Origin: Escherichia phage ECP2309 | DNA: 64,000 bases | Sequence record: PP464953.1 | Strand: one strand, 5' to 3' | Notes under the pieces: generated by a model | What the model was told of the DNA's origin: nothing | Databases searched by the model: none | The model's input: only the letters and a program-made list of their open reading frames with translations | Position numbers and translations under genes: made by a program | Shown: positions 1 through 64,000 of the stretch, piece after piece | How positions within the stretch are numbered: position 1 is the first letter of the stretch | Layout: each line of letters begins with the position of its first letter

Positions 1-433
1 GGCGGACGAAATGGGAATACTTCTCATTCTTATAACAATTCTCAAATATCAAGGCAGTGAGGCAAATTAATAGGTGAGGCCGTTCACACAGTGGCACAAC
101 ATTTGCAACCTATCTTGTGTGGAGGAATGAGAATACCTATCATTGTGAGAACCATTATCATTACGGGCAATTTAACATAATACCCATTATGCGCACCACT
201 GGCGATACATACAGGGATTGATAACATGAGTTACTGTTTACGCATATAACAATTATATTTCTTACTATTTGTGTGGGATATAGTTAGCAACCAATAGATT
301 AGATATTGACCTGCAGACTTCTGACCGTCCAGACGTCTAAACGCCCACACACCAAGGGTTATACATACATTCCTGAATGTAAACAGGGCCGCAAAAATGC
401 TACCATACCAGTTTGTAAATTTTTCATGCAGCA

Positions 434-550
434 CTTGACAAAGAGGAGAAAAACTTGTCTGACACTTTTGCCACTTTTGACACTTTTACCTTTGACACAA
501 TGTCACACAATATGCCATAATCTGACACCTTATACACTTTCGACACAATA
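434..550. repeat. cluster of TGACAC(TTTT) direct repeats
   Basis: TTGACA/TGACAC copies at ~436, 460, 477, 492, 523, 542 and inverted TGTCAC at ~501; no ORF of 60 aa or more is credible here. Confidence 0.6.
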
Positions 551-585
551 ACGACTGTTATTATTTCATGTTTCATTGTTCACGT

Positions 586-645
586 ATAGACTATTCCCGC
601 ATAGACTGTTTACGCCTGGATAGTTTACACCTTGACAGTTTACAC
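586..645. repeat. tandem ~15-bp direct repeats with core GTTTAC
   Basis: atagactgtttacgcc / tagtttacacc / cagtttacac read directly; further copies near 235, 1047, 1091 and inverted near 379. Confidence 0.6.
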
Positions 646-657
646 AAAGATGATAAG

Positions 658-896
658 CCATGACATTCGTTTGCATGATAACAATTAACAAGTTAATAAT
701 ATATGACATAATATAAAAGCAGGGCAACTATTAGCAGATCTATAGTTGCCTTGCTTGTTATGTCATGATTAACTAAATACAAGGCAACTATGATCTGATT
801 AATAGATTGCAGACAAACTATCACGGGGGTGATTGTTACTGCTTTTATATTATGTCGCGACTCCGTCGCGCCATGCCATTCGTTTGCATAGTTGCC
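658..896. repeat. nested direct/inverted repeat block
   Basis: ccatgNcattcgtttgcat at 658-676 and 871-889; 16-bp inverted repeat gacataatataaaagc (705-720) / gcttttatattatgtc (841-856); GGCAACTAT at 723-731 and 783-791 with inverted ATAGTTGCC at 742-750 and 888-896. Confidence 0.65.
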
Positions 897-1500
897 TTAT
901 TGTTACAGGTAAAACAATTACATTGTTAACTATTTCTTATCTTTCTCTTAGTCATCTAATGATTCCAGTCAGTATAGTTATGTGCAGTAAACATTAGACG
1001 ACTAAAGATTTCTCTGATTATAGTAACCTATCGTGACAATTTAGGACTGTTTACGAAAAATGTTGACACTTGAGCTGATTTATGTTATGCAGTTTACACG
1101 AATAATTATTTTATGCAGGTATTGACTATTCCGTTATTCTGTGGTTGGAATAAATACTTTGCAGGCTATAGAATGATGTGCGTACGTGAATTCTGAGATC
1201 TGGCGGCTATAGTTACACCCGATTTTTCACGTAGGACACGCTTTTGTGGTTGTGTAAGTGTATGACTTATAAGGGTTTTTAATTGTTGACAGTATACTGA
1301 AGATGTGTATCAGGTTAAATTTTGTGCAATAGTTGCATTACGTGCATTTTTGGAAGGAAAAACGTGTAAAAATGGCCCTGCTACCACACAATGAAAGATT
1401 ATGCAATAGTTATTTTCCATGTATATTTGTACAGTATGTGGGATTGATGGCTAGTCAATTATTCCACTTGCCAGGTAGGGCCGTTTATGGTAGGAGAAGA

Positions 1501-1533
1501 GCAGACAAAAAGAAAGGGGCCTTTAAGCCCCTT
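1501..1533 (-). terminator. rho-independent terminator closing the early array
   Basis: stem AAGGGGC/GCCCCTT followed on the minus strand by TCTTTTTGTCT; 20 nt downstream of the stop at 1552. Confidence 0.6.
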
Positions 1534-1551
1534 GATAATTCAGTTAAGAAA

Positions 1552-1971
1552 TTATAATGATTCGTATATTTCAAAAATCCGATTTGCCAGGTCGTTACGG
1601 TAGCGGAATTTTTCCTCACGTTTGATCATAAGATCTTTATAGCCGTACTCTTTAAGCACTTCATTAACTTTATGGCGGCATACTTTCATATTATCCTGCG
1701 CGTCACCAATAAATCTGTTGCTATGGTGCATGGCTTTAATTTCTTCTTCCAGGACCAGGGCAACTATGCGGACCGGATCAAGCTGATAGGCGGTAACATC
1801 CATGCGGCATTGTAAACGGCTTTTTACGTCTGCCACCGGATATACTGCAACCTCTTCCCCGTCAACATTGACAATAATTAGTTTACCATCGATTTCGAAT
1901 CCTTTCGCCGCCGGACCGTGACAAAAAGCGTTATCAAAGCTATATGCCGGATTATTAGATTTAATGTTCAT
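1552..1971 (-). CDS. hypothetical early protein
   Basis: track ORF 139 aa; ATG preceded by AAGAGGT. Confidence 0.6.
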   Translation of the reverse strand: MNIKSNNPAYSFDNAFCHGPAAKGFEIDGKLIIVNVDGEEVAVYPVADVKSRLQCRMDVTAYQLDPVRIVALVLEEEIKAMHHSNRFIGDAQDNMKVCRHKVNEVLKEYGYKDLMIKREEKFRYRNDLANRIFEIYESL

Positions 1972-2115
1972 GGTGTTTTTACCTCTTAGTTAATTTTCTT
2001 ACAACTTCCCTTCAAAAAAGAATATAGCAAAACTGCCGATCCCTGTCAACCAGGGATAGCATAATTTTTATGTGATCAAGGGGCTTTATTGCCCCTGACC
2101 ATGTAACTTGTTGTA

Positions 2116-2379
2116 TTATTTGTTGCTCATCCAGTTTTCCCAAGCTGCCTGATAATCTGCCTCACTACGGCGGATCTCTTCTTGCTCTTCAAGGCGGATC
2201 TCTTCTTCCAGGTACCCCAAGATGTCAGCCTTTTTAGTCTGGCGTAGCATCCAGTCATCTTTTTTGCGAGTGAAGATCTTATAAGCTTTCTCGCAAACCT
2301 CTTTTTTGCTACCTTTCTGGACTTCAAGAACACGATAAGCCATATATTGAACTAATTTGAGCTGATCAAGACGTTTCAT
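2116..2379 (-). CDS. hypothetical early protein
   Basis: track ORF 87 aa; SD AAAGAGGT; own promoter and hairpin upstream. Confidence 0.6.
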   Translation of the reverse strand: MKRLDQLKLVQYMAYRVLEVQKGSKKEVCEKAYKIFTRKKDDWMLRQTKKADILGYLEEEIRLEEQEEIRRSEADYQAAWENWMSNK

Positions 2380-2433
2380 GATGTTTACCTCTTTGTGCGG
2401 TTCTGATTAGTGGGCCTTTTGGCCCGTGTCATT

Positions 2434-2462
2434 ATCTTATTACTTATGGCGGCAGAATTCAA
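2434..2462 (-). promoter_or_regulatory. sigma70-like promoter TTGAAT-N17-TAAGAT
   Basis: read on minus strand; followed by hairpin GGGCC-TTTT-GGCCC (2412-2425) and SD before ATG at 2379. Confidence 0.5.
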
Positions 2463-2712
2463 GCGTTTTTAATTGATAATCTTCCTCAGCCTGGAGTACG
2501 ACCGCCTCGATCATTTCGTTGGCATTGTTAAAGCCATAACCTTTAGCGAACTCATCCGCGCCACCTTCGTGATCATGTTCTGCGTTCATCGCTTCCACAA
2601 AATGGAATTCCAAATTGTTGAGGTAGGGGCTTGATGTTCCGTCCTCTTTTTCGATGAGATCCCAAATAGCATTAAAACGTGATTCGACTTCTTGATTAAT
2701 CCAGCTTGACAT
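2440..2712 (-). CDS. hypothetical early protein
   Basis: track ORF 90 aa; SD AGGAGAGAGG. Confidence 0.6.
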   Translation of the reverse strand: MSSWINQEVESRFNAIWDLIEKEDGTSSPYLNNLEFHFVEAMNAEHDHEGGADEFAKGYGFNNANEMIEAVVLQAEEDYQLKTLEFCRHK

Positions 2713-2766
2713 AGTGTTTTCCTCTCTCCTGGTTGTTGTGTGGGCACTTTTGCCCCTTCAAGATAA

Positions 2767-2795
2767 ATGTTACCTCACCCCATGGCAGATGTCAA
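2767..2795 (-). promoter_or_regulatory. sigma70-like promoter TTGACA-N17-TAACAT
   Basis: followed by hairpin GGGCA..TGCCC (2742-2756) then SD and ATG at 2712. Confidence 0.55.
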
Positions 2796-2826
2796 CGGTT
2801 TTTATAGTTCTTATATGACAGGCAGG

Positions 2827-2845
2827 CCCGGTGATTGTCTCCCCC
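2827..2845 (-). repeat. GGGAGACAAYCACCGGG motif copy
   Basis: reverse complement of the motif found on the plus strand at 12451-12468 and 12585-12603. Confidence 0.5.
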
Positions 2846-2929
2846 TGTTCCCAAGTGCCGCCCGTTTAATAAGAATAGCAAAAGGGGCCGAACAAGTCAA
2901 CCCCAAAATCAGTACCAAAACACTTTTAT

Positions 2930-3241
2930 TTATACGGTCCGATCATTGGCCTTTGTCCAGGACCTGGCGATCCGTTTCCCGGTCACCTGGAACGGAGGCT
3001 GCATTGTGTGTAATGAGTCCAGAGTAAGGGAGGACCGTTTACGGCGTATCTTCAGGATCGCTAACGTATTGTCCATCTCACGGCCAGGTCCTGGGCGGTA
3101 TGGTGTGCCTCCAGCGTTAAGGTTGATGATCTCATGTATTGAGATCCGGCGTTGTTTTGCTTCCGCATCTTTGAAGATAGCCAGCGGAGGCGCTATGCGT
3201 TGCCGATACCAATCTAAAACGGTTGGCGTAATAGCGATCAT
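2930..3241 (-). CDS. hypothetical protein
   Basis: track ORF 103 aa; start overlaps upstream stop (ATGA). Confidence 0.5.
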   Translation of the reverse strand: MIAITPTVLDWYRQRIAPPLAIFKDAEAKQRRISIHEIINLNAGGTPYRPGPGREMDNTLAILKIRRKRSSLTLDSLHTMQPPFQVTGKRIARSWTKANDRTV

Positions 3242-3429
3242 ATTTTACCCCCTATGTAGTCCGGTCGGTTTTTCTCTGTCATACGCTTAAGCAATTCTTG
3301 CATGTTGCTTATGGCTTGTAGTGTATCCTCTTCAAGGGATGAATCAAGATAATCAGGATCATTCTTCACCTTGCAATGATTATGATAACGCAGTACCGCC
3401 AGTACTTTTTTAACTTCTTCCGCTGTCAT
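3238..3429 (-). CDS. hypothetical protein
   Basis: track ORF 63 aa; weak SD. Confidence 0.45.
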   Translation of the reverse strand: MTAEEVKKVLAVLRYHNHCKVKNDPDYLDSSLEEDTLQAISNMQELLKRMTEKNRPDYIGGKI

Positions 3430-3574
3430 TATCGCGCCTAAAACAATGAGTTAATATATAACACCAGATCGCTGACTACCAGGACAACATTAATCAGCAC
3501 ATACCTAACCATAAAGGGAAAGATCGCCAACATTGCCGCCACGATCCCCATGGTAATAATTATCTTTCTCATGG

Positions 3575-3859
3575 TTAACGGTTCACGTAAGTTTTCCCGT
3601 TCACGGTTATGGGCAGATCCTCCAGGTCTGGATCTTCCTTAAGGTCGCGAGCAAGCTCACCGCACCGGATACCCTCGAATCCGTAGTACTCTGTTGTGCC
3701 GTCCTTAAAAGTTTTAGCGGCAAGGCATAAGCGATAAGTAACCCCGATTTGATTGACGGCATGAATATCCGTTAGATTAACCTCTTTTGCCAGCTCTTTA
3801 GCCATTACAGGCGCATTAAGTCCAACAACCAGGGTAACCACTGCGATCATCTTTTTCAT
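3575..3859 (-). CDS. secreted protein with N-terminal signal peptide
   Basis: MKKMIAVVTLVVGLNAPVMA signal-like N-terminus; SD AAGAGGA. Confidence 0.6.
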   Translation of the reverse strand: MKKMIAVVTLVVGLNAPVMAKELAKEVNLTDIHAVNQIGVTYRLCLAAKTFKDGTTEYYGFEGIRCGELARDLKEDPDLEDLPITVNGKTYVNR

Positions 3860-3950
3860 TGTGTCTATCCTCTTTCTGCTACGTTTAAGGCGGCGGTAAC
3901 CGCCTGTTTATGCTTTGTTGGTTAATTTTCAGGTATCTGTATAAATTAAA

Positions 3951-4166
3951 CTATGCTGTACGCTCAACTATAACAACGGTTTGGGGGATCTCCCCTTCCA
4001 CCACTAGTAAGGCCTTTTTCTGCGTGATAGATATCTTTACCCGTTGCAGCGTGGCGGTGAAGTCTTTCATTTCGTCACGCGGTGTTTTAGTGCAGTACCA
4101 GATCTCAGGCTTGCCGATCTGTAAGTTGCGTAAAAATTCCGTTTTGCCTGTTTTGTTAGTGATCAT
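3951..4166 (-). CDS. hypothetical protein
   Basis: track ORF 71 aa, colinear with neighbours; the competing plus-strand ORF 3910-4302 looks non-protein-like. Confidence 0.45.
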   Translation of the reverse strand: MITNKTGKTEFLRNLQIGKPEIWYCTKTPRDEMKDFTATLQRVKISITQKKALLVVEGEIPQTVVIVERTA

Positions 4167-4357
4167 TTGCCAACCTCACCCGATACCGTTGGAAGACAAG
4201 ATCATATTAGACATGGTTGCAATCAGGCCAATACCCAGGGCAATAACCAAGATCACTGCATCGATTAATTTCTGTTTCATGGTGTTTATTCTCTTCTGTT
4301 AGTAACCTTATTCATGGGGCCGCTACCACAGCCCCAGGGTAAGGCAGCTATGTGCTT

Positions 4358-4603
4358 TTAGTGTTTCATTCCAACCATCGCGGCACGGATCGCCGTAGTG
4401 CTGTACTTGAAGCCGTCCGGGGTCTTATCTTGTCCGGTTAGCTCCAGAAAAAGCATCATATCCCGCGCCGCATCATTACGATTAGCATTGGCGTTAATAA
4501 AGCCTTGGGCCAACCGGTACAATGACTCATCGTTATTAATCCAAAGGCTTACATTCCAATGAGTTTTGTTTTTGTAACCGTTATAACCTTTATTGCTTTT
4601 CAT
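4358..4603 (-). CDS. hypothetical early protein
   Basis: track ORF 4358-4684 trimmed to internal ATG (M28) with SD AGAGGT; the extension covers promoter and UTR. Confidence 0.55.
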   Translation of the reverse strand: MKSNKGYNGYKNKTHWNVSLWINNDESLYRLAQGFINANANRNDAARDMMLFLELTGQDKTPDGFKYSTTAIRAAMVGMKH

Positions 4604-4655
4604 GGTGTTTACCTCTTCTTTGTTCCAGGTGGCGGACCATTCCACCGCCTTATGT

Positions 4656-4684
4656 ATTATGCTTTGTAAGATGGCTGTTGTCAA
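4656..4684 (-). promoter_or_regulatory. sigma70-like promoter TTGACA-N17-CATAAT
   Basis: read on minus strand; 5'UTR hairpin at about 4628-4649. Confidence 0.55.
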
Positions 4685-4690
4685 ACTATT

Positions 4691-4870
4691 TTAACGATAA
4701 TCATCGTACGCTTTATTAACCTGGCGGATATAACATTCAAAAGCCAGATCAATAGATTTATATTCACGGATATACTCACCATAGGAAACCACATACATTT
4801 CTATAGCTTCCTCATATGCGAGGAGAATAGAATCTAAGCCTACGATCTCAGTCTTTGCAATAATAGCCAT
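4691..4870 (-). CDS. small hypothetical protein (59 aa)
   Basis: hand-translated MAIIAKTEIVGLDS...DDYR; below track size cutoff. Confidence 0.4.
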   Translation of the reverse strand: MAIIAKTEIVGLDSILLAYEEAIEMYVVSYGEYIREYKSIDLAFECYIRQVNKAYDDYR

Positions 4871-4945
4871 GATTTTTATCCTCTTTGTAGTTGGTGGGGT
4901 TCGTTGCCCCCTTTGATTTATATATTACAGTCTTATATGGTCATG

Positions 4946-5179
4946 TCAACTATTTTCAAAAAATTTTTCTGCTGTGATATTCTTCCCGGTAGGGTTCGCT
5001 ACTTTCAAAATTTTATCATGCACTGGACGCCCAAAAGAATAAGCGCCGTACACAGTAAACCAATAATCGCCGTCAGGTTGTACTATTACTGCCGCATATG
5101 GTACGCCTTTTTCGTTTTTGCTGACAAAATAGATCACGTTGCCATTAATAGCCTCGGCGCGTTTAATTTGTTCCATCAT
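4946..5179 (-). CDS. hypothetical protein
   Basis: track ORF 77 aa. Confidence 0.5.
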   Translation of the reverse strand: MMEQIKRAEAINGNVIYFVSKNEKGVPYAAVIVQPDGDYWFTVYGAYSFGRPVHDKILKVANPTGKNITAEKFFENS

Positions 5180-5234
5180 GATGATTTGCCTCTCTTTATT
5201 TTCATAATTGGGGGCCTTTTCGGCCCCGCCAGGT

Positions 5235-5519
5235 TTATTTATTGATAGCGTGCAGCGGGAAAGCTACGCCAGGTTGATAAATAACCTTTACAACCTCATC
5301 AGGACAAAAGAAGTTGCAGAACTCACCGCAATAGGCCTCATCCTCTTTCAACTCTTCATCAACATACTCAAAAAAGTAGTCGATGCTTGGATAATCCTGG
5401 CCGTGATTATAGTCAACCATCGTTAATAATAACTCTTGATCATTCCGTAGGATGTGCATACCCGCTTTTAAGTATTTTGCTTCCATTTCTACTACATTGC
5501 CAGCGGTAACAATAGCCAT
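5235..5519 (-). CDS. hypothetical early protein
   Basis: track ORF 94 aa; SD TAGGAG. Confidence 0.6.
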   Translation of the reverse strand: MAIVTAGNVVEMEAKYLKAGMHILRNDQELLLTMVDYNHGQDYPSIDYFFEYVDEELKEDEAYCGEFCNFFCPDEVVKVIYQPGVAFPLHAINK

Positions 5520-5574
5520 GATTTTAACTCCTATCTATCTGGTCAACGATTGGGGGCCTCCCCCTCGACAACTC

Positions 5575-5604
5575 TTATTATCCATATTGTCGGGAATGAT
5601 GCAA
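5575..5604 (-). promoter_or_regulatory. sigma70-like promoter TTGCAT-N18-TAATAA
   Basis: followed by hairpin GGGGG..CCCCC (5552-5564). Confidence 0.45.
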
Positions 5605-5650
5605 GTACTTCTTTAAAAATTTTTTAAGCGCCCCGTATGCCGTTGTAACG

Positions 5651-5686
5651 CCAAAATAATAAAGGCCATGCAACCGCATGGCCTTT
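5651..5686 (-). terminator. rho-independent terminator
   Basis: stem AAAGGCCATGC/GCATGGCCTTT followed on minus strand by ATTATTTTGG; a second, plus-oriented hairpin AGGCCC..GGGCCT + TATTTTG lies at 5705-5730. Confidence 0.6.
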
Positions 5687-5721
5687 ATGTGATTATATTG
5701 CTGTAGGCCCTGCCTGGGGCC

Positions 5722-6072
5722 TTATTTTGCATTCTTGCCTGTATTGCCGCCACGGTACCAGCGTTTGCGGTGAAAATGGTAATAATCACCCTCGGCATTA
5801 AACATCAGATGATTTTCAATAACCAGCTTACGAAGGTGGGCCGGATCTTGTTCCATTCTTGCCAGATTCCGGCGGCTGTTACGTAAGCGTATAAATTCCA
5901 TATTCAGGCCGTTGATTGCAGCATGGATGTCAAAGTAACCACCTTTGAGACGTTCACGCATGGCGTTAAGCTCAACACAATATACAGATTTCTCACAAAT
6001 CAAGGTATTAGCTAGGGCGCGGACCTGGGCAAGGGGGTTAAGCTCATTAAGGTAATATAGTTTGACTTTCAT
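5722..6072 (-). CDS. hypothetical protein
   Basis: track ORF 116 aa. Confidence 0.55.
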   Translation of the reverse strand: MKVKLYYLNELNPLAQVRALANTLICEKSVYCVELNAMRERLKGGYFDIHAAINGLNMEFIRLRNSRRNLARMEQDPAHLRKLVIENHLMFNAEGDYYHFHRKRWYRGGNTGKNAK

Positions 6073-6089
6073 AAAATCGCCTGCTGAAA

Positions 6090-6389
6090 TTAGTTTGAGA
6101 AAACATCGTTCACAATAGCGATCACAATGCCGCCCACCTTGTCACGGTCAGCAATGCACAAATCACCATGGATCATGCGGTAGTCTGGATGATCTTTCAC
6201 AGAATAGTCAATAAGTGTTTTCTTGTCGTCCAGCTTCGTAACTTCCATTCTCATAACGATATGAGAATCATCAAAGGCATTATTCCGAAAAGTCATAGCC
6301 TGACCGCCAGGGCACCCGGTGATCTCAACTTCCACGCCGTCTACGATCTGACCATCAAAGAAATAGAGATTATTGGCGGGTATAAACAT
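6090..6389 (-). CDS. hypothetical protein
   Basis: track ORF trimmed to ATG (M8) with AAGGAG 8 nt upstream. Confidence 0.55.
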   Translation of the reverse strand: MFIPANNLYFFDGQIVDGVEVEITGCPGGQAMTFRNNAFDDSHIVMRMEVTKLDDKKTLIDYSVKDHPDYRMIHGDLCIADRDKVGGIVIAIVNDVFSN

Positions 6390-6433
6390 GATCATTGCTC
6401 CTTTTTGCACTGATTATTTTAACAGGGTTTAAA

Positions 6434-6478
6434 TTTACTTTATTGATGGCCCTGGAGTCAAGGCCATCTAAAAATAAA
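6434..6478 (-). repeat. palindromic promoter/operator element, copy 1
   Basis: tttactttattGATGGCCctggagtcaaGGCCATCtaaaaataaa; minus-strand TTGACT inside the palindrome, N18, TAAATT. Confidence 0.7.
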
Positions 6479-6480
6479 TT

Positions 6481-6681
6481 TTACAGATCTACAATCTCTT
6501 TAATTCGTTTTACTGCTGCCTCAGCGCCTTGAGGGTAGAAATTATGATAACCAATCACGCGGGTAATACTGATCGCCGCTTGGTGGTCCTCGTAGTCGCC
6601 TTTGAATATTTCTTGACCATCAACCAGCACAGCAATTTTTTCTTCTTTTTTGAAGTTAATAACGCGGATATTGTTGCTCAT
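6481..6681 (-). CDS. hypothetical protein
   Basis: track ORF 66 aa. Confidence 0.5.
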   Translation of the reverse strand: MSNNIRVINFKKEEKIAVLVDGQEIFKGDYEDHQAAISITRVIGYHNFYPQGAEAAVKRIKEIVDL

Positions 6682-6782
6682 TTTGTTTCTCCTTTTGGAA
6701 CTTTGTCTGTGTGGTGGGGAGTGTCTCCCCGTTGATTGTTATTATCCATATTCTGGACCGGATTGCAACACTCAGGAAGAAA

Positions 6783-6822
6783 AATTTTTTGAAAAAAGTT
6801 AGGCCCCCAGGGATCGGGGGCC
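6783..6822 (-). terminator. rho-independent terminator
   Basis: stem GGCCCCC/GGGGGCC followed on minus strand by a T-run. Confidence 0.6.
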
Positions 6823-6826
6823 GTTA

Positions 6827-6946
6827 TCAGTTGCTTACAGCGATAAAATACATCCCTACGCCTAACAATATTTCAAGGGCGATGATCTCAAGCCATACCA
6901 TAACACGGCGCGCCTTATCGGTGCGGGGCTTATCCTTGGTTGTCAT
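6827..6946 (-). CDS. small hydrophobic peptide (39 aa)
   Basis: hand-translated MTTKDKPRTDKARRVMVWLEIIALEILLGVGMYFIAVSN; terminator directly downstream. Confidence 0.35.
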   Translation of the reverse strand: MTTKDKPRTDKARRVMVWLEIIALEILLGVGMYFIAVSN

Positions 6947-7165
6947 CGTCTCCCCCTTCCCTCCTGCTAGCAGTTACGTGGTTTGCAATGGCCCCCAGTA
7001 GTCCGATCACGACACACATCGCAAGAAAAATTATCTCTCCCGTTGTTCGATCCATTGTTATAAAACCTCTCAAGATCAGGCCTAAAAGTAAATCTTTCGT
7101 TATTGAATCCGTCACGCCAGGCGGCTGGCTTCAAATCTTCACTAAATGGATTAATTAACGTGGCA

Positions 7166-7537
7166 TTATTTAAACGGTTGGCCCACATATTTTCTATTCC
7201 TCTCAAATAAGCGATCCGCCTCAGTTAAACAAATCTCATGGGCGTGATCTCTGGTTTTAGCTTCATCGAAAACCTGTTGTGCAAGGCTGCAACGTAGGGA
7301 GACTGGGAGATCACTATAATAGGCGTTGACAAACGTTTGAGCGTCGTACAGGTCTGAAAATACTTTACCCTTTCTATTATTCCCCTTGTCAACAATTGCA
7401 AGGATAACCAATACAATAGTTGCAACCACCCCCAGGAAAATAGATATAATAAACCATAAAAAGGCGGATCTCCCCATCTTGCCAGCGATCCAGGCGTTAA
7501 ACAAGGCAACCAATATAGCCAAAATAATAAATTCCAT
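7166..7537 (-). CDS. membrane protein (two predicted TM helices)
   Basis: track ORF trimmed to M12 with SD AAGAGGT; hydrophobic stretches FIILAILVALF and WFIISIFLGVVATIVLVILAIV. Confidence 0.55.
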   Translation of the reverse strand: MEFIILAILVALFNAWIAGKMGRSAFLWFIISIFLGVVATIVLVILAIVDKGNNRKGKVFSDLYDAQTFVNAYYSDLPVSLRCSLAQQVFDEAKTRDHAHEICLTEADRLFERNRKYVGQPFK

Positions 7538-7601
7538 TCTATGTACCTCTTTTACAGTTCTGATCAACAATAAGGCGGCAAATATGCCGCCTGTTACCTG
7601 A

Positions 7602-7982
7602 TTAAAAATTATCGCCGTAAATCTTTCCGCTTTCTACCCATACCACCACGCGAGGCATACTATCCCACACGTCTTGTTTTAGATTGAGCGCGTGCAATTC
7701 TTCGGTGGTGCTCATACCGGGCACGGGCTGATTGTATACTGCAAAACGACCACCCGCATAATCATAGGCCAGGGTTAAATCACACTGGATCATCTTTTTG
7801 ATCATGGCATTAAGCATGGCGTTAGCCGCATACTGATCACGTTTTAAAGGCAACTCTTTGATTAGTTTGCGATAGTTTTCGATATGGTCGCACACTGTTT
7901 CACGCGGAAGATCTTTCATATCTTCACGGAATGTAACCAGGTTAAACATAACGGTGTCAATAGCCTTGGTAGTGGTTTTCAT
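7602..7982 (-). CDS. hypothetical early protein
   Basis: track ORF 126 aa; SD AAGAGGA. Confidence 0.6.
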   Translation of the reverse strand: MKTTTKAIDTVMFNLVTFREDMKDLPRETVCDHIENYRKLIKELPLKRDQYAANAMLNAMIKKMIQCDLTLAYDYAGGRFAVYNQPVPGMSTTEELHALNLKQDVWDSMPRVVVWVESGKIYGDNF

Positions 7983-8071
7983 GATTTTATCCTCTTTGTT
8001 TTGTGTGGGGCAAGACGTTTGCCCCTTGAGTTTTTAATATAGCAGGTTTTTAGATTATTGCAACACTTTAT

Positions 8072-8695
8072 TTATGAAAAACTCATCTCCCCATATTCAT
8101 CCACATCAAACCGCCAATCATTGGCCTCGATAAGGCCGATCAAGTATTCTGCGGTGAACTGTTCTAGATAGGCCTCCTCCAGGTCTACGTAAACCTTGCG
8201 GGATAGCTCCCGTACCGTCTCGGTGATCAGTTCTTCCAGGTCTTCCACTTTGTTTTCTTGTTTGGCGGTCAGATCTAGCCAAGTGGTATCAATGTACCCG
8301 CTTACAGTGTTTTCATGGCTGTAATGGCTGTACTTGTCGCGTTCAACACTGGCTGATAACTCGCCATCGTGCATTGTGCCGAACAAGTGACGAATTGATC
8401 TGAACTTGGTCAGGGCCTTGACTTTACGCAAAAATTTTTCTAAATCCACGTTTTCAGCACTGATTGACGCGCCGTCACCCTGGCACCAAAAGCCGGACCA
8501 ATGTACTTCGGTATCTTCAAGGCCGTACTCTGGAAAAACTTGTTCTTTATAGTATTCAATTACATTTTCTGCGAAAAAATCATCCCCGCTGCGTTCTTCT
8601 CTTTCGCGGACCATTTCAATGGCTTTTTCTTTTTGTTCGTCGGTTAGCACGTCGAAAGATAAATTGTAACCTGTGGTAATGTTAACGGTGGTCAT
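8072..8695 (-). CDS. hypothetical acidic early protein
   Basis: track ORF 207 aa; SD AGGAGA; own promoter. Confidence 0.65.
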   Translation of the reverse strand: MTTVNITTGYNLSFDVLTDEQKEKAIEMVREREERSGDDFFAENVIEYYKEQVFPEYGLEDTEVHWSGFWCQGDGASISAENVDLEKFLRKVKALTKFRSIRHLFGTMHDGELSASVERDKYSHYSHENTVSGYIDTTWLDLTAKQENKVEDLEELITETVRELSRKVYVDLEEAYLEQFTAEYLIGLIEANDWRFDVDEYGEMSFS

Positions 8696-8752
8696 GATAT
8701 TTTCTCCTGTTTTCTTTGTTAGTGGCGGGAAGTTTTCCCGCCTGTGTGTTTA

Positions 8753-8780
8753 ATTATACTTATTGAGATTTACTTGTCAA
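8753..8780 (-). promoter_or_regulatory. sigma70-like promoter TTGACA-N16-TATAAT
   Basis: followed by hairpin GGCGGGA..TCCCGCC (8724-8742), SD, ATG at 8695. Confidence 0.65.
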
Positions 8781-9030
8781 CACTATTTTTTAAATTATTG
8801 TGGCGCAAAATGTTTAAAATCTCCTCAACGTCATCAACACGGCGGCAATTTTTAAACGCTACCAATTGCCCCATGATTTTAATCACTGGGCGGCCTTGCC
8901 AGTGACCCTGGAGAAAGCGCGCCTTGACTTTATCGGTGGAACTATCACGCCACCAAATAGCCTTGTTGTTGCAGTAGTAAAAATTATTCAGGATAACATC
9001 AACTTTATCAAAATTTTTTAATTTACGCAT
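8770..9030 (-). CDS. hypothetical protein
   Basis: track ORF 86 aa; SD AAAGGAG. Confidence 0.6.
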   Translation of the reverse strand: MRKLKNFDKVDVILNNFYYCNNKAIWWRDSSTDKVKARFLQGHWQGRPVIKIMGQLVAFKNCRRVDDVEEILNILRHNNLKNSVDK

Positions 9031-9062
9031 GGCGTTTACTCCTTTCTCTCTTTGATGTGGTT

Positions 9063-9090
9063 AGTATAGCTAACCTGTTGACGATGTCAA
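9063..9090 (-). promoter_or_regulatory. sigma70-like promoter TTGACA-N16-TATACT
   Basis: read on minus strand upstream of ATG at 9030. Confidence 0.55.
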
Positions 9091-9210
9091 TGATATTTTT
9101 AACGCCATAAAACGGCCCTGGGCGATGTTTTCAGGTTAAGGGGGGCGATTGCATAGGTGGGGGCCTTTTTGGCGCTTACAGGGCCAACCAGGGGCGCTAT
9201 TAGTAGGATA

Positions 9211-9240
9211 GAAATAAAAAGCCCCGCACAATGGCGGGGC
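9211..9240 (-). terminator. rho-independent terminator
   Basis: stem GCCCCGC/GCGGGGC followed on minus strand by TTTTTATTTC; T-rich on plus side as well. Confidence 0.6.
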
Positions 9241-9248
9241 GTTGGTTG

Positions 9249-9446
9249 TTATTTGTCTTTATGGCGATATCGTTCTGCCTGTCGTTCACGTTCCAAAAGT
9301 AGGCCGGGCAATTTACGATCATAATGATTGCGCCAGATCTTCCCAAACCTTTTTGGCTTATTCAGTTTATTGTTACGCTGGCGGCGTTCTGGCAGCTCTT
9401 CGGAATCATGAGGGCGCTTTACAATTTTCTCGAAATTAATTTTCAT
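9249..9446 (-). CDS. small basic protein
   Basis: track ORF trimmed to ATG (M9) with G-rich SD. Confidence 0.5.
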   Translation of the reverse strand: MKINFEKIVKRPHDSEELPERRQRNNKLNKPKRFGKIWRNHYDRKLPGLLLERERQAERYRHKDK

Positions 9447-9789
9447 ATCTTCCCCCCTTGCTAACTTCAATATTGGCCTGAATAGCCCGGATGCGGCGCT
9501 TTATAACTTCCTGATCTGTGTGGTCGTATCCCCAAAAGTCTACAATTTTTGCGCCACCCGCTTCCAGGCGGTATAGTGTTTCCTGCATTTTGTAAGCCGG
9601 GATCGGTCGCGGTGTTACTTGGTCGCCTTCTTTATTTTTATACTTTATAATATAATCTTCGTTATCGTTGAATGCCCAAAATGGATATTCTGCAAGGGCG
9701 GTACTTCCTCTTTCCTTTTTATCCTGGATCTTATTTACAATTAAAGCCGTAGCAATAGCGCCAATAATAAAACTAGCCCCGCTAATCAT
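9436..9789 (-). CDS. membrane-anchored protein
   Basis: track ORF 117 aa; hydrophobic N-terminus; SD AAGGAG. Confidence 0.55.
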   Translation of the reverse strand: MISGASFIIGAIATALIVNKIQDKKERGSTALAEYPFWAFNDNEDYIIKYKNKEGDQVTPRPIPAYKMQETLYRLEAGGAKIVDFWGYDHTDQEVIKRRIRAIQANIEVSKGGRYEN

Positions 9790-9865
9790 GTGTACTTTCT
9801 CCTTTCATGGTGTTAATAAATTATCTTTATAGATGGCCCTGCAACCAGGACCACCGAAAAAATAA

Positions 9866-10111
9866 CTATTTCACAATGCCTACAAAACAGATCCCGCCTT
9901 CACCTATGTAAGCAATATCGGTAACTTTATAATTTGTCAAGATCTGTTTATTTAGTTCATTAATAAAATCGGTCATTGCGTTGGTGTAGTTGTCTTCCAT
10001 ATCTAAGGCATAATCCCAGGCGTAAGCCTTTTTACGTCCGAAGCCTTTTACCATGATACGGGCGCTTTTGGTGTTGGTGGGCGCATAATATTTGGTGATT
10101 AGTGCTGCCAT
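9866..10111 (-). CDS. hypothetical protein
   Basis: track ORF 81 aa; SD GAGGAG. Confidence 0.6.
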   Translation of the reverse strand: MAALITKYYAPTNTKSARIMVKGFGRKKAYAWDYALDMEDNYTNAMTDFINELNKQILTNYKVTDIAYIGEGGICFVGIVK

Positions 10112-10151
10112 GGTTTTAACTCCTCATTAGTTCAGTGTTAACAGTGTAAAG

Positions 10152-10196
10152 TTTACTTTATTGATGGCCCTGGAGTCAAGGCCATCTAAAAATAAA
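10152..10196 (-). repeat. palindromic promoter/operator element, copy 2
   Basis: near-identical to copy 1; TTGACT-N18-TAAACT on minus strand. Confidence 0.7.
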
Positions 10197-10197
10197 T

Positions 10198-10539
10198 TTA
10201 CTCGTTTTCTTCCAGCTCTGAAAGCTCTTCTTTCACTTCTTCGAGCTCTGTCTGCAATTCTTGGTACTCTTCATCGTCCTCAATATCCAGGCTGTCGATG
10301 TAGTCGCTAAATCCGCAGCGGTAAGCGATAGGATCTAGCTCCTTGAGGATACGCGACGGAAGAAAAGAAATGTTTCCGATCATAATTTCGCCGTAGATCT
10401 CGTCTAACCATTCATCATAGTTTTCGTCGTACTTGTCCTCGTCGATTTCAAAGTTATCGATCTTGTTCTCAAGGTCTGCGATCTGTTTTTTCAGCGCGGC
10501 GATCTGCATAGCTTTTTCTGCGGCGGTCATAGTAGTCAT
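10198..10539 (-). CDS. strongly acidic coiled-coil protein
   Basis: track ORF 113 aa, very D/E-rich; SD AAGGAG. Confidence 0.6.
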   Translation of the reverse strand: MTTMTAAEKAMQIAALKKQIADLENKIDNFEIDEDKYDENYDEWLDEIYGEIMIGNISFLPSRILKELDPIAYRCGFSDYIDSLDIEDDEEYQELQTELEEVKEELSELEENE

Positions 10540-10590
10540 GGTGTTTTCTCCTTTTGTGTGTTCTGGGAAGTTTTCCCGTTTACGTGTTTA

Positions 10591-10618
10591 AGTATACCGA
10601 TTTGGGTTAGCTTGTCAA
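10591..10618 (-). promoter_or_regulatory. sigma70-like promoter TTGACA-N16-TATACT
   Basis: followed by hairpin and SD AAGGAG before ATG at 10539. Confidence 0.6.
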
Positions 10619-10738
10619 TTAAAAATTTAAGAAAAATTTTGCAAAACTGTTGGCGCTACTCATTAACATTTGCGCCAGGATGTAACCGACAACGCAAACG
10701 ATAATAGTTACCTTTGTGTATTGGCGTGTAGTGCTCAT
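10619..10738 (-). CDS. small hydrophobic peptide (39 aa)
   Basis: hand-translated MSTTRQYTKVTIIVCVVGYILAQMLMSSANSFAKFFLNF; SD AGGGGG. Confidence 0.35.
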   Translation of the reverse strand: MSTTRQYTKVTIIVCVVGYILAQMLMSSANSFAKFFLNF

Positions 10739-10772
10739 CTTAAAGCCCCCTTTTTCGCTTAGTTGAGACTAG

Positions 10773-10816
10773 TTTACTTTATTGATGGCCCTGGAGTCAA
10801 GGCCATCTAAAAATAA
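10773..10816 (-). repeat. palindromic promoter/operator element, copy 3
   Basis: near-identical to copies 1 and 2. Confidence 0.7.
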
Positions 10817-10818
10817 AC

Positions 10819-11223
10819 TTAGTAAGTTTTCAGTACTTTACCGTCCAACCTGTCAAGCTGGATCTCGATAGCTGCAGAAAACCTATTGTACACCACGTCG
10901 CCCATAGAATCCAACCAATCTATGACGTTATACACCTGCTCTTTGTTCTTACAGGTCCGGATCCGTTTCATGATGTAAGCCGGATCAATATTGGTACTCT
11001 CGTCGGTGTTCCCCTGTACCTGGTTTGCCGTATTAGTTACATCTTTAATGGCCTTTACCACCACCTGGAAGGGCTTTAAGGTACCTTTTGCGTTCATCTC
11101 ACGCGCTTTTGCGGCGCGGTTGTTATATGTTACACAACGGCGGCAAATGTTGATCAAATGCATGTCAATAATTTTTTCATCGTTTGCCAGTTCATTCATG
11201 ATGCGGCGTACGTTCTTATTCAT
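10819..11223 (-). CDS. hypothetical early protein
   Basis: track ORF trimmed to ATG (M34); the extension runs through promoter, hairpin and the upstream gene. Confidence 0.6.
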   Translation of the reverse strand: MNKNVRRIMNELANDEKIIDMHLINICRRCVTYNNRAAKAREMNAKGTLKPFQVVVKAIKDVTNTANQVQGNTDESTNIDPAYIMKRIRTCKNKEQVYNVIDWLDSMGDVVYNRFSAAIEIQLDRLDGKVLKTY

Positions 11224-11272
11224 GATCTTTTTTCCTTTGTGTTGGCGGGAAACATTCCCGCCTTTTGTGCCC

Positions 11273-11300
11273 AGTTTACTTGAATTTTGCAGCGTGTCAA
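11273..11300 (-). promoter_or_regulatory. sigma70-like promoter TTGACA-N16-TAAACT
   Basis: followed by hairpin GGCGGGA..TCCCGCC (11244-11262). Confidence 0.6.
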
Positions 11301-11306
11301 CAATTT

Positions 11307-11705
11307 TTATTCGTGGGCGCATGTTACAATGTGCTTTTTATAGCCCAGGCGGTCAGCAAGTGCCGACAAAAACTCTTCTTCGTAGATCCAGCCGTCGGCA
11401 GTGATCCCCATAGCATTTAATGCGCTCTCAAGTGCTGCGTTGGCTTTATCATAACCGTGACCGCTCGCCTTGCCTCCAGTATAGCCGTACTTATTGTTCT
11501 TGTTGTCGTGTATCCAAAAAACGCAGTAGTGAGTGTTCCCGCTGGCGGCGGCATAATACCGGATCTCAGCTACTTCGTGCAAATTATTGTCATCGTCCAG
11601 GCCCACCAGATTATAAGCCTTGTAAAATCCACGATCACGGCGGCAGTTCTTGACATCAGAAAAAGAAAAGTCCGCATTATCAAAATTAAAGGTAGTGGTT
11701 TTCAT
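11307..11705 (-). CDS. hypothetical early protein
   Basis: track ORF 132 aa; SD AAGAGGA. Confidence 0.6.
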   Translation of the reverse strand: MKTTTFNFDNADFSFSDVKNCRRDRGFYKAYNLVGLDDDNNLHEVAEIRYYAAASGNTHYCVFWIHDNKNNKYGYTGGKASGHGYDKANAALESALNAMGITADGWIYEEEFLSALADRLGYKKHIVTCAHE

Positions 11706-11769
11706 GATTTTATCCTCTTAGTGTCTTTTGTGCTTTTAGTGTATTTGGTGTCGGACTGTATGTCAATAC

Positions 11770-11967
11770 TTATTTTTTATTAAACCAGTGGTTGATCTGG
11801 CCTTTTGTCAGGGCGCAACGATTAAGCTGTTGCCGAGTATAGCTCTGACCGCGACGGAATTTATAAAGGCCTTGCCCGTTGTTGATGGTTACATCCACCC
11901 GGCAAACCATTTGATCGGTGACCACCTGGCGAGTGTTGCGACGTACTTTGATTCCGTAGGCGTTCAT
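11770..11967 (-). CDS. small basic protein
   Basis: track ORF 65 aa; SD AGAGAGGA. Confidence 0.5.
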   Translation of the reverse strand: MNAYGIKVRRNTRQVVTDQMVCRVDVTINNGQGLYKFRRGQSYTRQQLNRCALTKGQINHWFNKK

Positions 11968-12020
11968 GATTTTTTATCCTCTCTGTTAATTGGTGTGGTG
12001 TTGTTCACCTTGCGAGGATA

Positions 12021-12049
12021 AGAATAACAATAACTGTACGAGCTGTCAA
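12021..12049 (-). promoter_or_regulatory. sigma70-like promoter TTGACA-N17-TATTCT
   Basis: read on minus strand upstream of ATG at 11967. Confidence 0.5.
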
Positions 12050-12386
12050 CCATTAGTTAGAATTATTTTTTTTGGGCAGAATTCTCCAGCCGCCGCCCCT
12101 ACCAGGTTAACCATCGTTTTTTCGTACTCTTCTTTATGTTCCAACGCTCCCGCCATAGCCTTTTCAACCAGGGCGATAGCCTCAGCGTCATTAATCGCTA
12201 CATTTCCAGGGGATCAAATTACCTTTCATTTTTGTACCTCCTCTTCAATTGTTACCTGCCCTATAGCATAGGCCTACCAGGTTTGCAAGCTTTCACTCTC
12301 TCCTACCTGGTCAGTCAGGTCCTGCCAGGTTGGCCCCGCCAGGTTGCAACGGTTAGCGCATCAGGTTAGAATTTTTTTGAAAAGTG

Positions 12387-12510
12387 TTGACAGCGGCCCC
12401 GCCAGGTGGCACAATATACCTATCGGAAGGACGGCAGGCACCGGTGACGGGGGAGACAACCACCGGGGATGGGCGCTGCATAAAATGAGAACGGTTATCA
12501 TTATCATTTA
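12387..12510 (+). other. structured non-coding unit A (candidate sRNA or regulatory element)
   Basis: starts with TTGACA; contains GGGAGACAACCACCGGGG and ends with near-palindrome GGTTATCATTATCATT. Confidence 0.4.
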
Positions 12511-12530
12511 AAAATTTATGCAAAAAATCC

Positions 12531-12640
12531 TTGCTTTCTTTGTCCTGTGTGATACTATAATAACAAGCCGGGGCAACAGGGGCCGGGAGACAATCACCGG
12601 GGGTGCCCGTTATTCTGCAAACGAGAATGATTATCATTCA
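12531..12640 (+). other. structured non-coding unit B, related to unit A
   Basis: TATAAT at 12556-12561; contains GGGAGACAATCACCGGGGG and near-palindrome AATGATTATCATTC. Confidence 0.4.
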
Positions 12641-12765
12641 AAATTCTAAATGAGAACTTTTCGCATTTCATAAATTTAGTTAGCATGCTAATTACCTACC
12701 GTGACAATTCTATATAAAATAATACCTCCTTAAATATTTCCATATACAAATTTTAAAAATCCATT

Positions 12766-12932
12766 TCCGAAAACGAAAAATCGATTTCGTCCCCAAAAAT
12801 TTCAGGTCGAGCTCCGGAACGATTTCCAGAAAATCTGATTCAGAAAACGAAAAACAGATCGAGTACTAAGAAATTTATCGAGAAAAATTTTCAGAAAATT
12901 CAATCTTTGAAACGAAAAACAGATCGAGTACT
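12766..12932. repeat. iteron-like direct repeats GAAAACGAAAAA(C/T)(A/C)GATCGAGTACT
   Basis: copies at 12769-12790, 12843-12867, 12909-12932 in AT-rich DNA with many shorter repeats. Confidence 0.6.
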
Positions 12933-13243
12933 GAGAGAGATGTATCAAAACCTACTGAGAATAATGGGCTTATTGTTATAAAAGGTCAAAGGTAAGCTGG
13001 GAAAGTTCTGGTAGAAGGGTGAGGGTATGTGCGGAAAATCTGGAATAGTAACTTAAAGTACGGTGCGAACGATAGAATGAGCAGCACATCTTATCGCGCC
13101 TGTCTTGAAAAATCCATTTTAGTTTTCGATCCATTTTCTGATTTTCTAAGAATTTTAAAATATCCGGCCAGGTAAAATATCAAAAGGAGGAAATCCATTT
13201 TAGAAATCCTCCTTATACTTGATGTGCCAGGGATTTTCAAGTA

Positions 13244-13573
13244 TCAACTGTCTTTGTTTTTAGGCTTGTGCATACGTAGAGGTATGGTCTTTATAACATT
13301 CCATCTACCCAACCCCTCCCAGTTCCAATTGTGAGCGTGATACCCGGTTATGCATGCACTGCTGGCGTGATCATAAGCATAAGAGAACGCTATGCGAACC
13401 AAGTGGGGCCAGTCCCTCCACGGCTGTGGACCGTAAGCCTTCCTCCAACACCGACACAAACTAATTGTCTCAAGAATAGGTAGAATAACAAATCCATATA
13501 CCGCCACCAAAATGGTCAGAGCAATGATTGTCAGGAATACATACCCTGCAGTTGAAATAATGATCTCTGTCAT
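13244..13573 (-). CDS. membrane protein
   Basis: track ORF 109 aa; hydrophobic N-terminus; SD AAAGGGGA. Confidence 0.5.
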   Translation of the reverse strand: MTEIIISTAGYVFLTIIALTILVAVYGFVILPILETISLCRCWRKAYGPQPWRDWPHLVRIAFSYAYDHASSACITGYHAHNWNWEGLGRWNVIKTIPLRMHKPKNKDS

Positions 13574-13767
13574 TTGTCATCCCCTTTCTTACGGATATAG
13601 ATGTGAGAGCCTGCTTGTACATAAATTTCCAGACCATCTTCTGCAAAGATGTGGAATACACGGTCGCCTTCGTATTCAATACGGGATATCTTCATAACGG
13701 TCTTCCCACCCGGAATGCGGATCTCATCACCCACAGCAATGTTCCATGCAGATTTAAGCTTAAACAT
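13570..13767 (-). CDS. hypothetical protein
   Basis: track ORF trimmed to ATG (M3) with SD AAAGGAGG. Confidence 0.5.
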   Translation of the reverse strand: MFKLKSAWNIAVGDEIRIPGGKTVMKISRIEYEGDRVFHIFAEDGLEIYVQAGSHIYIRKKGDDK

Positions 13768-14005
13768 CTGCACCCTCCTTTGGGAGCTCTAACTCTGGCA
13801 TAGCCATATACGCCACAACAGGGTTGTAATCAAAGTAGAAATGACCGTTAATTATCCCAGTTTTGTGGGCATAGTCACCAGATCCTGCAAGAACAATCTC
13901 GCAAACTCCGAAATCCACCTTGCCATTCTCATCTGCCATGGCTACAATATACTTTCCTAGAGGCATGTTTTTAACGCCGTCTACAAATGTCCACCCTTTG
14001 TTCAT
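13760..14005 (-). CDS. hypothetical protein
   Basis: track ORF 81 aa; SD AGGAGA. Confidence 0.55.
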   Translation of the reverse strand: MNKGWTFVDGVKNMPLGKYIVAMADENGKVDFGVCEIVLAGSGDYAHKTGIINGHFYFDYNPVVAYMAMPELELPKEGADV

Positions 14006-14025
14006 ACTTTATCTCCTGCACTTTC

Positions 14026-14358
14026 TTAAGGTAACCAGTAAACAATTTCGCCTTTCAGTTCCATGTCGTTACCGACATAGATTTTCCAGCCATCCATTTT
14101 AGCCACTGCAGGAGTGAAGTCCGTAGAACCACTAACCTCTTTCCAAGTCCCGTAGTCAGGTTGCCAGATATAGAATCCACCTTCCTTGTCCCATGCTCCA
14201 TATACCACATCGAGCAGGTTGCCCATTGCAACAATAGTAGGCCGTGGGAATAATACATCTACAGATGCGCCACAATTTCGGGTAGATTTTAAATTACAAT
14301 CCCAAAAGATGTCTGCCAGTGTGGCGGCGATAGCTTTACGTCTTTCTAATGTTACCAT
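14026..14358 (-). CDS. hypothetical protein
   Basis: track ORF 110 aa. Confidence 0.5.
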   Translation of the reverse strand: MVTLERRKAIAATLADIFWDCNLKSTRNCGASVDVLFPRPTIVAMGNLLDVVYGAWDKEGGFYIWQPDYGTWKEVSGSTDFTPAVAKMDGWKIYVGNDMELKGEIVYWLP

Positions 14359-14368
14359 GGTACGATAC

Positions 14369-14560
14369 TCACTTGTTGTTAAGAAGTTCTAAAACTTTCT
14401 GTTTTACTTTATCAAGGTCTGTTGATTCAAAAACTGTGCGATATCCCCAACTTTGCCCATAGGAATGACTGCAATCCCCGTAACACCATTGCTCAACTTG
14501 ATAGTATTCAAGGAATGGGTGCTGTCTAACTATGATGCCGTCTCGATTAAAAATTACCAT
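14369..14560 (-). CDS. hypothetical protein
   Basis: track ORF 63 aa. Confidence 0.45.
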   Translation of the reverse strand: MVIFNRDGIIVRQHPFLEYYQVEQWCYGDCSHSYGQSWGYRTVFESTDLDKVKQKVLELLNNK

Positions 14561-14623
14561 AATTTATCCCTCTCTGCTAGTCTATGTTTGTATTATATAC
14601 TGCAGTTTTCAGATGTCAACCTT

Positions 14624-14818
14624 TTACAGGTTACTCCAGTATAATCGGCATTTGCATTTTGGGCAATGAGGTTCTTTTATGTAGTAACCATCAGTCTTTG
14701 GAACACTTTTTGGTGCAGTTTTAAGATTGTACCGAGTAAAGCACCGGAAGCAGGTTACCTCTCCTACCTGTTGATCGTTTATCCACTCACCAGAGTAAAG
14801 CTCTTTCTTGTTTCTCAT
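14624..14818 (-). CDS. zinc-ribbon-like small protein
   Basis: track ORF trimmed to M20 with SD GGGAGA; CxxC...CxxC pattern (CFRC, CPKC). Confidence 0.5.
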   Translation of the reverse strand: MRNKKELYSGEWINDQQVGEVTCFRCFTRYNLKTAPKSVPKTDGYYIKEPHCPKCKCRLYWSNL

Positions 14819-14820
14819 AA

Positions 14821-15015
14821 TTATCTCCCTAGTCCTCTGCAATCTTCTACCAGAATCTCCAGCCAGAAAGCACACGGGAACACTTTGAGGATTGAATCTT
14901 TACTCGGCTCGGAAGTTCTTTTTCCATAGGGCAGGTAGAAATACCCTCCTGCAGATTCAAACATGGCTCCTTCTGTTGTATCTATCACAGCTAGAATTAG
15001 GATTTTAGTCTCCAT
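14821..15015 (-). CDS. hypothetical protein
   Basis: track ORF 64 aa; SD GGGGAG; weak call. Confidence 0.35.
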   Translation of the reverse strand: METKILILAVIDTTEGAMFESAGGYFYLPYGKRTSEPSKDSILKVFPCAFWLEILVEDCRGLGR

Positions 15016-15069
15016 AGTGCTCCCCTGTCTTAATCGTTGTGGTGACTATACCACCTTAAAATATAGCTG

Positions 15070-15609
15070 TCAACACCCTTTGTACTCCACCACGATAATA
15101 TCTATATCAAAAGTGGCAAGGTTAATAATGTCCTCTACATGTTCCCACTTCAAACCGCCTATGCCGCACCCGATCTTAGGGATGTAGAATGGTAAAATCG
15201 ACCCCTCAAATACTTCATTGACTCGCTCAAATCCTTTCAGTATTGAGAAATATTCAGCATTAGGTCCTGGATAGAACTGAGTATACAGATTTATTCCGTA
15301 GACAATACCTCTCGGAGATAAGTGCTCCCAACGGGAGAACGCGCCCAGTTTACTTAGGCAACCGTGCATAGTCATTTTATCAGCTTCCAATGCTTGAGGG
15401 AATTCACGAGCAATCTGCTTTGCTACACCCTTCCCCATTGTGTGGAAGCAGTTACAACCGTGGATCAGGTGACCAGCACCGCTCTTAAAAAGGGAGATTA
15501 AATCTCCCTCTACAGTATCAATAATCACGATATTCCAGCTCCTCTTCCACAATTTCAAAAAACTCAGTCCAGCACTGCGGCATATTGGAGTTACCGAAGT
15601 GGCTTTCAT
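15070..15609 (-). CDS. macro-domain (ADP-ribose-binding/processing) protein
   Basis: GDLIS...HLIHGCNCFHTMGKGVAKQI parallels the macro-domain GDIT...VNAAN..GGGV block; C-terminal IPKIGCGIGGL parallels the phosphate-binding loop; start uncertain (92-nt overlap if ATG at 15609; a GTG at about 15528 is the alternative). Confidence 0.55.
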   Translation of the reverse strand: MKATSVTPICRSAGLSFLKLWKRSWNIVIIDTVEGDLISLFKSGAGHLIHGCNCFHTMGKGVAKQIAREFPQALEADKMTMHGCLSKLGAFSRWEHLSPRGIVYGINLYTQFYPGPNAEYFSILKGFERVNEVFEGSILPFYIPKIGCGIGGLKWEHVEDIINLATFDIDIIVVEYKGC

Positions 15610-15943
15610 AGTAAAGGTTTTTACCGCTCGGAAGATAGAAATCTGTTACCTCATAAAATCCACAATCGTCGCACTCTCCCTCTTCAAACTTGGCCTTAAT
15701 CTTAATACCAAGGAAGGTGAAAAGTTTATGGATATCTTCGGTCTCGAACTCCCAACTAATGTTGTTTTCCGCATCGGTGTAAAACTGGATCAGTAGGCCA
15801 TCATCCATTTTTCCAAAATATTCTGTGAAGTAGCTCCCTTCCCAGAAGTCTTTGTGACAAATAATATCCATGCGCTTGCCCATAATAAAGGTGTGGGCGT
15901 TTCGTGCATCGTCACGAATCAGTTTTGGCATTTCATAAATCAT
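15518..15943 (-). CDS. hypothetical acidic protein
   Basis: track ORF 141 aa; SD GGAGA. Confidence 0.55.
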   Translation of the reverse strand: MIYEMPKLIRDDARNAHTFIMGKRMDIICHKDFWEGSYFTEYFGKMDDGLLIQFYTDAENNISWEFETEDIHKLFTFLGIKIKAKFEEGECDDCGFYEVTDFYLPSGKNLYYESHFGNSNMPQCWTEFFEIVEEELEYRDY

Positions 15944-16008
15944 CGTAGTTCTCCAGGATCAATAGGTGGTGCTACAGGAAGATCATAAAACATGGCGATC
16001 ACATTCTC

Positions 16009-16206
16009 TTACGCAGGAATTGCTTCAAACAGGCCGTTATCGATACCATCTTTCAAGTAAAGATTATACTCTATGTCGGTATCTGTGTAAAGGGCAGCAT
16101 CCAGCATTCTATCTGTGAGTCCATCCATTGGGTGGAGAAACCACCACCCACGCCAGTCAAAGTAACAACCTGGTGCATCTTCTCTCACACGGATTCGATA
16201 AATCAT
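16009..16206 (-). CDS. hypothetical protein
   Basis: track ORF 65 aa. Confidence 0.4.
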   Translation of the reverse strand: MIYRIRVREDAPGCYFDWRGWWFLHPMDGLTDRMLDAALYTDTDIEYNLYLKDGIDNGLFEAIPA

Positions 16207-16302
16207 GGGCAGTGGCCTCCTGTTAGTTACACATCCCAGTTTTCTTCGTTCATCACATCCTCCAGCTCTACAAGGTTATAATTGCACACCTTACAACCTG
16301 TG

Positions 16303-16719
16303 TCAACAGAAAACTTCAACAAATTCTTCCACAGTTTTAATGTCGTGGGAAAAAGGTTTACGGCTATAACGAGCAATAGCACTGTCAACCACCGCCCGGT
16401 ACTCCAAATCTTCAGAATATTTCATGAAGCATTGCAATGTCTCTGGACAGATAGCCAGATAGCTCCACCACCCCTCTTCAGATTGGTAGTCAAATCCCAT
16501 ACTCTCTAGCCACGAAGCGTATACACCTGCACCTTCCAGCCAGTGAGTATTTTCATCAAGGAACTTGTTCACAGTCATGTGAGCTTCTAAGCATTTATCC
16601 AACTCTTTTCCGTTAACCAGCCACGCACTGACAGTGGCGCATCCAAGGTCCACAGATTGGGTTGATAGATTGTATTGGTCATAGTTCTCAGGTTTAACAA
16701 TGATATCTTCTAATGTCAT
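16303..16719 (-). CDS. hypothetical protein
   Basis: track ORF 138 aa; SD AGAGAGGA. Confidence 0.6.
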   Translation of the reverse strand: MTLEDIIVKPENYDQYNLSTQSVDLGCATVSAWLVNGKELDKCLEAHMTVNKFLDENTHWLEGAGVYASWLESMGFDYQSEEGWWSYLAICPETLQCFMKYSEDLEYRAVVDSAIARYSRKPFSHDIKTVEEFVEVFC

Positions 16720-16734
16720 TTTTCAGTCCTCTCT

Positions 16735-16765
16735 ATACAAAAATGCCCCACCCTTTCGGGTAGGG
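16735..16765 (-). terminator. rho-independent terminator after the SSB-like gene
   Basis: stem CCCTACCC/GGGTGGGG with GAAA loop followed on minus strand by CATTTTTGTAT. Confidence 0.55.
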
Positions 16766-16781
16766 CTATGTTAACTAGATG

Positions 16782-18008
16782 TTAAAAAGGTATGTCATCA
16801 TCAAAGGCGTACTGTGCCGGATTCTGATCCATCGGGTCGTCTTCCGCATCATCTACAGGAGGAGCGTCTACAGTGTTTTGCTGTGGGGCGGCTTCCTGTT
16901 TGGCAGCTTGAGGCTCTTGATGGTCAGTGGCTCCAGCACCGTTCTTGATCCAATCATACAACGGTTCAGCAAGATTAGTCAAGACATCTTTTGCCTCTGC
17001 AGTAATTGCTACTGCAAAATCATCAACTTTCGTTTTCTTGTCAATACGGCGACAAGCGTTCAATACCGCATTACCAACACTGGCACCTACTTCATCTTCA
17101 GTTCGGTTAGTGGCTTGAGCGTACTCTTTCTTAAGCTCGATGGTGACCACGTGCAGTGTTTTAGCCACATCTAAAGGGCTGTCAATCTTAAACCCGCGAT
17201 CCAGGATGATCTGCAATGCATTGATACTGTGCCCTGTCTCTACACCGATGGGGTCGTAAGAGGATTTACGCTTACCACCAGAACCTTGTGTACCGTTCTC
17301 TGCTTTAGGCGGGTAGGCCTTGAAGCCGCTGATAATATTCCCGGTGTCTTTGTCAACAATAGCTGCAACACGACCGCCAACCACCAGGTCTTTAAGCTGC
17401 TCATCAGAGACAACCATAGCACCTTCACCAATCTTGTGATCATTGACAGTAACCACGTTGCCAACAATCTGAGTCACATCACCATAGATGCGTAAAACGT
17501 CCTGATTGGCATTCTGCTGAGGTTTCTGCTTCTGGCCTTGTGATTGTGTGCCTTGTTGCTGTTTTTGTTGCTGTGGAGCTGCTGGAGCCTCTCCTGCCCC
17601 CAACTTAACCATTTTAGCCAGTGAGCCTTTGTAGTAGGTCTTGCCGTTATGCTCGTTTGCCTTCAAAGGGATATTTACGATCCATCCTGGCGTTACGGTT
17701 TCCCACTTGTCGTCAATTTTAACAGAGACGGAGTCTTGATGACCAGGCTTAAGCAGCTTATCACCCATACTGATCCAAACTTCTTCACCACCTTGGAGCA
17801 GGTTATCAGAGGAGTCCAGTTCAGAAATCAGTAAAGAGATGGTGTGGCTGGATTCAATTTTCTTACCTTGCCACACAGTGGTTTTAATACCTGTTGTAGG
17901 ATCAGCACCTTTAATGGGCTTGATGCTGACACGTTTAATCATACCGTGAGCCAGTAAAACAGTTTCACGCGGATTCATCGGGTTGGCAAATTGTTGAATA
18001 ACGCTCAT
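16782..18008 (-). CDS. putative ssDNA-binding protein with SSB-type C-terminal tip
   Basis: ends ...AFDDDIPF, the E. coli SSB C-terminal motif, after a Q/P-rich acidic linker; track ORF trimmed to ATG (M50) with AAGGAG 7 nt upstream, start overlapping the upstream stop (TAATG). Confidence 0.65.
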   Translation of the reverse strand: MSVIQQFANPMNPRETVLLAHGMIKRVSIKPIKGADPTTGIKTTVWQGKKIESSHTISLLISELDSSDNLLQGGEEVWISMGDKLLKPGHQDSVSVKIDDKWETVTPGWIVNIPLKANEHNGKTYYKGSLAKMVKLGAGEAPAAPQQQKQQQGTQSQGQKQKPQQNANQDVLRIYGDVTQIVGNVVTVNDHKIGEGAMVVSDEQLKDLVVGGRVAAIVDKDTGNIISGFKAYPPKAENGTQGSGGKRKSSYDPIGVETGHSINALQIILDRGFKIDSPLDVAKTLHVVTIELKKEYAQATNRTEDEVGASVGNAVLNACRRIDKKTKVDDFAVAITAEAKDVLTNLAEPLYDWIKNGAGATDHQEPQAAKQEAAPQQNTVDAPPVDDAEDDPMDQNPAQYAFDDDIPF

Positions 18009-18373
18009 TATTTGTCTCCTTGTTCTTCGTTGGTGTTTGCTGTGTGTGCAAACCCTGCTTGAATTAATTTGTCCTGCACTTGAGCCAACAGGCCCATTGC
18101 AAAACTTGTCGTCCCAGAAAGGGCCATTAGCATATCTCGTTGCTGAGCTACCCAACCTAAGGCATAATCTAAACGACGATATTTTTCTTCTTCGCGCAGA
18201 GCCTGAAATAACTGTTCAGCCTCTGGTTGTTGTGTGAGCTCCTGAAGTCTTCCCATAAAAGAAGAAAGTACCAGCAGAAGAGACACTTGATCTTTGCTTA
18301 ACCCTAAGAAAAATTCTTGAGGTTGTTCTTGCTCGTTCATCGCAACCGACGCTTGATCGTTCATTTGTTCCAT
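18008..18373 (-). CDS. hypothetical protein
   Basis: track ORF trimmed to M16 with SD GGAG. Confidence 0.5.
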   Translation of the reverse strand: MEQMNDQASVAMNEQEQPQEFFLGLSKDQVSLLLVLSSFMGRLQELTQQPEAEQLFQALREEEKYRRLDYALGWVAQQRDMLMALSGTTSFAMGLLAQVQDKLIQAGFAHTANTNEEQGDK

Positions 18374-18455
18374 TGTGGAATCTCCGATTTTATTTGAACA
18401 ACATAAAGGAGACACCATTTTAGCATCTCCTTCTGTAAATTACAACAGCTATTTA

Positions 18456-18701
18456 TTAGCCAATTACTTCGAAAGTGCCCCAACTCCCGTTCAGCAGGCA
18501 GGTGATCGGATCACCATCATCGTCAATTATTTCAAAGTTTTCAACATCCAGAATATGGTCATCGAACACAATACTTTCGTCACCACCACCAGAAACAACA
18601 GTGTATTCCTTACCTTGAGTCAAGTTTTGACACCCTTTGCCACCAAAACCTACTTCAACACAACGTACTTTCTGTCCTGCGCGAGCAACTACTTCAGCCA
18701 T
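18456..18701 (-). CDS. hypothetical protein
   Basis: track ORF 81 aa, colinear. Confidence 0.5.
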   Translation of the reverse strand: MAEVVARAGQKVRCVEVGFGGKGCQNLTQGKEYTVVSGGGDESIVFDDHILDVENFEIIDDDGDPITCLLNGSWGTFEVIG

Positions 18702-18718
18702 CTTAAGGTCTCCTGATA

Positions 18719-19039
18719 TTAATCGTCAAGTTCAAAATAGATTTTAACAGCTTCATCAAAGATTGGAATCCCGATGTTGTTGATAAGCTGCCAAACTACC
18801 ATATCTTTTCCTGGATCTGGGAGAATGTCAACCTTTCTCCATGCGCTGTATATCCAGTTCGGACCGCCTTCTGCACTAACTGGTAGATTTTCACCAGCTT
18901 CCTGTAGATACTTATACAGCAAAAGGTATTCTGGATACTCTAGAACACTGTCCTCTGTAGTATACAGCAGTTCACGGTATACTTTCAAGAATCCTGTTGG
19001 GTTGATGTTTTCAGTCTTCATTTGCTGCTTCTCCTGCAT
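18719..19039 (-). CDS. hypothetical protein
   Basis: track ORF 106 aa. Confidence 0.55.
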   Translation of the reverse strand: MQEKQQMKTENINPTGFLKVYRELLYTTEDSVLEYPEYLLLYKYLQEAGENLPVSAEGGPNWIYSAWRKVDILPDPGKDMVVWQLINNIGIPIFDEAVKIYFELDD

Positions 19040-19415
19040 TCATCAGATCTGCCATAGCGTCACCAACGAAGAGGACAACCACGTCGTTGACAGCGTCAGC
19101 ATCATCTTTATTGATGTTGCTGAATTTGGGGCACACTGCAATGACCATATAGACCCCGTTGCCCAACTGAACAGTGCGTGTAGTGCACATCAGTGTGGTG
19201 CTTGTGCCTTCTTTAAAGGCAAATCCTTGCAGACGTTCTTCCAGAGAGCCACCTGTGGATTTCAACAAGGCAAGATCTCCCAGTGCGTAGGTAGTGTCCT
19301 CATAGGTCAGTCCAGAGGTCAATGTTGCCTTTCCATCAGAGACTATAATAACTCCATCGGCACCGTCAAGCTCAGAGGCTTCAAAGATATTAATATCCCA
19401 AATGTTTTTCATCAC
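19011..19415 (-). CDS. hypothetical protein
   Basis: track ORF 134 aa; the antisense ORF 18774-19436 is low-complexity. Confidence 0.5.
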   Translation of the reverse strand: MMKNIWDINIFEASELDGADGVIIVSDGKATLTSGLTYEDTTYALGDLALLKSTGGSLEERLQGFAFKEGTSTTLMCTTRTVQLGNGVYMVIAVCPKFSNINKDDADAVNDVVVLFVGDAMADLMNAGEAANED

Positions 19416-19744
19416 GCTTCCTCGTCATCTAAGTAATCATCAAGAGAGGTGAAGATTTCACCGAAGTATTCTAATACCTCCAGCTCTCTGGTGGTGCAAC
19501 AAACATAATCTCCCTGGTCATCCTTGATAGTAGCCTCCTTACCTAGCACATCCACTTCAAATTCATCGTTTAGCAGGACGGCCCCTGTGTAAATTTTGTC
19601 TGCTGTGCAGTCCCGAAAAGCAGAGTCCTTCTCCAGATAGTCTGGCTTAACCTTGGCTTTAATTCGTTGATATTGTTTGGTCATTGCTGTGGTCTCCTTT
19701 CGTTTTGATAGGGCCATTATATTAGACCCCATCTCTATTGTCAA
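19412..19744 (-). CDS. hypothetical protein
   Basis: track ORF 110 aa. Confidence 0.55.
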   Translation of the reverse strand: MTIEMGSNIMALSKRKETTAMTKQYQRIKAKVKPDYLEKDSAFRDCTADKIYTGAVLLNDEFEVDVLGKEATIKDDQGDYVCCTTRELEVLEYFGEIFTSLDDYLDDEEA

Positions 19745-19747
19745 GTA

Positions 19748-20002
19748 TTAATGCTCAGGTTTTACAAAAACTACTTCGTTAACAGTGCACCAGACAGAAT
19801 CCCCTTCATCATCTTTAAAGGTAAGACACTGGGCCGAGTTTTCCAACTCATCAAGTTCTTCTTGTGATAAACAGGTTCCTTCTTCCAGAAGGGCTTTTAC
19901 CAAAGGGTTCTCACAAAACTCTGCTTCATAAATTGCACCGAGTGTGCAATCTTTAAAAGCTCGGTCATTTGCAACGCATTCTGGCTTCAAAGTGATTTGC
20001 AT
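19748..20002 (-). CDS. hypothetical protein
   Basis: track ORF 84 aa. Confidence 0.55.
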   Translation of the reverse strand: MQITLKPECVANDRAFKDCTLGAIYEAEFCENPLVKALLEEGTCLSQEELDELENSAQCLTFKDDEGDSVWCTVNEVVFVKPEH

Positions 20003-20078
20003 CTTAGCAGTCTCCTCAATTATTTAAAAATCAAATCTCTGTTTGTGTGAAGTATCTTATATCCAATCTTACTTCTTG

Positions 20079-20450
20079 TCAATGGCTATTTTCAATCATC
20101 CACACAGGGTCGAGGTAAATTTGTTGGCGTTTTGCCCAATGACAAACTTCATTGTACATCTGAATCTCTTTGTCTGTCAATTCACGAATAGGCTCATCTA
20201 TACCCTCATTTTTGTGGTAATCCCAGTCGGCATCGATTTCCCACAACCATGACTTACGATCTTCACGCTTACGCACACAGAAGTCCCCAGGACGGCCTGC
20301 CAGTGCATTTAAGAACTCGTTCTCCGCTCGCTCCTGAAGAATACTAAGGAGCAAAACGTTGGAGCATGACCGTAAAATATGCTTCAGCTCACAATCATCA
20401 ATCTCAACTTCAATACGTTGCTTGACTGTGTGGGTACCTTTTACTAACAT
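20079..20450 (-). CDS. hypothetical protein
   Basis: track ORF trimmed to M10 with SD GAGGAGG. Confidence 0.55.
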   Translation of the reverse strand: MLVKGTHTVKQRIEVEIDDCELKHILRSCSNVLLLSILQERAENEFLNALAGRPGDFCVRKREDRKSWLWEIDADWDYHKNEGIDEPIRELTDKEIQMYNEVCHWAKRQQIYLDPVWMIENSH

Positions 20451-20460
20451 TCTACCTCCT

Positions 20461-20655
20461 CTATACAAACTCTGCAAGGGTTGTGTTGTTCACCGCACCG
20501 CAGTAGATGGAATATCCCAACCCATTAGGGTGCAGAAACCACGGCACACCTTGGTCATCCTTCACGTATACATCTCCATTTTTCGTGAAGGGCCAATACT
20601 CTTCCCCAAGGGTAAAATACCTACTCATACCTTCAGCCAGATACTTTACTTTCAT
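20461..20655 (-). CDS. hypothetical protein
   Basis: track ORF 64 aa. Confidence 0.5.
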   Translation of the reverse strand: MKVKYLAEGMSRYFTLGEEYWPFTKNGDVYVKDDQGVPWFLHPNGLGYSIYCGAVNNTTLAEFV

Positions 20656-20879
20656 AGATCCTCTTCAACAGCTACAAACTTGGCAAGTAGGGTGGTTCCA
20701 TAGATATGATACTCACCGTTTGCCAGATGGGAGATATACCAGGAGATACCGTCCTCGTCTTCGATCATATTGTTTCTGCGATCCTTATCGTAATAAACCT
20801 TGTAGACCTTACCTTCTTCAAAGAATGATAAATCTGTCATCTTCTCTTCTACAAACGTCGCTTTAACCAAAGTTGTCAT
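20652..20879 (-). CDS. hypothetical protein
   Basis: track ORF 75 aa. Confidence 0.5.
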   Translation of the reverse strand: MTTLVKATFVEEKMTDLSFFEEGKVYKVYYDKDRRNNMIEDEDGISWYISHLANGEYHIYGTTLLAKFVAVEEDL

Positions 20880-21160
20880 TGATCTGCCTCCTTCTTGTTA
20901 AGCCGGAACACTGCAATAATAGCATTTCCAAGATGCAGTGTCAAATCATTTCCCAGATACCACAGCATTCCACGGTCATCTTTAATGAAAGGGTAACAGT
21001 CTGGTGCCTTCCAGACATTATACACTTTGCCGACCTGAAAGAAATCAGGCCCTGTTGGAATTTTAGTACCGGGCCACACTTGAGACACCTGAACGCACTC
21101 TACCTGCATAATAACAGGAATAGTCATGGAGGTAAATGTTTTTGTCGGTTCTACTACCAT
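20876..21160 (-). CDS. hypothetical protein
   Basis: track ORF 94 aa. Confidence 0.5.
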   Translation of the reverse strand: MVVEPTKTFTSMTIPVIMQVECVQVSQVWPGTKIPTGPDFFQVGKVYNVWKAPDCYPFIKDDRGMLWYLGNDLTLHLGNAIIAVFRLNKKEADQ

Positions 21161-21211
21161 AAAAGTCTCCTCTCTTTGTCTAGCAACACTTCCGTGTGTT
21201 GATAGTTTACA

Positions 21212-23989
21212 TTAGTGACAATCGCCCCAGTTACGACCGCACAAGTATTCACCTGTGATCTGGAACGGAACGCCCATCATTTTAGAAGCCTGCCAGAAGC
21301 AATGCACCACCATTTCGCCCACAGGGCTCCAGATAAGTTCAAGCTTTCCGTCATCGTTCAAGATAGGATCGTATACCGTATTTCCGTCCTTGTCAACCAT
21401 TTCGTTTCCATCCTCATCTTTGCGTGCCTTTTTGTACTTATGACCGTCGAACACATGAAGTTTAGCCTCCTGCTTGGCCTTAAATGTTTCCAGCTCTTCA
21501 ATTGTGTCGAAGGTGTATACGGTTTTATACTTAGGTGTGTCAGGCACTTGAAGCTGATATTCGTCATGGTAATAAATAATACGACGAACACCTTCATCAT
21601 ACCATCCACGCTTCACCATTTGGTGGTGCATGAGGATTCCGACCAAGTCGCACAACGATGCACCGCCATTTTGCTGATATGCATTAAGCAAAGAGTGTTT
21701 AGAGCGGGTCCAAATGGCATGCCCGTCAAAAGAGTAGATAAATTTCTTACCTGTTGCTTCCCAGAATTTCTCCAGATCCTCTTTACGCCCCTTAAGGCCT
21801 GGGTTGGCATCCCAGAGAGCATCAATTACTCTCTGTCCAAGTTCTGGAGAGATATCTAGCATATCTGCAACTTTATCTTTTTGTGCCCCGTACATAACCC
21901 CATATGTGACAGGCTTACCATCGTTACGAGACACCTCTCTACCTGCTACTTTTGTATATGCCTCAGCATTGTTTTGGTGCGCGTCCCCGTTACTTACAAC
22001 ATCATAATACAGACCGTTGTCAAACTCAAAGGCACCCCAGGCCCCGATGAGCTGCTCTAAGTTGGACCCGTCAATACCGATCTCAAAGTATCCCGGAGGA
22101 ACACCCCACAGACTACGCATCTCTTTACCCATAACCACTTTAGGAGATGGTTTAGGCATGTTTGCACAAATACTATGTTTCTGTCTGGAAGTGTTTGTTA
22201 ATCCAGAACTTTTAGCAGGAAGCTTGTGGTCAATCTTCAAACGTGGATGATTAAGAAGACCAGTATCAACCTTATCTTCCTTGATTGGATCAAGGACCGA
22301 TCTGCGGTTTCGCAATGATAACCACAAAACGATATCTTTAGCCATCTCTCCGTTCAATTTTTCAAGATTCGGGCACAGGTGTCCAAACGTATCTTTCAGT
22401 TGCGGAGAAGTAATAAGCGCTCTGGCTTTTCTACGTATCTTCCCAAACACTTCCTTTTTAATCCTTTCTGAGTTAGGGAAGCTTCGGAACTTATGCACAG
22501 TTGTCTGGAACTTGGCATCAGTTTTGTTCCAGAAGTTGATAATTAGATCACAATACTCTGACTCTAAAAGCTCGTCCATATATGCATATACTCGTGCATC
22601 AACATCTGCATCAGGTAAAGCTTTCTTCTTACTATCCTTAGTTACATCCTTAGTTCTCCACATTGTTGGGAGCCAACCAGCACTGATCAGGTATCGCTTG
22701 ATGTCGTCCTGATTGCTGATTTTCATAGGTATCTTGCAGTCAGGCATTCGCTTCTGCTGTAGGTCACTTATCGCCTGATCCATCAGCTCTTTAGGTAAAG
22801 GGTGTGGTGTAGAAGTTCCTTTGATATACCCCCTCAAGAAATCAGCCATCTTATCGGGGTCTTTACAGCCCATCTCTTCACACCATTTTATCCCCATCTT
22901 ACTTACATCCCCTGTGGAGGTAAATGCTCGCTTAGGAGGGGCTTTAAATTCTAAAGCACTCATGTCTACAGGATAGCCAAGCTTGTCTTTTAACCATTTC
23001 CAACCATTATTGGAGATTGTCCCATCTTGGTTAAACGGCTTTTCAGGGAACTTAGGCCGTTGAGACATTGATAGCTCTTTTAAAGGAAGTTGTGGTTCAA
23101 CACGATCAGCGATCTCTTTCATCCACGCATCGCAGCGGTCACGTAAAGCAATAGCCCCATCTATGTCGAAATACACCCCCTGTCGAGCCTGCAGCTCCAT
23201 CAGGAAGTGCTGTAACATGCCTCGGCGTAATGCGTTCTTCCAGGTGATCTTCTTGAAGCCTTTCGGCTTCTCTTTGGCAGGATCGTACATAAAGTTCTGC
23301 ATGTCAGATTTGCCGTAGAATACACCTTTTGATTCAGCTACCAACTCCTTCCAGAGCAACTCCTGAATGATAACGTCCTCGAACACACGATCCACATACT
23401 TCCACAGCGGAAGCTCACGCCAGTCATCGATTTGAACTTTCTGGTTACCAAGGGCATAGCCCCATGCCATAAGGCCATGAGGCCCAACAGGCTGCATTTT
23501 CTTGGTAACTGGATTGAATACTGCGTCCGGACAACCTTTTGGCAAAGGGCGGTCAGGCCACAAGATTCGACTCATCGCTAACGTATCAAACAGATTAACC
23601 TGGTGGTCGTTGATAGTTCCCATGCATTTAGGATCACGGAACATATCAAAATGAATACCGGATAATCTTTCCATCAGCATAAAGTCGTAACTGTAGCAGT
23701 TATGGCAGTTCAAAGCCGTAGGTGACCAGTCTGAATTGCCTGTAAGCCAGCCTTCCAACTCTGAAAAATCTGCTATGCGAGCCTCAAAATCTGTATAAAG
23801 GGTCTTCTTTGCCAGAATGAAGTTCTTAGCTTTCTCCACATCCTCTTCAGAGTAGTGTGTGCGGTCATTTAGGGGAAGGAACAGCATAAAACGGTTCTTA
23901 TTCAGCTCTTTAAACAAACCGCAGTGATAATAAAGATCTGGGTCTTCCAGCAAGCCAGAGGCCTCAAAATCGAACGACCACATGCTCAT
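21212..23989 (-). CDS. DNA polymerase, family A (Pol I-like) with 3'-5' exonuclease
   Basis: 925 aa; N-terminal FDFEASGL (Exo I-like DxE); motif B-like RNDGKPVTYGVMYGAQ; motif C-like YYHDEYQ. Confidence 0.85.
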   Translation of the reverse strand: MSMWSFDFEASGLLEDPDLYYHCGLFKELNKNRFMLFLPLNDRTHYSEEDVEKAKNFILAKKTLYTDFEARIADFSELEGWLTGNSDWSPTALNCHNCYSYDFMLMERLSGIHFDMFRDPKCMGTINDHQVNLFDTLAMSRILWPDRPLPKGCPDAVFNPVTKKMQPVGPHGLMAWGYALGNQKVQIDDWRELPLWKYVDRVFEDVIIQELLWKELVAESKGVFYGKSDMQNFMYDPAKEKPKGFKKITWKNALRRGMLQHFLMELQARQGVYFDIDGAIALRDRCDAWMKEIADRVEPQLPLKELSMSQRPKFPEKPFNQDGTISNNGWKWLKDKLGYPVDMSALEFKAPPKRAFTSTGDVSKMGIKWCEEMGCKDPDKMADFLRGYIKGTSTPHPLPKELMDQAISDLQQKRMPDCKIPMKISNQDDIKRYLISAGWLPTMWRTKDVTKDSKKKALPDADVDARVYAYMDELLESEYCDLIINFWNKTDAKFQTTVHKFRSFPNSERIKKEVFGKIRRKARALITSPQLKDTFGHLCPNLEKLNGEMAKDIVLWLSLRNRRSVLDPIKEDKVDTGLLNHPRLKIDHKLPAKSSGLTNTSRQKHSICANMPKPSPKVVMGKEMRSLWGVPPGYFEIGIDGSNLEQLIGAWGAFEFDNGLYYDVVSNGDAHQNNAEAYTKVAGREVSRNDGKPVTYGVMYGAQKDKVADMLDISPELGQRVIDALWDANPGLKGRKEDLEKFWEATGKKFIYSFDGHAIWTRSKHSLLNAYQQNGGASLCDLVGILMHHQMVKRGWYDEGVRRIIYYHDEYQLQVPDTPKYKTVYTFDTIEELETFKAKQEAKLHVFDGHKYKKARKDEDGNEMVDKDGNTVYDPILNDDGKLELIWSPVGEMVVHCFWQASKMMGVPFQITGEYLCGRNWGDCH

Positions 23990-24047
23990 ATACAGTTCTC
24001 CTTAAAGGGGAGGCGGTTGTACTACCCCTCCCACTCTTGGTTAAACA

Positions 24048-26126
24048 TTAAAAAGGTGTTTCGTCGTCTTCAAAACCAGGAACGTGGTTAGAGGACGGAT
24101 CATCATACTGAAGATCTTCCTGTGTGTCAACAGGGTTAACAGCAGGAGTTATAACCTTATCAGCCACAACCTTGCCCACAGGTGTTTCTACAACTGCATG
24201 CTCCTGATCCTCAAACATAGCTTGAGGTCTCCAAACAACCTCTCCACCTTCCCCGTCTGTAAACATCTGCATCTCTTTATCCCAATACCAATTGCTGGCA
24301 TCGTGGAACTTGCCTGTGTGGGGATCCATAACTAGGGTGTCCGCAATACCTAAGGTTTTTGCTGGGCGGTTTTTAAGACCTACCAGCCGGACACGTCCAC
24401 GGGAACGATCCACCATCTCCTCTGCCTCTACCCCGACAACCACCCAGCTAAGTTGCTCCAATCCGGCACTACCGCGAAGGTTCTCTTTTCGCACAGGGTA
24501 CCAGAAAGGTAACGGATTTCCATCCTTATCCTTCGGAGGTACAATCTCTGTGCGCTTCAGGTGAGCAATCACCAAGATAAACACATTAAACTGCTTACAG
24601 AACGCGGCTAGTTGAGTCATAGCCATGTCAAGCTCTTTACGCTCATCCTTAACATTAAGCCCTGAAATCACCATAGACAAGTGATCCAGCACAATGTAAC
24701 GGCAGTGATACAGGCACACCATTTGTTTAAGCTTAGTGATCAGCTCATCTACAGGGATGGAGCCGAAATGCTTGAACACTTTGATTTTTCCGGCCTTGGC
24801 CCAAGATTGATGAATCTCAGCGTGCTCCTGATCGGTCAGGAACTGACTGGGGTCTTCAACAAACTCTTTAACATCAAACCCCAGCTGGTTAGCGTACAGA
24901 GAGTTGATTGCTTCCTCAGGATCCTCTTCAAGGTGAATCAGGCACAGGCGATCATCCTCTTCATAATCATCAGCTTTAGGGCATGTTGGGTCCATCAAGT
25001 ATCTTGCAATGCAATGTTCCAGCTTCTTGGCTACAGTTGTTTTACCACCGCCAGACGGGCCTGTCAGCATCATCAAGGTGCCTTTGTGGAGTCCTTTCAG
25101 CATCTTCTGCAGTTTAGGGAACTCTGCACTAATATCCACGCCATTGGAAGTCTTCTTACGAAGAGATTCAATGGAGAAGTCTTCTAAATCAGATACAGCA
25201 TCAGGCACATATTTGACTGGGTGACGGAACATGTTGACAATATCTTCCAGCTTTTTAGCCTTCAGCATGTCACGAATATCTTTTACACCATCAGGGTCGT
25301 TTACCTCACCTGGGTATTCCACGTGGTAAACGTTGTCAGCCATCAAAAATGCTGCGATATTATGCGTAGCTTCAACACCTTTGATAACGTGTTTTTGCTT
25401 CTCTACCTCGTTAGCTGCATCGTTGTCCATTGCAAGGACTACTGTTCCGTAGCTACGGATAAATTTCTCATTGTTCGCAAAAGTGTCTACGGCGTTTGCA
25501 CACCCGCAGTTAATTCCGACAAAAGGCAGGCATGGTTTTCCTGCCAGATCACCGCCGTTGATAACTGCATCAATCCCATCCTGGACTTCTTTAGCCCACT
25601 GCTTCACCTTCGCTGGGGCTTTAGCATTGGTGAGAATACCTTTTACTTGTACCTGATATGCAGCCTGCCACGCTGCAATAACATCTCCTTCCCCCTCACA
25701 AACGTTAATCTGCTTGCGGTTGTTGGAGGATGCACACAGCTTTTGACCAAACATCTGGGAGTTGGCCTTTACTATGCCGACAACCGAGAAATGGCCCCTT
25801 TGCTCTTTAGGGATTGTCCAGTCACGCTTTTTAAAGCCAGATAGATTACCGTAGCGGTCATAATACGGAAAGTAGGTGGCAGTAACAGTTACGCCATCCT
25901 CTTGGGATAGCGATGATCGTACACCAAAATATTGTGCAGCCATCAGTCCAATATTTTGTTGTGGAACAGGGACAATTTTAGTATTTTCTAAAACAGTCTC
26001 TACAGTTTCAACTTCTTTTTCATCACGATAGTCTCGTTTCACACTTCCCCCACTTTTATACTTAGTTGCTTTCGGGTTTGGCTCACCGAAACGGTTGTAT
26101 GCAGATGCCATGAATTTACTGCCCAT
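24048..26126 (-). CDS. DNA primase (TOPRIM) fused to DnaB-like replicative helicase
   Basis: 692 aa; TOPRIM-like CEGEGD and MDNDAANE; Walker A GPSGGGKTT; Walker B-like VLDHL. Confidence 0.8.
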   Translation of the reverse strand: MGSKFMASAYNRFGEPNPKATKYKSGGSVKRDYRDEKEVETVETVLENTKIVPVPQQNIGLMAAQYFGVRSSLSQEDGVTVTATYFPYYDRYGNLSGFKKRDWTIPKEQRGHFSVVGIVKANSQMFGQKLCASSNNRKQINVCEGEGDVIAAWQAAYQVQVKGILTNAKAPAKVKQWAKEVQDGIDAVINGGDLAGKPCLPFVGINCGCANAVDTFANNEKFIRSYGTVVLAMDNDAANEVEKQKHVIKGVEATHNIAAFLMADNVYHVEYPGEVNDPDGVKDIRDMLKAKKLEDIVNMFRHPVKYVPDAVSDLEDFSIESLRKKTSNGVDISAEFPKLQKMLKGLHKGTLMMLTGPSGGGKTTVAKKLEHCIARYLMDPTCPKADDYEEDDRLCLIHLEEDPEEAINSLYANQLGFDVKEFVEDPSQFLTDQEHAEIHQSWAKAGKIKVFKHFGSIPVDELITKLKQMVCLYHCRYIVLDHLSMVISGLNVKDERKELDMAMTQLAAFCKQFNVFILVIAHLKRTEIVPPKDKDGNPLPFWYPVRKENLRGSAGLEQLSWVVVGVEAEEMVDRSRGRVRLVGLKNRPAKTLGIADTLVMDPHTGKFHDASNWYWDKEMQMFTDGEGGEVVWRPQAMFEDQEHAVVETPVGKVVADKVITPAVNPVDTQEDLQYDDPSSNHVPGFEDDETPF

Positions 26127-26880
26127 TAATTCTTCTCCTTACTGCAGGCTCGTTTGCTAAGAATACAGCTCTTGCCCAGCCACGTGGTGTAAGGCTTCGA
26201 ATCATCTTCGTCCTTGCACTCTTTCCACCTAGCTTAGCGTGTTGCATGGAATAACCACTAACCACATCAACTATTTGCGGGACAGGTTTTGTGGCGGGGA
26301 TTATAAATCCATTGCCTATCCAACCGCAAGTTATTTTTGGGTAGGCATCACGTGGAGCTATAAATTCAGGAAACCATGGGTTTACATCATCCTCTGGTAG
26401 ATACCCACCATAATCCGAAGGATGAAAACGGTAATCAGGTTTTCGCCACAGTGTTGACATAACTCCTACAGGGTTCTCTACATGCCACGGGCAATCGTAA
26501 ATCTCTCCCAACTCTTCTGCAACCCGAGCATCTTTCACAGCATCAATTTGGATCAGAGGATCCTTAGCCAGCTTTTTCTTAAAGTGTGCAGCTCCGGATA
26601 CTGCTAAATGCGTGCACGGAGGAAATGCAAGAATAAAGTCTGGAGCTGGGTACATGCAAAAAGTTTCTTGAGGGAACCACGGGTCAATCCAATAATCCAC
26701 GTAGTGAATGTTGGAATGATCGGTTATCACCTCTGCATAACTGCCATGGTCAGCACCTTCTGCGTTAAAGCACAGGCACAGATATCCAGCTTTTGCCCAG
26801 TCAATAACTGCACCACCAGACCCGTCAAATAGACTCCACACAACACCTTTGTGGTAGTGTTCTTTGTAGATAAATTTCAA
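26116..26880 (-). CDS. DNA (cytosine-5)-methyltransferase-like protein
   Basis: motif I-like FDGSGG, motif IV-like FPPC (catalytic Cys), motif VI-like ENPVG; track start GTG at 26910 lies inside the terminator hairpin, so I prefer TTG at 26880 after SD AGGAGG. Confidence 0.55.
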   Translation of the reverse strand: MKFIYKEHYHKGVVWSLFDGSGGAVIDWAKAGYLCLCFNAEGADHGSYAEVITDHSNIHYVDYWIDPWFPQETFCMYPAPDFILAFPPCTHLAVSGAAHFKKKLAKDPLIQIDAVKDARVAEELGEIYDCPWHVENPVGVMSTLWRKPDYRFHPSDYGGYLPEDDVNPWFPEFIAPRDAYPKITCGWIGNGFIIPATKPVPQIVDVVSGYSMQHAKLGGKSARTKMIRSLTPRGWARAVFLANEPAVRRRINGQ

Positions 26881-26892
26881 TTTGCTGCCTCC

Positions 26893-26926
26893 TAATGCAA
26901 AAAGCCCCACCCTTTCGGGCAGGGCC
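26893..26926 (-). terminator. terminator-like hairpin
   Basis: GCCCCACCC-TTTC-GGGCAGGGC, T-run on minus strand, then SD AGGAGG. Confidence 0.45.
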
Positions 26927-26931
26927 TAGTG

Positions 26932-27414
26932 TTAAACCCGGATACCTATTGTATACTCGGTGGATACCAATGTCAAATCTAAATTTAAAATTTCTTGCAT
27001 CTCATAGTATGCATCCAGAGTGAGATACATTTCCCCATCCTCTTCTACATACTTGTCGAGATGTTTGAGGCACTTTGGATAACTATCAAGGGCAGCTTTT
27101 AAGCACTCAAACTCCGTGCTGTTGATGAATCCTTCCATCTTGGCTACCCGTTCTGGAGTAACAATAGCACTGTAGTGAGATTTAGCTTCCTGAATGCAAT
27201 GGGTCCAAGCATCAACTTTCTCTTCAAAAAGCCCGAAGAATTTCTTTTTGGTAAGTTTCAGATTTTTTAAGTGCTTAAGCACTCGGTTGCCGATTACAGC
27301 CACATCACGAAACTTAAAGATAACTTTGTCGATATCCTCGCGGCCTATTTTCACAAAGCAGGCCTTGCACATCTCGGGAGCAGCGTAGCCTACCTTCCAC
27401 ATAAAATCTGACAT
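26932..27414 (-). CDS. hypothetical protein
   Basis: track ORF 160 aa. Confidence 0.55.
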   Translation of the reverse strand: MSDFMWKVGYAAPEMCKACFVKIGREDIDKVIFKFRDVAVIGNRVLKHLKNLKLTKKKFFGLFEEKVDAWTHCIQEAKSHYSAIVTPERVAKMEGFINSTEFECLKAALDSYPKCLKHLDKYVEEDGEMYLTLDAYYEMQEILNLDLTLVSTEYTIGIRV

Positions 27415-27426
27415 AACACTCCCTCC

Positions 27427-27825
27427 TTATTCTTGAAAAGCAACGATATCGTATGAGCTTGCAGACGAGCCGGGTGAAGAGTGGCTCCAGTCTAGATCAT
27501 CAGAATAGTCAGCATACTGTGCACCACTCCGCAGTTTATATTTTACCCACTTACCTGGTGCAGGGTTTTCACCACCTTCCCATACTTCCCAACCTTCTGG
27601 CAATCCGTCGTCCTGAGAGTTGTCGTCCACCTCACTAATAATCTTAGGGTTTGGAACCAAGATCCATGCAGGCTCTTCCTTCTTAGCAAGTGTCCACACA
27701 ATGTATGTGTCTGAGCAGGAGCATGTCAGTAAAGTATACCCACTGTTCAGAGCTTCTGCAAGCTCTTTTTCAGCATCTTCTAATTTGGTTAGGTGGTATT
27801 GGATAATCTTCACATCTGTAATCAT
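27427..27825 (-). CDS. hypothetical protein
   Basis: track ORF 132 aa. Confidence 0.55.
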   Translation of the reverse strand: MITDVKIIQYHLTKLEDAEKELAEALNSGYTLLTCSCSDTYIVWTLAKKEEPAWILVPNPKIISEVDDNSQDDGLPEGWEVWEGGENPAPGKWVKYKLRSGAQYADYSDDLDWSHSSPGSSASSYDIVAFQE

Positions 27826-28130
27826 CAGAAACCTCCTGTCTCTTCAGCAAATGCAGCCGCTGTTGTTGCTGCATCCAGATAGGACTCTAGTTCACGTGCT
27901 GCCCGTTTGTAAATCGAGTGGCGCATATCGTTCGGCAGTTGGTGAAAATCCACCTCTTCTCCGTTGTGGTAAACATGCACATCAGTAATCTGTCTAAATC
28001 CATAATAATCAACATCAGAATCACGGCACTCTGGATCTGGCAACTGGACAACTGCCTGAGCCTCTACAGTGAGCATATTGTCAAGTTCGAAATCGATTTC
28101 AAAAGTATATGGTTTATAACGCTTCATCAT
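27825..28130 (-). CDS. hypothetical protein
   Basis: track ORF 101 aa. Confidence 0.55.
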   Translation of the reverse strand: MMKRYKPYTFEIDFELDNMLTVEAQAVVQLPDPECRDSDVDYYGFRQITDVHVYHNGEEVDFHQLPNDMRHSIYKRAARELESYLDAATTAAAFAEETGGF

Positions 28131-28186
28131 TCGGTGTTCTCCTTGTCTTGTGTGAAGAGTAGACCTCTCCTTCGATATTTTAAATA

Positions 28187-29530
28187 TTACTCTAAATCTT
28201 CTTCTGAGTCAAGCCTATCTTTCACAACTAAGTTCTGGGCAAGTTTGTAATAACGAAAGCCCCCACCACCTTGCCAGTTTACAGATTTAGAAATACCACT
28301 TTGATCTTCACCATCGATCACTTTTTGCAAGCGTGGAATAATATGGGTATGACAATGATCTCCTAGCTCAACCGAGATCCAACGTCTTTTCATCTTGTGA
28401 GCTACAGCAGCAGTAGTTCCCGAACCGCCGAATGAATCCAATACTAAATCTCCTTCTCGCGTACACATTTCTAAAATCCGCTTCAAAAGCGCTTCAGGTT
28501 TTTTTCCATTTTTGAAACTAACGCCCCCTTCATTTGCTATTCCATTCCAACTAATGTCAGTCCAAACATCAGTTATTAGTTCAGCAGGCTGCATCTCACC
28601 GTCAATTTCCAAAAGCCTATTGGAATAAAAGACCATTTGCCTACCATTTGCGATATAAAAGCCTTCGACATCCTCATTTGGATGTACATAAACCTTATCC
28701 CTATCTTTCTTTGACTTCTCGATAGTTTCTTTTCTCTTTATTTTGGCACCACCGCCAATTGCAACGGATTGAAATACACGTTCTGCATTATCAATTGCAA
28801 ATTGTGCTAATTCATAATCAAATGTATCAGGCAGTTTTTTCTTGGCTTCTTTTGTATCTTTATAGCCATTGGCCTTTGCAAACGCATCGGCAATACCGCA
28901 CCACGTCCAACTTTTATAATGGTCATCTGGGTTTAATAGATATTTGTTATATCCCGTATCATACTCTTTAGGTATATAGATTTTGTTAAGTGGTTTCTTG
29001 GTACGATCTTTTGCATATACAAGCAAAAAGTTTGCTGTGGAGAAAACTGTAGTTCCTGTTGCTTTAAAGCCTGAAGGGCAATTTGTAGTCATCGATATGG
29101 TATTTAACTGATTTGCACGACCAAAAATCTCGTCCATCAAGACTTTTAAATAAGCCATTTCGCAGTCATCTAAGTGAACGAATATCACTCCATCATCGCT
29201 TAGCAGATTACGAATTATTTCTAATCTGTCCCGCATTAAGCCCAGCCAAATGGAGTGCTCCAGGCTATCATCGTAGTGCTCAAAATCCCTTCCGGTATTG
29301 AATGGCGGGTCTATGTAAACACACTTCACTTTGCCTGCATACTCTTGCTCTAGTGCCTTCAATGCCAGTAAGTTATCTCCAAAAATCAGTTTATTATCAA
29401 AAATATCGTTTTCGGTCACCTTTTTACTGGCGTGATAAGACTTGCTCGAATCTTCTAACAAAATGTGAGGCTCTAGCTTTTTGCGCTCGTTCTTACCTAT
29501 CCAGGTAAGTTCTAATTTGGTTTTACTCAT
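28187..29530 (-). CDS. DNA N6-adenine/N4-cytosine methyltransferase (beta class, Mod-like)
   Basis: 447 aa; catalytic motif IV DPPF precedes AdoMet motif I FGGSGTT, the beta-class order. Confidence 0.85.
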   Translation of the reverse strand: MSKTKLELTWIGKNERKKLEPHILLEDSSKSYHASKKVTENDIFDNKLIFGDNLLALKALEQEYAGKVKCVYIDPPFNTGRDFEHYDDSLEHSIWLGLMRDRLEIIRNLLSDDGVIFVHLDDCEMAYLKVLMDEIFGRANQLNTISMTTNCPSGFKATGTTVFSTANFLLVYAKDRTKKPLNKIYIPKEYDTGYNKYLLNPDDHYKSWTWCGIADAFAKANGYKDTKEAKKKLPDTFDYELAQFAIDNAERVFQSVAIGGGAKIKRKETIEKSKKDRDKVYVHPNEDVEGFYIANGRQMVFYSNRLLEIDGEMQPAELITDVWTDISWNGIANEGGVSFKNGKKPEALLKRILEMCTREGDLVLDSFGGSGTTAAVAHKMKRRWISVELGDHCHTHIIPRLQKVIDGEDQSGISKSVNWQGGGGFRYYKLAQNLVVKDRLDSEEDLE

Positions 29531-29585
29531 CGTTTGGTGCTCTCCTTAATTTTTGTGGGGAGGAGTGCCTCCCCTTTATACTCAC

Positions 29586-29614
29586 ATCTTACTACTCAAG
29601 GTCTTCAGAGTCAA
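29586..29614 (-). promoter_or_regulatory. sigma70-like promoter TTGACT-N17-TAAGAT for the methyltransferase gene
   Basis: followed by hairpin GGGGAGG-AGTG-CCTCCCC (29557-29574) and SD AAGGAGA. Confidence 0.55.
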
Positions 29615-29933
29615 GCTCAAAAAGAATCAAACTGTGCATGCCTGCAGAGAGATCAACACACCCTGCAACAATAAGGGTTTGATAGTAAGGTTCAGCACCC
29701 TCAATATCTTCGTTAAAATCCACAACAAGGTAGTCACCTTTGTTAAAGGTGTATTTGTCCGATGTAAACGCAAAACCTGCCCAGTCACCTACTGCAGGAT
29801 CTTTATCAGTCACCTTTGTTAGCAGTAGATCTTTTTCACGAGATCTTTTAGTAAAATCGTGAATCACAACATCCTTCTCTTCAGGAGTCGGATTGCCACA
29901 CACGTAGTTAACGATATTTCTCCACAAACTCAT
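29592..29933 (-). CDS. hypothetical protein
   Basis: track ORF 113 aa. Confidence 0.55.
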   Translation of the reverse strand: MSLWRNIVNYVCGNPTPEEKDVVIHDFTKRSREKDLLLTKVTDKDPAVGDWAGFAFTSDKYTFNKGDYLVVDFNEDIEGAEPYYQTLIVAGCVDLSAGMHSLILFELDSEDLE

Positions 29934-31300
29934 ACGTCCCCCTTTTCTGCTCTAGTTTCAAAATCTTTCCTGACTTTCTCGTCTAAGCCAGGAAAAGTTG
30001 TATTATAAAACTCTACGACTCTCGGGTCAACAATAATATCCACCTCTCTTAATGGACGCAACAAGTTTATTCCTTGTATCGTCTTAACCCGACTCAAGGC
30101 AACATACGTCATTCCGGGAGAGAAAGCTCCGTTCTTTCCGAGGTCCAGGTTGTAACAATCTAGCGTAAGTCCTTGACTTTTATGTGATGTTACTGCGTAC
30201 CCTGATTTCAAAGGGAGTTGCTCATAAGACCCGATCACAACCCTCTCTATGAACTTCTCCATCTTCCTTTCGGCAATATTGTACCTCTGGGAAGGTTTGT
30301 ACTCGTTATTCTCCCACAATCTCGGCTCAATTTCAACCTGTGCCCCGTCTTCCAGCTCAACTACTACAGATTTGGTCTTGAATTTTACCACTGTGGCGCG
30401 TGTCCCGTTGACATAGTACGGAACTTTGTGGGTAGGGTCAACATCGTTTGAGGTTATCATAACCTTCATCCCTATCTTCAGCCTCATTTCCTGCTCCACA
30501 GGCAGTGTGGAAGGGAACTTACCTTTCATTTTACCAATGTAGGTCTTCTCTGGGGCCTTGATGGCATCATAGAAACGTCTGTTCACCTCCTCTGCTTGCT
30601 TATTGGTGGCACAGATGGTCAAGGCATCTGTTGGGACACCACCATGATAGCAACGAGTGTTAAGCTCTGCTACAACCTCTTTTATGCGACGACCTTCACG
30701 AACACAGTTCAACATTGTGGCGAAGCGAACAGATTCCTGACGGAACTGGTCTACTAAGGCTATATTGTGAAGATTAAGATCCTCCCAAGATTTTGTATAG
30801 CAACACAGATCTGTGTGGTAGAAGTTGAAGTAGGCCTCCTTCTCCATAGAAGAGACAACTGGAGGTGCTTGGTAGAAGTCTCCAAACAATAACACCTGAA
30901 TGCCTCCGAAAGGCTTGTCATTTTTCCGAAGAAAGCGGAGTTTTCTATCCATCTCTATGAACTTGTCAGCACGGATCATGGAGATTTCATCGATAATTAG
31001 GATGGTAAATGCCTTGCTTTTCAGAGGCTTTGCTGTTTTTGCCCTTATTGCTGTCCAGTCTGACTCCATGCTCACACCTGCGGCAAGATCGAAAGTTCGG
31101 TGAGCTGTTGCTCCATTAACGTTTAAAGCGGCTACCCCTGTCGGGGCAACCGTTATGCAAGAGTCTCCATACATGGACTGGATTATGTTGATAAGATATG
31201 TCTTCCCTGTTCCACCAGGTCCACTTACGAAGACATTCTCACCGCTCATGATTGCAACAAGGGCAGCATCTGTGCCTACATCGTACTGCCCTTTTTCCAT
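29930..31300 (-). CDS. Dda/Pif1/RecD-like SF1 DNA helicase
   Basis: 456 aa; Walker A GPGGTGKT; ...VTSHKSQGLTLD near the C-terminus. Confidence 0.85.
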   Translation of the reverse strand: MEKGQYDVGTDAALVAIMSGENVFVSGPGGTGKTYLINIIQSMYGDSCITVAPTGVAALNVNGATAHRTFDLAAGVSMESDWTAIRAKTAKPLKSKAFTILIIDEISMIRADKFIEMDRKLRFLRKNDKPFGGIQVLLFGDFYQAPPVVSSMEKEAYFNFYHTDLCCYTKSWEDLNLHNIALVDQFRQESVRFATMLNCVREGRRIKEVVAELNTRCYHGGVPTDALTICATNKQAEEVNRRFYDAIKAPEKTYIGKMKGKFPSTLPVEQEMRLKIGMKVMITSNDVDPTHKVPYYVNGTRATVVKFKTKSVVVELEDGAQVEIEPRLWENNEYKPSQRYNIAERKMEKFIERVVIGSYEQLPLKSGYAVTSHKSQGLTLDCYNLDLGKNGAFSPGMTYVALSRVKTIQGINLLRPLREVDIIVDPRVVEFYNTTFPGLDEKVRKDFETRAEKGDV

Positions 31301-32505
31301 TACGCCTCCTCGTAGATAATGTCGATAGTGTTACCGTCGCGGTCAACCACGTACTCAATTGGGTCGCCATCTTTGCGTGATTCTGGAGCTACTACGATTT
31401 CGTAGCGGCATGCACGGCACTTGGCACTGTTGTGTTGGTAAGGCACACTAACTACATCAGCAGGGTCAACCATAACCGTCATCACAGTTCCATAGCTCTT
31501 TGCATACTCTTTGCTGGCACAGTGCAGGCCATAAGAGCATGCAGCTTCCGGATCATCCTCTACAAAGTTACGGGGCATGGATACAAAAGCCCCCTGGTAT
31601 TGTGGGACTTTACCACTGTGCCAATCCACCCACTTGTCGCCGTTAAACTGAACCCCTTTGTAGCAAATGATTCGACCATCTTCTGCAATCTGAATGTCGT
31701 TTGCCTGCATAAAATCGTAGAGCATGTTTACAGATTTTGCAGAAGGATTGCGTAGCAGGCGAACGAGGAATTTCACATAGCGGTCATCCAGTGTTCCGTC
31801 TGCATAATCTTTCTCAATTTTCTTTGCAATGGTGGATCGCATCTCTACACCGTAGTAGTAGAGCTTACCATCTTTCATGATCAGGTTGTCTGCAAGTGTG
31901 GTGAACTCATTCTTGCGTTCCAGCCAGACAAGGATTTCACCAATTGCCTCGTCATATTCCTGAACAGAGATATGTTCGAAGACTTTCTGGTAAACTTCCT
32001 CGCTTTCACTGCGGCGAATTTCAAAAATACCTTCGTTGCAGGTGATCTGGAGGAGTTCCCCGCAAATAACCACCAAAGGCTCGATGCTTCGGGTCTGTTG
32101 CTGAGACACACTGCTCACCACCTCCAGCACCGGGTCTTTGACTTCTACTAAAGGTTCTTCTGACTTGATTGCTACCCCAGTGAACCCTACACCGTGAACA
32201 ACACACAGCGGATATACCACGCCCCAACGTTTAACGGAACCTTCTCCTAAATCTAAGATCATGGCGTACTTACCGTTATCTTCCAGCCCATATCGAAATA
32301 AACGGGCCTCTTCACGGGTTTCAAAATCCTCACGGGTGTAGCAGACGCTGTCACGGTCAGGATCGAACAACTCTGGGGCACCTACTGCCAGTGTCCAGGT
32401 TGTGTTACCTTTCTCAATAGCGCATGTGAAACCCTTCTTCTCAAGCTCTGCACGGCGGTCACGTGCTTCTTTACGAGTTTTGAAATGTTCGTAGATGAAA
32501 ATCAT
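31300..32505 (-). CDS. hypothetical protein with tandem N-terminal ~45-aa repeat
   Basis: track ORF trimmed to M13 with SD AAGGAG 8 nt upstream; FKTRKEARDRRAELEKKGF and FETREEARLFRYGLEDNGK repeat. Confidence 0.6.
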   Translation of the reverse strand: MIFIYEHFKTRKEARDRRAELEKKGFTCAIEKGNTTWTLAVGAPELFDPDRDSVCYTREDFETREEARLFRYGLEDNGKYAMILDLGEGSVKRWGVVYPLCVVHGVGFTGVAIKSEEPLVEVKDPVLEVVSSVSQQQTRSIEPLVVICGELLQITCNEGIFEIRRSESEEVYQKVFEHISVQEYDEAIGEILVWLERKNEFTTLADNLIMKDGKLYYYGVEMRSTIAKKIEKDYADGTLDDRYVKFLVRLLRNPSAKSVNMLYDFMQANDIQIAEDGRIICYKGVQFNGDKWVDWHSGKVPQYQGAFVSMPRNFVEDDPEAACSYGLHCASKEYAKSYGTVMTVMVDPADVVSVPYQHNSAKCRACRYEIVVAPESRKDGDPIEYVVDRDGNTIDIIYEEA

Positions 32506-32515
32506 CTTGGTCTCC

Positions 32516-34498
32516 TTATTTGATGTTATTCTTTGTATCAATCAGTTCACGGTATTCAATCATAGCAGGAGTGTCCCAATATTTCAAGCCTACATGCTTC
32601 AAAAGTGGATATTTCTTTTCCAATCTTGCAATATAGGCCTTCCCGCACTTAACCCGGTTGGCGATTAAGATTTTGGCACGATGATTTAGCTCACCGTACT
32701 TCCACGTGGTGCTACCTTCCCACTTGTGAAAATGTGGCCGATAACTTCCAAAATCCTGCATGGGGATAATTTTACCTAACTGTCTGTACAGGCTGTCATA
32801 TGAAGTTTCATTTGCTGCGCGAGTTAGTAAGAATTTCCAAGCATCCTCTTTCAACAAATGTTCCACATTCTTCTCTGTAACATATTGGCAATCAGGATCA
32901 GTCCAAAGCAGACGAGATTCCGACACCAGGTACAGATCTTCCCCTTCAGGAATCTGGAGTGCCGCACGCACACGGTCATAATCTTGCTGGTAGATGTTGC
33001 TCATCTGCCCTAGCCAACAACTTCCGCGTTGGATATCCCCCTCATACGGTATGCAGTGCTTAATCTTCCTGAACTCTGCCTTAGTAATACGCTCACGCCG
33101 GAAGTAACCATCCTTCTCAAGTTTTTTAACCCAATAGCCTGGTTCGTAACGGGTTTTGGTTTCACCTTTCTTCGTAGGTCGGCGTGGAAGCTCCGATAAC
33201 AATTTGACCGTATCTGCAAAAAACGGATGGTGTGCCGCCTCTTTAAACTCTTTCACCAGATCCGTGTTACGGCAATAGAAAACGTTGCGTCCGGTAATCT
33301 CGCTTAAGTAGTTACACTTATTCCGGTTATATTTGCCGTCTCCGTCGTTAAATACTAAATAAACTCCCCGTAAGAATTCTACCTTTCCGTAGCAGGCGTA
33401 ACCTATGCGGCCTTTATTTAAGCCGCCAGCGAAGATCTCGCAGTCCCCCAAATTTCCTAGCCCTGTTTCTTCCCAGCGGTCATACATAAAATTCTTACCG
33501 AAGATGTGCCCGAACACTCCACTGTTCTTCATCATCTCGCGTGCTTCTGAGGATGTTTTTGCTGTCTCCAGTTCTGCAACAACTTCTGCTCCACGAAGGC
33601 GAATGCCTTCTTTGACAAAAGCTTCCAAACGCTCTTGGAATCCACCATCGTCGTGACCTTCTATGGTCCATTCACGCCCTGGGTTAATATTGCAATCTCC
33701 GATAGGGATCTCTACACAAATTGCAGGATAATCTATTAGTGTCTCCAGGAACTTAGAACGGTAAGGTTGGTGACCCATTACCACACGACTCTCGTCAGAG
33801 CTGGTATAACCCTTCAGGATGGTCATTTTCCAACCATCCTTCTCGTAGTGATACTGCGCCTCAACCTTGTCACCTTCCAGCATCTTACTGGTCATAGGGT
33901 CGGTAACGGTAAACGGAAACTTTGCATAGCGTAGGCATGACGCAATAGCAGTGCGATATTTCAGGACATGCTCTTTCTTAACATGGAACTGAACTTTTAC
34001 CCCGTTGTGCTCTTCAGTCTTCCGCTCGCGGATCTTGGTAACGTTTGGGATACCCTGATCCAAGAACAATAGATATGTGCTTTCAACACCATTGTGCACA
34101 CTGATAACATCGAAAGTGTCCACCATGCTGAACGGAGCCTTTGAACCAACACCTTTATTACCTACCAGAGCGTTGCTGTTGCGCTTGGTTGACTCCCCGA
34201 GGTTCATGAAAGTGTTGCGGACCATCTCTTCTGACATGCCCAATCCAACGTCCTGCACAAAGAAGTATGGTTCAAGGTCTGTAGGGGAGTGAATGATGAT
34301 CGGTACATCACCCCGTCCAGACTCAACATGAGAGTCCACAGCATTGAAGATTGGTTCACGGCAGCTTGCCAGCACCTTATCTTCGTAAATCCCTTTAATG
34401 ATTAGCCCAAAAGTCTCTTTGTTCAGAGAAATTGAGCCCCTGGTGACCTCCATATTTCCGGTTAGTACTGCTTTAGTTTCATTACTGTTTACAATCAT
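32516..34498 (-). CDS. GHKL-superfamily (Hsp90/MORC-type) ATPase fusion protein
   Basis: 660 aa; N-box-like REPIFNAVDS, G1 DVGLGMS, G2 GNKGVGSKAPF; LIIKGIYEDK resembles the Hsp90 signature; C-terminal ~500 aa unassigned. Confidence 0.6.
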   Translation of the reverse strand: MIVNSNETKAVLTGNMEVTRGSISLNKETFGLIIKGIYEDKVLASCREPIFNAVDSHVESGRGDVPIIIHSPTDLEPYFFVQDVGLGMSEEMVRNTFMNLGESTKRNSNALVGNKGVGSKAPFSMVDTFDVISVHNGVESTYLLFLDQGIPNVTKIRERKTEEHNGVKVQFHVKKEHVLKYRTAIASCLRYAKFPFTVTDPMTSKMLEGDKVEAQYHYEKDGWKMTILKGYTSSDESRVVMGHQPYRSKFLETLIDYPAICVEIPIGDCNINPGREWTIEGHDDGGFQERLEAFVKEGIRLRGAEVVAELETAKTSSEAREMMKNSGVFGHIFGKNFMYDRWEETGLGNLGDCEIFAGGLNKGRIGYACYGKVEFLRGVYLVFNDGDGKYNRNKCNYLSEITGRNVFYCRNTDLVKEFKEAAHHPFFADTVKLLSELPRRPTKKGETKTRYEPGYWVKKLEKDGYFRRERITKAEFRKIKHCIPYEGDIQRGSCWLGQMSNIYQQDYDRVRAALQIPEGEDLYLVSESRLLWTDPDCQYVTEKNVEHLLKEDAWKFLLTRAANETSYDSLYRQLGKIIPMQDFGSYRPHFHKWEGSTTWKYGELNHRAKILIANRVKCGKAYIARLEKKYPLLKHVGLKYWDTPAMIEYRELIDTKNNIK

Positions 34499-34995
34499 TT
34501 ATTGCGCTCCTTGTAGTAGATATGACTCCCGAACTGAGCTGTCCTCTGCATCTTTTTTGCCCATTTCGGTCGTACTTTGGTTGTATGGTAGTGTGTTGCT
34601 CCACCTGTTATGTCCATAGCCATGTATGCAACATGGTTGTTATTATAGACCTTTAGAAGCATCTTTGCAAGACTTTTAGCGTGATCCCATGAATCTTTTT
34701 CTGTCACCTTAAAAGTTTTGCCGTGGTTTGTCCACGAAAACTGGTTAGGTTGGTAGACAATCTTTCTTATGGTGTCTGGGTATTTGGGGTGAGATTTCCT
34801 GTTTAGGGTGGCAAACCCAGATGCCAGCATACCCATCGTGCCATCCCCTCTAGCTTCCCTGTAGATATTGCATGCTAGAATGTTTTCCTTAGTATCTGAT
34901 GGCTTGCAAGTATGGTATACTTTTTGTTTTGGTGCTGCAACAACAGGCAGCGATAAAAATGCGCTCAAAATAATAGCAAAGATCTTAATTTTCAC
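34495..34995 (-). CDS. secreted cell-wall hydrolase, SleB/CwlJ-like
   Basis: GTG start after SD GGAG; signal-like MKIKIFAIILSAFLSLPVVAA; NIYREARGDG...YPDTIRKIVYQPNQFSW matches the SleB family pattern. Confidence 0.65.
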   Translation of the reverse strand: MKIKIFAIILSAFLSLPVVAAPKQKVYHTCKPSDTKENILACNIYREARGDGTMGMLASGFATLNRKSHPKYPDTIRKIVYQPNQFSWTNHGKTFKVTEKDSWDHAKSLAKMLLKVYNNNHVAYMAMDITGGATHYHTTKVRPKWAKKMQRTAQFGSHIYYKERNK

Positions 34996-34997
34996 AA

Positions 34998-35031
34998 TAA
35001 CTCCAAATAGAAAATCCCCGCCGAAGCGGGG
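34998..35031 (-). terminator. rho-independent terminator
   Basis: CCCCGC-CGAA-GCGGGG followed on minus strand by ATTTTCTATTT; same hairpin recurs at 61158-61173. Confidence 0.6.
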
Positions 35032-35044
35032 GAGGTCTTAGAAA

Positions 35045-35425
35045 TTAATCGTAGTGTGCCAAAATCTCTCCATCGTTGCAAGTTCCCTCTACAAAGTTAT
35101 GAAGATTCATGCACTCATCTTGATAGAAGAATTTACCGCTTTTCAGCCGTAAGCCAAACAACTCCGCATCTCCACGATGGCAAGCCTCTACAAGTTCATA
35201 GATTTCATACGGCAACTCTCCGTCGTCATGGAAGAACCCAGCCTTATCGTTGACATAGATGAAGAAATAATCACTGCTGTCGCAAGCGTCCAATATTTTA
35301 AACCAGATTTCATCTACATCTTTTTCTCGGATATCGATCACGCAAGTGGAGCTGCATTCGTACTCCTTCTCCGGCTCCTCGGTCAATACCACCAGGTAGT
35401 TTCCCCGCTTACCTACTTTAGCCAT
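35045..35425 (-). CDS. hypothetical acidic protein
   Basis: track ORF 126 aa. Confidence 0.55.
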   Translation of the reverse strand: MAKVGKRGNYLVVLTEEPEKEYECSSTCVIDIREKDVDEIWFKILDACDSSDYFFIYVNDKAGFFHDDGELPYEIYELVEACHRGDAELFGLRLKSGKFFYQDECMNLHNFVEGTCNDGEILAHYD

Positions 35426-35434
35426 ACAACCTCC

Positions 35435-36619
35435 TTAAGCTTTAGCCAAAATGGCGCTAAACTCTTCACCAAACTCTTTTACAATCTTCATCAGGTTTGG
35501 GTATGCTTTGATCAGCTGAGCAACGATCTTGTCACGACCTTTACCGATAAGCAAGGCATTTCCTAAGGCATTAGGTTTCATCATCGCCATAAAGACTGAA
35601 AATACAAAATCTCGGTTCTCGTCCTTGAAGTTTTCCCAAAGGAAATCGAGAAAGTTTGCCACACAGCTAACAAGATCTTCGTCGGAGATACTTGCATTTT
35701 CCATCATATTACGAATAGCGATGCAACCTTCAGATCCAAGAATCCACAAGATGTCTGGCTGTTTAGGACCTACGTATTCTTTGCAACCTCCTGCCATAAT
35801 CCGACCGATTTCCGGTAAGTTGCGTTTCTTGGTGTGGTAAGTCCAGATCTCTACCGCTGCAGTGTGACCAATAGCACCTTGCAGAAGAACACGGGCCATA
35901 GCGTCAGAAATAATACCGCTGTCAAAATCGTGCAAGATATCAGATGCAGCAACCCAAGATCGCGGTGTGGCAAAAGATGGACAATTAATCTCAGCCATGG
36001 CCTCATAATTATCGATAGCTGATGGAACTCTTTTCAGATATCCAATTACAGAGGAGTGCACCCCATTAAGGAATGCGTAGTCCTCAATAAACACCTCTGC
36101 ATTGCTTGTAACCTCTACAATGATAAAACGGTTAGCCAGAGGGGCTTCGAGCGCCGAAAGAACCGCACCATCTGTAGAACGGTTACCAGCAGCCACAAAA
36201 ACAGACCCCTTAGGGAATGCATAAGTACCGCACTTGTGGTCAAGCATAATTTGCATTGCAACCTTTTGTAGGTAGTTATCTGCATGAGTGAGCTCATCCA
36301 GAAAGATAATTCCGCTCCAGTCAGGATCCGCAGGCCAAAATTCTGGAATTGCAAACACTGTACGTGTAGTTCCATCCGCTTCTACAGGGATAGGTAGCCC
36401 AGATAAGTCGGCAGGATCTTTATCTGACAGCCGCACGTCAACAAGGTTGTCATCTCGCTCACCGAACATATTATCAGCGATCTGCTTCATCACCTGGCTT
36501 TTACCTACACCCATTGGTCCCAAAATTAGGACAGATCGGCTATGACGTTGGGCAAACTGAATAATAGCTGGCAACTCACGGACAGTGATTTGACCACTTT
36601 CGAATACGTTTCTTGACAT
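35435..36619 (-). CDS. MoxR-type AAA+ ATPase (CobS-like)
   Basis: 394 aa; Walker A GPMGVGKS; Walker B IIFLDELTHAD. Confidence 0.75.
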   Translation of the reverse strand: MSRNVFESGQITVRELPAIIQFAQRHSRSVLILGPMGVGKSQVMKQIADNMFGERDDNLVDVRLSDKDPADLSGLPIPVEADGTTRTVFAIPEFWPADPDWSGIIFLDELTHADNYLQKVAMQIMLDHKCGTYAFPKGSVFVAAGNRSTDGAVLSALEAPLANRFIIVEVTSNAEVFIEDYAFLNGVHSSVIGYLKRVPSAIDNYEAMAEINCPSFATPRSWVAASDILHDFDSGIISDAMARVLLQGAIGHTAAVEIWTYHTKKRNLPEIGRIMAGGCKEYVGPKQPDILWILGSEGCIAIRNMMENASISDEDLVSCVANFLDFLWENFKDENRDFVFSVFMAMMKPNALGNALLIGKGRDKIVAQLIKAYPNLMKIVKEFGEEFSAILAKA

Positions 36620-36888
36620 TAGTAAAAGTCCTCTACTTGTGTGTAAGTGTTTTCAAAGTTTTCCAAAACAGATATCACATCGGATCTGTCAATATCATAC
36701 GTGACTCTCCAGTTGTACGCAACCCTTTCTGCTGTTGCCTCTTCTGGCGCTAGTCGTCTGCTGGCATAAAAGAGTGTTGGAGTACACTTTCTTGCTTGCC
36801 CTCTAACTTTCCCATAATAATATCTGTGAATATCTTTGTCAAAATTTAACTCTTTTTCTGCACGAAGTTCATATTGCTGGTATAACAT
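36619..36888 (-). CDS. hypothetical protein
   Basis: track ORF 89 aa. Confidence 0.5.
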   Translation of the reverse strand: MLYQQYELRAEKELNFDKDIHRYYYGKVRGQARKCTPTLFYASRRLAPEEATAERVAYNWRVTYDIDRSDVISVLENFENTYTQVEDFY

Positions 36889-36932
36889 CTCTACTACTCC
36901 TTAAGCAGCATCCTTGCCGCCATTCCTGCCCA

Positions 36933-37313
36933 CTAAAATGCAGTCCGAATCCAGACAAGGTTCTTATCTGCCCAATCATAGAGGCAAGTCATTGCACTAT
37001 TGAATTGCTCACACGGAGGATAATCTTCTTCCATCTGACGCATAGCAGAGCCTTGTGGGTAAAGCTCCCGTGCTGCAAACCACGCGTCGTAGTCATCAAC
37101 GGTGTCGAAGTAGTATACAACATCCTCCAACTCAGGATCGAACTTTGAACTATCAGGATCCAGTTGTTCAGGGAACTTGGAGCGTAACTTGCCAGCCACA
37201 ATACTTGCCAACTCGCTAACATGCTTATTGTCCCACTCCATTAGCTTCCCGTCTTCAGTGATGCGTCCTAACCACTGATCATGAAGGTCAACTGTTGTCT
37301 TCCACCGGGCCAT
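36933..37313 (-). CDS. hypothetical protein
   Basis: track ORF 126 aa. Confidence 0.55.
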   Translation of the reverse strand: MARWKTTVDLHDQWLGRITEDGKLMEWDNKHVSELASIVAGKLRSKFPEQLDPDSSKFDPELEDVVYYFDTVDDYDAWFAARELYPQGSAMRQMEEDYPPCEQFNSAMTCLYDWADKNLVWIRTAF

Positions 37314-37315
37314 TA

Positions 37316-37573
37316 TCAGTCCACCTCTTCTTCTCGTTGTAGTTCAAGATACCCGTAGGTCTGGACATCTTCAAGGGTGTGGAACTCCCCATCTGCCGCT
37401 AATGCACGAACAACTTGGCACAAAACCTTATGAGGAACTTCATCCAGACCAAGATTCAGTGCAGGGAACACCTTATCTAAGTCAACAAAATAAATGAACT
37501 GTAGCTCACCAGCTTCAAAAGGTGTATCTTCAATAAACATCTTCTCGGCATTAGTCAAGATCTGCACTTTCAT
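37316..37573 (-). CDS. hypothetical protein
   Basis: track ORF 85 aa. Confidence 0.5.
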   Translation of the reverse strand: MKVQILTNAEKMFIEDTPFEAGELQFIYFVDLDKVFPALNLGLDEVPHKVLCQVVRALAADGEFHTLEDVQTYGYLELQREEEVD

Positions 37574-37950
37574 TATTCTACCTCCTCTTCTTTTTCTTCG
37601 GCATTAGTTTCATGGCTACCCCACTCTGGAGTTTCCACCTCGATAGTAAACTCACGCACTACACGGTAATTGCCCATGAAGCGCTCCACTTCGTCAAGGC
37701 TTATGGAGAGGCCATTGGCAACCAGGTCTGCAGCACCCTCTTCTACCAGGTAGTCCAGATTGGCTTCCAGAGCTTCAGGTTCAAACCCTGTCAATGCAAT
37801 CAGATAACCTTTCCCTTCATCAGGGAGGACAATACATCCCAACTGATTTTCTTTAAAAAGGCAGTGACCATCATTATTGATTGGGTGTTCATTGCAGTAA
37901 ATAGCTGCACGATAAGTAACTTTAGACATCGGCAAGGTCTCCTTAGGCAA
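37573..37950 (-). CDS. hypothetical protein
   Basis: track ORF 125 aa. Confidence 0.55.
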   Translation of the reverse strand: MPKETLPMSKVTYRAAIYCNEHPINNDGHCLFKENQLGCIVLPDEGKGYLIALTGFEPEALEANLDYLVEEGAADLVANGLSISLDEVERFMGNYRVVREFTIEVETPEWGSHETNAEEKEEEVE

Positions 37951-38221
37951 TTGTCATTTTACATTCTTGAAATTTTAACACAAGACGGTGATTGTGTCTA
38001 GTGTCTAAAAAGATTTTTTCAACCATCAGGCACACGGTATAACCGTCCATCTTGTTGACAACAAAATCTCCAGGGTAAGGGAGAGTGTCCCCTGGGCTGG
38101 GAAAGCATAACCCGCTCAGAAAGGCATCATCGGTGGTGGACTTAATGGATTTCCACACACTATCTGCCTGAACATTCTCACCAACATAATATACACTACC
38201 ACATGACTTCATCATAGTCAA
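37943..38221 (-). CDS. hypothetical protein
   Basis: track ORF 92 aa. Confidence 0.5.
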   Translation of the reverse strand: MTMMKSCGSVYYVGENVQADSVWKSIKSTTDDAFLSGLCFPSPGDTLPYPGDFVVNKMDGYTVCLMVEKIFLDTRHNHRLVLKFQECKMTIA

Positions 38222-39117
38222 ATCTCCGCGTAAATTAAACTGGAATCAGTATACTTCTTTAATGGGTAAATATCCTGTCCATAGATGCAATCATTAAACA
38301 CCTCATCTACCCAAAGGCTACGCTTATATCCCATCATTTCTAAAACACTCATCTCTTCTTCGGTAAACTTATCACCACTCTTGCAAGATGTCAATACCTC
38401 ATTTTGAACTCTTGCTACCTCGAATCGGTTATTGGCAATATCGCTATTGGCGATCAAATACTCACCTAGAGGGTGTGCGGCATTAAAGATGCACAGTGGA
38501 CGGCTGACGTAATAGTCTCCGGGTGTATAAAAATTGTTGAGGTCTTTCACTAGAACATTCTTATCAGTCACTTCATTTATAACATCATGCATATCGCACA
38601 TCTTTATATGTTTGAGGATTCCATCTCCCATCACAAAATAAAAACTTGCTGAGACACTTTCGGCATAGATCTTACTAGATCCGTTGTAGTTGTATTTTAC
38701 TCGGATGCTAACGGGGGTTTTTCCTGTCGCGTTAGCCATCATCCAAAGAAATGGCAGCTCATACTTCTCCTCTGAGGAAACAAAAGGTGAGGTAGCCAGA
38801 GATCGAAAACCTCCAGAGAAGTTGAAAGTTACAGAACCGCTCCGGCGGTATGATACCGCGTATTCTACTTTTATATCGACGTACCCATTGGAATAGGTGT
38901 GTCCTTCATTATCTAAATATGTCCACTTATCAGACCCAGATACCAATCTACGCTCAATAACCTTCATCACTACAGGAATTAGTGGGTTGGTACAAACCGC
39001 TTTTGAAGTAGCTTTATCATCTAAAGCCTCGTAAATTGCAGAAAGGATGTCCCCAGCTGAAAGATTGGTTGTTATGTCCTGTTTCCACCGCGTACTAAAA
39101 CTGTTAAGATTTGCCAT
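38218..39117 (-). CDS. hypothetical protein
   Basis: track ORF 299 aa. Confidence 0.6.
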   Translation of the reverse strand: MANLNSFSTRWKQDITTNLSAGDILSAIYEALDDKATSKAVCTNPLIPVVMKVIERRLVSGSDKWTYLDNEGHTYSNGYVDIKVEYAVSYRRSGSVTFNFSGGFRSLATSPFVSSEEKYELPFLWMMANATGKTPVSIRVKYNYNGSSKIYAESVSASFYFVMGDGILKHIKMCDMHDVINEVTDKNVLVKDLNNFYTPGDYYVSRPLCIFNAAHPLGEYLIANSDIANNRFEVARVQNEVLTSCKSGDKFTEEEMSVLEMMGYKRSLWVDEVFNDCIYGQDIYPLKKYTDSSLIYAEI

Positions 39118-39196
39118 AAGTAAGTGCTCCTATGTTAGTTTTCTTTCGAATGGGTGCACTATATTGTGGAGTTAGAGTAAAGTCAACACGTTTTTG

Positions 39197-40237
39197 ATGT
39201 TGACATCTGTTGAGACAATTGATACGATTTCTTCACTTACAGAGCACGAGAGACGACGCATGAATCTTGAAAAATATTATACACCAGAAGAGTTAGAGCG
39301 CTTGCTCAAAAAATATAGACGCAAACAGAATAACGCACGGAAACGAGATATAGAGTTCGACCTGTCATGGGAAGAATACCTCCTATTTGGTAAAAAACTT
39401 TTAGGAGATGGAGTATGCGACTATACCCTTATACCTTTTGACATGCACACAGATGAAAACGGGCTGGGGAATCCTTTCTACCCATCTTTGGAGCGTATAG
39501 ATGATGAAGGTCCTTACGCAATTGACAATTGTTGTGTGGTAGGGTTGAGGTGCAATGCTCTGAAAGACTGTCTGGTAGATAAAAAGACTGCAATCCTGAT
39601 TAAAGACAAAACTGATCGAAAAATTGTCCAGCAGATGATGCTCCACCTGAGTGAAGAGCGTATGGAGAAGTTGAAAGGTGATTATACTTTTGAAGATTTC
39701 ATCTTGCAATACGGGACAGAAGAAGATAAACTAGCACTATTTGACGAAGAGGAAGAAGATATGTCACCGATGCAGGATTTTAAAAATTTCATGGCTGATC
39801 GTGCAGCCAACAAACACATTTCAGACATCGTAAACGAGACTGTGACAGAAGAAATTGAAGAACAGACATCTGAAGAGGAAAAAGAGCCTCAGGTGGTTGA
39901 AGAGGAGATTGCAGAAGAGGTTCCTGCACTGCCTGATGATGTTGAGATTGCTAAGGCTTACACTTTCTATTGTCAAACGTTCTACGATGCAGGTATGAAA
40001 GTTGACCTGTCGTTCAGCCAATTTAAGAGTTCGTATATTCGCAAATGCTGTGCTTTAACTGGTGAACGTCTCGGAGCTGGACTTAAACCACTGTTGGTGA
40101 CCGACTGGAATAAAGGTTTCACTAAAGGAAACTTTATGGTAGTATCTCCAATTATGGAGAAAGCTATGACAGATCTTATGAAGACCACCCGCATGACAAT
40201 GACCGAGTTGGCAGGTATTTTCAAACACGTTAAATAA
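39197..40237 (+). CDS. hypothetical protein, acidic C-terminal half
   Basis: track ORF (TTG at 39194) moved to the adjacent ATG; first gene after the strand switch. Confidence 0.55.
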   Translation: MLTSVETIDTISSLTEHERRRMNLEKYYTPEELERLLKKYRRKQNNARKRDIEFDLSWEEYLLFGKKLLGDGVCDYTLIPFDMHTDENGLGNPFYPSLERIDDEGPYAIDNCCVVGLRCNALKDCLVDKKTAILIKDKTDRKIVQQMMLHLSEERMEKLKGDYTFEDFILQYGTEEDKLALFDEEEEDMSPMQDFKNFMADRAANKHISDIVNETVTEEIEEQTSEEEKEPQVVEEEIAEEVPALPDDVEIAKAYTFYCQTFYDAGMKVDLSFSQFKSSYIRKCCALTGERLGAGLKPLLVTDWNKGFTKGNFMVVSPIMEKAMTDLMKTTRMTMTELAGIFKHVK

Positions 40238-40270
40238 TGACAGGGGCCATTGGCCCCTTCTGGAGTTTTA

Positions 40271-41731
40271 ATGGATAGCAGAAGTTCAGAAATCATTGCC
40301 TCACAGAAAGATGATGCCCTGAGAATGTTGCAGGCTGCACGTATGTATCTCCTTGAAAAGCTGCCGTTTTATGGCACACTGCTGTCAGGATTGCAGTTCG
40401 TAGAAAACCACACATGGTGCTCCACCATGGCAACCGACCATAAACGCATCTATTACAGCCCTGAGTTCATTATGGGATTGGCTGATGAACGCAAGGTTAT
40501 TCTTAAGGCTTCTCTAACTGACGAACAGTTTGAGATGGCTGAGGTTTTCTATTCCCTCAAATCTGTGAAAGAGGTGGCTTTTCTTCTGTCACACGAGGTG
40601 GGGCATATTATCTGTGATCACCTGGTCCGTGGTAAAAGCTTCGAGCCGGAACTGTTTAATATTGCTTGTGATCATGTTATCAACACAGGTCTTGTGGTTG
40701 ACTTTAGCAAGCCTCCCTGTGTTTTCTTCCCGAAGGGGAAAAGCACTACGTTCGTGAAAGGTAAGCCTTTTGGTTTCTTAGCCAGCTGCTACTGCGACAT
40801 GAGGTTTCATGGATGGATTGCTGAGAACGTCTATGCGGTTCTTGATAAGCAAAGAGATCAGAATAACGGTAAAAGTAAGAGCGGTAAAGGTGAGAACTCT
40901 CAAGGGGATAAGCGACAAACCGATGATCACATGAGTGGGAACGGTGGCACCAGCGATGATCTTGGAAAGGCTATGGGGTATGATCAGCCACAACCTGTAA
41001 TCAGCCAATCTGATAAAGATCAGGCCATGCAAGACTCTGGTGACATGCTGGAAGCAGCAATGCAAGCTTCCGGAGGTCGTTGCCCCGAGGCGGTGCGTGA
41101 GTTTGTCAAGAACAGAGGTAAGCCTGTAATCAACTATATAGACATCATTAAGCAACGCATGTTGTCTAAACGAAAGGCCGAACTGACCTACAGAAAACCT
41201 GGTCGCCGATCTGGGTCTTTGACCAGCACAATGCGAAAAGTTGGGGCTATAAACAAGAACCAGCACGTTATTGTTCCTGGTCGTAATCCGGAAAACACCA
41301 TAGATATTGTGGTAGCTTTAGACGTTTCTGGCTCGATATCTCAAAGAACTTTAAAGAAAATGTTCAATGAAATCACCGGATTGTGCAATCTGTATAAAGA
41401 GTTTAAGGTTACAATGTTCTGTTGGTCAACTGAAGTCGGAGAGGTTAAAGTATATACTCGCGGCAACATAGACGAAATGATCAACTATGAGGTCCACTCA
41501 ACATGGGGCACAACAGCTGCTTGCGTGTTCGAGTATCTGGATGCCAACATACCAAATGCAAAAGATGTCATCGTCCTGACCGACCTATACTTTGAGCATA
41601 ACTTTGAACAAAAGGCTGTTGACAACAAGTGGAAAAAGTACGATACTTTATGGGTTCTCACCGAAGGGTATAATAAAAATTATATCCCTAGCTTTGGTAA
41701 AACTGTGGAATTAATCGAGTACGCTAAGTAA
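40271..41731 (+). CDS. vWA-domain protein with N-terminal HExxH metallopeptidase-like region (CobT-like partner of the AAA+ ATPase)
   Basis: SHEVGH (HExxH); MIDAS-like VVALDVSGSIS; track TTG start moved to ATG (M8) after SD TGGAG. Confidence 0.7.
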   Translation: MDSRSSEIIASQKDDALRMLQAARMYLLEKLPFYGTLLSGLQFVENHTWCSTMATDHKRIYYSPEFIMGLADERKVILKASLTDEQFEMAEVFYSLKSVKEVAFLLSHEVGHIICDHLVRGKSFEPELFNIACDHVINTGLVVDFSKPPCVFFPKGKSTTFVKGKPFGFLASCYCDMRFHGWIAENVYAVLDKQRDQNNGKSKSGKGENSQGDKRQTDDHMSGNGGTSDDLGKAMGYDQPQPVISQSDKDQAMQDSGDMLEAAMQASGGRCPEAVREFVKNRGKPVINYIDIIKQRMLSKRKAELTYRKPGRRSGSLTSTMRKVGAINKNQHVIVPGRNPENTIDIVVALDVSGSISQRTLKKMFNEITGLCNLYKEFKVTMFCWSTEVGEVKVYTRGNIDEMINYEVHSTWGTTAACVFEYLDANIPNAKDVIVLTDLYFEHNFEQKAVDNKWKKYDTLWVLTEGYNKNYIPSFGKTVELIEYAK

Positions 41732-41746
41732 GAGAGGATGTTATTT

Positions 41747-42004
41747 ATGGCAACAGAGGTAGTAATTAAAGCTGAACGCCCAGTTAAAAAAGCTATCAAC
41801 ACGTTCCCTGTGGGGACCATTGTGAGCATGATCACAGAGTCAGGTCGTGTATCTACGCTGCTGATTGTGAAATCTGCATGTTCTTCTTGTGTGTGGGCTT
41901 ACGATCTGGACGAGAAAGAACTAAAAGATTTTGTTGGGGAGCTGAAAGCAACCGAGCTCGATGCTCGTATCGAAGTATTTGGTGAAACTATGGAGGAAGA
42001 GTAA
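41747..42004 (+). CDS. hypothetical protein
   Basis: track ORF; second ATG preferred for SD spacing. Confidence 0.5.
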   Translation: MATEVVIKAERPVKKAINTFPVGTIVSMITESGRVSTLLIVKSACSSCVWAYDLDEKELKDFVGELKATELDARIEVFGETMEEE

Positions 42005-42267
42005 TGACCACGAAAATCACTATTGCAGAACCGAAAGCTAACACGCAACCTATCGAAAAGTTTAAATGCGGCGAGGTGGTAACATTCACACCAGATAATG
42101 AAGATGCTAAGATTTTCGCAATGGTCACAGCTGAGTGGATGTGTGACAACACCACACAGGTTCTGCGTTTTGACACCTATCTTACCGATGAAATCAGGAA
42201 CGACAAGATTGTGACTGGTGTGGATACTGAGATTGTTTTCTACAAGAGCTTTTTAGAGGGTTTCTGA
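42004..42267 (+). CDS. hypothetical protein
   Basis: track ORF 87 aa; SD GGAGGAAGAG; TAATG coupling. Confidence 0.55.
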   Translation: MTTKITIAEPKANTQPIEKFKCGEVVTFTPDNEDAKIFAMVTAEWMCDNTTQVLRFDTYLTDEIRNDKIVTGVDTEIVFYKSFLEGF

Positions 42268-42268
42268 T

Positions 42269-42502
42269 ATGGCAAAAATTCGAAAATTATCTAGCAATCA
42301 GGTTGTGAAAGACTTCGAATCTGGAGAGATTCTTTATGTTCGTGATGCAGATGACGAAGGTGAAGATCTCGTTATGTTGGTGGGGCACGCTGAGGACGGA
42401 TGCATCCAAGCTGTTTTTCTTGAAACAGCTATGGTGCACTGGATAGAGCTGGACTTGAAAGCACGAAAACCTAAAGCAGAAATCCTGATTTACGAAGATT
42501 AA
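42269..42502 (+). CDS. hypothetical protein
   Basis: track ORF 77 aa. Confidence 0.55.
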   Translation: MAKIRKLSSNQVVKDFESGEILYVRDADDEGEDLVMLVGHAEDGCIQAVFLETAMVHWIELDLKARKPKAEILIYED

Positions 42503-42518
42503 CAAAAAGGAGATAGCC

Positions 42519-42968
42519 GTGTTGAGCAAGCGTGAATGCGACAGCATTAGCCTGAATTCTTATAAGAAACAATGGTTTGGGGTAGAAGTTTGCCGACTGC
42601 GGCTAGGCTCCTACCTGAACTTCGTTTATTATGAGAGCGATAGTCGTATCGTTTCTTATGAAGTGTTCTACACTAAGAACACCTTCGAACTGCGCCGTAA
42701 AGTGGATGGCGGGAGAACTACCGCTCAGAATAATTGGGAAACTATCCTACCTACAGATGTTATAGGAAGTCCCCTGAATGTATCTGAAGATGAAAATCTT
42801 ATGGTTCATGCTATGATGGGACTTGACAGCTTAGAGCTGGCAATCTATGATATGTCCATCGAAGCAGTTAAGCTGGACTACATCGAAAACACTTTAGAGG
42901 AAGGTATCAAGAAGTTTCTCAGTGAGAAATTAAAAGACCACTTTCATAAGGAGCTATACCTGTTATGA
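42519..42968 (+). CDS. hypothetical protein
   Basis: track ORF 149 aa; GTG start after SD AAAGGAGA. Confidence 0.55.
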   Translation: MLSKRECDSISLNSYKKQWFGVEVCRLRLGSYLNFVYYESDSRIVSYEVFYTKNTFELRRKVDGGRTTAQNNWETILPTDVIGSPLNVSEDENLMVHAMMGLDSLELAIYDMSIEAVKLDYIENTLEEGIKKFLSEKLKDHFHKELYLL

Positions 42969-43210
42969 AGACCCGTAAAGAACGTAACAAAATTTTACCT
43001 GGAGCTCTCGAACACCTGATGAAGTGCAGATCTATTTGGCACTCTGCCAAGGAAGGGCAGAAGGTGGTTGTGGTTAGTGACAATACCAACCCGTTTGGAG
43101 ATTATACCACTATGATGGCCCCGTATGTCCGTGATGGTGTTGTGGAAGTGGTCCCTTACAACGGTCTGCATGAACGGCACTTTGAAAGCACTTTGCTAGT
43201 GGAGCTATAG
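42965..43210 (+). CDS. hypothetical protein
   Basis: track ORF 81 aa; ATGA overlap. Confidence 0.55.
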   Translation: MKTRKERNKILPGALEHLMKCRSIWHSAKEGQKVVVVSDNTNPFGDYTTMMAPYVRDGVVEVVPYNGLHERHFESTLLVEL

Positions 43211-43212
43211 TC

Positions 43213-43779
43213 ATGGCGGTCAATGTGGCTTACAACACAGGAAAGCTTGACAGAGACATTGGGTGTCTTGTCCTTTCAGATACAGAAGAGTATTGGGGTT
43301 ATGGGTTGCTGTCAGACCCACACCCGAGCAACCTTGTATCAACAGTGCTATACCGCTACGACCCTGTGCCAACGGTACACGACAAAGACATTCACGACCT
43401 TCGGATCAAGTGTCTGGAAGATCTGCTGAACAATGGTTGCAATGATCTGAGGGTAGCCAAAGAGAAGCTTACAAACATTCACAAAGAGGAAGTGATGAGC
43501 ACCCTCAGTAAGAGATCAGTGCACAAAAAGATGATGCTGAACTTTGCAATGGGTATCTACATGGACGGGTATAAGGGAGGTGATCCGATTCTCAAGCTTC
43601 GCTGCCCAACACTGTGGGAAAGGGTGGTTGACAGTAAGGACGGCACTGCCCTGCTTGAGCTTCACACTGCAGGTTGGATATGGCGGTATGTTGATGGATA
43701 CCCTCTATGGGCATGTGGGCCTGGGGAATTTGTTGACAGGCCTAGTGCGGTGGTGGACCTGCTATTGCAGTTTGAATAA
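43213..43779 (+). CDS. hypothetical protein
   Basis: track ORF 188 aa; SD GGAGC. Confidence 0.6.
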   Translation: MAVNVAYNTGKLDRDIGCLVLSDTEEYWGYGLLSDPHPSNLVSTVLYRYDPVPTVHDKDIHDLRIKCLEDLLNNGCNDLRVAKEKLTNIHKEEVMSTLSKRSVHKKMMLNFAMGIYMDGYKGGDPILKLRCPTLWERVVDSKDGTALLELHTAGWIWRYVDGYPLWACGPGEFVDRPSAVVDLLLQFE

Positions 43780-43834
43780 AAGTGAGATATAAGGTGTTCA
43801 TGCACCTACTAACAATACAACAAGAGAGACTGAG

Positions 43835-44110
43835 ATGACGAAAGAAGAAGCTGACGTATTAGACTTTGCACTGGAGGCTACGCAAGAGGCTCTGGTGTTA
43901 GCTTGGAAAATGAACCAGCGTGCTGCAGAATGCAACCGCCGAATCAATGAGATCCTGGGCATGTCTATGTATGATTTCACCATGCATGCTGGAGAGATTC
44001 CTGAATTAACTGCTGAGATGAATGATCTTGACGATAAAATTAATATCATTCTGAAGACAGCAGAAACAACTCACCAAACCGCCCGTAAATTTATCAACGA
44101 GAAGGTGTGA
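43835..44110 (+). CDS. hypothetical protein
   Basis: track ORF 91 aa. Confidence 0.55.
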   Translation: MTKEEADVLDFALEATQEALVLAWKMNQRAAECNRRINEILGMSMYDFTMHAGEIPELTAEMNDLDDKINIILKTAETTHQTARKFINEKV

Positions 44111-44112
44111 AT

Positions 44113-44577
44113 ATGGACTACAGCTACTGCGGGGAAGAGGTCCCTTTTAACTACAGCAATCTTACCACAAGCAATCCATATGAGACACGCCACGGCACAC
44201 ACATCATTGCCATTGACTTTGATGGAACATTTAATGCGAGTCCTTTCATCTTCTCCCGCCTGATCAGGGACCTGAAGAAGGAGAGGTGGACAGTATACCT
44301 TGTGACTTTCCGATTCATTACTCAAGACAATGTGGACATTGAGTATTGGCGCAAGGAGCTTGATGTTGGTGTGTTTTATACTGGAGGTATTCAGAAGGCA
44401 GCCTATCTGGCGCAGTTTGATATCTACCCAGATATTTGGATTGATGATTCTCCGGCATGTATTCCGGCTAAAAATCAGTTAGAGTTTGCAATGAAGGAGA
44501 TCGAGTATAAGTCTGAGGCTAAGCGGAACGGATGGCCTTTTATTATTGAAGATTACCCAGATCCTGAACCGGAGTAA
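44113..44577 (+). CDS. HAD-superfamily hydrolase-like protein
   Basis: IIAIDFDGTF matches HAD motif I (DxDGT); ATG (M3) after SD GAAGGTG. Confidence 0.5.
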   Translation: MDYSYCGEEVPFNYSNLTTSNPYETRHGTHIIAIDFDGTFNASPFIFSRLIRDLKKERWTVYLVTFRFITQDNVDIEYWRKELDVGVFYTGGIQKAAYLAQFDIYPDIWIDDSPACIPAKNQLEFAMKEIEYKSEAKRNGWPFIIEDYPDPEPE

Positions 44578-44582
44578 GAGCC

Positions 44583-44753
44583 ATGAGGCGAAGATATCAT
44601 TACCTGATGTGGAAGTTATATCATGGTGCTGCTAAAGCTTACCGCACCGTGTTTAGTAATGACAATCACTGCATTATGTTACGCCTTGCCGCCATTGGAC
44701 ATCACAATGAGTGGATTCGTGCAATCGTAATAGGTGACAAAGATTTTAAGTAA
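44583..44753 (+). CDS. small hypothetical protein (56 aa)
   Basis: hand-translated MRRRYHYLMWKLYHGAAKAY...; SD GGAGTAAGAG. Confidence 0.35.
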   Translation: MRRRYHYLMWKLYHGAAKAYRTVFSNDNHCIMLRLAAIGHHNEWIRAIVIGDKDFK

Positions 44754-44783
44754 AGTATTGCTTTCTAGATGGAGACTGATTAA

Positions 44784-45164
44784 ATGTGCAAGTGTAAATC
44801 CTATAATTGGAAAGTGAAAGGTGCCAAGCATCAAAATGTTATCGTTGATGTGCCTAAAAAGCTCCGTGACGGCAAAAAACGTGTGTGCCTTGATAAGTGC
44901 ATGGCTAAGCCTATCATGAGTCTATGGGCGGCAGGATTGAAAACTCTAAACTGCTGCTGTGGTCATAACAAAGATGTTCCAAGTATCATTATCCCAGAAG
45001 ATGCAGACCCTAAAGCTTATGCAAAAATACTGACCCGCTACCCCAGCACCTTCCTGATCGGAAAATGGTGTCACGATGAACTTCAATGGTGGGTAGCATA
45101 CGGTAGTATAGGTACTGCTTTTGGCTTTCCAGCCCTGTCAGAGCGCTACGTAAAAGTGTCATAA
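44784..45164 (+). CDS. Cys-rich protein
   Basis: track ORF 126 aa; SD GGAGA. Confidence 0.55.
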   Translation: MCKCKSYNWKVKGAKHQNVIVDVPKKLRDGKKRVCLDKCMAKPIMSLWAAGLKTLNCCCGHNKDVPSIIIPEDADPKAYAKILTRYPSTFLIGKWCHDELQWWVAYGSIGTAFGFPALSERYVKVS

Positions 45165-45270
45165 TCGATTTTAAGGCCTCAAACGAGGCCTGTGCCTTCA
45201 TAAATTGTCCTACCCTATGTGATTACCCACCCTGAACAAAATACCTCTCCAAAATCGTTTAAAATTAAGC

Positions 45271-45299
45271 TTGACCCCAACATCAGATCTATGTATGAT
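45271..45299 (+). promoter_or_regulatory. sigma70-like promoter TTGACC-N17-TATGAT
   Basis: read on plus strand about 30 nt upstream of SD GAGGAG and ATG at 45330. Confidence 0.55.
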
Positions 45300-45329
45300 T
45301 ACCTCACCAACCAAACAGAGGAGATCGTC

Positions 45330-45737
45330 ATGAACAATCTTGCAGATGTAAATGTCGAAATTGTTAAACTAAAGTTCTTGGGCTTTCGAGACCCTTATTC
45401 TTTAACAGCTATACTAATGGACACTCACTTCACACCAGGTAAAGAGTACACAGCCTTCCGTTATATTTGTGGAGATCACGAATCAGCTTATAGTGTGAAT
45501 ACAAACCTCGGCGAGGGATATTTCATCAGAGATATCACAGATCACTTATGGGGAATGTGGGAGTTGGTGGAAGAAGAGAATAAATCCCTTCCTAAAGAGA
45601 TTTGGGTGCACACCTTCCACACAGGTAAGTTTGGAGGTACGGAACATAAGTCTATCCACTATGATGAAGAAAGTGCCATCAAACAACAAGCTGTGCTTGG
45701 TGGATCTGTAGAAAAATTTTTTAAATGCGAGGACTGA
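45330..45737 (+). CDS. hypothetical protein
   Basis: track ORF 45219-45737 (GTG) trimmed to ATG (M38) with SD AGAGGAG. Confidence 0.55.
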   Translation: MNNLADVNVEIVKLKFLGFRDPYSLTAILMDTHFTPGKEYTAFRYICGDHESAYSVNTNLGEGYFIRDITDHLWGMWELVEEENKSLPKEIWVHTFHTGKFGGTEHKSIHYDEESAIKQQAVLGGSVEKFFKCED

Positions 45738-45740
45738 GAA

Positions 45741-45941
45741 ATGGCTGATTTTTGTAAAGATTGCTCTGAAGAGTTGTTTGGCTTTGACTGCAAAGATTTG
45801 GAAGGTCTGATCACTGAGGATCAGTGGAAGGAAGGCTATGCAGCACCTGTTATTTGTGAAGGTTGTGGCTATACCTATGTTGACCATAAAGGTAAGCGCG
45901 TCAAGCCGTCTGAAGATGGGGCATGTTGGGAGTATTACTAA
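45741..45941 (+). CDS. Cys-rich zinc-binding-like small protein
   Basis: CKDCSEE...CEGCGY; SD GAGGA. Confidence 0.5.
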   Translation: MADFCKDCSEELFGFDCKDLEGLITEDQWKEGYAAPVICEGCGYTYVDHKGKRVKPSEDGACWEYY

Positions 45942-45949
45942 CTATAAAA

Positions 45950-45979
45950 AGAAAGGGGCCGTTTGGCCCCTTTTTATTT
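45950..45979. terminator. bidirectional rho-independent terminator at the convergence of plus and minus operons
   Basis: GGGGCC-GTTT-GGCCCC flanked by A-run upstream and TTTTTATTT downstream. Confidence 0.75.
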
Positions 45980-45987
45980 ACCCCTTG

Positions 45988-48900
45988 TTAACGAGAAAAG
46001 GTTGCGTAGGCTTCTAGACGATACTGCTGGTCACCAGGGAACATAACACCTATAGAGGCTGTCCCTAGAATCCTGCCTTCCCTTCCAGACTCCATTCTGA
46101 ACCCTACCCATCCTGAACTCCTTGCAGCCTCGATGTTGTCGCTATACCCGAAAGTGGCAAGATCGTCAACACCAGCCCCAAACAGCAACTGAAGCTGACT
46201 TCTCGGAAGCCCTATAATTTCAGGAATATACGCACCAAAGTACACCATCTGCCCTACCTTAGGACCGCTGCCGTACTCCATCGGTTTGCTTGTAGAGAAA
46301 GTCTTCATACCAGAAGTACCTGCCGGATTAGGGTATGCCCCGTTTGTTGCTGTACCTATCCACATTCTCCACTGTGGTGCCATCTGTTTAACAGTAAAAG
46401 ATGTTGAGGACGTTTTGCGGCCTGCATCATCTGTAACTACAAACTTTATGGTGACATTCCCAGTAGCTTTAAATGTTACCAGTCCTGTGGTAGCATCCAC
46501 TGTTGCAATGTTGGTATTGCTACTTTCCCAAGTCTTTCTAATCCCAGATACGTTGGAAGGGGTAATAGAAGGTTCCTGCATCTGCAGTTTACCGCCCACA
46601 ATCCCTATGCCGTTGCCAGGATTATACAGTGCACCAACCTCGTCTATAATGTTCCCTGCTTTGAGACTATACTTCCTTGAGAAATTGTAGGTTCCGTTAT
46701 AAGTGTGTGTCCCTGAGAAGGTGACATCTGCCTTCCCGTAAGAGATGCAAACCAACGCATACTTCCTGTCAGGCAACGTTTCTCCAGTCTCTGGGTGAGT
46801 TTTACCTACCTGGAACACACTCGGGTCAGTAGAGTCGTGACTATCACTAACGGAGCTTGGACCGCCCATCAACTGTGACAAACAATTCCTTACCCATGTC
46901 CAGTTATTATCGCTGGAGAAGTCCACAGTCAAATCAAACACAACCCACTCATTTGGCTTCCACACAGGTGTTGTAATGGACTTGCCTACACCACCTCCTT
47001 GGAGTGTTGCCGACTGTTCAGTGATCAGGGCCGCATAGGCCAGAGTTCCTAAACTCAGAGTCTGGCTTGCTGTCCTCACTACCTTAGAATCAGCATCTGT
47101 GAAGTTGTTGATGATTTGGAATGTGCCATAAGTGTTTTTACAGGTAATTCTGGCGTTCAGTGTGTCAATCTTCCTCACATCTGCCATAGCAGTGTTAGAC
47201 ACAGAGAAGTCAGAAGCTTTAGCTGAGTTTGCCGCAACAGCAGGATCAACGTTAAGAGTTGCGTTGAACTGACAAGCAGGAGTAACCAGTAGCTTGTTAT
47301 CACCTATTTGCTTCCATGAAACACTTTGAACAGGGAGATTCCATTTAATACCTGAGAAAACCTTAGCAACCCTTGGCCCCAAAGCTCCAGTCCTGTTGTC
47401 TTTACAGCACATAGACATGGTGATCGTTGACGGAGTGGCCTGACCAAATAATTGCTGTGCTTTTGCAGAGGACATAGTGTAGAAATTGTCCTTAACAAAC
47501 TCATCAGCAGCTAAAGATCCATCAGCTCTCCACCACTGAACCTGATACCCTGTTTTGTCCCAACCACCGACCTGCTTCAAGTCCTCCCAGGAGATTTCCA
47601 GATCCCCGGTGGTAGGATTGATTGCAGCAGTTCCTGGTGTTCCAGATGACCATATTGGAATATCGAACCACGCTGGTTTAACCGACTGCACTGCGCTGGG
47701 ACCTATTGCGGCAGCAAGTTGCTGGCCCATCAATACGCGAGCATCTTTCACCAGACCCCACTCAATCATAGACCCAGAGTAACCTTCTTTCTTGTAGGCT
47801 GAGGATCCGTTCAAATGGATGAGTCGGCTTGTGCCAAAGTTATGTGCTCCACCACCGTTGTCGTCTGCAAAATTGGTTATGATTCTGTCCCTGATATTTT
47901 TCCATGCCCTGCCTCCAATCTCGTAGTCATGGTCATAACATCTTTGCAGTGTTGTCCAGCAAATGATCGCCATCCTTCTACCATTGCTGAAGCCAAAGGC
48001 CTGATCGTTAAGCTCTCTCCACAAGTAGCAGTTGGTGGTCCACATGGCCCTATGAATGTTAAACCAGTTTATAGATTTGGCTGAGTTGTTCCACTGAGTC
48101 CCAGGTAATTCAGGCCATACTGCATTAACCAGCATGTCTTCTGTTCCTGCATCAACCAAGAACCCTCTCACCTTCTTACCCATGCCTACCCTATCTTTTG
48201 CAATCCAACTGCCAAACAATCTCAGTTTTGGACCGTAGACAACATCTTCCGGATGCTCAAAAGAAATATATTTTAGGTATATTGTAGGGTCACCATAGGT
48301 GCCATCACAAACAGCTTTGTGCATGTTCTCACCAAGGTCTAGACGAAGTCCTGTTACAACTCTAGACGTGTCGGTGAATTTGTCTGTTAAATCAAACTCA
48401 TACCACCACCAACCTGCACCCAACAATACTTTCTTACAACGCTGTGCATCTGTATCAGATATTCTCTTATCGCCTGCAAAAGGTGAGTCAGCAAACTGAT
48501 AGTGCAGAGCAACCTCAAAAGGATGTGTGGATGTCCCGTTTTCTGCAAGAACTTGTTTACCTATCAGGTCGCACTTAATGATCATCACAACACGTTTGTA
48601 TCCGTTTGTTACCGGAATTTGCATGGACATGGATGTCCCATCCATGTTTGATCTCAGTGCAGTCATGATGATATAAGGGTCAACGGCATTGCCCAAAGTC
48701 TCAGGACCGGGGATTATCTTATACTTCTTGACCTGCCCCATGATGTAGTCACTTGCGTAAGTTGCCTCATTCAAGCAAGATCCTCCACCAGGTAACTCAC
48801 CAGGTCCCCAGAAAAATGCGCCGTAACAGTTGTAGAACCACTTGTTAGGATCGTATTTATTCTTGAAGGTCTGAACCTCGTTGGCCTGTTTTGTCAAGAA

Positions 48901-51624
48901 AACCTGCGTGTCTGTGAAGATTGCAGGGTTTACTCTCGCCTGTCTTGGAGGGTAACCTGTAGTTTGGTTAAACCACAAATTACAAGAGTAATCCCTCATA
49001 TAGTCATAATCAGAGTATTTGTTTACATCTTCGTTCCAACACATGTTTAGGTTGGTACCGCCCATGCATACAATATATTCTGCGACATACTTATCACTTC
49101 TGGTAGGAATACCTATGAACCATCTGTTAACAGGCTCATCCCAAGCTGTGCGCTCATCTTTAACGCAGATAGCAATCCAGTCATGTGTTCCTGTTTTCTT
49201 GCACACATCTCGCTTCATACCATAGTAGAACTCTTTAGTATTCGGCTCAGGTGCATTTATCAGGTAACTCCATGCCTGATTTGCATAAGTTCCATTGGTG
49301 CGTGGATCATGATCAAAGGCATACATGATGATCCTTTCCCCACCAAGATGTTCGCCAAGAGTAACTTTGACATTCACATCGCCGTAACCATTGCGAACAA
49401 CATCCATATTGTCAATAGAGATGCCTCTGGGAGTGTAGGCAATCTTCAGCGAGTTATCCTCACTAGTGCCACCAAGTGTAATCCCTATGTTGTTTGTTGT
49501 CCCGTCGGCATATCTTACTGTGGCTTCCCAGCGTATTCCGAAATATCCTGCATCATGGCTAACAATTTTCAGTGTACGAGCACCAGAGTTAGGTTTTCCA
49601 GGATCAGGCCAAGGATTTGGATGTTCATGGACAGTCAACGATGTCCCGTTTTGCTCGTTGACCTGCAACATTTTACCGCCTCTGCCGTTAGGGTTGAACT
49701 CCCACAAGGCTTGTGTTTTCACAATATTGTCATACGTGGTACGTCTCTGATCGTAGATCTCCTGAGTCACATCGTAGGTTACAGACCCGGCATCCATTCT
49801 ATGGAGTCGTACTATATACGATGTATCGCCTTCTACAGCAGGTTGAGCTGCGTTAAGCCCGAAGTATACAGTATCGTTGACATGGAACTGTTTGTTTCTA
49901 CCGACAGTATGCCACTTGCCGTTGGACGGGTACGCTGGGACGATAGTGTTCCAGTTCAAAGTCCTTGTTGTGTGGGTTCTGCCTGTGCCATGTTTGTCAT
50001 GATAGGTTATTTTTACAGAGTACAGTCCACGTCTGTTAACATTTCTGTTATATTGGGTAACAACAACTTCGTTGGCCCCGCCGTGGTTCCAGTTGGTGGA
50101 GAATTGGTAATTTGCATCTGTAACAACCGTGCCTGCAGCATTTACCAGTTCAATCTTGTCAATAATGAACGTAGCCCCCTCTGGCTGAGGCTTCAATTTC
50201 ATCTTGACCGTGTCACCAATGTAAATATTGCTAACGCTGCTAACACCGTTAACTTCGAAAATATCATCAACACCCCAACTGTCTACTGGGACATTTTTAT
50301 ACCAATTCTCAGGAACCTCTGTGAACCCCTGGCTATTAAGTCTGCCGCCAAACAGGTTGTTAGATCCTGCAAAACTTCCCCTTGGGATGCCTGACCACCA
50401 AAGTTTACCATTAACAACAGTAAAGGTTCCTAAGAAACCTTCTCTGTGGATGCCTTGGAAATAAACACTCTCTGTCCAGCTAACTGGCAGGCGTTGCTCA
50501 ACATATTTAGCTGTAGCAAGAGCTTGATAGTGGATAAAATTAGCCCTAGGGCTATTGTTTGCAGATTGTGCACCAATATCATTACACAAGTTGCGAGAGA
50601 ATCCACGATACTGTTTAGTGCCATTATTGAAGAAAATGCCACTTGTGCCATATCCACGAGCCATTATCACCTCATGGGTGTAGGTGATATTTAAGGAACG
50701 CCATGTGTCATCTCCCCAGACGTCTTGCCCGTAGAATACGTTAACAAGCTGCTGGTCATTGGGTTTGTGCATCCTCTGTGTGGCAATTATTGCCCCGTTA
50801 GGGCCACACATAAACCCTTTCCACTCCTCATCTGCAGGAATGCCCCTCAAATCGTTACGAGTAATCTGCACAGGGGGCCAAACAAGGTCGTTTCTACTGT
50901 TATTTCTCAGAAAGTCGTATCCAGCAATCCAGAAACCCCTAGGACCACCGAAAATAACAGAATTGTCATGCACCTCGCAGTTGATGCTTGGGTTTTTCCA
51001 AGGTCCTGTTTCAGGATTTTCCGATGTCTCACCAATCTTCACAGGGGTTGCATGCTGATTTTTATCTACATGTAAAGATCCGTAGGTGTTGTTACCAGAT
51101 CCATACAGGTTAAGTATGCCAGTACCTTCTGCCTCTGCAATAACCCAGACAGTGTTGTTAATACCGCCCATCACCTCAATAAGGCGTTCTGGGTGGGTGT
51201 CAAGGTGCAATCCTTTAACAATCTGCTCTGGGAGTGGTGTCCACTCGTTTACGCAAACATCATTACCGCCTGCAGCAGTGGATCCGATAAGACCTGCAGT
51301 GCAGCCGATGTAGAAAAACTGGTTATCAAAAGTCCGGATCACAAACGCGCGGTCTGCTCTCCACACATGATCAACATTCCAGGCTGTTTCGCTCGGATAG
51401 TTTATAGGGCTACGATCCCCAGTGCGGCACTCTCCGAACTTGTTATAGCCGGTAATATTAAGCTGACCATCATCAAAAAGTATAGCTAAGCTATTTACAT
51501 AGGATACTGTGTTGCTTGTACCATCACTGTTGTCTATTGGGTATGACAGAACAGCAAGTTCCTTAATTCCACCCCTCTTATCGAGGAAATGACGACCAAG
51601 TTTTAGCAAAGGGATTGGAAGCAT
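45988..51624 (-). CDS. giant virion structural protein (tail/fibre-associated) with Ig-like segment
   Basis: 1878 aa; last gene of the virion module; segment TWESSNTNIATVDATTGLVTFKATGNVTIKFVVTDDAGRKT resembles a bacterial Ig-like (Big_2) repeat. Confidence 0.75.
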   Translation of the reverse strand: MLPIPLLKLGRHFLDKRGGIKELAVLSYPIDNSDGTSNTVSYVNSLAILFDDGQLNITGYNKFGECRTGDRSPINYPSETAWNVDHVWRADRAFVIRTFDNQFFYIGCTAGLIGSTAAGGNDVCVNEWTPLPEQIVKGLHLDTHPERLIEVMGGINNTVWVIAEAEGTGILNLYGSGNNTYGSLHVDKNQHATPVKIGETSENPETGPWKNPSINCEVHDNSVIFGGPRGFWIAGYDFLRNNSRNDLVWPPVQITRNDLRGIPADEEWKGFMCGPNGAIIATQRMHKPNDQQLVNVFYGQDVWGDDTWRSLNITYTHEVIMARGYGTSGIFFNNGTKQYRGFSRNLCNDIGAQSANNSPRANFIHYQALATAKYVEQRLPVSWTESVYFQGIHREGFLGTFTVVNGKLWWSGIPRGSFAGSNNLFGGRLNSQGFTEVPENWYKNVPVDSWGVDDIFEVNGVSSVSNIYIGDTVKMKLKPQPEGATFIIDKIELVNAAGTVVTDANYQFSTNWNHGGANEVVVTQYNRNVNRRGLYSVKITYHDKHGTGRTHTTRTLNWNTIVPAYPSNGKWHTVGRNKQFHVNDTVYFGLNAAQPAVEGDTSYIVRLHRMDAGSVTYDVTQEIYDQRRTTYDNIVKTQALWEFNPNGRGGKMLQVNEQNGTSLTVHEHPNPWPDPGKPNSGARTLKIVSHDAGYFGIRWEATVRYADGTTNNIGITLGGTSEDNSLKIAYTPRGISIDNMDVVRNGYGDVNVKVTLGEHLGGERIIMYAFDHDPRTNGTYANQAWSYLINAPEPNTKEFYYGMKRDVCKKTGTHDWIAICVKDERTAWDEPVNRWFIGIPTRSDKYVAEYIVCMGGTNLNMCWNEDVNKYSDYDYMRDYSCNLWFNQTTGYPPRQARVNPAIFTDTQVFLTKQANEVQTFKNKYDPNKWFYNCYGAFFWGPGELPGGGSCLNEATYASDYIMGQVKKYKIIPGPETLGNAVDPYIIMTALRSNMDGTSMSMQIPVTNGYKRVVMIIKCDLIGKQVLAENGTSTHPFEVALHYQFADSPFAGDKRISDTDAQRCKKVLLGAGWWWYEFDLTDKFTDTSRVVTGLRLDLGENMHKAVCDGTYGDPTIYLKYISFEHPEDVVYGPKLRLFGSWIAKDRVGMGKKVRGFLVDAGTEDMLVNAVWPELPGTQWNNSAKSINWFNIHRAMWTTNCYLWRELNDQAFGFSNGRRMAIICWTTLQRCYDHDYEIGGRAWKNIRDRIITNFADDNGGGAHNFGTSRLIHLNGSSAYKKEGYSGSMIEWGLVKDARVLMGQQLAAAIGPSAVQSVKPAWFDIPIWSSGTPGTAAINPTTGDLEISWEDLKQVGGWDKTGYQVQWWRADGSLAADEFVKDNFYTMSSAKAQQLFGQATPSTITMSMCCKDNRTGALGPRVAKVFSGIKWNLPVQSVSWKQIGDNKLLVTPACQFNATLNVDPAVAANSAKASDFSVSNTAMADVRKIDTLNARITCKNTYGTFQIINNFTDADSKVVRTASQTLSLGTLAYAALITEQSATLQGGGVGKSITTPVWKPNEWVVFDLTVDFSSDNNWTWVRNCLSQLMGGPSSVSDSHDSTDPSVFQVGKTHPETGETLPDRKYALVCISYGKADVTFSGTHTYNGTYNFSRKYSLKAGNIIDEVGALYNPGNGIGIVGGKLQMQEPSITPSNVSGIRKTWESSNTNIATVDATTGLVTFKATGNVTIKFVVTDDAGRKTSSTSFTVKQMAPQWRMWIGTATNGAYPNPAGTSGMKTFSTSKPMEYGSGPKVGQMVYFGAYIPEIIGLPRSQLQLLFGAGVDDLATFGYSDNIEAARSSGWVGFRMESGREGRILGTASIGVMFPGDQQYRLEAYATFSR

Positions 51625-51672
51625 TGTGTTCTCCAGATAAGAAAACCGCCCCGTCAGGAGCGGTTAGATATA

Positions 51673-53418
51673 TTAACGTTGTGCAATTACTACGTCTACG
51701 ATATCACCAACACCACAATACGTTAATTGCAGCAAGGTAACACTGTTAGCCTTGTTGTTAATAACAGGTGTTGCCGACAGGATAGCATACTTATCGTGCA
51801 AAGTCACGTTGTGACCTACAGCATCCTGAATTACATAGATAACCGCAGTGAATGGATAAGGTTTATCTTCCGCTGATGTCCCAGGCCACTGTCCTATTGT
51901 AAAATCCCCTTTCGCGTGAACAACATACATACTGGCCTGCCCGTTAGGTGTCCATGTCCCACTGGACGCGTCAACCTCCTCTAAATCAAAATCTACCTTT
52001 CCTGCGTGGAAAGTAGGGGCAGTAATGGTTTTACCCGCCTCAATTTCTTGAGAGGTGGTTATCTTGCCACTGGAGTTAATGCCATTACAGACAAAGTTGA
52101 CATTAGAGAAGTCAGGCAACCACCCAGTCACCGTGCCGGATATTTCAAGGTTGTGAACAGAGGTGGTGCCAGTCCCTGCTGCGTTTAAACTGACATCTCC
52201 ATTTACCTGCAAGTTGCGGGTAACGTTGCAGTTTTCAGAGTTTGCAGTTGTTGCAGTTAAAGTGGTTGTTGTCAGCTCGGTAATTACACCTTTGTTGGCT
52301 GTAAGCCCTTCTCCTTCAAAAGTTGCACGCTCATTGACTCTTAAGGTATTCAGAGCTATGTTTTGGATAGAGGCCGTACCTCGAATAACTACAGACCCGC
52401 CAATCTCCAAATCGCCATTTATCAATGCATCACCAGTGCTTTCAATATAGCTAGGATAGATCATGGTGCCATCGACAGAGTATGTTATCCCTGTAACGGT
52501 ACCTGTCACCTCAAGGTTCTTAACCCTGGTGGTCCCATCGACCTGCAATGTCGGTTCGGTTGCTGCCTTCATGGCATTACCACGAATGTACACGTAGTCA
52601 AAAAAGTTATTACCCAGACCATCAAAATGCACATCGTTATTATTAGCCACTGGTTTCCCAGAAGTTATAGTGTCAGCTATAACCCTGTGGGTGGACACTT
52701 CATGAGGTTGCAGCTCTGTACTTCTCCAGTCTGCATGCTTAGGATCGCTCCACGCAAAAGTAAGTGTAGAAGTATTTGCCGTGAGGATTAGATTCCTAAA
52801 GCGTGCAGTAGAATCTGCCCCATTAACAGGTCCATGTAAGGTAAGGGTGCCACCAACTATAGTGTTAGCGAGTTCTGTAAGACCTTTTACCACCAAAGAT
52901 CCTACAGTAACTTTCATCCCCTCCATGGCTTTAAATATGCTATCAACATAGTCAACAACAAACTCTGTGTTTGCTATGGACTCTGACTTATCGTCCATTG
53001 GAGGTGTAGGTACTCGCGGGTCACCTTCGAACCTTGGGCTGTTAAGTTTTGCGTAGTATTTTGCCATTACTGCAGAGTCGGTGTATAATCTCCAGTTTGG
53101 AGATTGTGAAGGATCTGCTGGCATTCTAACCGGGTTAGATTTTGATGCTGCTGGGGCGTACCACCACTGAGTGCCTGTATCCCCTTTAAACTCATACAAC
53201 TGGTTAAAAACTGTTGTGGATGCACCATACGCCCAAGGGATTGGTGGCGTTTTAAAATAAAGGGTGTCAAGCATGGCTTTTCGTACCGTAGGGATAGTGG
53301 TCCCATCCTCTACGACAACTTCATCCACAGCGTTACCGTTGACAATCAAGTGCAAACGTTCAGAATCAACAATTACTTGATCTACCGCCTGCTCGAAGCT
53401 TGTCATGTCTTGCGCCAT
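51673..53418 (-). CDS. tail fibre / tailspike-like protein
   Basis: 581 aa; long T/N/G-rich beta-strand-like repeats; position in the fibre cluster. Confidence 0.6.
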   Translation of the reverse strand: MAQDMTSFEQAVDQVIVDSERLHLIVNGNAVDEVVVEDGTTIPTVRKAMLDTLYFKTPPIPWAYGASTTVFNQLYEFKGDTGTQWWYAPAASKSNPVRMPADPSQSPNWRLYTDSAVMAKYYAKLNSPRFEGDPRVPTPPMDDKSESIANTEFVVDYVDSIFKAMEGMKVTVGSLVVKGLTELANTIVGGTLTLHGPVNGADSTARFRNLILTANTSTLTFAWSDPKHADWRSTELQPHEVSTHRVIADTITSGKPVANNNDVHFDGLGNNFFDYVYIRGNAMKAATEPTLQVDGTTRVKNLEVTGTVTGITYSVDGTMIYPSYIESTGDALINGDLEIGGSVVIRGTASIQNIALNTLRVNERATFEGEGLTANKGVITELTTTTLTATTANSENCNVTRNLQVNGDVSLNAAGTGTTSVHNLEISGTVTGWLPDFSNVNFVCNGINSSGKITTSQEIEAGKTITAPTFHAGKVDFDLEEVDASSGTWTPNGQASMYVVHAKGDFTIGQWPGTSAEDKPYPFTAVIYVIQDAVGHNVTLHDKYAILSATPVINNKANSVTLLQLTYCGVGDIVDVVIAQR

Positions 53419-53427
53419 GATTTCTCC

Positions 53428-53694
53428 TTAAGCTTTTTGCTCTTCGTTTTTAACGTGGTCAGGGTGCTGGCAACCCCACCGGAGCGAGATGAATTTGCTA
53501 ATAAGCTGGGGGCAGGCTACTGAAGGTGCATATATCCACGCATACCATTCAGGAAGCGTATCATTATACCCCATATGAATAAACACCCCAGTCATCACCG
53601 CCATGCCTATGTTCGACCATAGCTTAGATTGGGATACTTTCGTAGGGTCATCAGATGCCGCAACCAGTCCCCATAAAAACTGAGTTAGTTTCAT
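53428..53694 (-). CDS. small protein with one hydrophobic helix
   Basis: track ORF 88 aa. Confidence 0.45.
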   Translation of the reverse strand: MKLTQFLWGLVAASDDPTKVSQSKLWSNIGMAVMTGVFIHMGYNDTLPEWYAWIYAPSVACPQLISKFISLRWGCQHPDHVKNEEQKA

Positions 53695-53705
53695 TTACCC
53701 TCTTT

Positions 53706-54752
53706 TTAAGCATAAGATATAGTGATCCATTGACCGTTTACAAGTTTTTGGATAGCACCTGTCCAGTAATCACCTTGATAAGGGTGTTTATAAGCGTAGT
53801 TACCAGAGCACATCACATGTCCAGGGTAGACTCTTGACTCTCTGTAGGTGGTTTTGAAACGGTTTGCTATCCTTACATCGTCAACCCCTCTACTGGGCAT
53901 AGGGACAGTAAGGTTACCACTACCGTCTGCGCTGTTACCGTTTACCCTGCGGACCACGTTTCTTCCACCAACGGTTGCATATTGGCCTCTAACGGTTTCA
54001 TCGTTACAATCAACTCTTCCACCTATTTGAGCGCTTCCGCAGGATTGTTGTCCGTTAACAGTGGCTCTTGGTATCGTGACCGCATTGGCATTTGCAGAGG
54101 AACTTTTTGCATCGTTGCATTCAAGATTTCCTTGGATAGCCAGTCTTGCACGGTTGGCAGTTATAGCATTGAGCTTCATAGCCGAAAACACAGGCTGCCC
54201 ACCAGAAGGTTGAAATCTCCAACGGAACCCGTCTATTTGGTGAGAAGGATCATCAAGGTCTGTGCCGTCAGCACCACCGATGTTGTCCATAATCCAGAAA
54301 TCCATCGTCGTCTTGTCTGGCGTTATGGTGGTATATATTGCCGCACTGTCTGTTGACGCAGATGCAAACTCGATTCTTTGGAGACCTAAAGTTTGAGTCT
54401 GAGTCATTATGTCTCCAGACTTGTCAACATATAGATCGTCCATTTCTTCAGGTGAGTATACATTGAGAACTTGACGTGCAGCAGCTTTGTCTGGAACGTC
54501 TGCTAGATTATTAGTGACCCTTAAGAATCTATTATCCCATCCTGGGACAACATCTTCTGTTAAATGCTTCAACCACGCAGAAAGCATGTGAAGTTCAAAG
54601 TTAACAACTTCACATGCCATTCTTTGTGTCATATCCCAACCTTTCAATCTCTCTTCTTTTTTTGGTTGAGACTTATTCAACTCTCCCGTATTTTCAAGCA
54701 CAACATCCTGATTGGCCCAAATATCAAGAGGGATAACTGGTTTAGTCATCAC
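53706..54752 (-). CDS. tail fibre protein, paralogue A
   Basis: 348 aa; N- and C-termini shared with 55764-56804 (...QKLVNGQWITISYA). Confidence 0.7.
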   Translation of the reverse strand: MMTKPVIPLDIWANQDVVLENTGELNKSQPKKEERLKGWDMTQRMACEVVNFELHMLSAWLKHLTEDVVPGWDNRFLRVTNNLADVPDKAAARQVLNVYSPEEMDDLYVDKSGDIMTQTQTLGLQRIEFASASTDSAAIYTTITPDKTTMDFWIMDNIGGADGTDLDDPSHQIDGFRWRFQPSGGQPVFSAMKLNAITANRARLAIQGNLECNDAKSSSANANAVTIPRATVNGQQSCGSAQIGGRVDCNDETVRGQYATVGGRNVVRRVNGNSADGSGNLTVPMPSRGVDDVRIANRFKTTYRESRVYPGHVMCSGNYAYKHPYQGDYWTGAIQKLVNGQWITISYA

Positions 54753-54794
54753 GTTCTCCTGAGAAAATTCCTTAGGACTATTTTAACACTTTAG

Positions 54795-54828
54795 AGAACA
54801 AAATGCAAGAACGGAGTCCTTTCCGTTC
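54795..54828 (-). terminator. terminator-like hairpin
   Basis: GAACGGA-GTCCTT-TCCGTTC followed on minus strand by CTTGCATTTTGTTCT. Confidence 0.45.
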
Positions 54829-54838
54829 TGACCTTTGT

Positions 54839-55153
54839 TTACCTTTTACTATGCTCTACGAGCATGTGCAAAATCTTTTGTACATCAGCTCGGATGCCGG
54901 AGACATCTGTCCTGACATCCTGCTTAAGGTCGTTAATATCGGCCTCTAGCTTGCTTAACCGGGTCTCGATAACGGAATCAAGTCTATCTTTTGTAACCAT
55001 ACTGTTTTTCACTAAGATGAGGTCTTTCTCCAGTTCATCCAACCTCTGGGAAATGCCTTTCCATTTGGTGTGCCACTGGTTGAAAGCCCATACACAGATC
55101 GGGACAACGGTACCCATACAGATACCGTACAATGCCGCCAAATCCAACTCCAC
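54839..55153 (-). CDS. membrane-anchored coiled-coil protein
   Basis: track ORF 104 aa; N-terminal hydrophobic helix then heptad-like region. Confidence 0.5.
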   Translation of the reverse strand: MELDLAALYGICMGTVVPICVWAFNQWHTKWKGISQRLDELEKDLILVKNSMVTKDRLDSVIETRLSKLEADINDLKQDVRTDVSGIRADVQKILHMLVEHSKR

Positions 55154-55164
55154 AACACCTCCTC

Positions 55165-55749
55165 TTAGAGGGTAGGTCGCTCCGGGAAGAAAATGTCAGG
55201 GGCTTTAGATGTATCTATTTCAAGAAGTTTTACCCTGTACATTTTCAAATCTCTGATGTTACGTTTCTGGTCATCAGTAAGATCATATTCAAGGTCAATC
55301 ATGTCTTGATAGGCACCAATTCTAGCAGTAGCCCAAGCAAGTTCTGTCTCTATGACACCCTCTGCCTGTTGAACAAAGAATTCATTGTCTGTGACAAATT
55401 CATCACCAACTAAACGCAAAGCGTCGTGGTGAAGCATAATGTTTTCTGGTACCTCTTCTTTTTTGGCGATAACCACACGAAGACCTGGAGCAGGCCATAA
55501 GGCATCAGGTTCTTCTGTAGATGTCTTAAGAATTCCCTTCTCGTCAACAAGTAGGAAGATACAACCTGGATTTTCTTGTCGCAATGTTCGTGACTGCACA
55601 TACCAATCGCCATCATCATTACGTAAAAAATACCCAGTGTATGCGGTGTAATCCTCAACCTCTTGAGGGGTCAGCTCCTTGGTTTCCTTGTTGGCGTGGT
55701 ATTCGCCAGATCCCGGTTGGTAAAGTTTAAACTCTTGAAGTATTTTCAT
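55165..55749 (-). CDS. tail fibre assembly chaperone (Tfa family)
   Basis: C-terminus ...KMYRVKLLEIDTSKAPDIFFPERP matches the conserved Tfa C-terminal pattern. Confidence 0.8.
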   Translation of the reverse strand: MKILQEFKLYQPGSGEYHANKETKELTPQEVEDYTAYTGYFLRNDDGDWYVQSRTLRQENPGCIFLLVDEKGILKTSTEEPDALWPAPGLRVVIAKKEEVPENIMLHHDALRLVGDEFVTDNEFFVQQAEGVIETELAWATARIGAYQDMIDLEYDLTDDQKRNIRDLKMYRVKLLEIDTSKAPDIFFPERPTL

Positions 55750-55763
55750 GCTAGTCCTCCGAT

Positions 55764-56804
55764 CTATGCATAATTAACAGTGATCCATTGACCGTTTACA
55801 AGTTTTTGTAAAGGTCCTGCCCAGTAAGTTGAACCACGCATCTCTTTTTTGTCACCGAAATGCCAGCCTGTGACAACGTAGCCGTTGCGGATTGGAGATT
55901 CAGAAACGCCGTCCACAAGTCTTGCACCGATTCTGATGTCTTGCACACCTGTCTGCGGGATAGTGATCGTTACATCACCGTTACCGTTAGCCGTCACTCC
56001 GTTCACAGAGCGAACCACATTTCTGTTACCGACAACACAGTGCTGGCTTCTTACAACCATACTGTCACAACTTGCACCACCATTAACATATACTGACCCA
56101 GCCGTCAATTGACTAGCCACATTGCAGTTGGTGAATGTTGCTGTATTACTGATAGTAAGGTTATTACACCTCATGTTATCGACAACTTCAACATTGCCTA
56201 CCACTTTCAACAGCGCACGGTTAGCCGTGATCGCGTTAAGGTACATCAAAGTGAACTCTGGATTAATATCCGGCTGAGTTGGCTGGAATCTCCAACGAAA
56301 CGCATCTACTGTAGATGTACCGCCATCATCAAACGACCCGGTATTATCACTTAACCCAAAGTCGAGAGTTGTCTTATCTGGGCCAATAGTCGTCTCTATC
56401 CAAGCCTTATCTGTCTCGGCAGCTTTAAAGTTGATACGTTGCAAACCCAAGGGGCCTGTCATTGTATCACCTGTAACTTTTACATACCTGGCGTCTGCCT
56501 CTTCCTTGGTAATAATCCCAAGGTTTCTACGGGCAACAGGGATGTTCAAAAGATCACTCAAGTTATTATCACGTACCAGATAACGGCCTTCTTGAGCGGG
56601 GATCTGCTCGTCAGCAATATATTTTGCCCAAGTTCCGAGCATATTGAAAATATAGTTAAGTTCTTCACATGAGGGCTTTTGACCAAGATCCCAACCTTTT
56701 CTCCACAAATCATCAATCGGGCGTAGCCTGTTCTGTCTGTGGGTGTTAGGCAGAACCTGATCCTCCTCTGCCCAAATCTCTAATGGAAAACTAGGTTTTG
56801 ACAT
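55764..56804 (-). CDS. tail fibre protein, paralogue B
   Basis: 346 aa; shares termini with paralogue A; followed directly by the Tfa gene. Confidence 0.7.
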   Translation of the reverse strand: MSKPSFPLEIWAEEDQVLPNTHRQNRLRPIDDLWRKGWDLGQKPSCEELNYIFNMLGTWAKYIADEQIPAQEGRYLVRDNNLSDLLNIPVARRNLGIITKEEADARYVKVTGDTMTGPLGLQRINFKAAETDKAWIETTIGPDKTTLDFGLSDNTGSFDDGGTSTVDAFRWRFQPTQPDINPEFTLMYLNAITANRALLKVVGNVEVVDNMRCNNLTISNTATFTNCNVASQLTAGSVYVNGGASCDSMVVRSQHCVVGNRNVVRSVNGVTANGNGDVTITIPQTGVQDIRIGARLVDGVSESPIRNGYVVTGWHFGDKKEMRGSTYWAGPLQKLVNGQWITVNYA

Positions 56805-56816
56805 TTTATCTCCTGA

Positions 56817-58889
56817 TTATGAGAAGTCTGGCGGGACAACATCTTCTACATACCCTTTCAGAGCAACCTGCCCCATATGAAGCACGGTAGAATCTCTAGC
56901 GGTAACAGTGATGCTGTCAGACATTACTTGCGGGTATGCCCACACATACTGTTTTACCTCAGGGTATCTATACTCTATAGTTGCCATGTTTCCGCAAATA
57001 CATCTCCATAAAAATTCTTGGTAATTCCTAGTTGGGTCATAGCCATATACCGGAGCAAGCTCTTTACTAGGAACGAACCCTGCAAGGTATTGTATTTCAG
57101 ACGGTTGCCAACCTAACCTAACGATAGGTATGTTTACAGACTCTTTTGCCTTTTCAATACCTCCCTGCATCACCCAATCGTAGCACTCGGTGCAGAAGAA
57201 ATCAAGAGCACCTGCTTCCTTTTTATATTGGTCAGCAAGGTTCAGCTTTTGTGTAAGCTCGGTTTCCATAATGGTTGGGAAAAACAGCAAAGCTGTCATC
57301 TGAGCTGATGCAGCGTGTGCCTTTACTGCCTTTGAAATAGCCGCAATACGAGCGCCAAGCTTACCACGACAAAATGCCACATACTTGTCGTAAACACCGC
57401 CAGTTTTAGGATCGTCAATAGTCCCAATATCTAATGCATACTCACCTGTCTCATCATAAAACGCCTGCTTTGTAGGGTAATCATAAATACAAGGCCTACG
57501 AGTATCGGTATTGTACCACCACCACGGTTCACCAACCTGCATAATCACTGGCAGGTTGTTTCTCATAGCGGCTGATGCAAAATTCTTAAATACTGCAGTA
57601 AGGAAATTCATACCCTCTTCAATGGTTGGAGATAGGAGGTAGCTACAAGGTGTATACCCTGTTTTAGCGTAGTTATCGTTCCAGTCTCTTTGGGTCCATT
57701 CCAACGGGCAGGCATCGCTGAAAAGCTCAAAACTTACAGATTGCATAACGTCGAAGTTATGTCGTTTGGCATTGTACATAAAATCATCATGCCATTTATA
57801 AGCTGCAGCGTTTAGCGCTCCTGTTCTGTTTATAGACCATTGGGTTCCGGACCATGTGTAGTCATAATAATGACTCATACCAACATAATGGTTTATGGTT
57901 CCGGTATATCCCAGACGCTTGATATTGTTCAACACCCTTAAAGGAGAGACGTTCCACATATCGTCATATGCGGTGCAGATCCCAACGTCGTGCTCTCTCA
58001 CCTGAATATTATTAAGTTGCATCATTTTCCAGCCTGTGTCTGGCTGAAGCAAATCTAGGCGCAACTCACACTCTACATTTTCCGTTCTCGGGTCTGTGCT
58101 ATTACTTACCCAGTCTTTAGGCATGAGTGGTATTAAAATCCTTCTCACCTGCCGAGGATCAACACCCATCATGTTGTTGTTCTGGTCCATCCCGACGCAG
58201 TCCTCGAAATCAATATGAATTTCTGCAACATTCTTATCCTCTGAGATGCTGACAGCATATTGAGCTAAAGGAACATAGATGATTGTGCCATCAACAAGGT
58301 CTACAGTCATAATCATCTTTTCAGGAGTGGAGAAGTTGCTGGCGTTGGTTATTGACATTCTGAACCAAAGTTTGGTGTTTCTCATCTCATAGTGATCATC
58401 AAACCCAATACCGAAATGGTCATACTTGTCAACTGTTTCCCAAATGCATCCAGCCATACCCCCATATGTTCTTGACACTAAACGGTTAATACAACAGTTG
58501 TTATCTGCAACAATACAGGTACTTTCAGTCTGCTGAGTAGTTGTAACCCAATATCTTGGGTGGAACATTCTCTCCTCGACAGTATCCCAAGATATCCTGT
58601 CAAGATTCTCATCTGAAACTATTGTACATTTCGCCCTTTGTGTCCCGATCATCACCCCTTGAGATTTTGATGAAAACTCCATAAAGAAGCTTCTTGGCAA
58701 CCTGTTGGGTAATTTGTCAACAATTTCCACCGGAATCTCAATACTGGTTGCCCCGACTGGGATAGTTACATCGCCCTCAACATGATCATAATCCCTACCA
58801 GGAACGGCAGTATCCTGAACTGTGCGGTAATGAAACTGCGCAGCCATTGTAGAGTAATCACGGTAAGGTTTAAAAACAGCTGTTGCCAT
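56817..58889 (-). CDS. virion structural protein (baseplate/tail)
   Basis: 690 aa; position between baseplate-like genes and fibre genes. Confidence 0.6.
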   Translation of the reverse strand: MATAVFKPYRDYSTMAAQFHYRTVQDTAVPGRDYDHVEGDVTIPVGATSIEIPVEIVDKLPNRLPRSFFMEFSSKSQGVMIGTQRAKCTIVSDENLDRISWDTVEERMFHPRYWVTTTQQTESTCIVADNNCCINRLVSRTYGGMAGCIWETVDKYDHFGIGFDDHYEMRNTKLWFRMSITNASNFSTPEKMIMTVDLVDGTIIYVPLAQYAVSISEDKNVAEIHIDFEDCVGMDQNNNMMGVDPRQVRRILIPLMPKDWVSNSTDPRTENVECELRLDLLQPDTGWKMMQLNNIQVREHDVGICTAYDDMWNVSPLRVLNNIKRLGYTGTINHYVGMSHYYDYTWSGTQWSINRTGALNAAAYKWHDDFMYNAKRHNFDVMQSVSFELFSDACPLEWTQRDWNDNYAKTGYTPCSYLLSPTIEEGMNFLTAVFKNFASAAMRNNLPVIMQVGEPWWWYNTDTRRPCIYDYPTKQAFYDETGEYALDIGTIDDPKTGGVYDKYVAFCRGKLGARIAAISKAVKAHAASAQMTALLFFPTIMETELTQKLNLADQYKKEAGALDFFCTECYDWVMQGGIEKAKESVNIPIVRLGWQPSEIQYLAGFVPSKELAPVYGYDPTRNYQEFLWRCICGNMATIEYRYPEVKQYVWAYPQVMSDSITVTARDSTVLHMGQVALKGYVEDVVPPDFS

Positions 58890-59575
58890 TAACCCTCCTG
58901 TCTAGTTGCGTTTACTGTAATACTTTCACAATAAATGGTTGTGGTGTCCCAATCAGGTCTTACGTCAGGAACATACAGCAAAGTAGCCAGCCCACCAACT
59001 CCGAATTGGTTTTCTTCCCACACTGATCCGAAGCCAAGAGCTGTATGGTCCCCTTCAAAACCAAAAGCTTGCCCTTGCGATTCTGTAAGACGCAAATGAC
59101 AAGGCAATGGTAGCATGTCTAAGATCTGATCGATAGACTGCAATATGTCAAAGCAAGTTTTTCTAATATTTATGTCAAATCTGAAGTTGTCTCCTTTCCA
59201 CGTATCGAAATTGTCCCTTCCGAACAATTGTCGCAAGGTGGAGATGACATCTTCGCGAGTCCCACCCCTTGATGCTGCGGCCTGCTGAATAATCAGCGTG
59301 GCACGAAAATCAGCATCTGAAAGTCCATTCCTAAGAATACCAAGTTGATTACCAACTTCGTCAAGGTATCTTCCGCTAGCATTGTTAAGCAATCTTCCTT
59401 CAGCCAAACCTACCAGCATCTTATCAACATCCTCCAACCTTTTAAGGTACACGGTTAAGAATGTGACCAAATTAACCTTCTCAGCCAGAAAATCTCCAGG
59501 CAGGTAGTCAAGACCTCCCTGAACAAAATCTGGCAGAGTGTGGATGTGGTTAACATCCGACTTAATCTCTGCCAT
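58889..59575 (-). CDS. baseplate/tail protein
   Basis: 228 aa; ATGA-coupled to neighbours; assignment by position and loose resemblance only. Confidence 0.45.
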   Translation of the reverse strand: MAEIKSDVNHIHTLPDFVQGGLDYLPGDFLAEKVNLVTFLTVYLKRLEDVDKMLVGLAEGRLLNNASGRYLDEVGNQLGILRNGLSDADFRATLIIQQAAASRGGTREDVISTLRQLFGRDNFDTWKGDNFRFDINIRKTCFDILQSIDQILDMLPLPCHLRLTESQGQAFGFEGDHTALGFGSVWEENQFGVGGLATLLYVPDVRPDWDTTTIYCESITVNATRQEG

Positions 59576-59586
59576 ATCTCGCCGCC

Positions 59587-61077
59587 TTAAATAGTTTGTT
59601 GGAAAGTTATATTACTTTCGTCGAGGTCAAACACCTCGGTCATGTTCGCAACAATATCGTTTGTAGTGTAAGCTTCATCAGAAGCTCCTACTGGTTTAAC
59701 TTGAATTACCAGTCTATTAAATCTGCCTATTGACACAGCAGCAGATGCAGCACCGACCAATTGGATATTATACAACGTATCTGCAACATCCAGTCCGTTA
59801 ACAACCTGTAAAAGAGCCTCTACAATGGCATCTTTTTCGGTTGTGGAAAGCGCAGCACCAGAGTAGGTAATTCTTACATCCAGGCGGTAGGTATTTGCCT
59901 TGGAGTAATAAATTCTTTCAGTTTGACCGTCAGATGTAGTGACATCGTAGAAAATATTACCATAAGTCCTGTTCGTACAGGCTATAGTTTGGTAAAGTGC
60001 TTGGCAAATGTCCTCCGTTGCACCACCAAACACAACCACTTGGAACTTGTAAGGAGGTATACCTTTAGCATCAGTTTTATCGGTGTTGTTGGAGAACACT
60101 CTCACTTTCTCAACACCTTTCACCTCGCTTACAGCGCTAAGGATTGCAGGACGGGTAGCCTTAGATGTTAACTGTTTTGTGCTGGAAGCTCTTAAGCGAT
60201 ACTCTGAGTCTTTCTCAACATCTCTGCCCTCATTGAATCTTTCTCGGTTGGTAAGTTTGATAAATCCACTAGGGGTAGGTGACATTGTTGTCACGGTTTC
60301 TGCCTCTCTTGACAGCTCACCAGCCTCGTTAGCGATAACATCCAGGGTGATAGTTCTTTCTCCTACAATCGGGGATACTCTGAAATCTACCCTGCTATTA
60401 AGTCCAACTTGATCAAGATTCGAATTGTACCCTATCCACAACGTTCCTGTCAACATATCGATCTGAATCAAATCGTCGTTCAACAGGGTTGTATTATCGA
60501 CAATGAACTGCTTAATCTCTCCGTAAAAGCTTGGCAGATCAGAGGAGTCCAGAGCCTTATCTGTTAAAACCAGACTTTTTGTTTTGATACTTCCGTCTGT
60601 CTGGTTGGTAATTTGAAAGTTGTATTTCCCAATTCTTAGGTCTGGAGCGTTTATTCTGTGAGCAATAAGATTTCCAGCCACCTGCACATCGTTGCTAAGA
60701 ACAAAGTTGCCACTGTCCAGCGTATAAGTTTTGGAATCATAAATCATATTGTACGGCACAGTTGTGTTGATTGTCAACTGGCAGGTACCTGATGATTTAG
60801 AACGGCCTCTTCGGTAAATACCCTGCCTTCCAAGAAGCTCATCCAGGTAAATACCTTCTGCCCCATACAGCGTCTGTGATGCGTATACAGATGCTGCCAT
60901 AAGAATAAGTTGATATTCTCGCTCGTTGAAAATAGTGGTCAGCTTATCTGCAACTGAGTTACTCTGTACGTTGAAGTTTTCGCCAAAAGCACGGATCAGG
61001 CTTTGCTTAGTTTCAACGATTAGGTCATTTAGGGTTGGTATAACGAAACCAGCCTCTGTCAATCCATACTTAGCCAC
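59587..61077 (-). CDS. baseplate protein (possibly J-like)
   Basis: 496 aa; assignment by position and loose N-terminal resemblance. Confidence 0.45.
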   Translation of the reverse strand: MAKYGLTEAGFVIPTLNDLIVETKQSLIRAFGENFNVQSNSVADKLTTIFNEREYQLILMAASVYASQTLYGAEGIYLDELLGRQGIYRRGRSKSSGTCQLTINTTVPYNMIYDSKTYTLDSGNFVLSNDVQVAGNLIAHRINAPDLRIGKYNFQITNQTDGSIKTKSLVLTDKALDSSDLPSFYGEIKQFIVDNTTLLNDDLIQIDMLTGTLWIGYNSNLDQVGLNSRVDFRVSPIVGERTITLDVIANEAGELSREAETVTTMSPTPSGFIKLTNRERFNEGRDVEKDSEYRLRASSTKQLTSKATRPAILSAVSEVKGVEKVRVFSNNTDKTDAKGIPPYKFQVVVFGGATEDICQALYQTIACTNRTYGNIFYDVTTSDGQTERIYYSKANTYRLDVRITYSGAALSTTEKDAIVEALLQVVNGLDVADTLYNIQLVGAASAAVSIGRFNRLVIQVKPVGASDEAYTTNDIVANMTEVFDLDESNITFQQTI

Positions 61078-61146
61078 GTCACTCCTCCGGTATGAAAATC
61101 TCTACAAGGTATTTTACCAAATTTTGTAACAATAGTCAATCTGAGC

Positions 61147-61173
61147 ATAAAAATAAACCCCGCCGAAGCGGGG
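61147..61173 (-). terminator. rho-independent terminator
   Basis: CCCCGC-CGAA-GCGGGG followed on minus strand by TTTATTTTTAT. Confidence 0.6.
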
Positions 61174-61182
61174 CTTTAAAGG

Positions 61183-64000
61183 TTAGTCGTGAGACTCGTT
61201 CCAAGGTCCTTGGAAACTAGAGTTAGAACGGCTTACCACAACAGTAGGACAGGATATTGCGACCCCTGTTACAGAAGACGTTGACCATGGTGTGTAGATT
61301 TCAACAACAATATCTATGGTTTGTTCACCAAGACCCGTTATCCCTACTGCACACATACCGTTGTTGTCGTTTCCGTACTTCTTACCTGCAAGGATTTGAT
61401 GTCCGGCTATCCAAACGTTAAGCTGGGAGCCAGACAAGGTTCCGTTTAGTTTAAAGAAGAATGTTACGTTCTTACCTTGTCCTGAAACGTTGTCCACATA
61501 TCTCCACCTCCAACGGCAAACCCTCTGCTGTGAGTTATATACTGGAGGACAGTCACCGTAGGTTCTGTGTGCAACTATTGCACCTTCGAACTGGTTAGCA
61601 CGGATAACAGAAGCTTCTACACGCCCACGAAAGGTACCTCCGGTTGCATCTATGGTGCCCCTAAAGCTACCATTATTGGCATAAACATCCCCACGGAAGG
61701 TACCACTAGTGGCGTTAACTGCCCCTGTGAAGTTACCAGAACTGGCGTTGATGTTGCCTTTCACCCACACATCCATAAATTGGGCGTGCCCGTTCTTGTT
61801 AATATACCAACCGTATTTATGGTACCCGTTGCCATCGTAGTTGTTTGACGAAATTTCTTGTGCGATCTTGGCAGATGAAATCGTCCCGTTCTCTATAAAA
61901 GCATCTTTCAAGAACGCTTGGTTGTTCTTGATTGCGAAAGCAAGGGTTGCTGTTCCATTTCCAGGGTTGTATACCGCAAAATTGTTTGCACTAACCATGA
62001 AGTAGGATTGAACTTGGCCTCCAGACCCTTCCATCCCCAACTGGATACCTGCAACATATTTATTCCCTGCGGAGTCTACCTGTATTTTTGTGCCCCATTG
62101 AGCATTTACTTTACCCTCTAAGTCGGTTACAGCCTTAGATGTTGTAGCTACTGCAGCCCTGATCTCGGACACATCCCCAACATCATCAATGATCTCCTGC
62201 TTAGCAACAGCAAGTTCTTGACGAATAGCTGACGCTGTGCCGTTGATAAGGTCCACAGTAGCTTTGTTGGTATCGGAAATTGTAGCATCCAGCGCTGTTT
62301 TTGTGGAAGTCAGTTTTCCATCCAAAGCATCAATCGCCTGCTTGTTGGTAGAAATCTCCCCACGTGCAGAAGTTATCTGCTCTGACAGTGCAGATGTTTT
62401 CTGATTCAACAAGTCAGTGGTGGCCTTGTTGGTATTGGCAATCAAGGTGTTGAGGTCAGTTTTTGCGGTGGTTATCTTGCCATCCAGGGTGGTATAGTTT
62501 TTAGATACCGTCGCGTTTGTCTGACTGATCTTTTGATCCAGAGTTTCAGATGTCCTGTTCAAAAGATCCACAGTTGCCTGGTTAGTGCTCAAGATGCTTG
62601 CGTCAAGTTCTGTTCTCTGAGTATTGATCTTACCATCCAGAGTTTTATCTCCGGCTAAATACCCGCTCTCAACTCCCTCTATCTGCTCTACCAGCTCACC
62701 TTTGGCGGCAACCAATTTCTCATCTAAAGCCTCTGTCTTTTTGTTCAGAAGATCAGTAGTTGCTTTATTGGTTGTCTCGATCAGAGATGCCAGTCTGCCA
62801 CTTTCAGTGTTCAGATCGTTGGTGAATTTGTTCTGTGCAGCAACAAGTTTCCTATCCAGCGCTGTAATGTTACCATTGACATCTTCAAACTTCTGAGTTG
62901 TTTCTGTAACTACCGCACCTATTCTGTCCCCAAGTTGTTGGAACGCTTCATCTACCCTACCATCCATGTACCTGTTAAGTTCTGTGACACGATTTTCAAC
63001 CTCTTCAATAGAGGAATCCAAAGTGCTCATCAACTCTTTATAAGTTTCTGTCTTTTTGAATTCAGCATCTATCTGAGGCATCAAATCCTCAATAGAGGTA
63101 TAGCAGCGTGCAGCGCATTCTACAAACTGAGAGCTACCAAAAGCGTTTGTGGTTCGAATATACCAATAATAAACCTTATCGTTCTGCAGACCTTCAGATG
63201 TCCAAGTCGAACCAACACCCATACGGGTGGCTTCTGAAGTAACGGTTGCATCACTAGTGTCTGGCAACCTTGTCATACCAGATGTCCAAAAGTCATACTG
63301 GGTGCTTACACTTGCTAAATCCCTGCTGTGTGGAATCAAGGTGATAGCAAAGTATCCTTGCTTAACCTCTACAGAAACAGGAGCTTCAGGTGCCTGAATG
63401 TTAAACTCGCAGTACGCTTCTGGAGATACACCACCTTTATAAGATGTTGCAACCACGGTTGCTGTGTATGACCCTTTGGTCAAGCCTTCTACTCTGACAA
63501 ACTGCTCAACTGTCTGTGCTGTCCAAACAATCTCTCCGTTCTTTCTTACCTGCACAATATTTTGAGCGTAAGTTCCAACGTTGTCCCAAGCCAAAACACC
63601 GTGAGTTACTTCCCCAGCTTGGAGAACGGAGTATCTGAAGTTTTGCGGTTGAGCTACACCGGATGGGGATATCGGAATATCTACATCGCCGGAATCCGGA
63701 AGTTGCCCTGTGGCATCATTCCACTCTTTAGCATCTTGACGAAGTTTTACCTTGACACCGCCCTTTTTGGTGAACTCCCATTCAAGAACCCTCATTTCTT
63801 GGCCCACTATACCAATACTTGGGAGATTCATTGTAACGTAACGGCCAGGTTTAAATTTAAAACCTCGCATATTGCAGGTGACTTCAATAATCCTGCCAGC
63901 TCTAGCACGTCTTAAAAATATTGCAGAAACACGCTGAGCTTGATAAGGGCTGGTAACAAAGCGGTAGTCTATATCGATTATCTTTCTTTCTCCATCCTTC
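61183..64000 (-). CDS. tail fibre-like coiled-coil protein, 5' end outside window
   Basis: track ORF starts at 63870 but the frame stays open to position 64000, so the true start is beyond the window; ~35-aa tandem repeats (TNKATTDLLN-type). Confidence 0.65.
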   Translation of the reverse strand, partial: KDGERKIIDIDYRFVTSPYQAQRVSAIFLRRARAGRIIEVTCNMRGFKFKPGRYVTMNLPSIGIVGQEMRVLEWEFTKKGGVKVKLRQDAKEWNDATGQLPDSGDVDIPISPSGVAQPQNFRYSVLQAGEVTHGVLAWDNVGTYAQNIVQVRKNGEIVWTAQTVEQFVRVEGLTKGSYTATVVATSYKGGVSPEAYCEFNIQAPEAPVSVEVKQGYFAITLIPHSRDLASVSTQYDFWTSGMTRLPDTSDATVTSEATRMGVGSTWTSEGLQNDKVYYWYIRTTNAFGSSQFVECAARCYTSIEDLMPQIDAEFKKTETYKELMSTLDSSIEEVENRVTELNRYMDGRVDEAFQQLGDRIGAVVTETTQKFEDVNGNITALDRKLVAAQNKFTNDLNTESGRLASLIETTNKATTDLLNKKTEALDEKLVAAKGELVEQIEGVESGYLAGDKTLDGKINTQRTELDASILSTNQATVDLLNRTSETLDQKISQTNATVSKNYTTLDGKITTAKTDLNTLIANTNKATTDLLNQKTSALSEQITSARGEISTNKQAIDALDGKLTSTKTALDATISDTNKATVDLINGTASAIRQELAVAKQEIIDDVGDVSEIRAAVATTSKAVTDLEGKVNAQWGTKIQVDSAGNKYVAGIQLGMEGSGGQVQSYFMVSANNFAVYNPGNGTATLAFAIKNNQAFLKDAFIENGTISSAKIAQEISSNNYDGNGYHKYGWYINKNGHAQFMDVWVKGNINASSGNFTGAVNATSGTFRGDVYANNGSFRGTIDATGGTFRGRVEASVIRANQFEGAIVAHRTYGDCPPVYNSQQRVCRWRWRYVDNVSGQGKNVTFFFKLNGTLSGSQLNVWIAGHQILAGKKYGNDNNGMCAVGITGLGEQTIDIVVEIYTPWSTSSVTGVAISCPTVVVSRSNSSFQGPWNESHD

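Follow-up and report, generated by a model that had tools for sequence, protein, structure and literature searches.

The MoxR-class AAA+ ATPase and the vWA/HExxH protein encoded on opposite strands of Escherichia phage ECP2309 (PP464953.1; the window analysed here comprises 64,000 nucleotides) are a genuine pair, a widespread two-gene phage module, and their separation is a derived state. The two genes probably still provide two subunits of one machine, an ATP-gated processing or remodelling factor that represents the Vequintavirus MoxR + DUF2201 module, with gp24 + gp25 of phage N4 as archetype. Both genes are already annotated publicly ('MoxR ATPase' in rV5, 2006; 'putative metallopeptidase' in BASEL phages), and the pair type has been described by comparative genomics (PMC7824862, PMC4193335). 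That this rV5-like phage of E. coli has them on opposite arms of a shared promoter region is a genuine, if minor, curiosity: a known module in rearranged form.

Table 1 Features of the ATPase–vWA locus in window coordinates
Feature	Position	Strand	Remarks
MoxR-class AAA+ ATPase gene	35435..36619	minus	394 aa; rV5 ORF4; N4 gp24 homologue
Walker B codons, IIFLDE	36293..36310	minus	ATPase residues 104-109
Walker A codons, GPMGVGKS	36497..36520	minus	ATPase residues 34-41
Six small or unknown genes that precede the ATPase in the leftward unit	36619..39117	minus	rV5 ORF5-ORF10
89-aa ORF, last of the six	36619-36888	minus	overlaps ATPase start (TAATG)
Promoter-like site, TTGACA-17-TATTAT	36814..36842	minus	11/12 matches; inside the 89-aa ORF just 5' of the ATPase; rV5 'P4'
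Back-to-back sigma-70-like promoters	39158..39228	both	between ORF10 and ORF11
Leftward promoter, TTGACT-17-TATAGT	39186-39158	minus	
Rightward promoter, TTGACA-17-TACGAT with TG	39200-39228	plus	rV5 annotated promoter P11
Srd-like putative anti-sigma factor gene	39260..40237	plus	ATG at 39260; heads the rightward unit, directly 5' of the vWA gene
G+C-rich hairpin, AGGGGCCAATGGCCCCT	40242..40258		in the 33-nt spacer between Srd-like gene and vWA gene
Zincin-like (DUF2201_N) + vWA (DUF2201) protein gene	40271..41731	plus	486 aa; rV5 ORF12/13; N4 gp25 homologue
HExxH codons, HEVGH	40592..40606	plus	residues 108-112; SHEVGH, residues 107-112
MIDAS DxSxS codons, DVSGS	41321..41335	plus	residues 351-355; T414 and D438 are the other MIDAS residues

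Identity of the two proteins

The translations confirmed both open reading frames and the motifs assigned to them in an earlier sequence-only reading. The minus-strand protein is supported as a MoxR-class AAA+ ATPase. It matched phrog_1297 in a PHROG search (E 2e-110), and homologues at 33-35 % identity (E 1e-44) carry AAA_3/AAA_5 Pfam domains. NorQ (E 1.6e-8) and CbbQ2 were the best solved matches of its AF2 model (pLDDT 85.9) in Foldseek, and Midasin was the best PDB match to the family profile. The window protein itself stayed below every Pfam AAA cut-off (AAA_5 16.7 versus 22 bits), thus the MoxR assignment rests on homologues and fold. It groups with MoxR proteins and not with an unrelated AAA+ clade; the 'CobS-type' label of the sequence-only reading is unsupported, since no match to a CobS family was obtained and the partner does not resemble CobT. 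Across 98 sequences, G34, G37, K40 and S41 of the Walker A motif were invariant and G39 was present in 97; D108, E109, N146 (sensor 1), R164 and R220 were likewise found in all 98.

The plus-strand protein is supported as an HExxH and vWA/MIDAS protein. It scored well above the Pfam cut-offs for DUF2201_N (98.7 bits, cut-off 23.2) and for the VWA-like DUF2201 (43.7 bits, cut-off 26.4), and structure comparison showed the vWA fold to be real, with the NorD VWA domain among the matches. H108 and H112 were present in 98 of 98 sequences and E109 in 97; H117, R120, D134 and N138 were each found in all 98. The MIDAS residues were similarly conserved (D351, S353 and S355 97/98, T414 95/98, D438 93/98), all exceptions being alignment gaps. 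The Pfam scores and the near-invariance across 98 homologous pairs confirm that the motifs of both proteins are not chance occurrences. For the N-terminal domain, no solved structure was matched by profile or was present among the listed fold hits; judged by the Pfam name, the invariant HExxH and the predicted order of helices and strands, it is probably a peptidase. At ~140 aa the vWA domain is minimal, and its secondary structure has no obvious long finger comparable to the pore plug of the NorQ system (PMC9976466), so its docking on the ATPase may differ from that system. Of the two candidate starts, the mechanical TTG (40250) and the ATG at 40271, the ATG is favoured, because GGAG lies 5 nt 5' of it and the homologues share the same MDSRSS start. 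In the type record of rV5, the vWA gene carries a 1-nt insertion at codon 417; should this be genuine and no sequencing error, the vWA domain would not need to be intact in the laboratory.

Pairing and separation of the genes

The expectation that such genes normally sit side by side was borne out by the loci containing both: in 90 of 98, the ATPase gene is followed immediately downstream, on the same strand, by the vWA gene, the gap having a median of 68 bp. These loci include phage isolates, N4-like and others, as well as contigs of metagenomic phages and of MAGs. The same order was observed in ~70 actinobacterial chromosomes, scanned separately from the 98 loci, and in a 578-kb megaphage contig, where ClpX, ClpS, ClpP and HSP20 genes surround the pair. 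The module occurs in Streptomyces chromosomes, and the pair counts 27,607 cluster representatives. Neighbouring genes in these contexts include rIIA/rIIB and those for an Srd-like anti-sigma factor, a thymidylate kinase, an HD phosphohydrolase, dCTP deaminase, thymidylate synthase and a 5'-3' exonuclease.

In the window, the two genes lie on opposite strands, 3,652 bp apart from start to start, which agrees with the split of 3.6 kb first reported. Of the separation described then, by a strand switch and eight unknown genes, the strand switch stands; the genes number seven, six on the minus strand and the Srd-like gene on the plus strand, and two of them have tentative database names (Srd-like anti-sigma factor, 'fucosyltransferase'). 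The six leftward genes had no Pfam match and fell into PHROGs of unknown function. The Srd-like gene matched PHROGs of the Srd and sigma-70 decoy families, in agreement with the rV5 and BASEL annotation. The promoter-like sites between ORF10 and ORF11 appear to head two divergent units, the leftward carrying the ATPase and the rightward the vWA gene; bidirectional promoters that lie between gene 10 and gene 11 have been reported (PMC3606486). According to the rV5 record, the ATPase is co-transcribed with rIIA/rIIB. The number of promoter-like sites in the region did not exceed that in shuffled sequences (16 versus 13.8).

Among the loci compared, the split order was found only in the window, rV5, AlexBoehm, BIS47, GAP31 and Av-05, which represent four genera of the Vequintavirinae (Vequintavirus, Mydovirus, Seunavirus and Avunavirus). 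In each of these genera the Srd-like gene is immediately followed by the vWA gene. In Certrevirus CR9 and the unclassified Vequintavirinae LTH01 and A73 the genes are adjacent. The split is derived and the side-by-side order ancestral; one rearrangement in the common ancestor of the four genera probably moved the vWA gene across the bidirectional promoter region. Since the vWA gene came to lie on the other promoter arm, both genes are still near one control region, with starts at ~1.1 kb and ~2.5 kb from it, and are probably co-made. Strong purifying selection continues on both, with pN/pS values between window and AlexBoehm of 0.018 for the ATPase and 0.034 for the vWA gene. Phage records with at least 95 % identity numbered 117 for the ATPase and 118 for the partner, essentially every Vequintavirus record, and between the split genera the two proteins diverged in a matched manner (50-53 % versus 46-50 % identity). 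The pairwise identities of ATPase and vWA protein correlated with r = 0.973 (Mantel 0 of 999), which reflects a shared history and not interaction, as plain vertical inheritance also gives co-divergence.

Proposed function

In a mechanism drawn by analogy with NorQ/NorD (PMC9976466, PMC13036017), the ATPase would form a MoxR-type hexameric AAA+ ring, as suggested by its family membership. Through the MIDAS metal site in its small C-terminal vWA domain, the partner may hold a specific client protein by an acidic residue, the ring would use ATP hydrolysis to remodel partner and client, and the N-terminal zincin-like HExxH domain most likely cuts the client. The module would thus be a dedicated factor that works in infected cells ahead of late gene expression, and no virion component.

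For group 2.2 jumbo phages, in which MoxR is accompanied by a vWA domain fused to an N-terminal metallopeptidase, the same architecture, Iyer, Anantharaman, Krishnan, Burroughs and Aravind (2021) proposed from comparative genomics a role in virion assembly, by analogy with Acidianus two-tailed virus (PMC7824862). The p618 (MoxR)/p892 (vWA) pair of this virus, cited in PMC7159879 and PMC7824862, is the only viral MoxR-vWA couple with experimental support and is needed for tail development. The core-gene status in N4-like phages would also fit a basic life-cycle role. A chaperone-protease that folds or assembles tail or head parts and trims structural proteins is nevertheless unlikely: the pair stands with early or middle and not with structural genes in every context examined, and N4 gp24 and gp25, two of the 14 N4-like core genes, are middle transcripts (PMC4193335). 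The text of the rV5 paper names neither the ATPase nor the vWA protein among the virion proteins, yet assembly factors need not be virion-borne.

Both genes are located in sigma-70-type early units, the vWA gene directly after the anti-sigma gene and the ATPase gene co-transcribed with rIIA/rIIB, and this setting, as well as the Clp and HSP20 genes of the megaphage contig, would suit an early-made protease for host takeover or counter-defence, whose MIDAS captures a host protein to be inactivated by ATP-driven unfolding and cleavage. Possible targets would be a transcription, envelope or immunity factor. We consider this quite unlikely. Counter-defence genes are usually variable and lineage-specific, whereas this pair belongs to the N4-like core, is abundant and extends into Streptomyces chromosomes; defence-system models gave no significant match (best E 0.003).

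A cofactor-insertion chaperone, not a protease, on the model of NorQ/NorD, CbbQ/CbbO, CoxD/CoxE or the chelatases, would open a phage metallo-enzyme, e.g., of nucleotide metabolism, and load or exchange the metal with HExxH as metal carrier. The nearest solved structures, NorQ and CbbQ2, stem from systems with such tasks (PMC9976466, PMC13036017), and metal-dependent enzymes of nucleotide metabolism are often encoded nearby. The HExxH with its invariant Glu (97/98) is however the signature of a hydrolytic zinc site, NorD, CbbO and CobT lack an HExxH domain, and no single candidate client is common to all phages with the pair, which makes this function very unlikely. That the proteins ceased to cooperate after the split and took up separate jobs, their resemblance to a pair being historical, is the least probable reading: adjacency, which usually signals joint function, has been lost, a promoter-like site of its own (36842-36814) precedes the ATPase and the rV5 record combines a frameshifted vWA gene with an intact ATPase, but all four split genera kept both genes with matched divergence, no more than 2.5 kb from a shared bidirectional promoter region, with all catalytic and MIDAS residues intact and pN/pS of 0.02-0.03.

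Comparison with known systems

As a probable ATP-gated two-subunit factor, the window pair resembles several described systems to different degrees. In E. coli RavA/ViaA, too, a MoxR ATPase has its vWA partner encoded adjacently, but this system belongs to another MoxR subfamily, lacks the HExxH domain and was absent from the top Foldseek matches of the ATPase model. The Acidianus pair, likened by its published description, comes from an archaeal virus and has no peptidase domain. In NorQ/NorD (iron insertion into nitric oxide reductase) and CbbQ/CbbO (Rubisco activase), a MoxR hexamer acts with one vWA/MIDAS adaptor, which holds on to carboxylates at the client surface (PMC9976466, PMC13036017). 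These systems differ in sequence (16-21 % identity), in their unrelated clients and in a vWA domain that is larger and bears a finger to plug the pore, and, compared with NorQ and CbbQ, residues ~270-394 of the phage ATPase form an additional helical region at the C-terminus.

The MoxR and metallopeptidase-vWA proteins of group 2.2 jumbo phages share the two-protein architecture (PMC7824862), and the jumbo phages RaK2, 121Q and A4 were among the matches of both window proteins. The window phage is a 136-kb phage with genes split across a strand switch in an early and not structural context. Homologous to the window pair are gp24 (AAA ATPase) and gp25 (vWFA) of N4, core genes of the Schitoviridae. 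In the N4-like phage Jura, the window ATPase matched the gp24 region (tblastn E 4e-21), and the family profiles detected gp24 (4e-59) and gp25 (3.5e-56). The N4-like genes differ in being adjacent on one strand, and their products are shorter, with 352 and 380 aa, and share only ~22-27 % identity. N4-type gp25 has the DUF2201_N + DUF2201 architecture of the window partner, and gp24/gp25 are pre-late genes (PMC2784036, PMC4193335), as is likely for the window pair.

The gene pair in phage ECP2309

A MoxR-class AAA+ ATPase (the ATPase) and a protein with the domains DUF2201_N and DUF2201 (the partner, encoded by the vWA gene) are present in the window. Both open reading frames had been placed correctly in the sequence-only reading, and its motifs were recovered: GPMGVGKS (residues 34-41) and IIFLDE (104-109) in the ATPase, HEVGH (108-112) and DVSGS (351-355) in the partner. 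The genes lie on opposite strands, as had been noticed, with starts 3,652 bp apart and seven instead of the claimed eight genes in between. The start codon of the partner is the ATG at 40271, preceded by GGAG 5 nt upstream, and the same first residues occur in all close homologues. Over the 7 kb around the pair, identity was 100 % with Escherichia phage ECP2303 and 97 % with rV5 and with over 100 further genomes of Vequintavirus. The minus-strand gene corresponds to ORF4 of rV5, annotated as 'MoxR ATPase' since 2006, and the plus-strand gene to ORF12/13; their names in the BASEL phage AlexBoehm are 'ATPase (MoxR)' and 'putative metallopeptidase'. Overall, the observation and most of its interpretation were right.

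Features of the pair locus in Escherichia phage ECP2309 (PP464953.1) and of related loci in other records
Feature	Record	Position	Strand	Remarks
rIIA and SleB-type hydrolase genes	PP464953.1	32516-34995	minus	3' of the ATPase gene, same leftward unit
ATPase gene	PP464953.1	35435-36619	minus	394 aa
89-aa ORF	PP464953.1	36619-36888	minus	overlaps the ATPase start (TAATG)
Promoter-like site, rV5 'P4'	PP464953.1	36842-36814	minus	within the 89-aa ORF, just upstream of the ATPase gene; best such site of the region
rV5 ORF10 counterpart	PP464953.1	38218-39117	minus	
Back-to-back sigma-70-like promoters	PP464953.1	39158-39228	both	plus-strand site corresponds to the annotated P11 of rV5
Inverted repeat	PP464953.1	39182-39204	minus	GTCAACAC...GTGTTGAC; 8-bp arms
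Srd-like gene	PP464953.1	39260-40237	plus	39194-40237 for phrog_3118
Hairpin	PP464953.1	40242-40258		AGGGGCC-AAT-GGCCCCT; 7 bp, G+C-rich; followed 12 nt later by the vWA start codon
Partner (vWA) gene	PP464953.1	40271-41731	plus	486 aa
Interrupted vWA gene of rV5	DQ832317 (L001)	7756-9217		ORF12 and ORF13
Actinobacterial pair	L103-L170	~5900-8800		Streptomyces and relatives
Pair in a phage-like contig	L173, JGI 3300046660 contig Ga0495625_0000006 (578 kb)	1-9600		
Radical SAM gene	L038, metagenomic phage contig	2904-3980		in the vWA gene's usual place; contig too short to show a vWA gene further on

Properties of the two proteins

In a single-protein sequence search against solved structures, the ATPase obtained P-loop-level matches only and the partner none. 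The ATPase stayed under every Pfam AAA cut-off (AAA_5 16.7 bits against 22; AAA_3 not listed). It has thousands of homologues, and those at 33-35 % identity and beyond carry the MoxR-type models AAA_3/AAA_5; a Streptomyces relative reached 41.6 bits with AAA_5. K40, D108, E109, N146, R164 and R220 were invariant in all 98 sequences. From their positions, K40 would belong to Walker A, D108 and E109 to Walker B, N146 (in AAGNR) would be sensor 1, R164 (in PLANRF, at the position of the MoxR 'ALLDRF') the arginine finger and R220 (in ATPRSW) sensor 2. The secondary-structure string of the predicted structure (pLDDT 85.9, built from 73 homologues) was read for the feature of the MoxR/helix-2-insert clade, beta-hairpin inserts before Walker B and before sensor 1. 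In this string, strands 75-81 and 84-90 come after the P-loop helix and before the strand of Walker B; strand 138-146 is preceded by short strands at 128-133. Foldseek ranked NorQ chains and CbbQ2 at positions 1-15 (E 1.6e-8 to 1e-6; target-normalised TM 0.56-0.67). Like the Rubisco activase CbbQ2, NorQ is a MoxR-class protein acting with a vWA partner. A grouping with an unrelated AAA+ clade, the outcome named as speaking against the assignment, was not observed. With the family profile, the best match in the PDB was Midasin (3.5e-11). The ATPase is thus of the MoxR class, as Walker A and B, sensor 1, the arginine residues and the nearest solved structures all fit, while the Pfam cut-off was missed.

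The partner matched two Pfam families, DUF2201_N (named 'putative metallopeptidase'; cut-off 23.2 bits, score 98.7) and DUF2201 ('VWA-like', 43.7 bits), and its structure was predicted with a pLDDT of 82. In the HExxH motif, H108 and H112 were present in 98 of 98 sequences and E109 in 97. H117, R120, D134 and N138 of the N-terminal domain were invariant as well; H117 and D134 are candidates for the third zinc ligand. The model of this domain comprises three short strands, the HExxH helix 99-118 and a long helix 126-144 with D134, a predicted order that fits a zincin layout. Neither the fold-match lists nor the profile search against the PDB matched the N-terminal domain to a zincin or any other solved structure, hence we infer the 'peptidase' designation only; the sole profile match was the vWA strand-1/MIDAS region. 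A literature search for biochemical data on DUF2201_N family members retrieved none. The C-terminal domain has a Rossmann-like vWA fold, and the MIDAS residues D351, S353, S355, T414 and D438 were invariant in alignment A3 and present in 93-97 of the 98 sequences, the remainder being gaps. The domain is a minimal vWA without an obvious pore-plugging 'finger' in its secondary structure.

Occurrence and gene order of the module

Profiles of both proteins were scanned over every fetched locus and were both nearly complete in 98 loci, several of which are copies of one phage. In 90 of the 98 the vWA gene lies directly 3' of the ATPase gene on the same strand (median gap 68 bp, largest 818 bp). The two genes form a pair. 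Among N4-like and other isolated phages, this order was present in every record listed for both searches (VL3, nACB1, D468, Rexella and PhAPEC5) and also in the N4-like phage Jura; a 578-kb megaphage contig (L173) has it too. Seventy-seven of 80 bacterial and archaeal contigs shared it, including about 70 chromosomes of Streptomyces and related genera. The partner family comprised 27,607 cluster representatives at E <= 0.001.

Several loci presented variants of the module. The conserved actinobacterial pair, found in about 70 chromosomes, has a longer partner (about 600 aa) with an extra N-terminal region. The phage-like contig L173 clusters the pair with genes for ClpX, ribosomal protein S21, HSP20, ClpS and ClpP; its ATPase has an insertion of about 110 residues between the P-loop region and Walker B. 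In a metagenomic phage contig (L038) a radical SAM gene comes after the ATPase gene, where the vWA gene is usually found; the contig stops before a vWA gene could follow.

The gene order breaks only in four genera of the Vequintavirinae. With opposite strands and 3.5-4.3 kb between the genes, the split was found in Vequintavirus (the window, rV5, AlexBoehm and one metagenomic contig), Mydovirus BIS47, Seunavirus GAP31 and Avunavirus Av-05. Within the same subfamily, Certrevirus CR9 and the unclassified phages LTH01 and A73 have adjacent genes. All outgroups are adjacent as well; therefore adjacency is ancestral and the split had a single origin.

Both genes were retained in all four split genera, with all catalytic and MIDAS residues intact. 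In the phage collection, the ATPase was detected at >=95 % identity in 117 records and the partner in 118. Within Vequintavirus, the ATPase gene had a pN/pS of 0.018 and the partner gene one of 0.034. Between genera the two proteins diverged to a similar extent: among the split genera the ATPase sequences shared 50-52 % identity and the partner sequences 46-50 %, against 35-37 % and 35-39 % with the adjacent Vequintavirinae. Over all pairs, the pairwise identities of the two proteins correlated with r = 0.973, a value reached by 0 of 999 permutations; this shows a common history in which neither partner was replaced, and by itself is no proof of interaction.

In the type record of rV5 a single inserted T, at codon 417 and near gene nucleotide 1249, divides the vWA gene into two reading frames, and the end of the vWA domain with the MIDAS residue D438 is lost. 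The gene is intact in the window, in AlexBoehm, in the metagenomic contig (L006) and, judged by full-length tblastn matches, in every other Vequintavirus record listed. The insertion is either an error of sequencing or a natural mutation in a viable phage.

The control region between the genes

The layout is the same in all split genomes. On one arm, the divergent control region is followed by the Srd-like gene, coding for a putative anti-sigma factor, and the vWA gene, which starts about 1.1-1.3 kb off; the opposite arm has several small genes ahead of the ATPase gene, which starts about 2.3-3.1 kb off. As the promoter scan overall was not above chance (16 sites versus 13.8 in shuffles), the promoter sites in the table rest mainly on position and prior annotation. 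The opposed -35 hexamers of the back-to-back promoters make an inverted repeat, which may have an additional role as a regulator binding site. The 33 nt that separate the Srd-like gene from the vWA gene consist largely of a hairpin, which could act in attenuation, RNA processing or RNA stability. The overlap of the 89-aa ORF with the ATPase start suggests translational coupling.

A single inversion with breakpoints at the divergent promoter region and between the two genes was considered as the origin of the split. In blastp comparisons of adjacent (CR9, LTH01) with split genomes (GAP31, window) only the ATPase, the partner, an HD phosphohydrolase and a SleB-type hydrolase matched. The HD phosphohydrolase, upstream of the ATPase, had 55 % identity between CR9 and GAP31, the SleB-type hydrolase 40 % between LTH01 and the window. 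The genes just 3' of the partner in the adjacent and the split type had a weak profile match (hhalign probability 46 %, E 2e-4). One inversion would be compatible with the topology and with the kept order of HD phosphohydrolase and ATPase; the small genes on either side have diverged too far to prove it.

Downstream of the ATPase gene are rIIA (660 aa, HATPase_c_3) and a SleB-type cell-wall hydrolase gene. These neighbours recur in Av-05; in BIS47, rIIA is accompanied by an endolysin gene instead of the SleB-type one.

Annotation of the locus in public records

PHROGs assigns the term 'HNH endonuclease' to the vWA-metallopeptidase family (phrog_1314) and to the Srd-like family (phrog_3118). 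Pfam detected nothing HNH-like in either, and DUF2201_N plus DUF2201 in phrog_1314. The wrong name is present in many records, including ECP2303 and the RefSeq entries of rV5, BIS47, GAP31 and CR9, and is spreading for the vWA-protease through phage genome records. PHROG 13164, to which the 89-aa ORF belongs, is labelled 'ATPase'; the ORF is far too short for one, and the label is probably a carry-over from the neighbour. rV5 ORF10, a 'putative alpha 1-3 fucosyltransferase' in many records, had no Pfam or NCBIfam match and only a PHROG of unassigned function. Sixteen 'Campylobacter phage' records (MG065644-MG065682, host Campylobacter jejuni) have about 97 % identity to E. coli Vequintavirus over the 7-kb query and encode the ATPase at 99 % identity; their host assignment looks doubtful.

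Proposed mechanism and timing

The NorQ hexamer binds one NorD, and ATP hydrolysis remodels a NorD linker; activation needs an intact VWA domain and surface carboxylates of the client (PMC9976466, PMC13036017). By analogy, the phage ATPase would form a hexameric ring, the partner would hold a client by one of its acidic residues through the MIDAS site, and the complex would be remodelled as ATP is hydrolysed. Because the HExxH domain is added in the partner, the most likely outcome would be cleavage of the client by this predicted domain.

Virion assembly, host takeover and cofactor insertion are rival candidate roles of the module. For jumbo phages, Iyer et al. 2021 suggested a function in virion assembly and processing (PMC7824862). 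The neighbours of the pair are early or middle genes (rIIA/B, the Srd-like gene, genes of nucleotide metabolism and replication), the N4 counterparts are middle transcripts (PMC4193335), and neither ATPase nor partner is among the rV5 virion proteins named in the text of the rV5 paper, which argues that the module acts inside the cell ahead of late gene expression. Literature searches on rV5 with MoxR, on DUF2201 and on Vequintavirus transcription yielded no functional or expression data.

The split itself might be functional rather than neutral, a reading that we regard as very unlikely. With the vWA gene following the Srd-like gene in the immediate-early operon, and the ATPase gene farther along the opposite operon under an internal promoter of its own, the phage would be able to adjust dose or timing of each subunit separately. 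The vWA-protease could then bind a host client first and become active only once ATPase has built up. If true, the module would be a timed host-takeover switch.

A defence system was rejected because PADLOC gave no significant match for ATPase or partner (best E 0.003) and the phage genome is virulent; NCBIfam and PADLOC scans of both proteins contained nothing meaningful. A cobaltochelatase was dropped together with the earlier label 'CobS-type', since Pfam and NCBIfam detected no CobS or CobT family and the partner carries DUF2201_N.

Comparison with known systems

The MoxR plus DUF2201 module is among the most widely conserved phage gene pairs without a tested function, occurring as 2 of the 14 core genes in N4-like phages (PMC4193335), in rV5-like phages, several jumbo phages and many bacteria. 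The rV5-type split demonstrates that the pair can persist without side-by-side order. As each subunit is in its own operon, deletion or tagging is possible without polar effects on the other, and E. coli K-12 is a host of AlexBoehm and other BASEL phages, making the split type a convenient natural system. Beyond these points no new biology is added, because both genes and the pair type had already been recognised.

The ternary conflict systems of MoxR-vWA type (VMAP, iSTAND, FtsH, beta-propeller; Kaur et al. 2020) have a third, conserved component next to the pair, whereas the loci examined here showed no shared third gene adjoining the phage pair. The Streptomyces ATPase obtained 21 bits with the bpMoxR model, below the cut-off of 27. 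The group 2.2 jumbo phages encode the same MoxR ATPase and a vWA protein with N-terminal metallopeptidase (PMC7824862); comparative genomics had already shown this architecture, and the module is therefore known. Both window proteins are homologous to the archetype of the module, N4 gp24 ('putative ATPase, AAA') and gp25 ('vWFA') (PMC2784036, PMC4193335), and N4-type gp25 matches DUF2201_N (1.3e-86) and DUF2201 (1.9e-46) like the window partner. The N4 genes follow each other on the same strand, ATPase first, whereas the window pair is 3.6 kb apart on opposite strands. The window pair is thus a rearranged member of a widespread known module; new is a split that is limited to four Vequintavirinae genera, kept under strong selection, and that leaves each gene on one arm of a shared bidirectional control region.

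Follow-up and report, generated by a model that had tools for sequence, protein, structure and literature searches.

Two short tail fibre paralogues together with a chaperone are an already known, conserved feature of rV5-like phages. The fibres of phage rV5, gp30 and gp33, are 42.3% identical, and their paralogy and the homology to Mu GpS/GpU have been published (Kropinski et al. 2013 PMC3606486; Maffei et al. 2021 PMC8594841). Both proteins were detected in the rV5 virion proteome along with the Tfa gp32, both showed HHpred similarity to T4 gp12, and two receptor specificities were proposed for them (Kropinski et al. 2013 PMC3606486). One shared terminal receptor was favoured by Maffei et al. 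(2021 PMC8594841), in whose work no notable allelic variation was reported.

In the single-fibre relatives phi92, phiTE and SSE121, the fibre gene is present in one copy and is followed by a Tfa gene and then a 104-aa gene, as at the locus described here. Residues 3-92 of the phiTE STF dock on wedge 1 in the cryo-EM structure, and phi92 has six downward trimers of gp147, its single homologue, mounted on the wedge protein. Phage Mu (S-U/S'-U') also has two fibre variants per genome, but it uses one variant at a time, selected by Gin-mediated inversion of the G segment, and its variants have a common constant N-terminal part and a chaperone gene each. T4 gp12 provides a functional analogy, as a trimeric fibre that is attached to the baseplate and binds the LPS core. 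Only one gp12 is present in T4, with gp57A rather than a Tfa as its chaperone; no T4 gp12 chain was among the PDB phmmer matches at E<=1 for either fibre studied here. In T-even phages, the distal tail fibre genes reportedly recombine between conserved motifs known as 'His boxes'.

The window, a 64,000-nt stretch of Escherichia phage ECP2309 (PP464953.1), has 100% DNA identity to Escherichia phage ECP2303. The source phage is an rV5-like Vequintavirus infecting E. coli, and the locus, which is that of rV5 gp30/gp33 and gp32, is part of the late structural gene cluster conserved in such phages. Its proteins are at least 98 to 99% identical in phage V5 and the BASEL Vequintaviruses, and more than 110 rV5-like records cover it. 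The gene order is that of BASEL phage CarlMeissner, in which both fibre genes are annotated 'short tail fiber protein'. All genes lie on the minus strand. STF-B (55764..56804), a 346-aa short tail fibre, is the orthologue of rV5 gp33 (phrog_4465, E=1.8e-171; annotated in BASEL record MZ501054). It is followed by the 194-aa Tfa (55165..55749; rV5 gp32), a 104-aa protein (54839..55153; rV5 gp31; phrog_5345, E=1.8e-48), the 347-aa paralogue STF-A (53706..54749; rV5 gp30; phrog_4465, E=2.7e-166) and an 88-aa protein annotated as a membrane protein (53428..53694; rV5 gp29; phrog_1322, E=2.7e-32). All GenBank records start STF-A at the ATG at 54749, which gives 347 aa and has the RBS AGGAGA-N5-ATG, and this is the real start rather than the GTG at 54752.

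The first-pass annotation of this DNA had described the two fibre genes as duplicates that share their first ~70 and last ~20 residues but differ in the middle. The duplication was borne out, as both ORFs are highly significant paralogues: BLASTP aligned STF-A with STF-B end to end (43% identity, E=1e-95), and both matched phrog_4465 over profile positions 1-342 of 342 (E<1e-165). The supposed pattern along the proteins was not. Homology is continuous, with similarity peaking in the middle (46-52%). The shaft (aa 111-280) tested alone was 46% identical (E=5e-39), the last 70 residues 42% (E=5e-16), and the anchor (aa 1-110), far from being specially conserved, was the least similar region at 38-39% (E=6e-25). 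The C-terminal motif QKLVNGQWIT(V/I)(N/S)YA is indeed common to both, although only the last ~12 to 17 residues (13 of the last 17 identical) stand out rather than 20. We rejected the picture of conserved termini bracketing a variable middle, and the C-terminal strand is a family-wide motif found in Mu S, Mu S', phiTE STF and SSE121. At the DNA level, the longest exact run shared by the two genes is 30 nt and the second longest 12 nt. On the alignments, three parts can be told apart in each fibre: the baseplate anchor at the N-terminus (~aa 1-110), the shaft (~111-285) and a small tip at the C-terminus (~286-346) that ends in PLQKLVNGQWITV. These boundaries rest on alignments because the AF2 monomer model of STF-A, built from a 7-sequence alignment, reached a mean pLDDT of only 30.8.

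The single Tfa noted between the fibre genes is genuine and is the sole one of the locus. It matched Pfam PF02413 (Caudo_TAP) over aa 121-192 with 45.8 bits against a gathering cut-off of 22.1 (E=8.4e-12) and phrog_136 over its full length (E=2e-36), it shares its Pfam family with Mu U, and its divergence between lineages is concentrated in the first ~40 residues. As had been observed, it follows paralogue B only, with a 14-nt gap, and STF-B is likewise directly followed by Tfa in SSE121, KpS8, Hena1 and nepoznato. STF-A has no adjacent Tfa, which counts against a shared chaperone. Immediately 3' of STF-A lies the 88-aa gene, whose product is unrelated to Tfa, as the first-pass annotation stated; that it is a partner specific to paralogue A did not hold, because single-fibre relatives carry an orthologue (56% identical in SSE121 gp046; the L020 homologue is 70% identical). 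The idea of an STF-A-specific chaperone was rejected on the same ground. This gene sits upstream of a 581-aa fibre gene, and in Phapecoctavirus a member of its family is found elsewhere in the locus. In the 104-aa protein, a hydrophobic window at aa 1-25 precedes a coiled-coil-like region; the protein is 32% identical to SSE121 gp044, encoded at the same position, and is present in every relative examined. Both small genes are therefore ancestral neighbours at the locus, not partners of STF-A.

The gene order in single-fibre relatives is STF-Tfa-104aa-157aa-~89aa-fibre, and STF-A occupies the slot that in other Vequintavirinae genera holds an unrelated 157-aa gene (phrog_7451/PF26221). No homologue of this gene was found in the window, and the phiTE structure paper contained nothing on its family (phiTE_239). 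We considered whether the 157-aa gene is a fibre remnant and rejected this, since it has no similarity to either paralogue (E>=1). Synteny and similarity indicate that STF-B is orthologous to the single fibre of other Vequintavirinae and that it forms the ancestral pair with Tfa. The extra copy, STF-A, is old, since across lineages 100% bootstrap supports the A clade as well as the B clade. On whether A and B are sister genes, and on in-lineage duplication against acquisition as the origin of STF-A, the tree was split, at 32% against 43% bootstrap.

Structural relatives were found for both ends of STF-B and for the anchor of STF-A. The STF-B anchor (56475..56804, aa 1-110) is of the canonical type, homologous to phiTE STF residues 1-111; in a phmmer search of the PDB, aa 1-108 matched phiTE STF (9cuy) with E=1.4e-19, and phi92 gp147 (fiber III) and SSE121 gp042 have homologous anchors. 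The corresponding region of STF-A (54420..54749, aa 1-110) is a diverged A-type anchor that still matched the phiTE STF N-terminus (E=1.9e-8). Such a second copy with a diverged anchor is found in Vequintavirus and two sister lineages, as opposed to the one copy of single-fibre relatives. Across the three two-fibre lineages, the B-type anchor is 75-87% conserved and the A-type anchor 57-80% among A-slot fibres, compared with 38-39% identity between the types. Each of the three lineages has kept two separate and stable kinds of anchor.

The B-type tip (55767..55949, aa 286-346) aligned with Mu S' and with the terminal stretch of Mu S (aa 441-501 of 504). In the PDB search, STF-B aa 286-343 matched Mu S 440-501 (tip 5yvq) with E=1.7e-6, and the 61-aa tip alone gave E=2.6e-4, with Mu S' matched too. 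The STF-A tip (53709..53891, aa 287-347), termed A-type, had no direct phmmer match to Mu S; STF-A is linked to Mu S through STF-B, by the tip-versus-tip similarity of the last 70 residues given above. In the source phage, the two tips are 45% identical. B-type tips are common to Mu S and the single fibres of SSE121 (57-61% identical) and Phapecoctavirus, the nepoznato tip is 60% identical, and similar tips were found in unrelated Salmonella phages. The A-type tip occurs only in rV5-type and L009-type lineages, with no other carrier among 1.84e9 representative proteins in an exhaustive HMMER search, and is thus unique to a two-fibre group. Between the source phage and L009, it is 93% conserved although dS is saturated.

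Every genome of the genus retains both genes, which are homologous over their full length and under strong purifying selection. About 115 phage genomes carry both at 90% conservation or more. STF-B is at least 95% identical in 115 records; STF-A is at least 95% identical in 113 and 90-95% in 3, after which identity falls below 60%. Estimates of dN/dS were 0.012-0.025 for STF-B and 0.068-0.084 for STF-A. We examined a 78%-identical STF-A variant (P0002) as a possible allele swap and rejected it, as the whole locus is comparably diverged in that lineage (STF-B 87%, Tfa 78%, 104-aa protein 84% and 88-aa protein 90% identical). Divergence in the L009 lineage is likewise locus-wide and not gene-specific.

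The 3' ends of STF-A and STF-B behave differently from the rest of the genes, and their sequences indicate concerted evolution. The 30-nt identical tract, covering the codons for QKLVNGQWIT, lies at 55779..55808 in STF-B and 53721..53750 in STF-A. The same codon is used at 10 of 12 positions in the tract, compared with 44 of 131 elsewhere (Fisher p=1e-3), and synonymous changes co-vary in both copies (four in L009, one in pangalan). The homogenised tract is 30 nt in the source phage and the L009 lineage, and in the L020 lineage it covers the entire tip: the L020 paralogues are 84% identical in the tip, 49% in the shaft and 39% in the anchor. The homogenised stretch in L020-type genomes measures ~165-190 nt and is patchy, with mosaic boundaries that vary among isolates, and L021_B and L024_B are mosaic A/B haplotypes. 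Since one sample supplied all of the metagenome assemblies L021-L024, part of this mosaic pattern may be an assembly artefact; neither the isolate genomes nor assemblies L009-L012 depend on them. Not reported before is the repeated copying between the two receptor-binding ends, alongside baseplate-attachment ends that stay different. The published rV5 papers contain neither this concerted evolution of the tips, nor the divergence pattern of anchor, shaft and tip, nor the replacement of the 157-aa gene.

These observations suggest how the locus may work. It encodes two paralogous Mu-S-type short fibres and one Mu-U-type chaperone, built on an ancestral B pair, with tips evolving in concert. STF-A and STF-B are probably mounted simultaneously, docking at two different positions of the baseplate through their differing anchors. 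The single Tfa would act at the shared C-terminal end and fold both fibres, and it may be able to serve both because this end is kept identical. We propose more tentatively, at a confidence that falls short of even, that on top of this arrangement the tips form a shared pool, exchanged by recurrent short-tract gene conversion. Unlike the Mu variants, STF-A and STF-B are two complete genes on one strand, with their own N-termini and one chaperone gene. The conserved blocks on either side of the tip, VGGRNVVRxVNG...ADGxGN and PLQKLVNGQWITV, could prime conversion. This arrangement resembles the T-even 'His boxes', where a variable receptor-binding segment also lies between conserved blocks that permit homologous exchange, but here the exchange takes place between paralogues in one genome and tends to homogenise the tips, not to diversify them. 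A lineage may then carry two specificities, as in the rV5 type, or one specificity in double dose, as in the L020 type. In the source phage, the distinct A and B tips would give two specificities at the level of the LPS core, and in L020-type phages both fibre sets would bear the same tip.

The 30-nt tract could also be explained by selection on the nucleotides themselves as a signal in RNA or DNA, or by constraint on peptide or codons, instead of gene conversion. In favour of this, QKLVNGQWIT does not vary as a peptide, and in each copy a distance of 20-50 nt separates the tract from the start of the gene that follows. We nevertheless regard it as improbable. In SSE121, whose gene is single-copy, a closely similar motif (LQYLINGQWVTV vs LQKLVNGQWITV) is encoded with other synonymous sites, the downstream genes and spacers of STF-A and STF-B are unrelated, and the four synonymous sites that change between lineages do so identically in both copies. 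A constraint on the tract also does not account for the much longer L020-type homogenisation with its varying boundaries. The suggestion that STF-A is a redundant or decaying duplicate without a role of its own is extremely unlikely. Its non-synonymous evolution is 2-3 times faster than that of STF-B and it has no chaperone gene of its own, but its dN/dS is 0.07-0.08, and ~115 genomes and three deeply diverged lineages carry it intact. Its tip remains 93% conserved despite the saturation of dS, and the protein was detected in rV5 virions.

Two further readings concern how the fibres are deployed. If they competed for the same six docking sites, virions would carry mixed or alternative sets and the population would hedge its bets. 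Both anchors are homologous to one phiTE STF N-terminal domain, and the single-fibre relatives have one such fibre with wedge and baseplate proteins of similar size; however, the anchors are the least similar part of the two proteins (38-39%), and each type is conserved at 57-87% across three lineages. Two different binding partners fit better than one site, because the anchor types stay distinct even where the tips have been homogenised, and competition for one site is therefore unlikely. The first-pass annotation had seen a host-range cassette of two alternative receptor-binding fibres. The tips do differ in the source phage (45% identity), and two receptor specificities are therefore plausible there, judging by the tip sequences; the part of the claim that failed is that the fibres are alternative or swappable. 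At the homologous locus, Mu does switch by inversion, and B-type tips occur in unrelated phages, so that tips do move over long evolutionary times. Against this, the two genes lie on the same strand and both proteins are present in rV5 virions. No flanking inverted repeats were found, only chance-level matches of 14-19 nt, and the locus has no gene annotated as an invertase. Comparison among related phages revealed no cassette swapping, with both genes at least 90% conserved in ~115 genomes and the A-type tip found nowhere else. Given this conservation, the purifying selection, the lack of inverted repeats and the uniqueness of the A-type tip, a cassette that is switched or exchanged between related phages is unsupported and very unlikely.

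In the two fibres, the anchors are the fixed parts, and the exchangeable parts are tips of ~60 residues bounded by conserved motifs, which should be of modest use for phage engineering and host-range prediction. The published receptor genetics (waaG, waaF, waaY, nfrA/B) did not separate the two fibres; nothing separating STF-A from STF-B was found in the S144 paper, a 2026 receptor-prediction preprint or the accessible part of an O157 RB-TnSeq preprint. Because rV5-like phages are often considered for therapy and biocontrol, it would be useful to know whether gp30 and gp33 read different features of the LPS core.

Expression signals are predicted in front of STF-A. Between the 104-aa gene and STF-A lies a gap of ~85 nt that contains a terminator-like hairpin followed by a T-run (54808..54829, minus strand; consensus scan and RNA fold), and the gap as a whole has a predicted fold of -24.4 kcal/mol (z=-2.8). 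A promoter is predicted after the hairpin, at ~54780-54808, and PhagePromoter also predicts one at the equivalent position in phage Gotham.

The fibre locus is carried entirely on the minus strand. In transcription order, a baseplate wedge protein (496 aa) is followed by a 228-aa baseplate protein (58889-59575), a fibre of 690 aa that has 'NCTSP' domains resembling those of N4 gp65 (56817-58889), the short tail fibre STF-B (346 aa, 56804-55764), the tail fibre assembly chaperone Tfa (194 aa, 55749-55165), a 104-aa protein (55153-54839) and, beyond a gap of ~85 nt, the second short tail fibre STF-A (347 aa, 54749-53706); the series ends with an 88-aa protein (53694-53428) and two further fibres, of 581 and 1878 aa. 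STF-A starts at ATG 54749 and not at GTG 54752, judging by RBS spacing and by all GenBank records. The region 51000-59600 was 100% identical in ECP2303 (PP261279) and 97-99% identical in over 100 rV5-like Vequintavirus phages. The host label 'Campylobacter phage' (C. jejuni) on 16-21 GenBank records (MG0656xx) with ~97% identity to this region looks doubtful. The fibre pair with its Tfa is already known as a conserved feature of rV5-like phages; rV5 gp30 (347 aa) and gp33 have been described as T4-gp12-like proteins with 42.3% identity (Kropinski et al. 2013, PMC3606486). The first-pass annotation sighted this pair correctly but misplaced the similarity between its members.

The two fibre ORFs are genuine and strongly paralogous, with 43% identity over the full length in BLASTP (E=1e-95), and both matched PHROG 4465 end to end. 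The similarity had been described as shared ends around a different middle, which proved wrong. In 20-aa windows, the identity was 55% at the extreme N-terminus, ~30% at aa 20-100, 50-65% at aa 100-215 and 261-280, ~25% at aa 215-260 and 300-340, and 76% over the last 17 aa. Tested separately, the anchor (aa 1-110; 39%, E=6e-25), the shaft (46%, E=5e-39) and the tip (42%, E=5e-16) were each significantly similar. The reported C-terminal similarity is real; in the DNA, 53721-53750 and 55779-55808 match exactly over 30 nt, and the longest other stretch common to the two genes is 12 nt. The Tfa call was also right, with a match to Pfam PF02413 scoring above the gathering cut-off. In phage pangalan, an in-frame 9-nt deletion in STF-A (aligned to window ~54215-54223) leaves a protein of 344 aa and costs three residues of the conserved shaft segment 'RWRFQPSGG'.

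Reading the locus as a host-range cassette with two alternative fibres was not supported and is an over-interpretation. In tblastn searches, 115 phage records carried STF-B at 95% identity or more; for STF-A the count was 113, with 3 more at 90-95%, and the identity of the fibres fell to <60% in other genera. Considerable allelic variation was not seen in these fibres in published work (Maffei et al. 2021, PMC8594841). Compared with isolates at dS≈0.3, dN/dS was 0.012-0.025 for STF-B and 0.068-0.084 for STF-A, and therefore both fibres are functional; STF-A evolved 2-3 times faster than STF-B. A Mu-type invertible switch was ruled out, because both fibre genes lie on the same strand and no meaningful inverted repeats were found around them. 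When 1.84 billion representative proteins were searched exhaustively with HMMER for the 70-aa A-type tip, the only matches were STF-A, STF-B, a single relative of 354 aa and a single spurious hit to a repetitive sequence; the A-type tip is therefore no circulating module. An STF-A variant with 78% identity (P0002) came from the sister two-fibre lineage (L009-L012), where the locus had diverged throughout (STF-B 87%, Tfa 78%, 104-aa protein 84%, 88-aa protein 90%). In this cluster, the true hypervariable host-range gene is that of the 1878-aa Ig-like lateral fibre, in agreement with Maffei et al. (2021).

Relatives with a single fibre were found in Seunavirus (SSE121, EspYZU15), Mydovirus (KpS8) and Henunavirus (Hena1). 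The gene order in SSE121, EspYZU15 and KpS8 is STF, Tfa, 104 aa, 157 aa, ~89 aa and a ~600-aa fibre, and that of Hena1 is the same up to the 157-aa gene. The 104-aa and 88-aa proteins of the window are orthologues of the corresponding genes (32% and 56% identity, respectively). This makes the 88-aa protein an ancestral neighbour; it was rejected as a partner of STF-A because its orthologue occurs in single-fibre phages. STF-A (53706-54749) takes the exact slot of the 157-aa gene (phrog_7451/PF26221, Phage_phiTE_239; 5997-6470, 5847-6320, 5272-5745 and 5587-6060 in the related genomes L003, L004, L018 and L019, respectively), which is unrelated to the fibre and for which no homologue was found in the window. 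At the new junction upstream of STF-A, a stable hairpin with a T-run was predicted at 54829-54808 (-24.4 kcal/mol, z=-2.8), and the record of phage Gotham has a predicted promoter just downstream of the equivalent hairpin. The SSE121 fibre was 53% identical to STF-B vs 46% to STF-A, and synteny and similarity identify STF-B as the orthologue of the relatives' single fibre. The A and B clades each received 100% bootstrap support across lineages, indicating that the duplication is old.

The tips undergo concerted evolution. Of the residues that the two fibres of the window share over their last 17 aa, 10/12 used the same codon, vs 44/131 elsewhere (Fisher p=1e-3). The C-terminal motif of SSE121 is closely similar in peptide and differs at synonymous sites. 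The 30-nt tract of the L009 lineage differed from that of the window by four synonymous changes (CTG, GTC, AAT, CAG), all present in both paralogues; AAT was also present in both paralogues of pangalan, and the tract was partly decayed in HMD-6 and ECP32. A third, more divergent two-fibre lineage with unchanged architecture comprised L020 and four IMG/VR contigs of 118-141 kb from one metagenome (L021-L024). Here, the identity between A and B was 39% in the anchor, 49% in the shaft and 84% in the tip, and the paralogues shared the lineage-specific tip residues RCGGMLIDG...VMRGW...YWAAPLQKLVNGQWITVQTL. Mosaic DNA tracts were observed across the five genomes: the B fibre of L021 switched from the B to the A haplotype in mid-tip, and that of L024 carried the A haplotype over ~50 nt, including a variant found only in L024 and L022. 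These patterns are the signature of recurrent short-tract gene conversion. The homogenised tract spans 30 nt in the window and the whole ~60-aa tip in the L020 lineage. Across lineages, A-type anchors were 57-80% and B-type anchors 75-87% identical, and cross-type identity was always 38-39%. That anchors stay stably distinct while tips homogenise is a modest new detail; reports of concerted evolution of the tips in these fibres were not found in the searchable literature. Two conserved blocks, VGGRNVVRxVNG..ADGxGN and PLQKLVNGQWITV, lie on either side of the tip. Matches to the B-type tip in unrelated Salmonella phages begin just past the first block, and the tip therefore acts like a small module over long timescales. 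Tfa (55165-55749) diverged faster than STF-B (78% vs 87% in L009; 43% vs 74% in L020), and its changes between the window and L009 clustered in the first ~40 aa, though both fibre tips were unchanged.

The locus encodes two conserved, selected, virion-associated fibres of the Mu S type and one Tfa, with distinct anchors and variably homogenised tips. Published work has already traced its homology to the locus with one fibre in phi92-like phages and, in the end, to Mu GpS/GpU (Maffei et al. 2021, PMC8594841). STF-B aa 286-343 aligned with the extreme C-terminal end of Mu S (5yvq, E=1.7e-6), Mu S' was also matched, and our homology searches agree with the published Mu relationship. The N-terminal ~110 aa matched the phiTE short tail fibre (9cuy; E=1.4e-19 for STF-B and E=1.9e-8 for STF-A), in which residues 3-92 form the docking joint with the wedge protein. 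In phi92, gp147 (fiber III) is the only homologue, and six of its trimers sit on the wedge protein, directed downward; in the two-fibre phages, the two anchor types may dock at two different baseplate positions, so that virions would carry both fibre sets at once. Structure prediction of STF-A gave no usable model (pLDDT 30.8). The single Tfa, whose Pfam match is its conserved C-terminal domain, may nucleate the folding of both STF-A and STF-B at their shared C-terminal end; Mu-type Tfas remain on the fibre. In this phage, A and B have distinct tips, which might read two different LPS-core-level features; published genetics require waaG, waaF, waaY and nfrA/B and assign the requirement to neither fibre. 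The L020 lineage, with two near-identical tips, shows that a second fibre set is kept even where there is no second specificity.

Some variation was also observed around the fibre pair. The 690-aa protein (56817-58889) contains Calx-beta and 'non-contractile tail sheath protein' N-terminal and TIM-barrel domains, resembles N4 gp65 and is annotated as a glycosidase/deacetylase lateral fibre. Its gene sits between those of the baseplate protein and STF-B, is missing there in SSE121, KpS8 and nepoznato, and encodes a shorter version of 664 aa in L012. The 228-aa baseplate protein (58889-59575) was 63% identical to its 210-aa SSE121 homologue, and lineages with the 690-aa fibre gene also show an extra C-terminal extension of ~20 aa on this baseplate protein. 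In place of the 1878-aa fibre (region 45988-51624), sister contigs carry other gene sets, encoding 475, 183 and 1209 aa in L009 (8124-11044) and 1499 aa in L011. The GC and AT skews both switch sign at ~38000-46000, which suggests an opposite-strand gene block just upstream of the fibre cluster.
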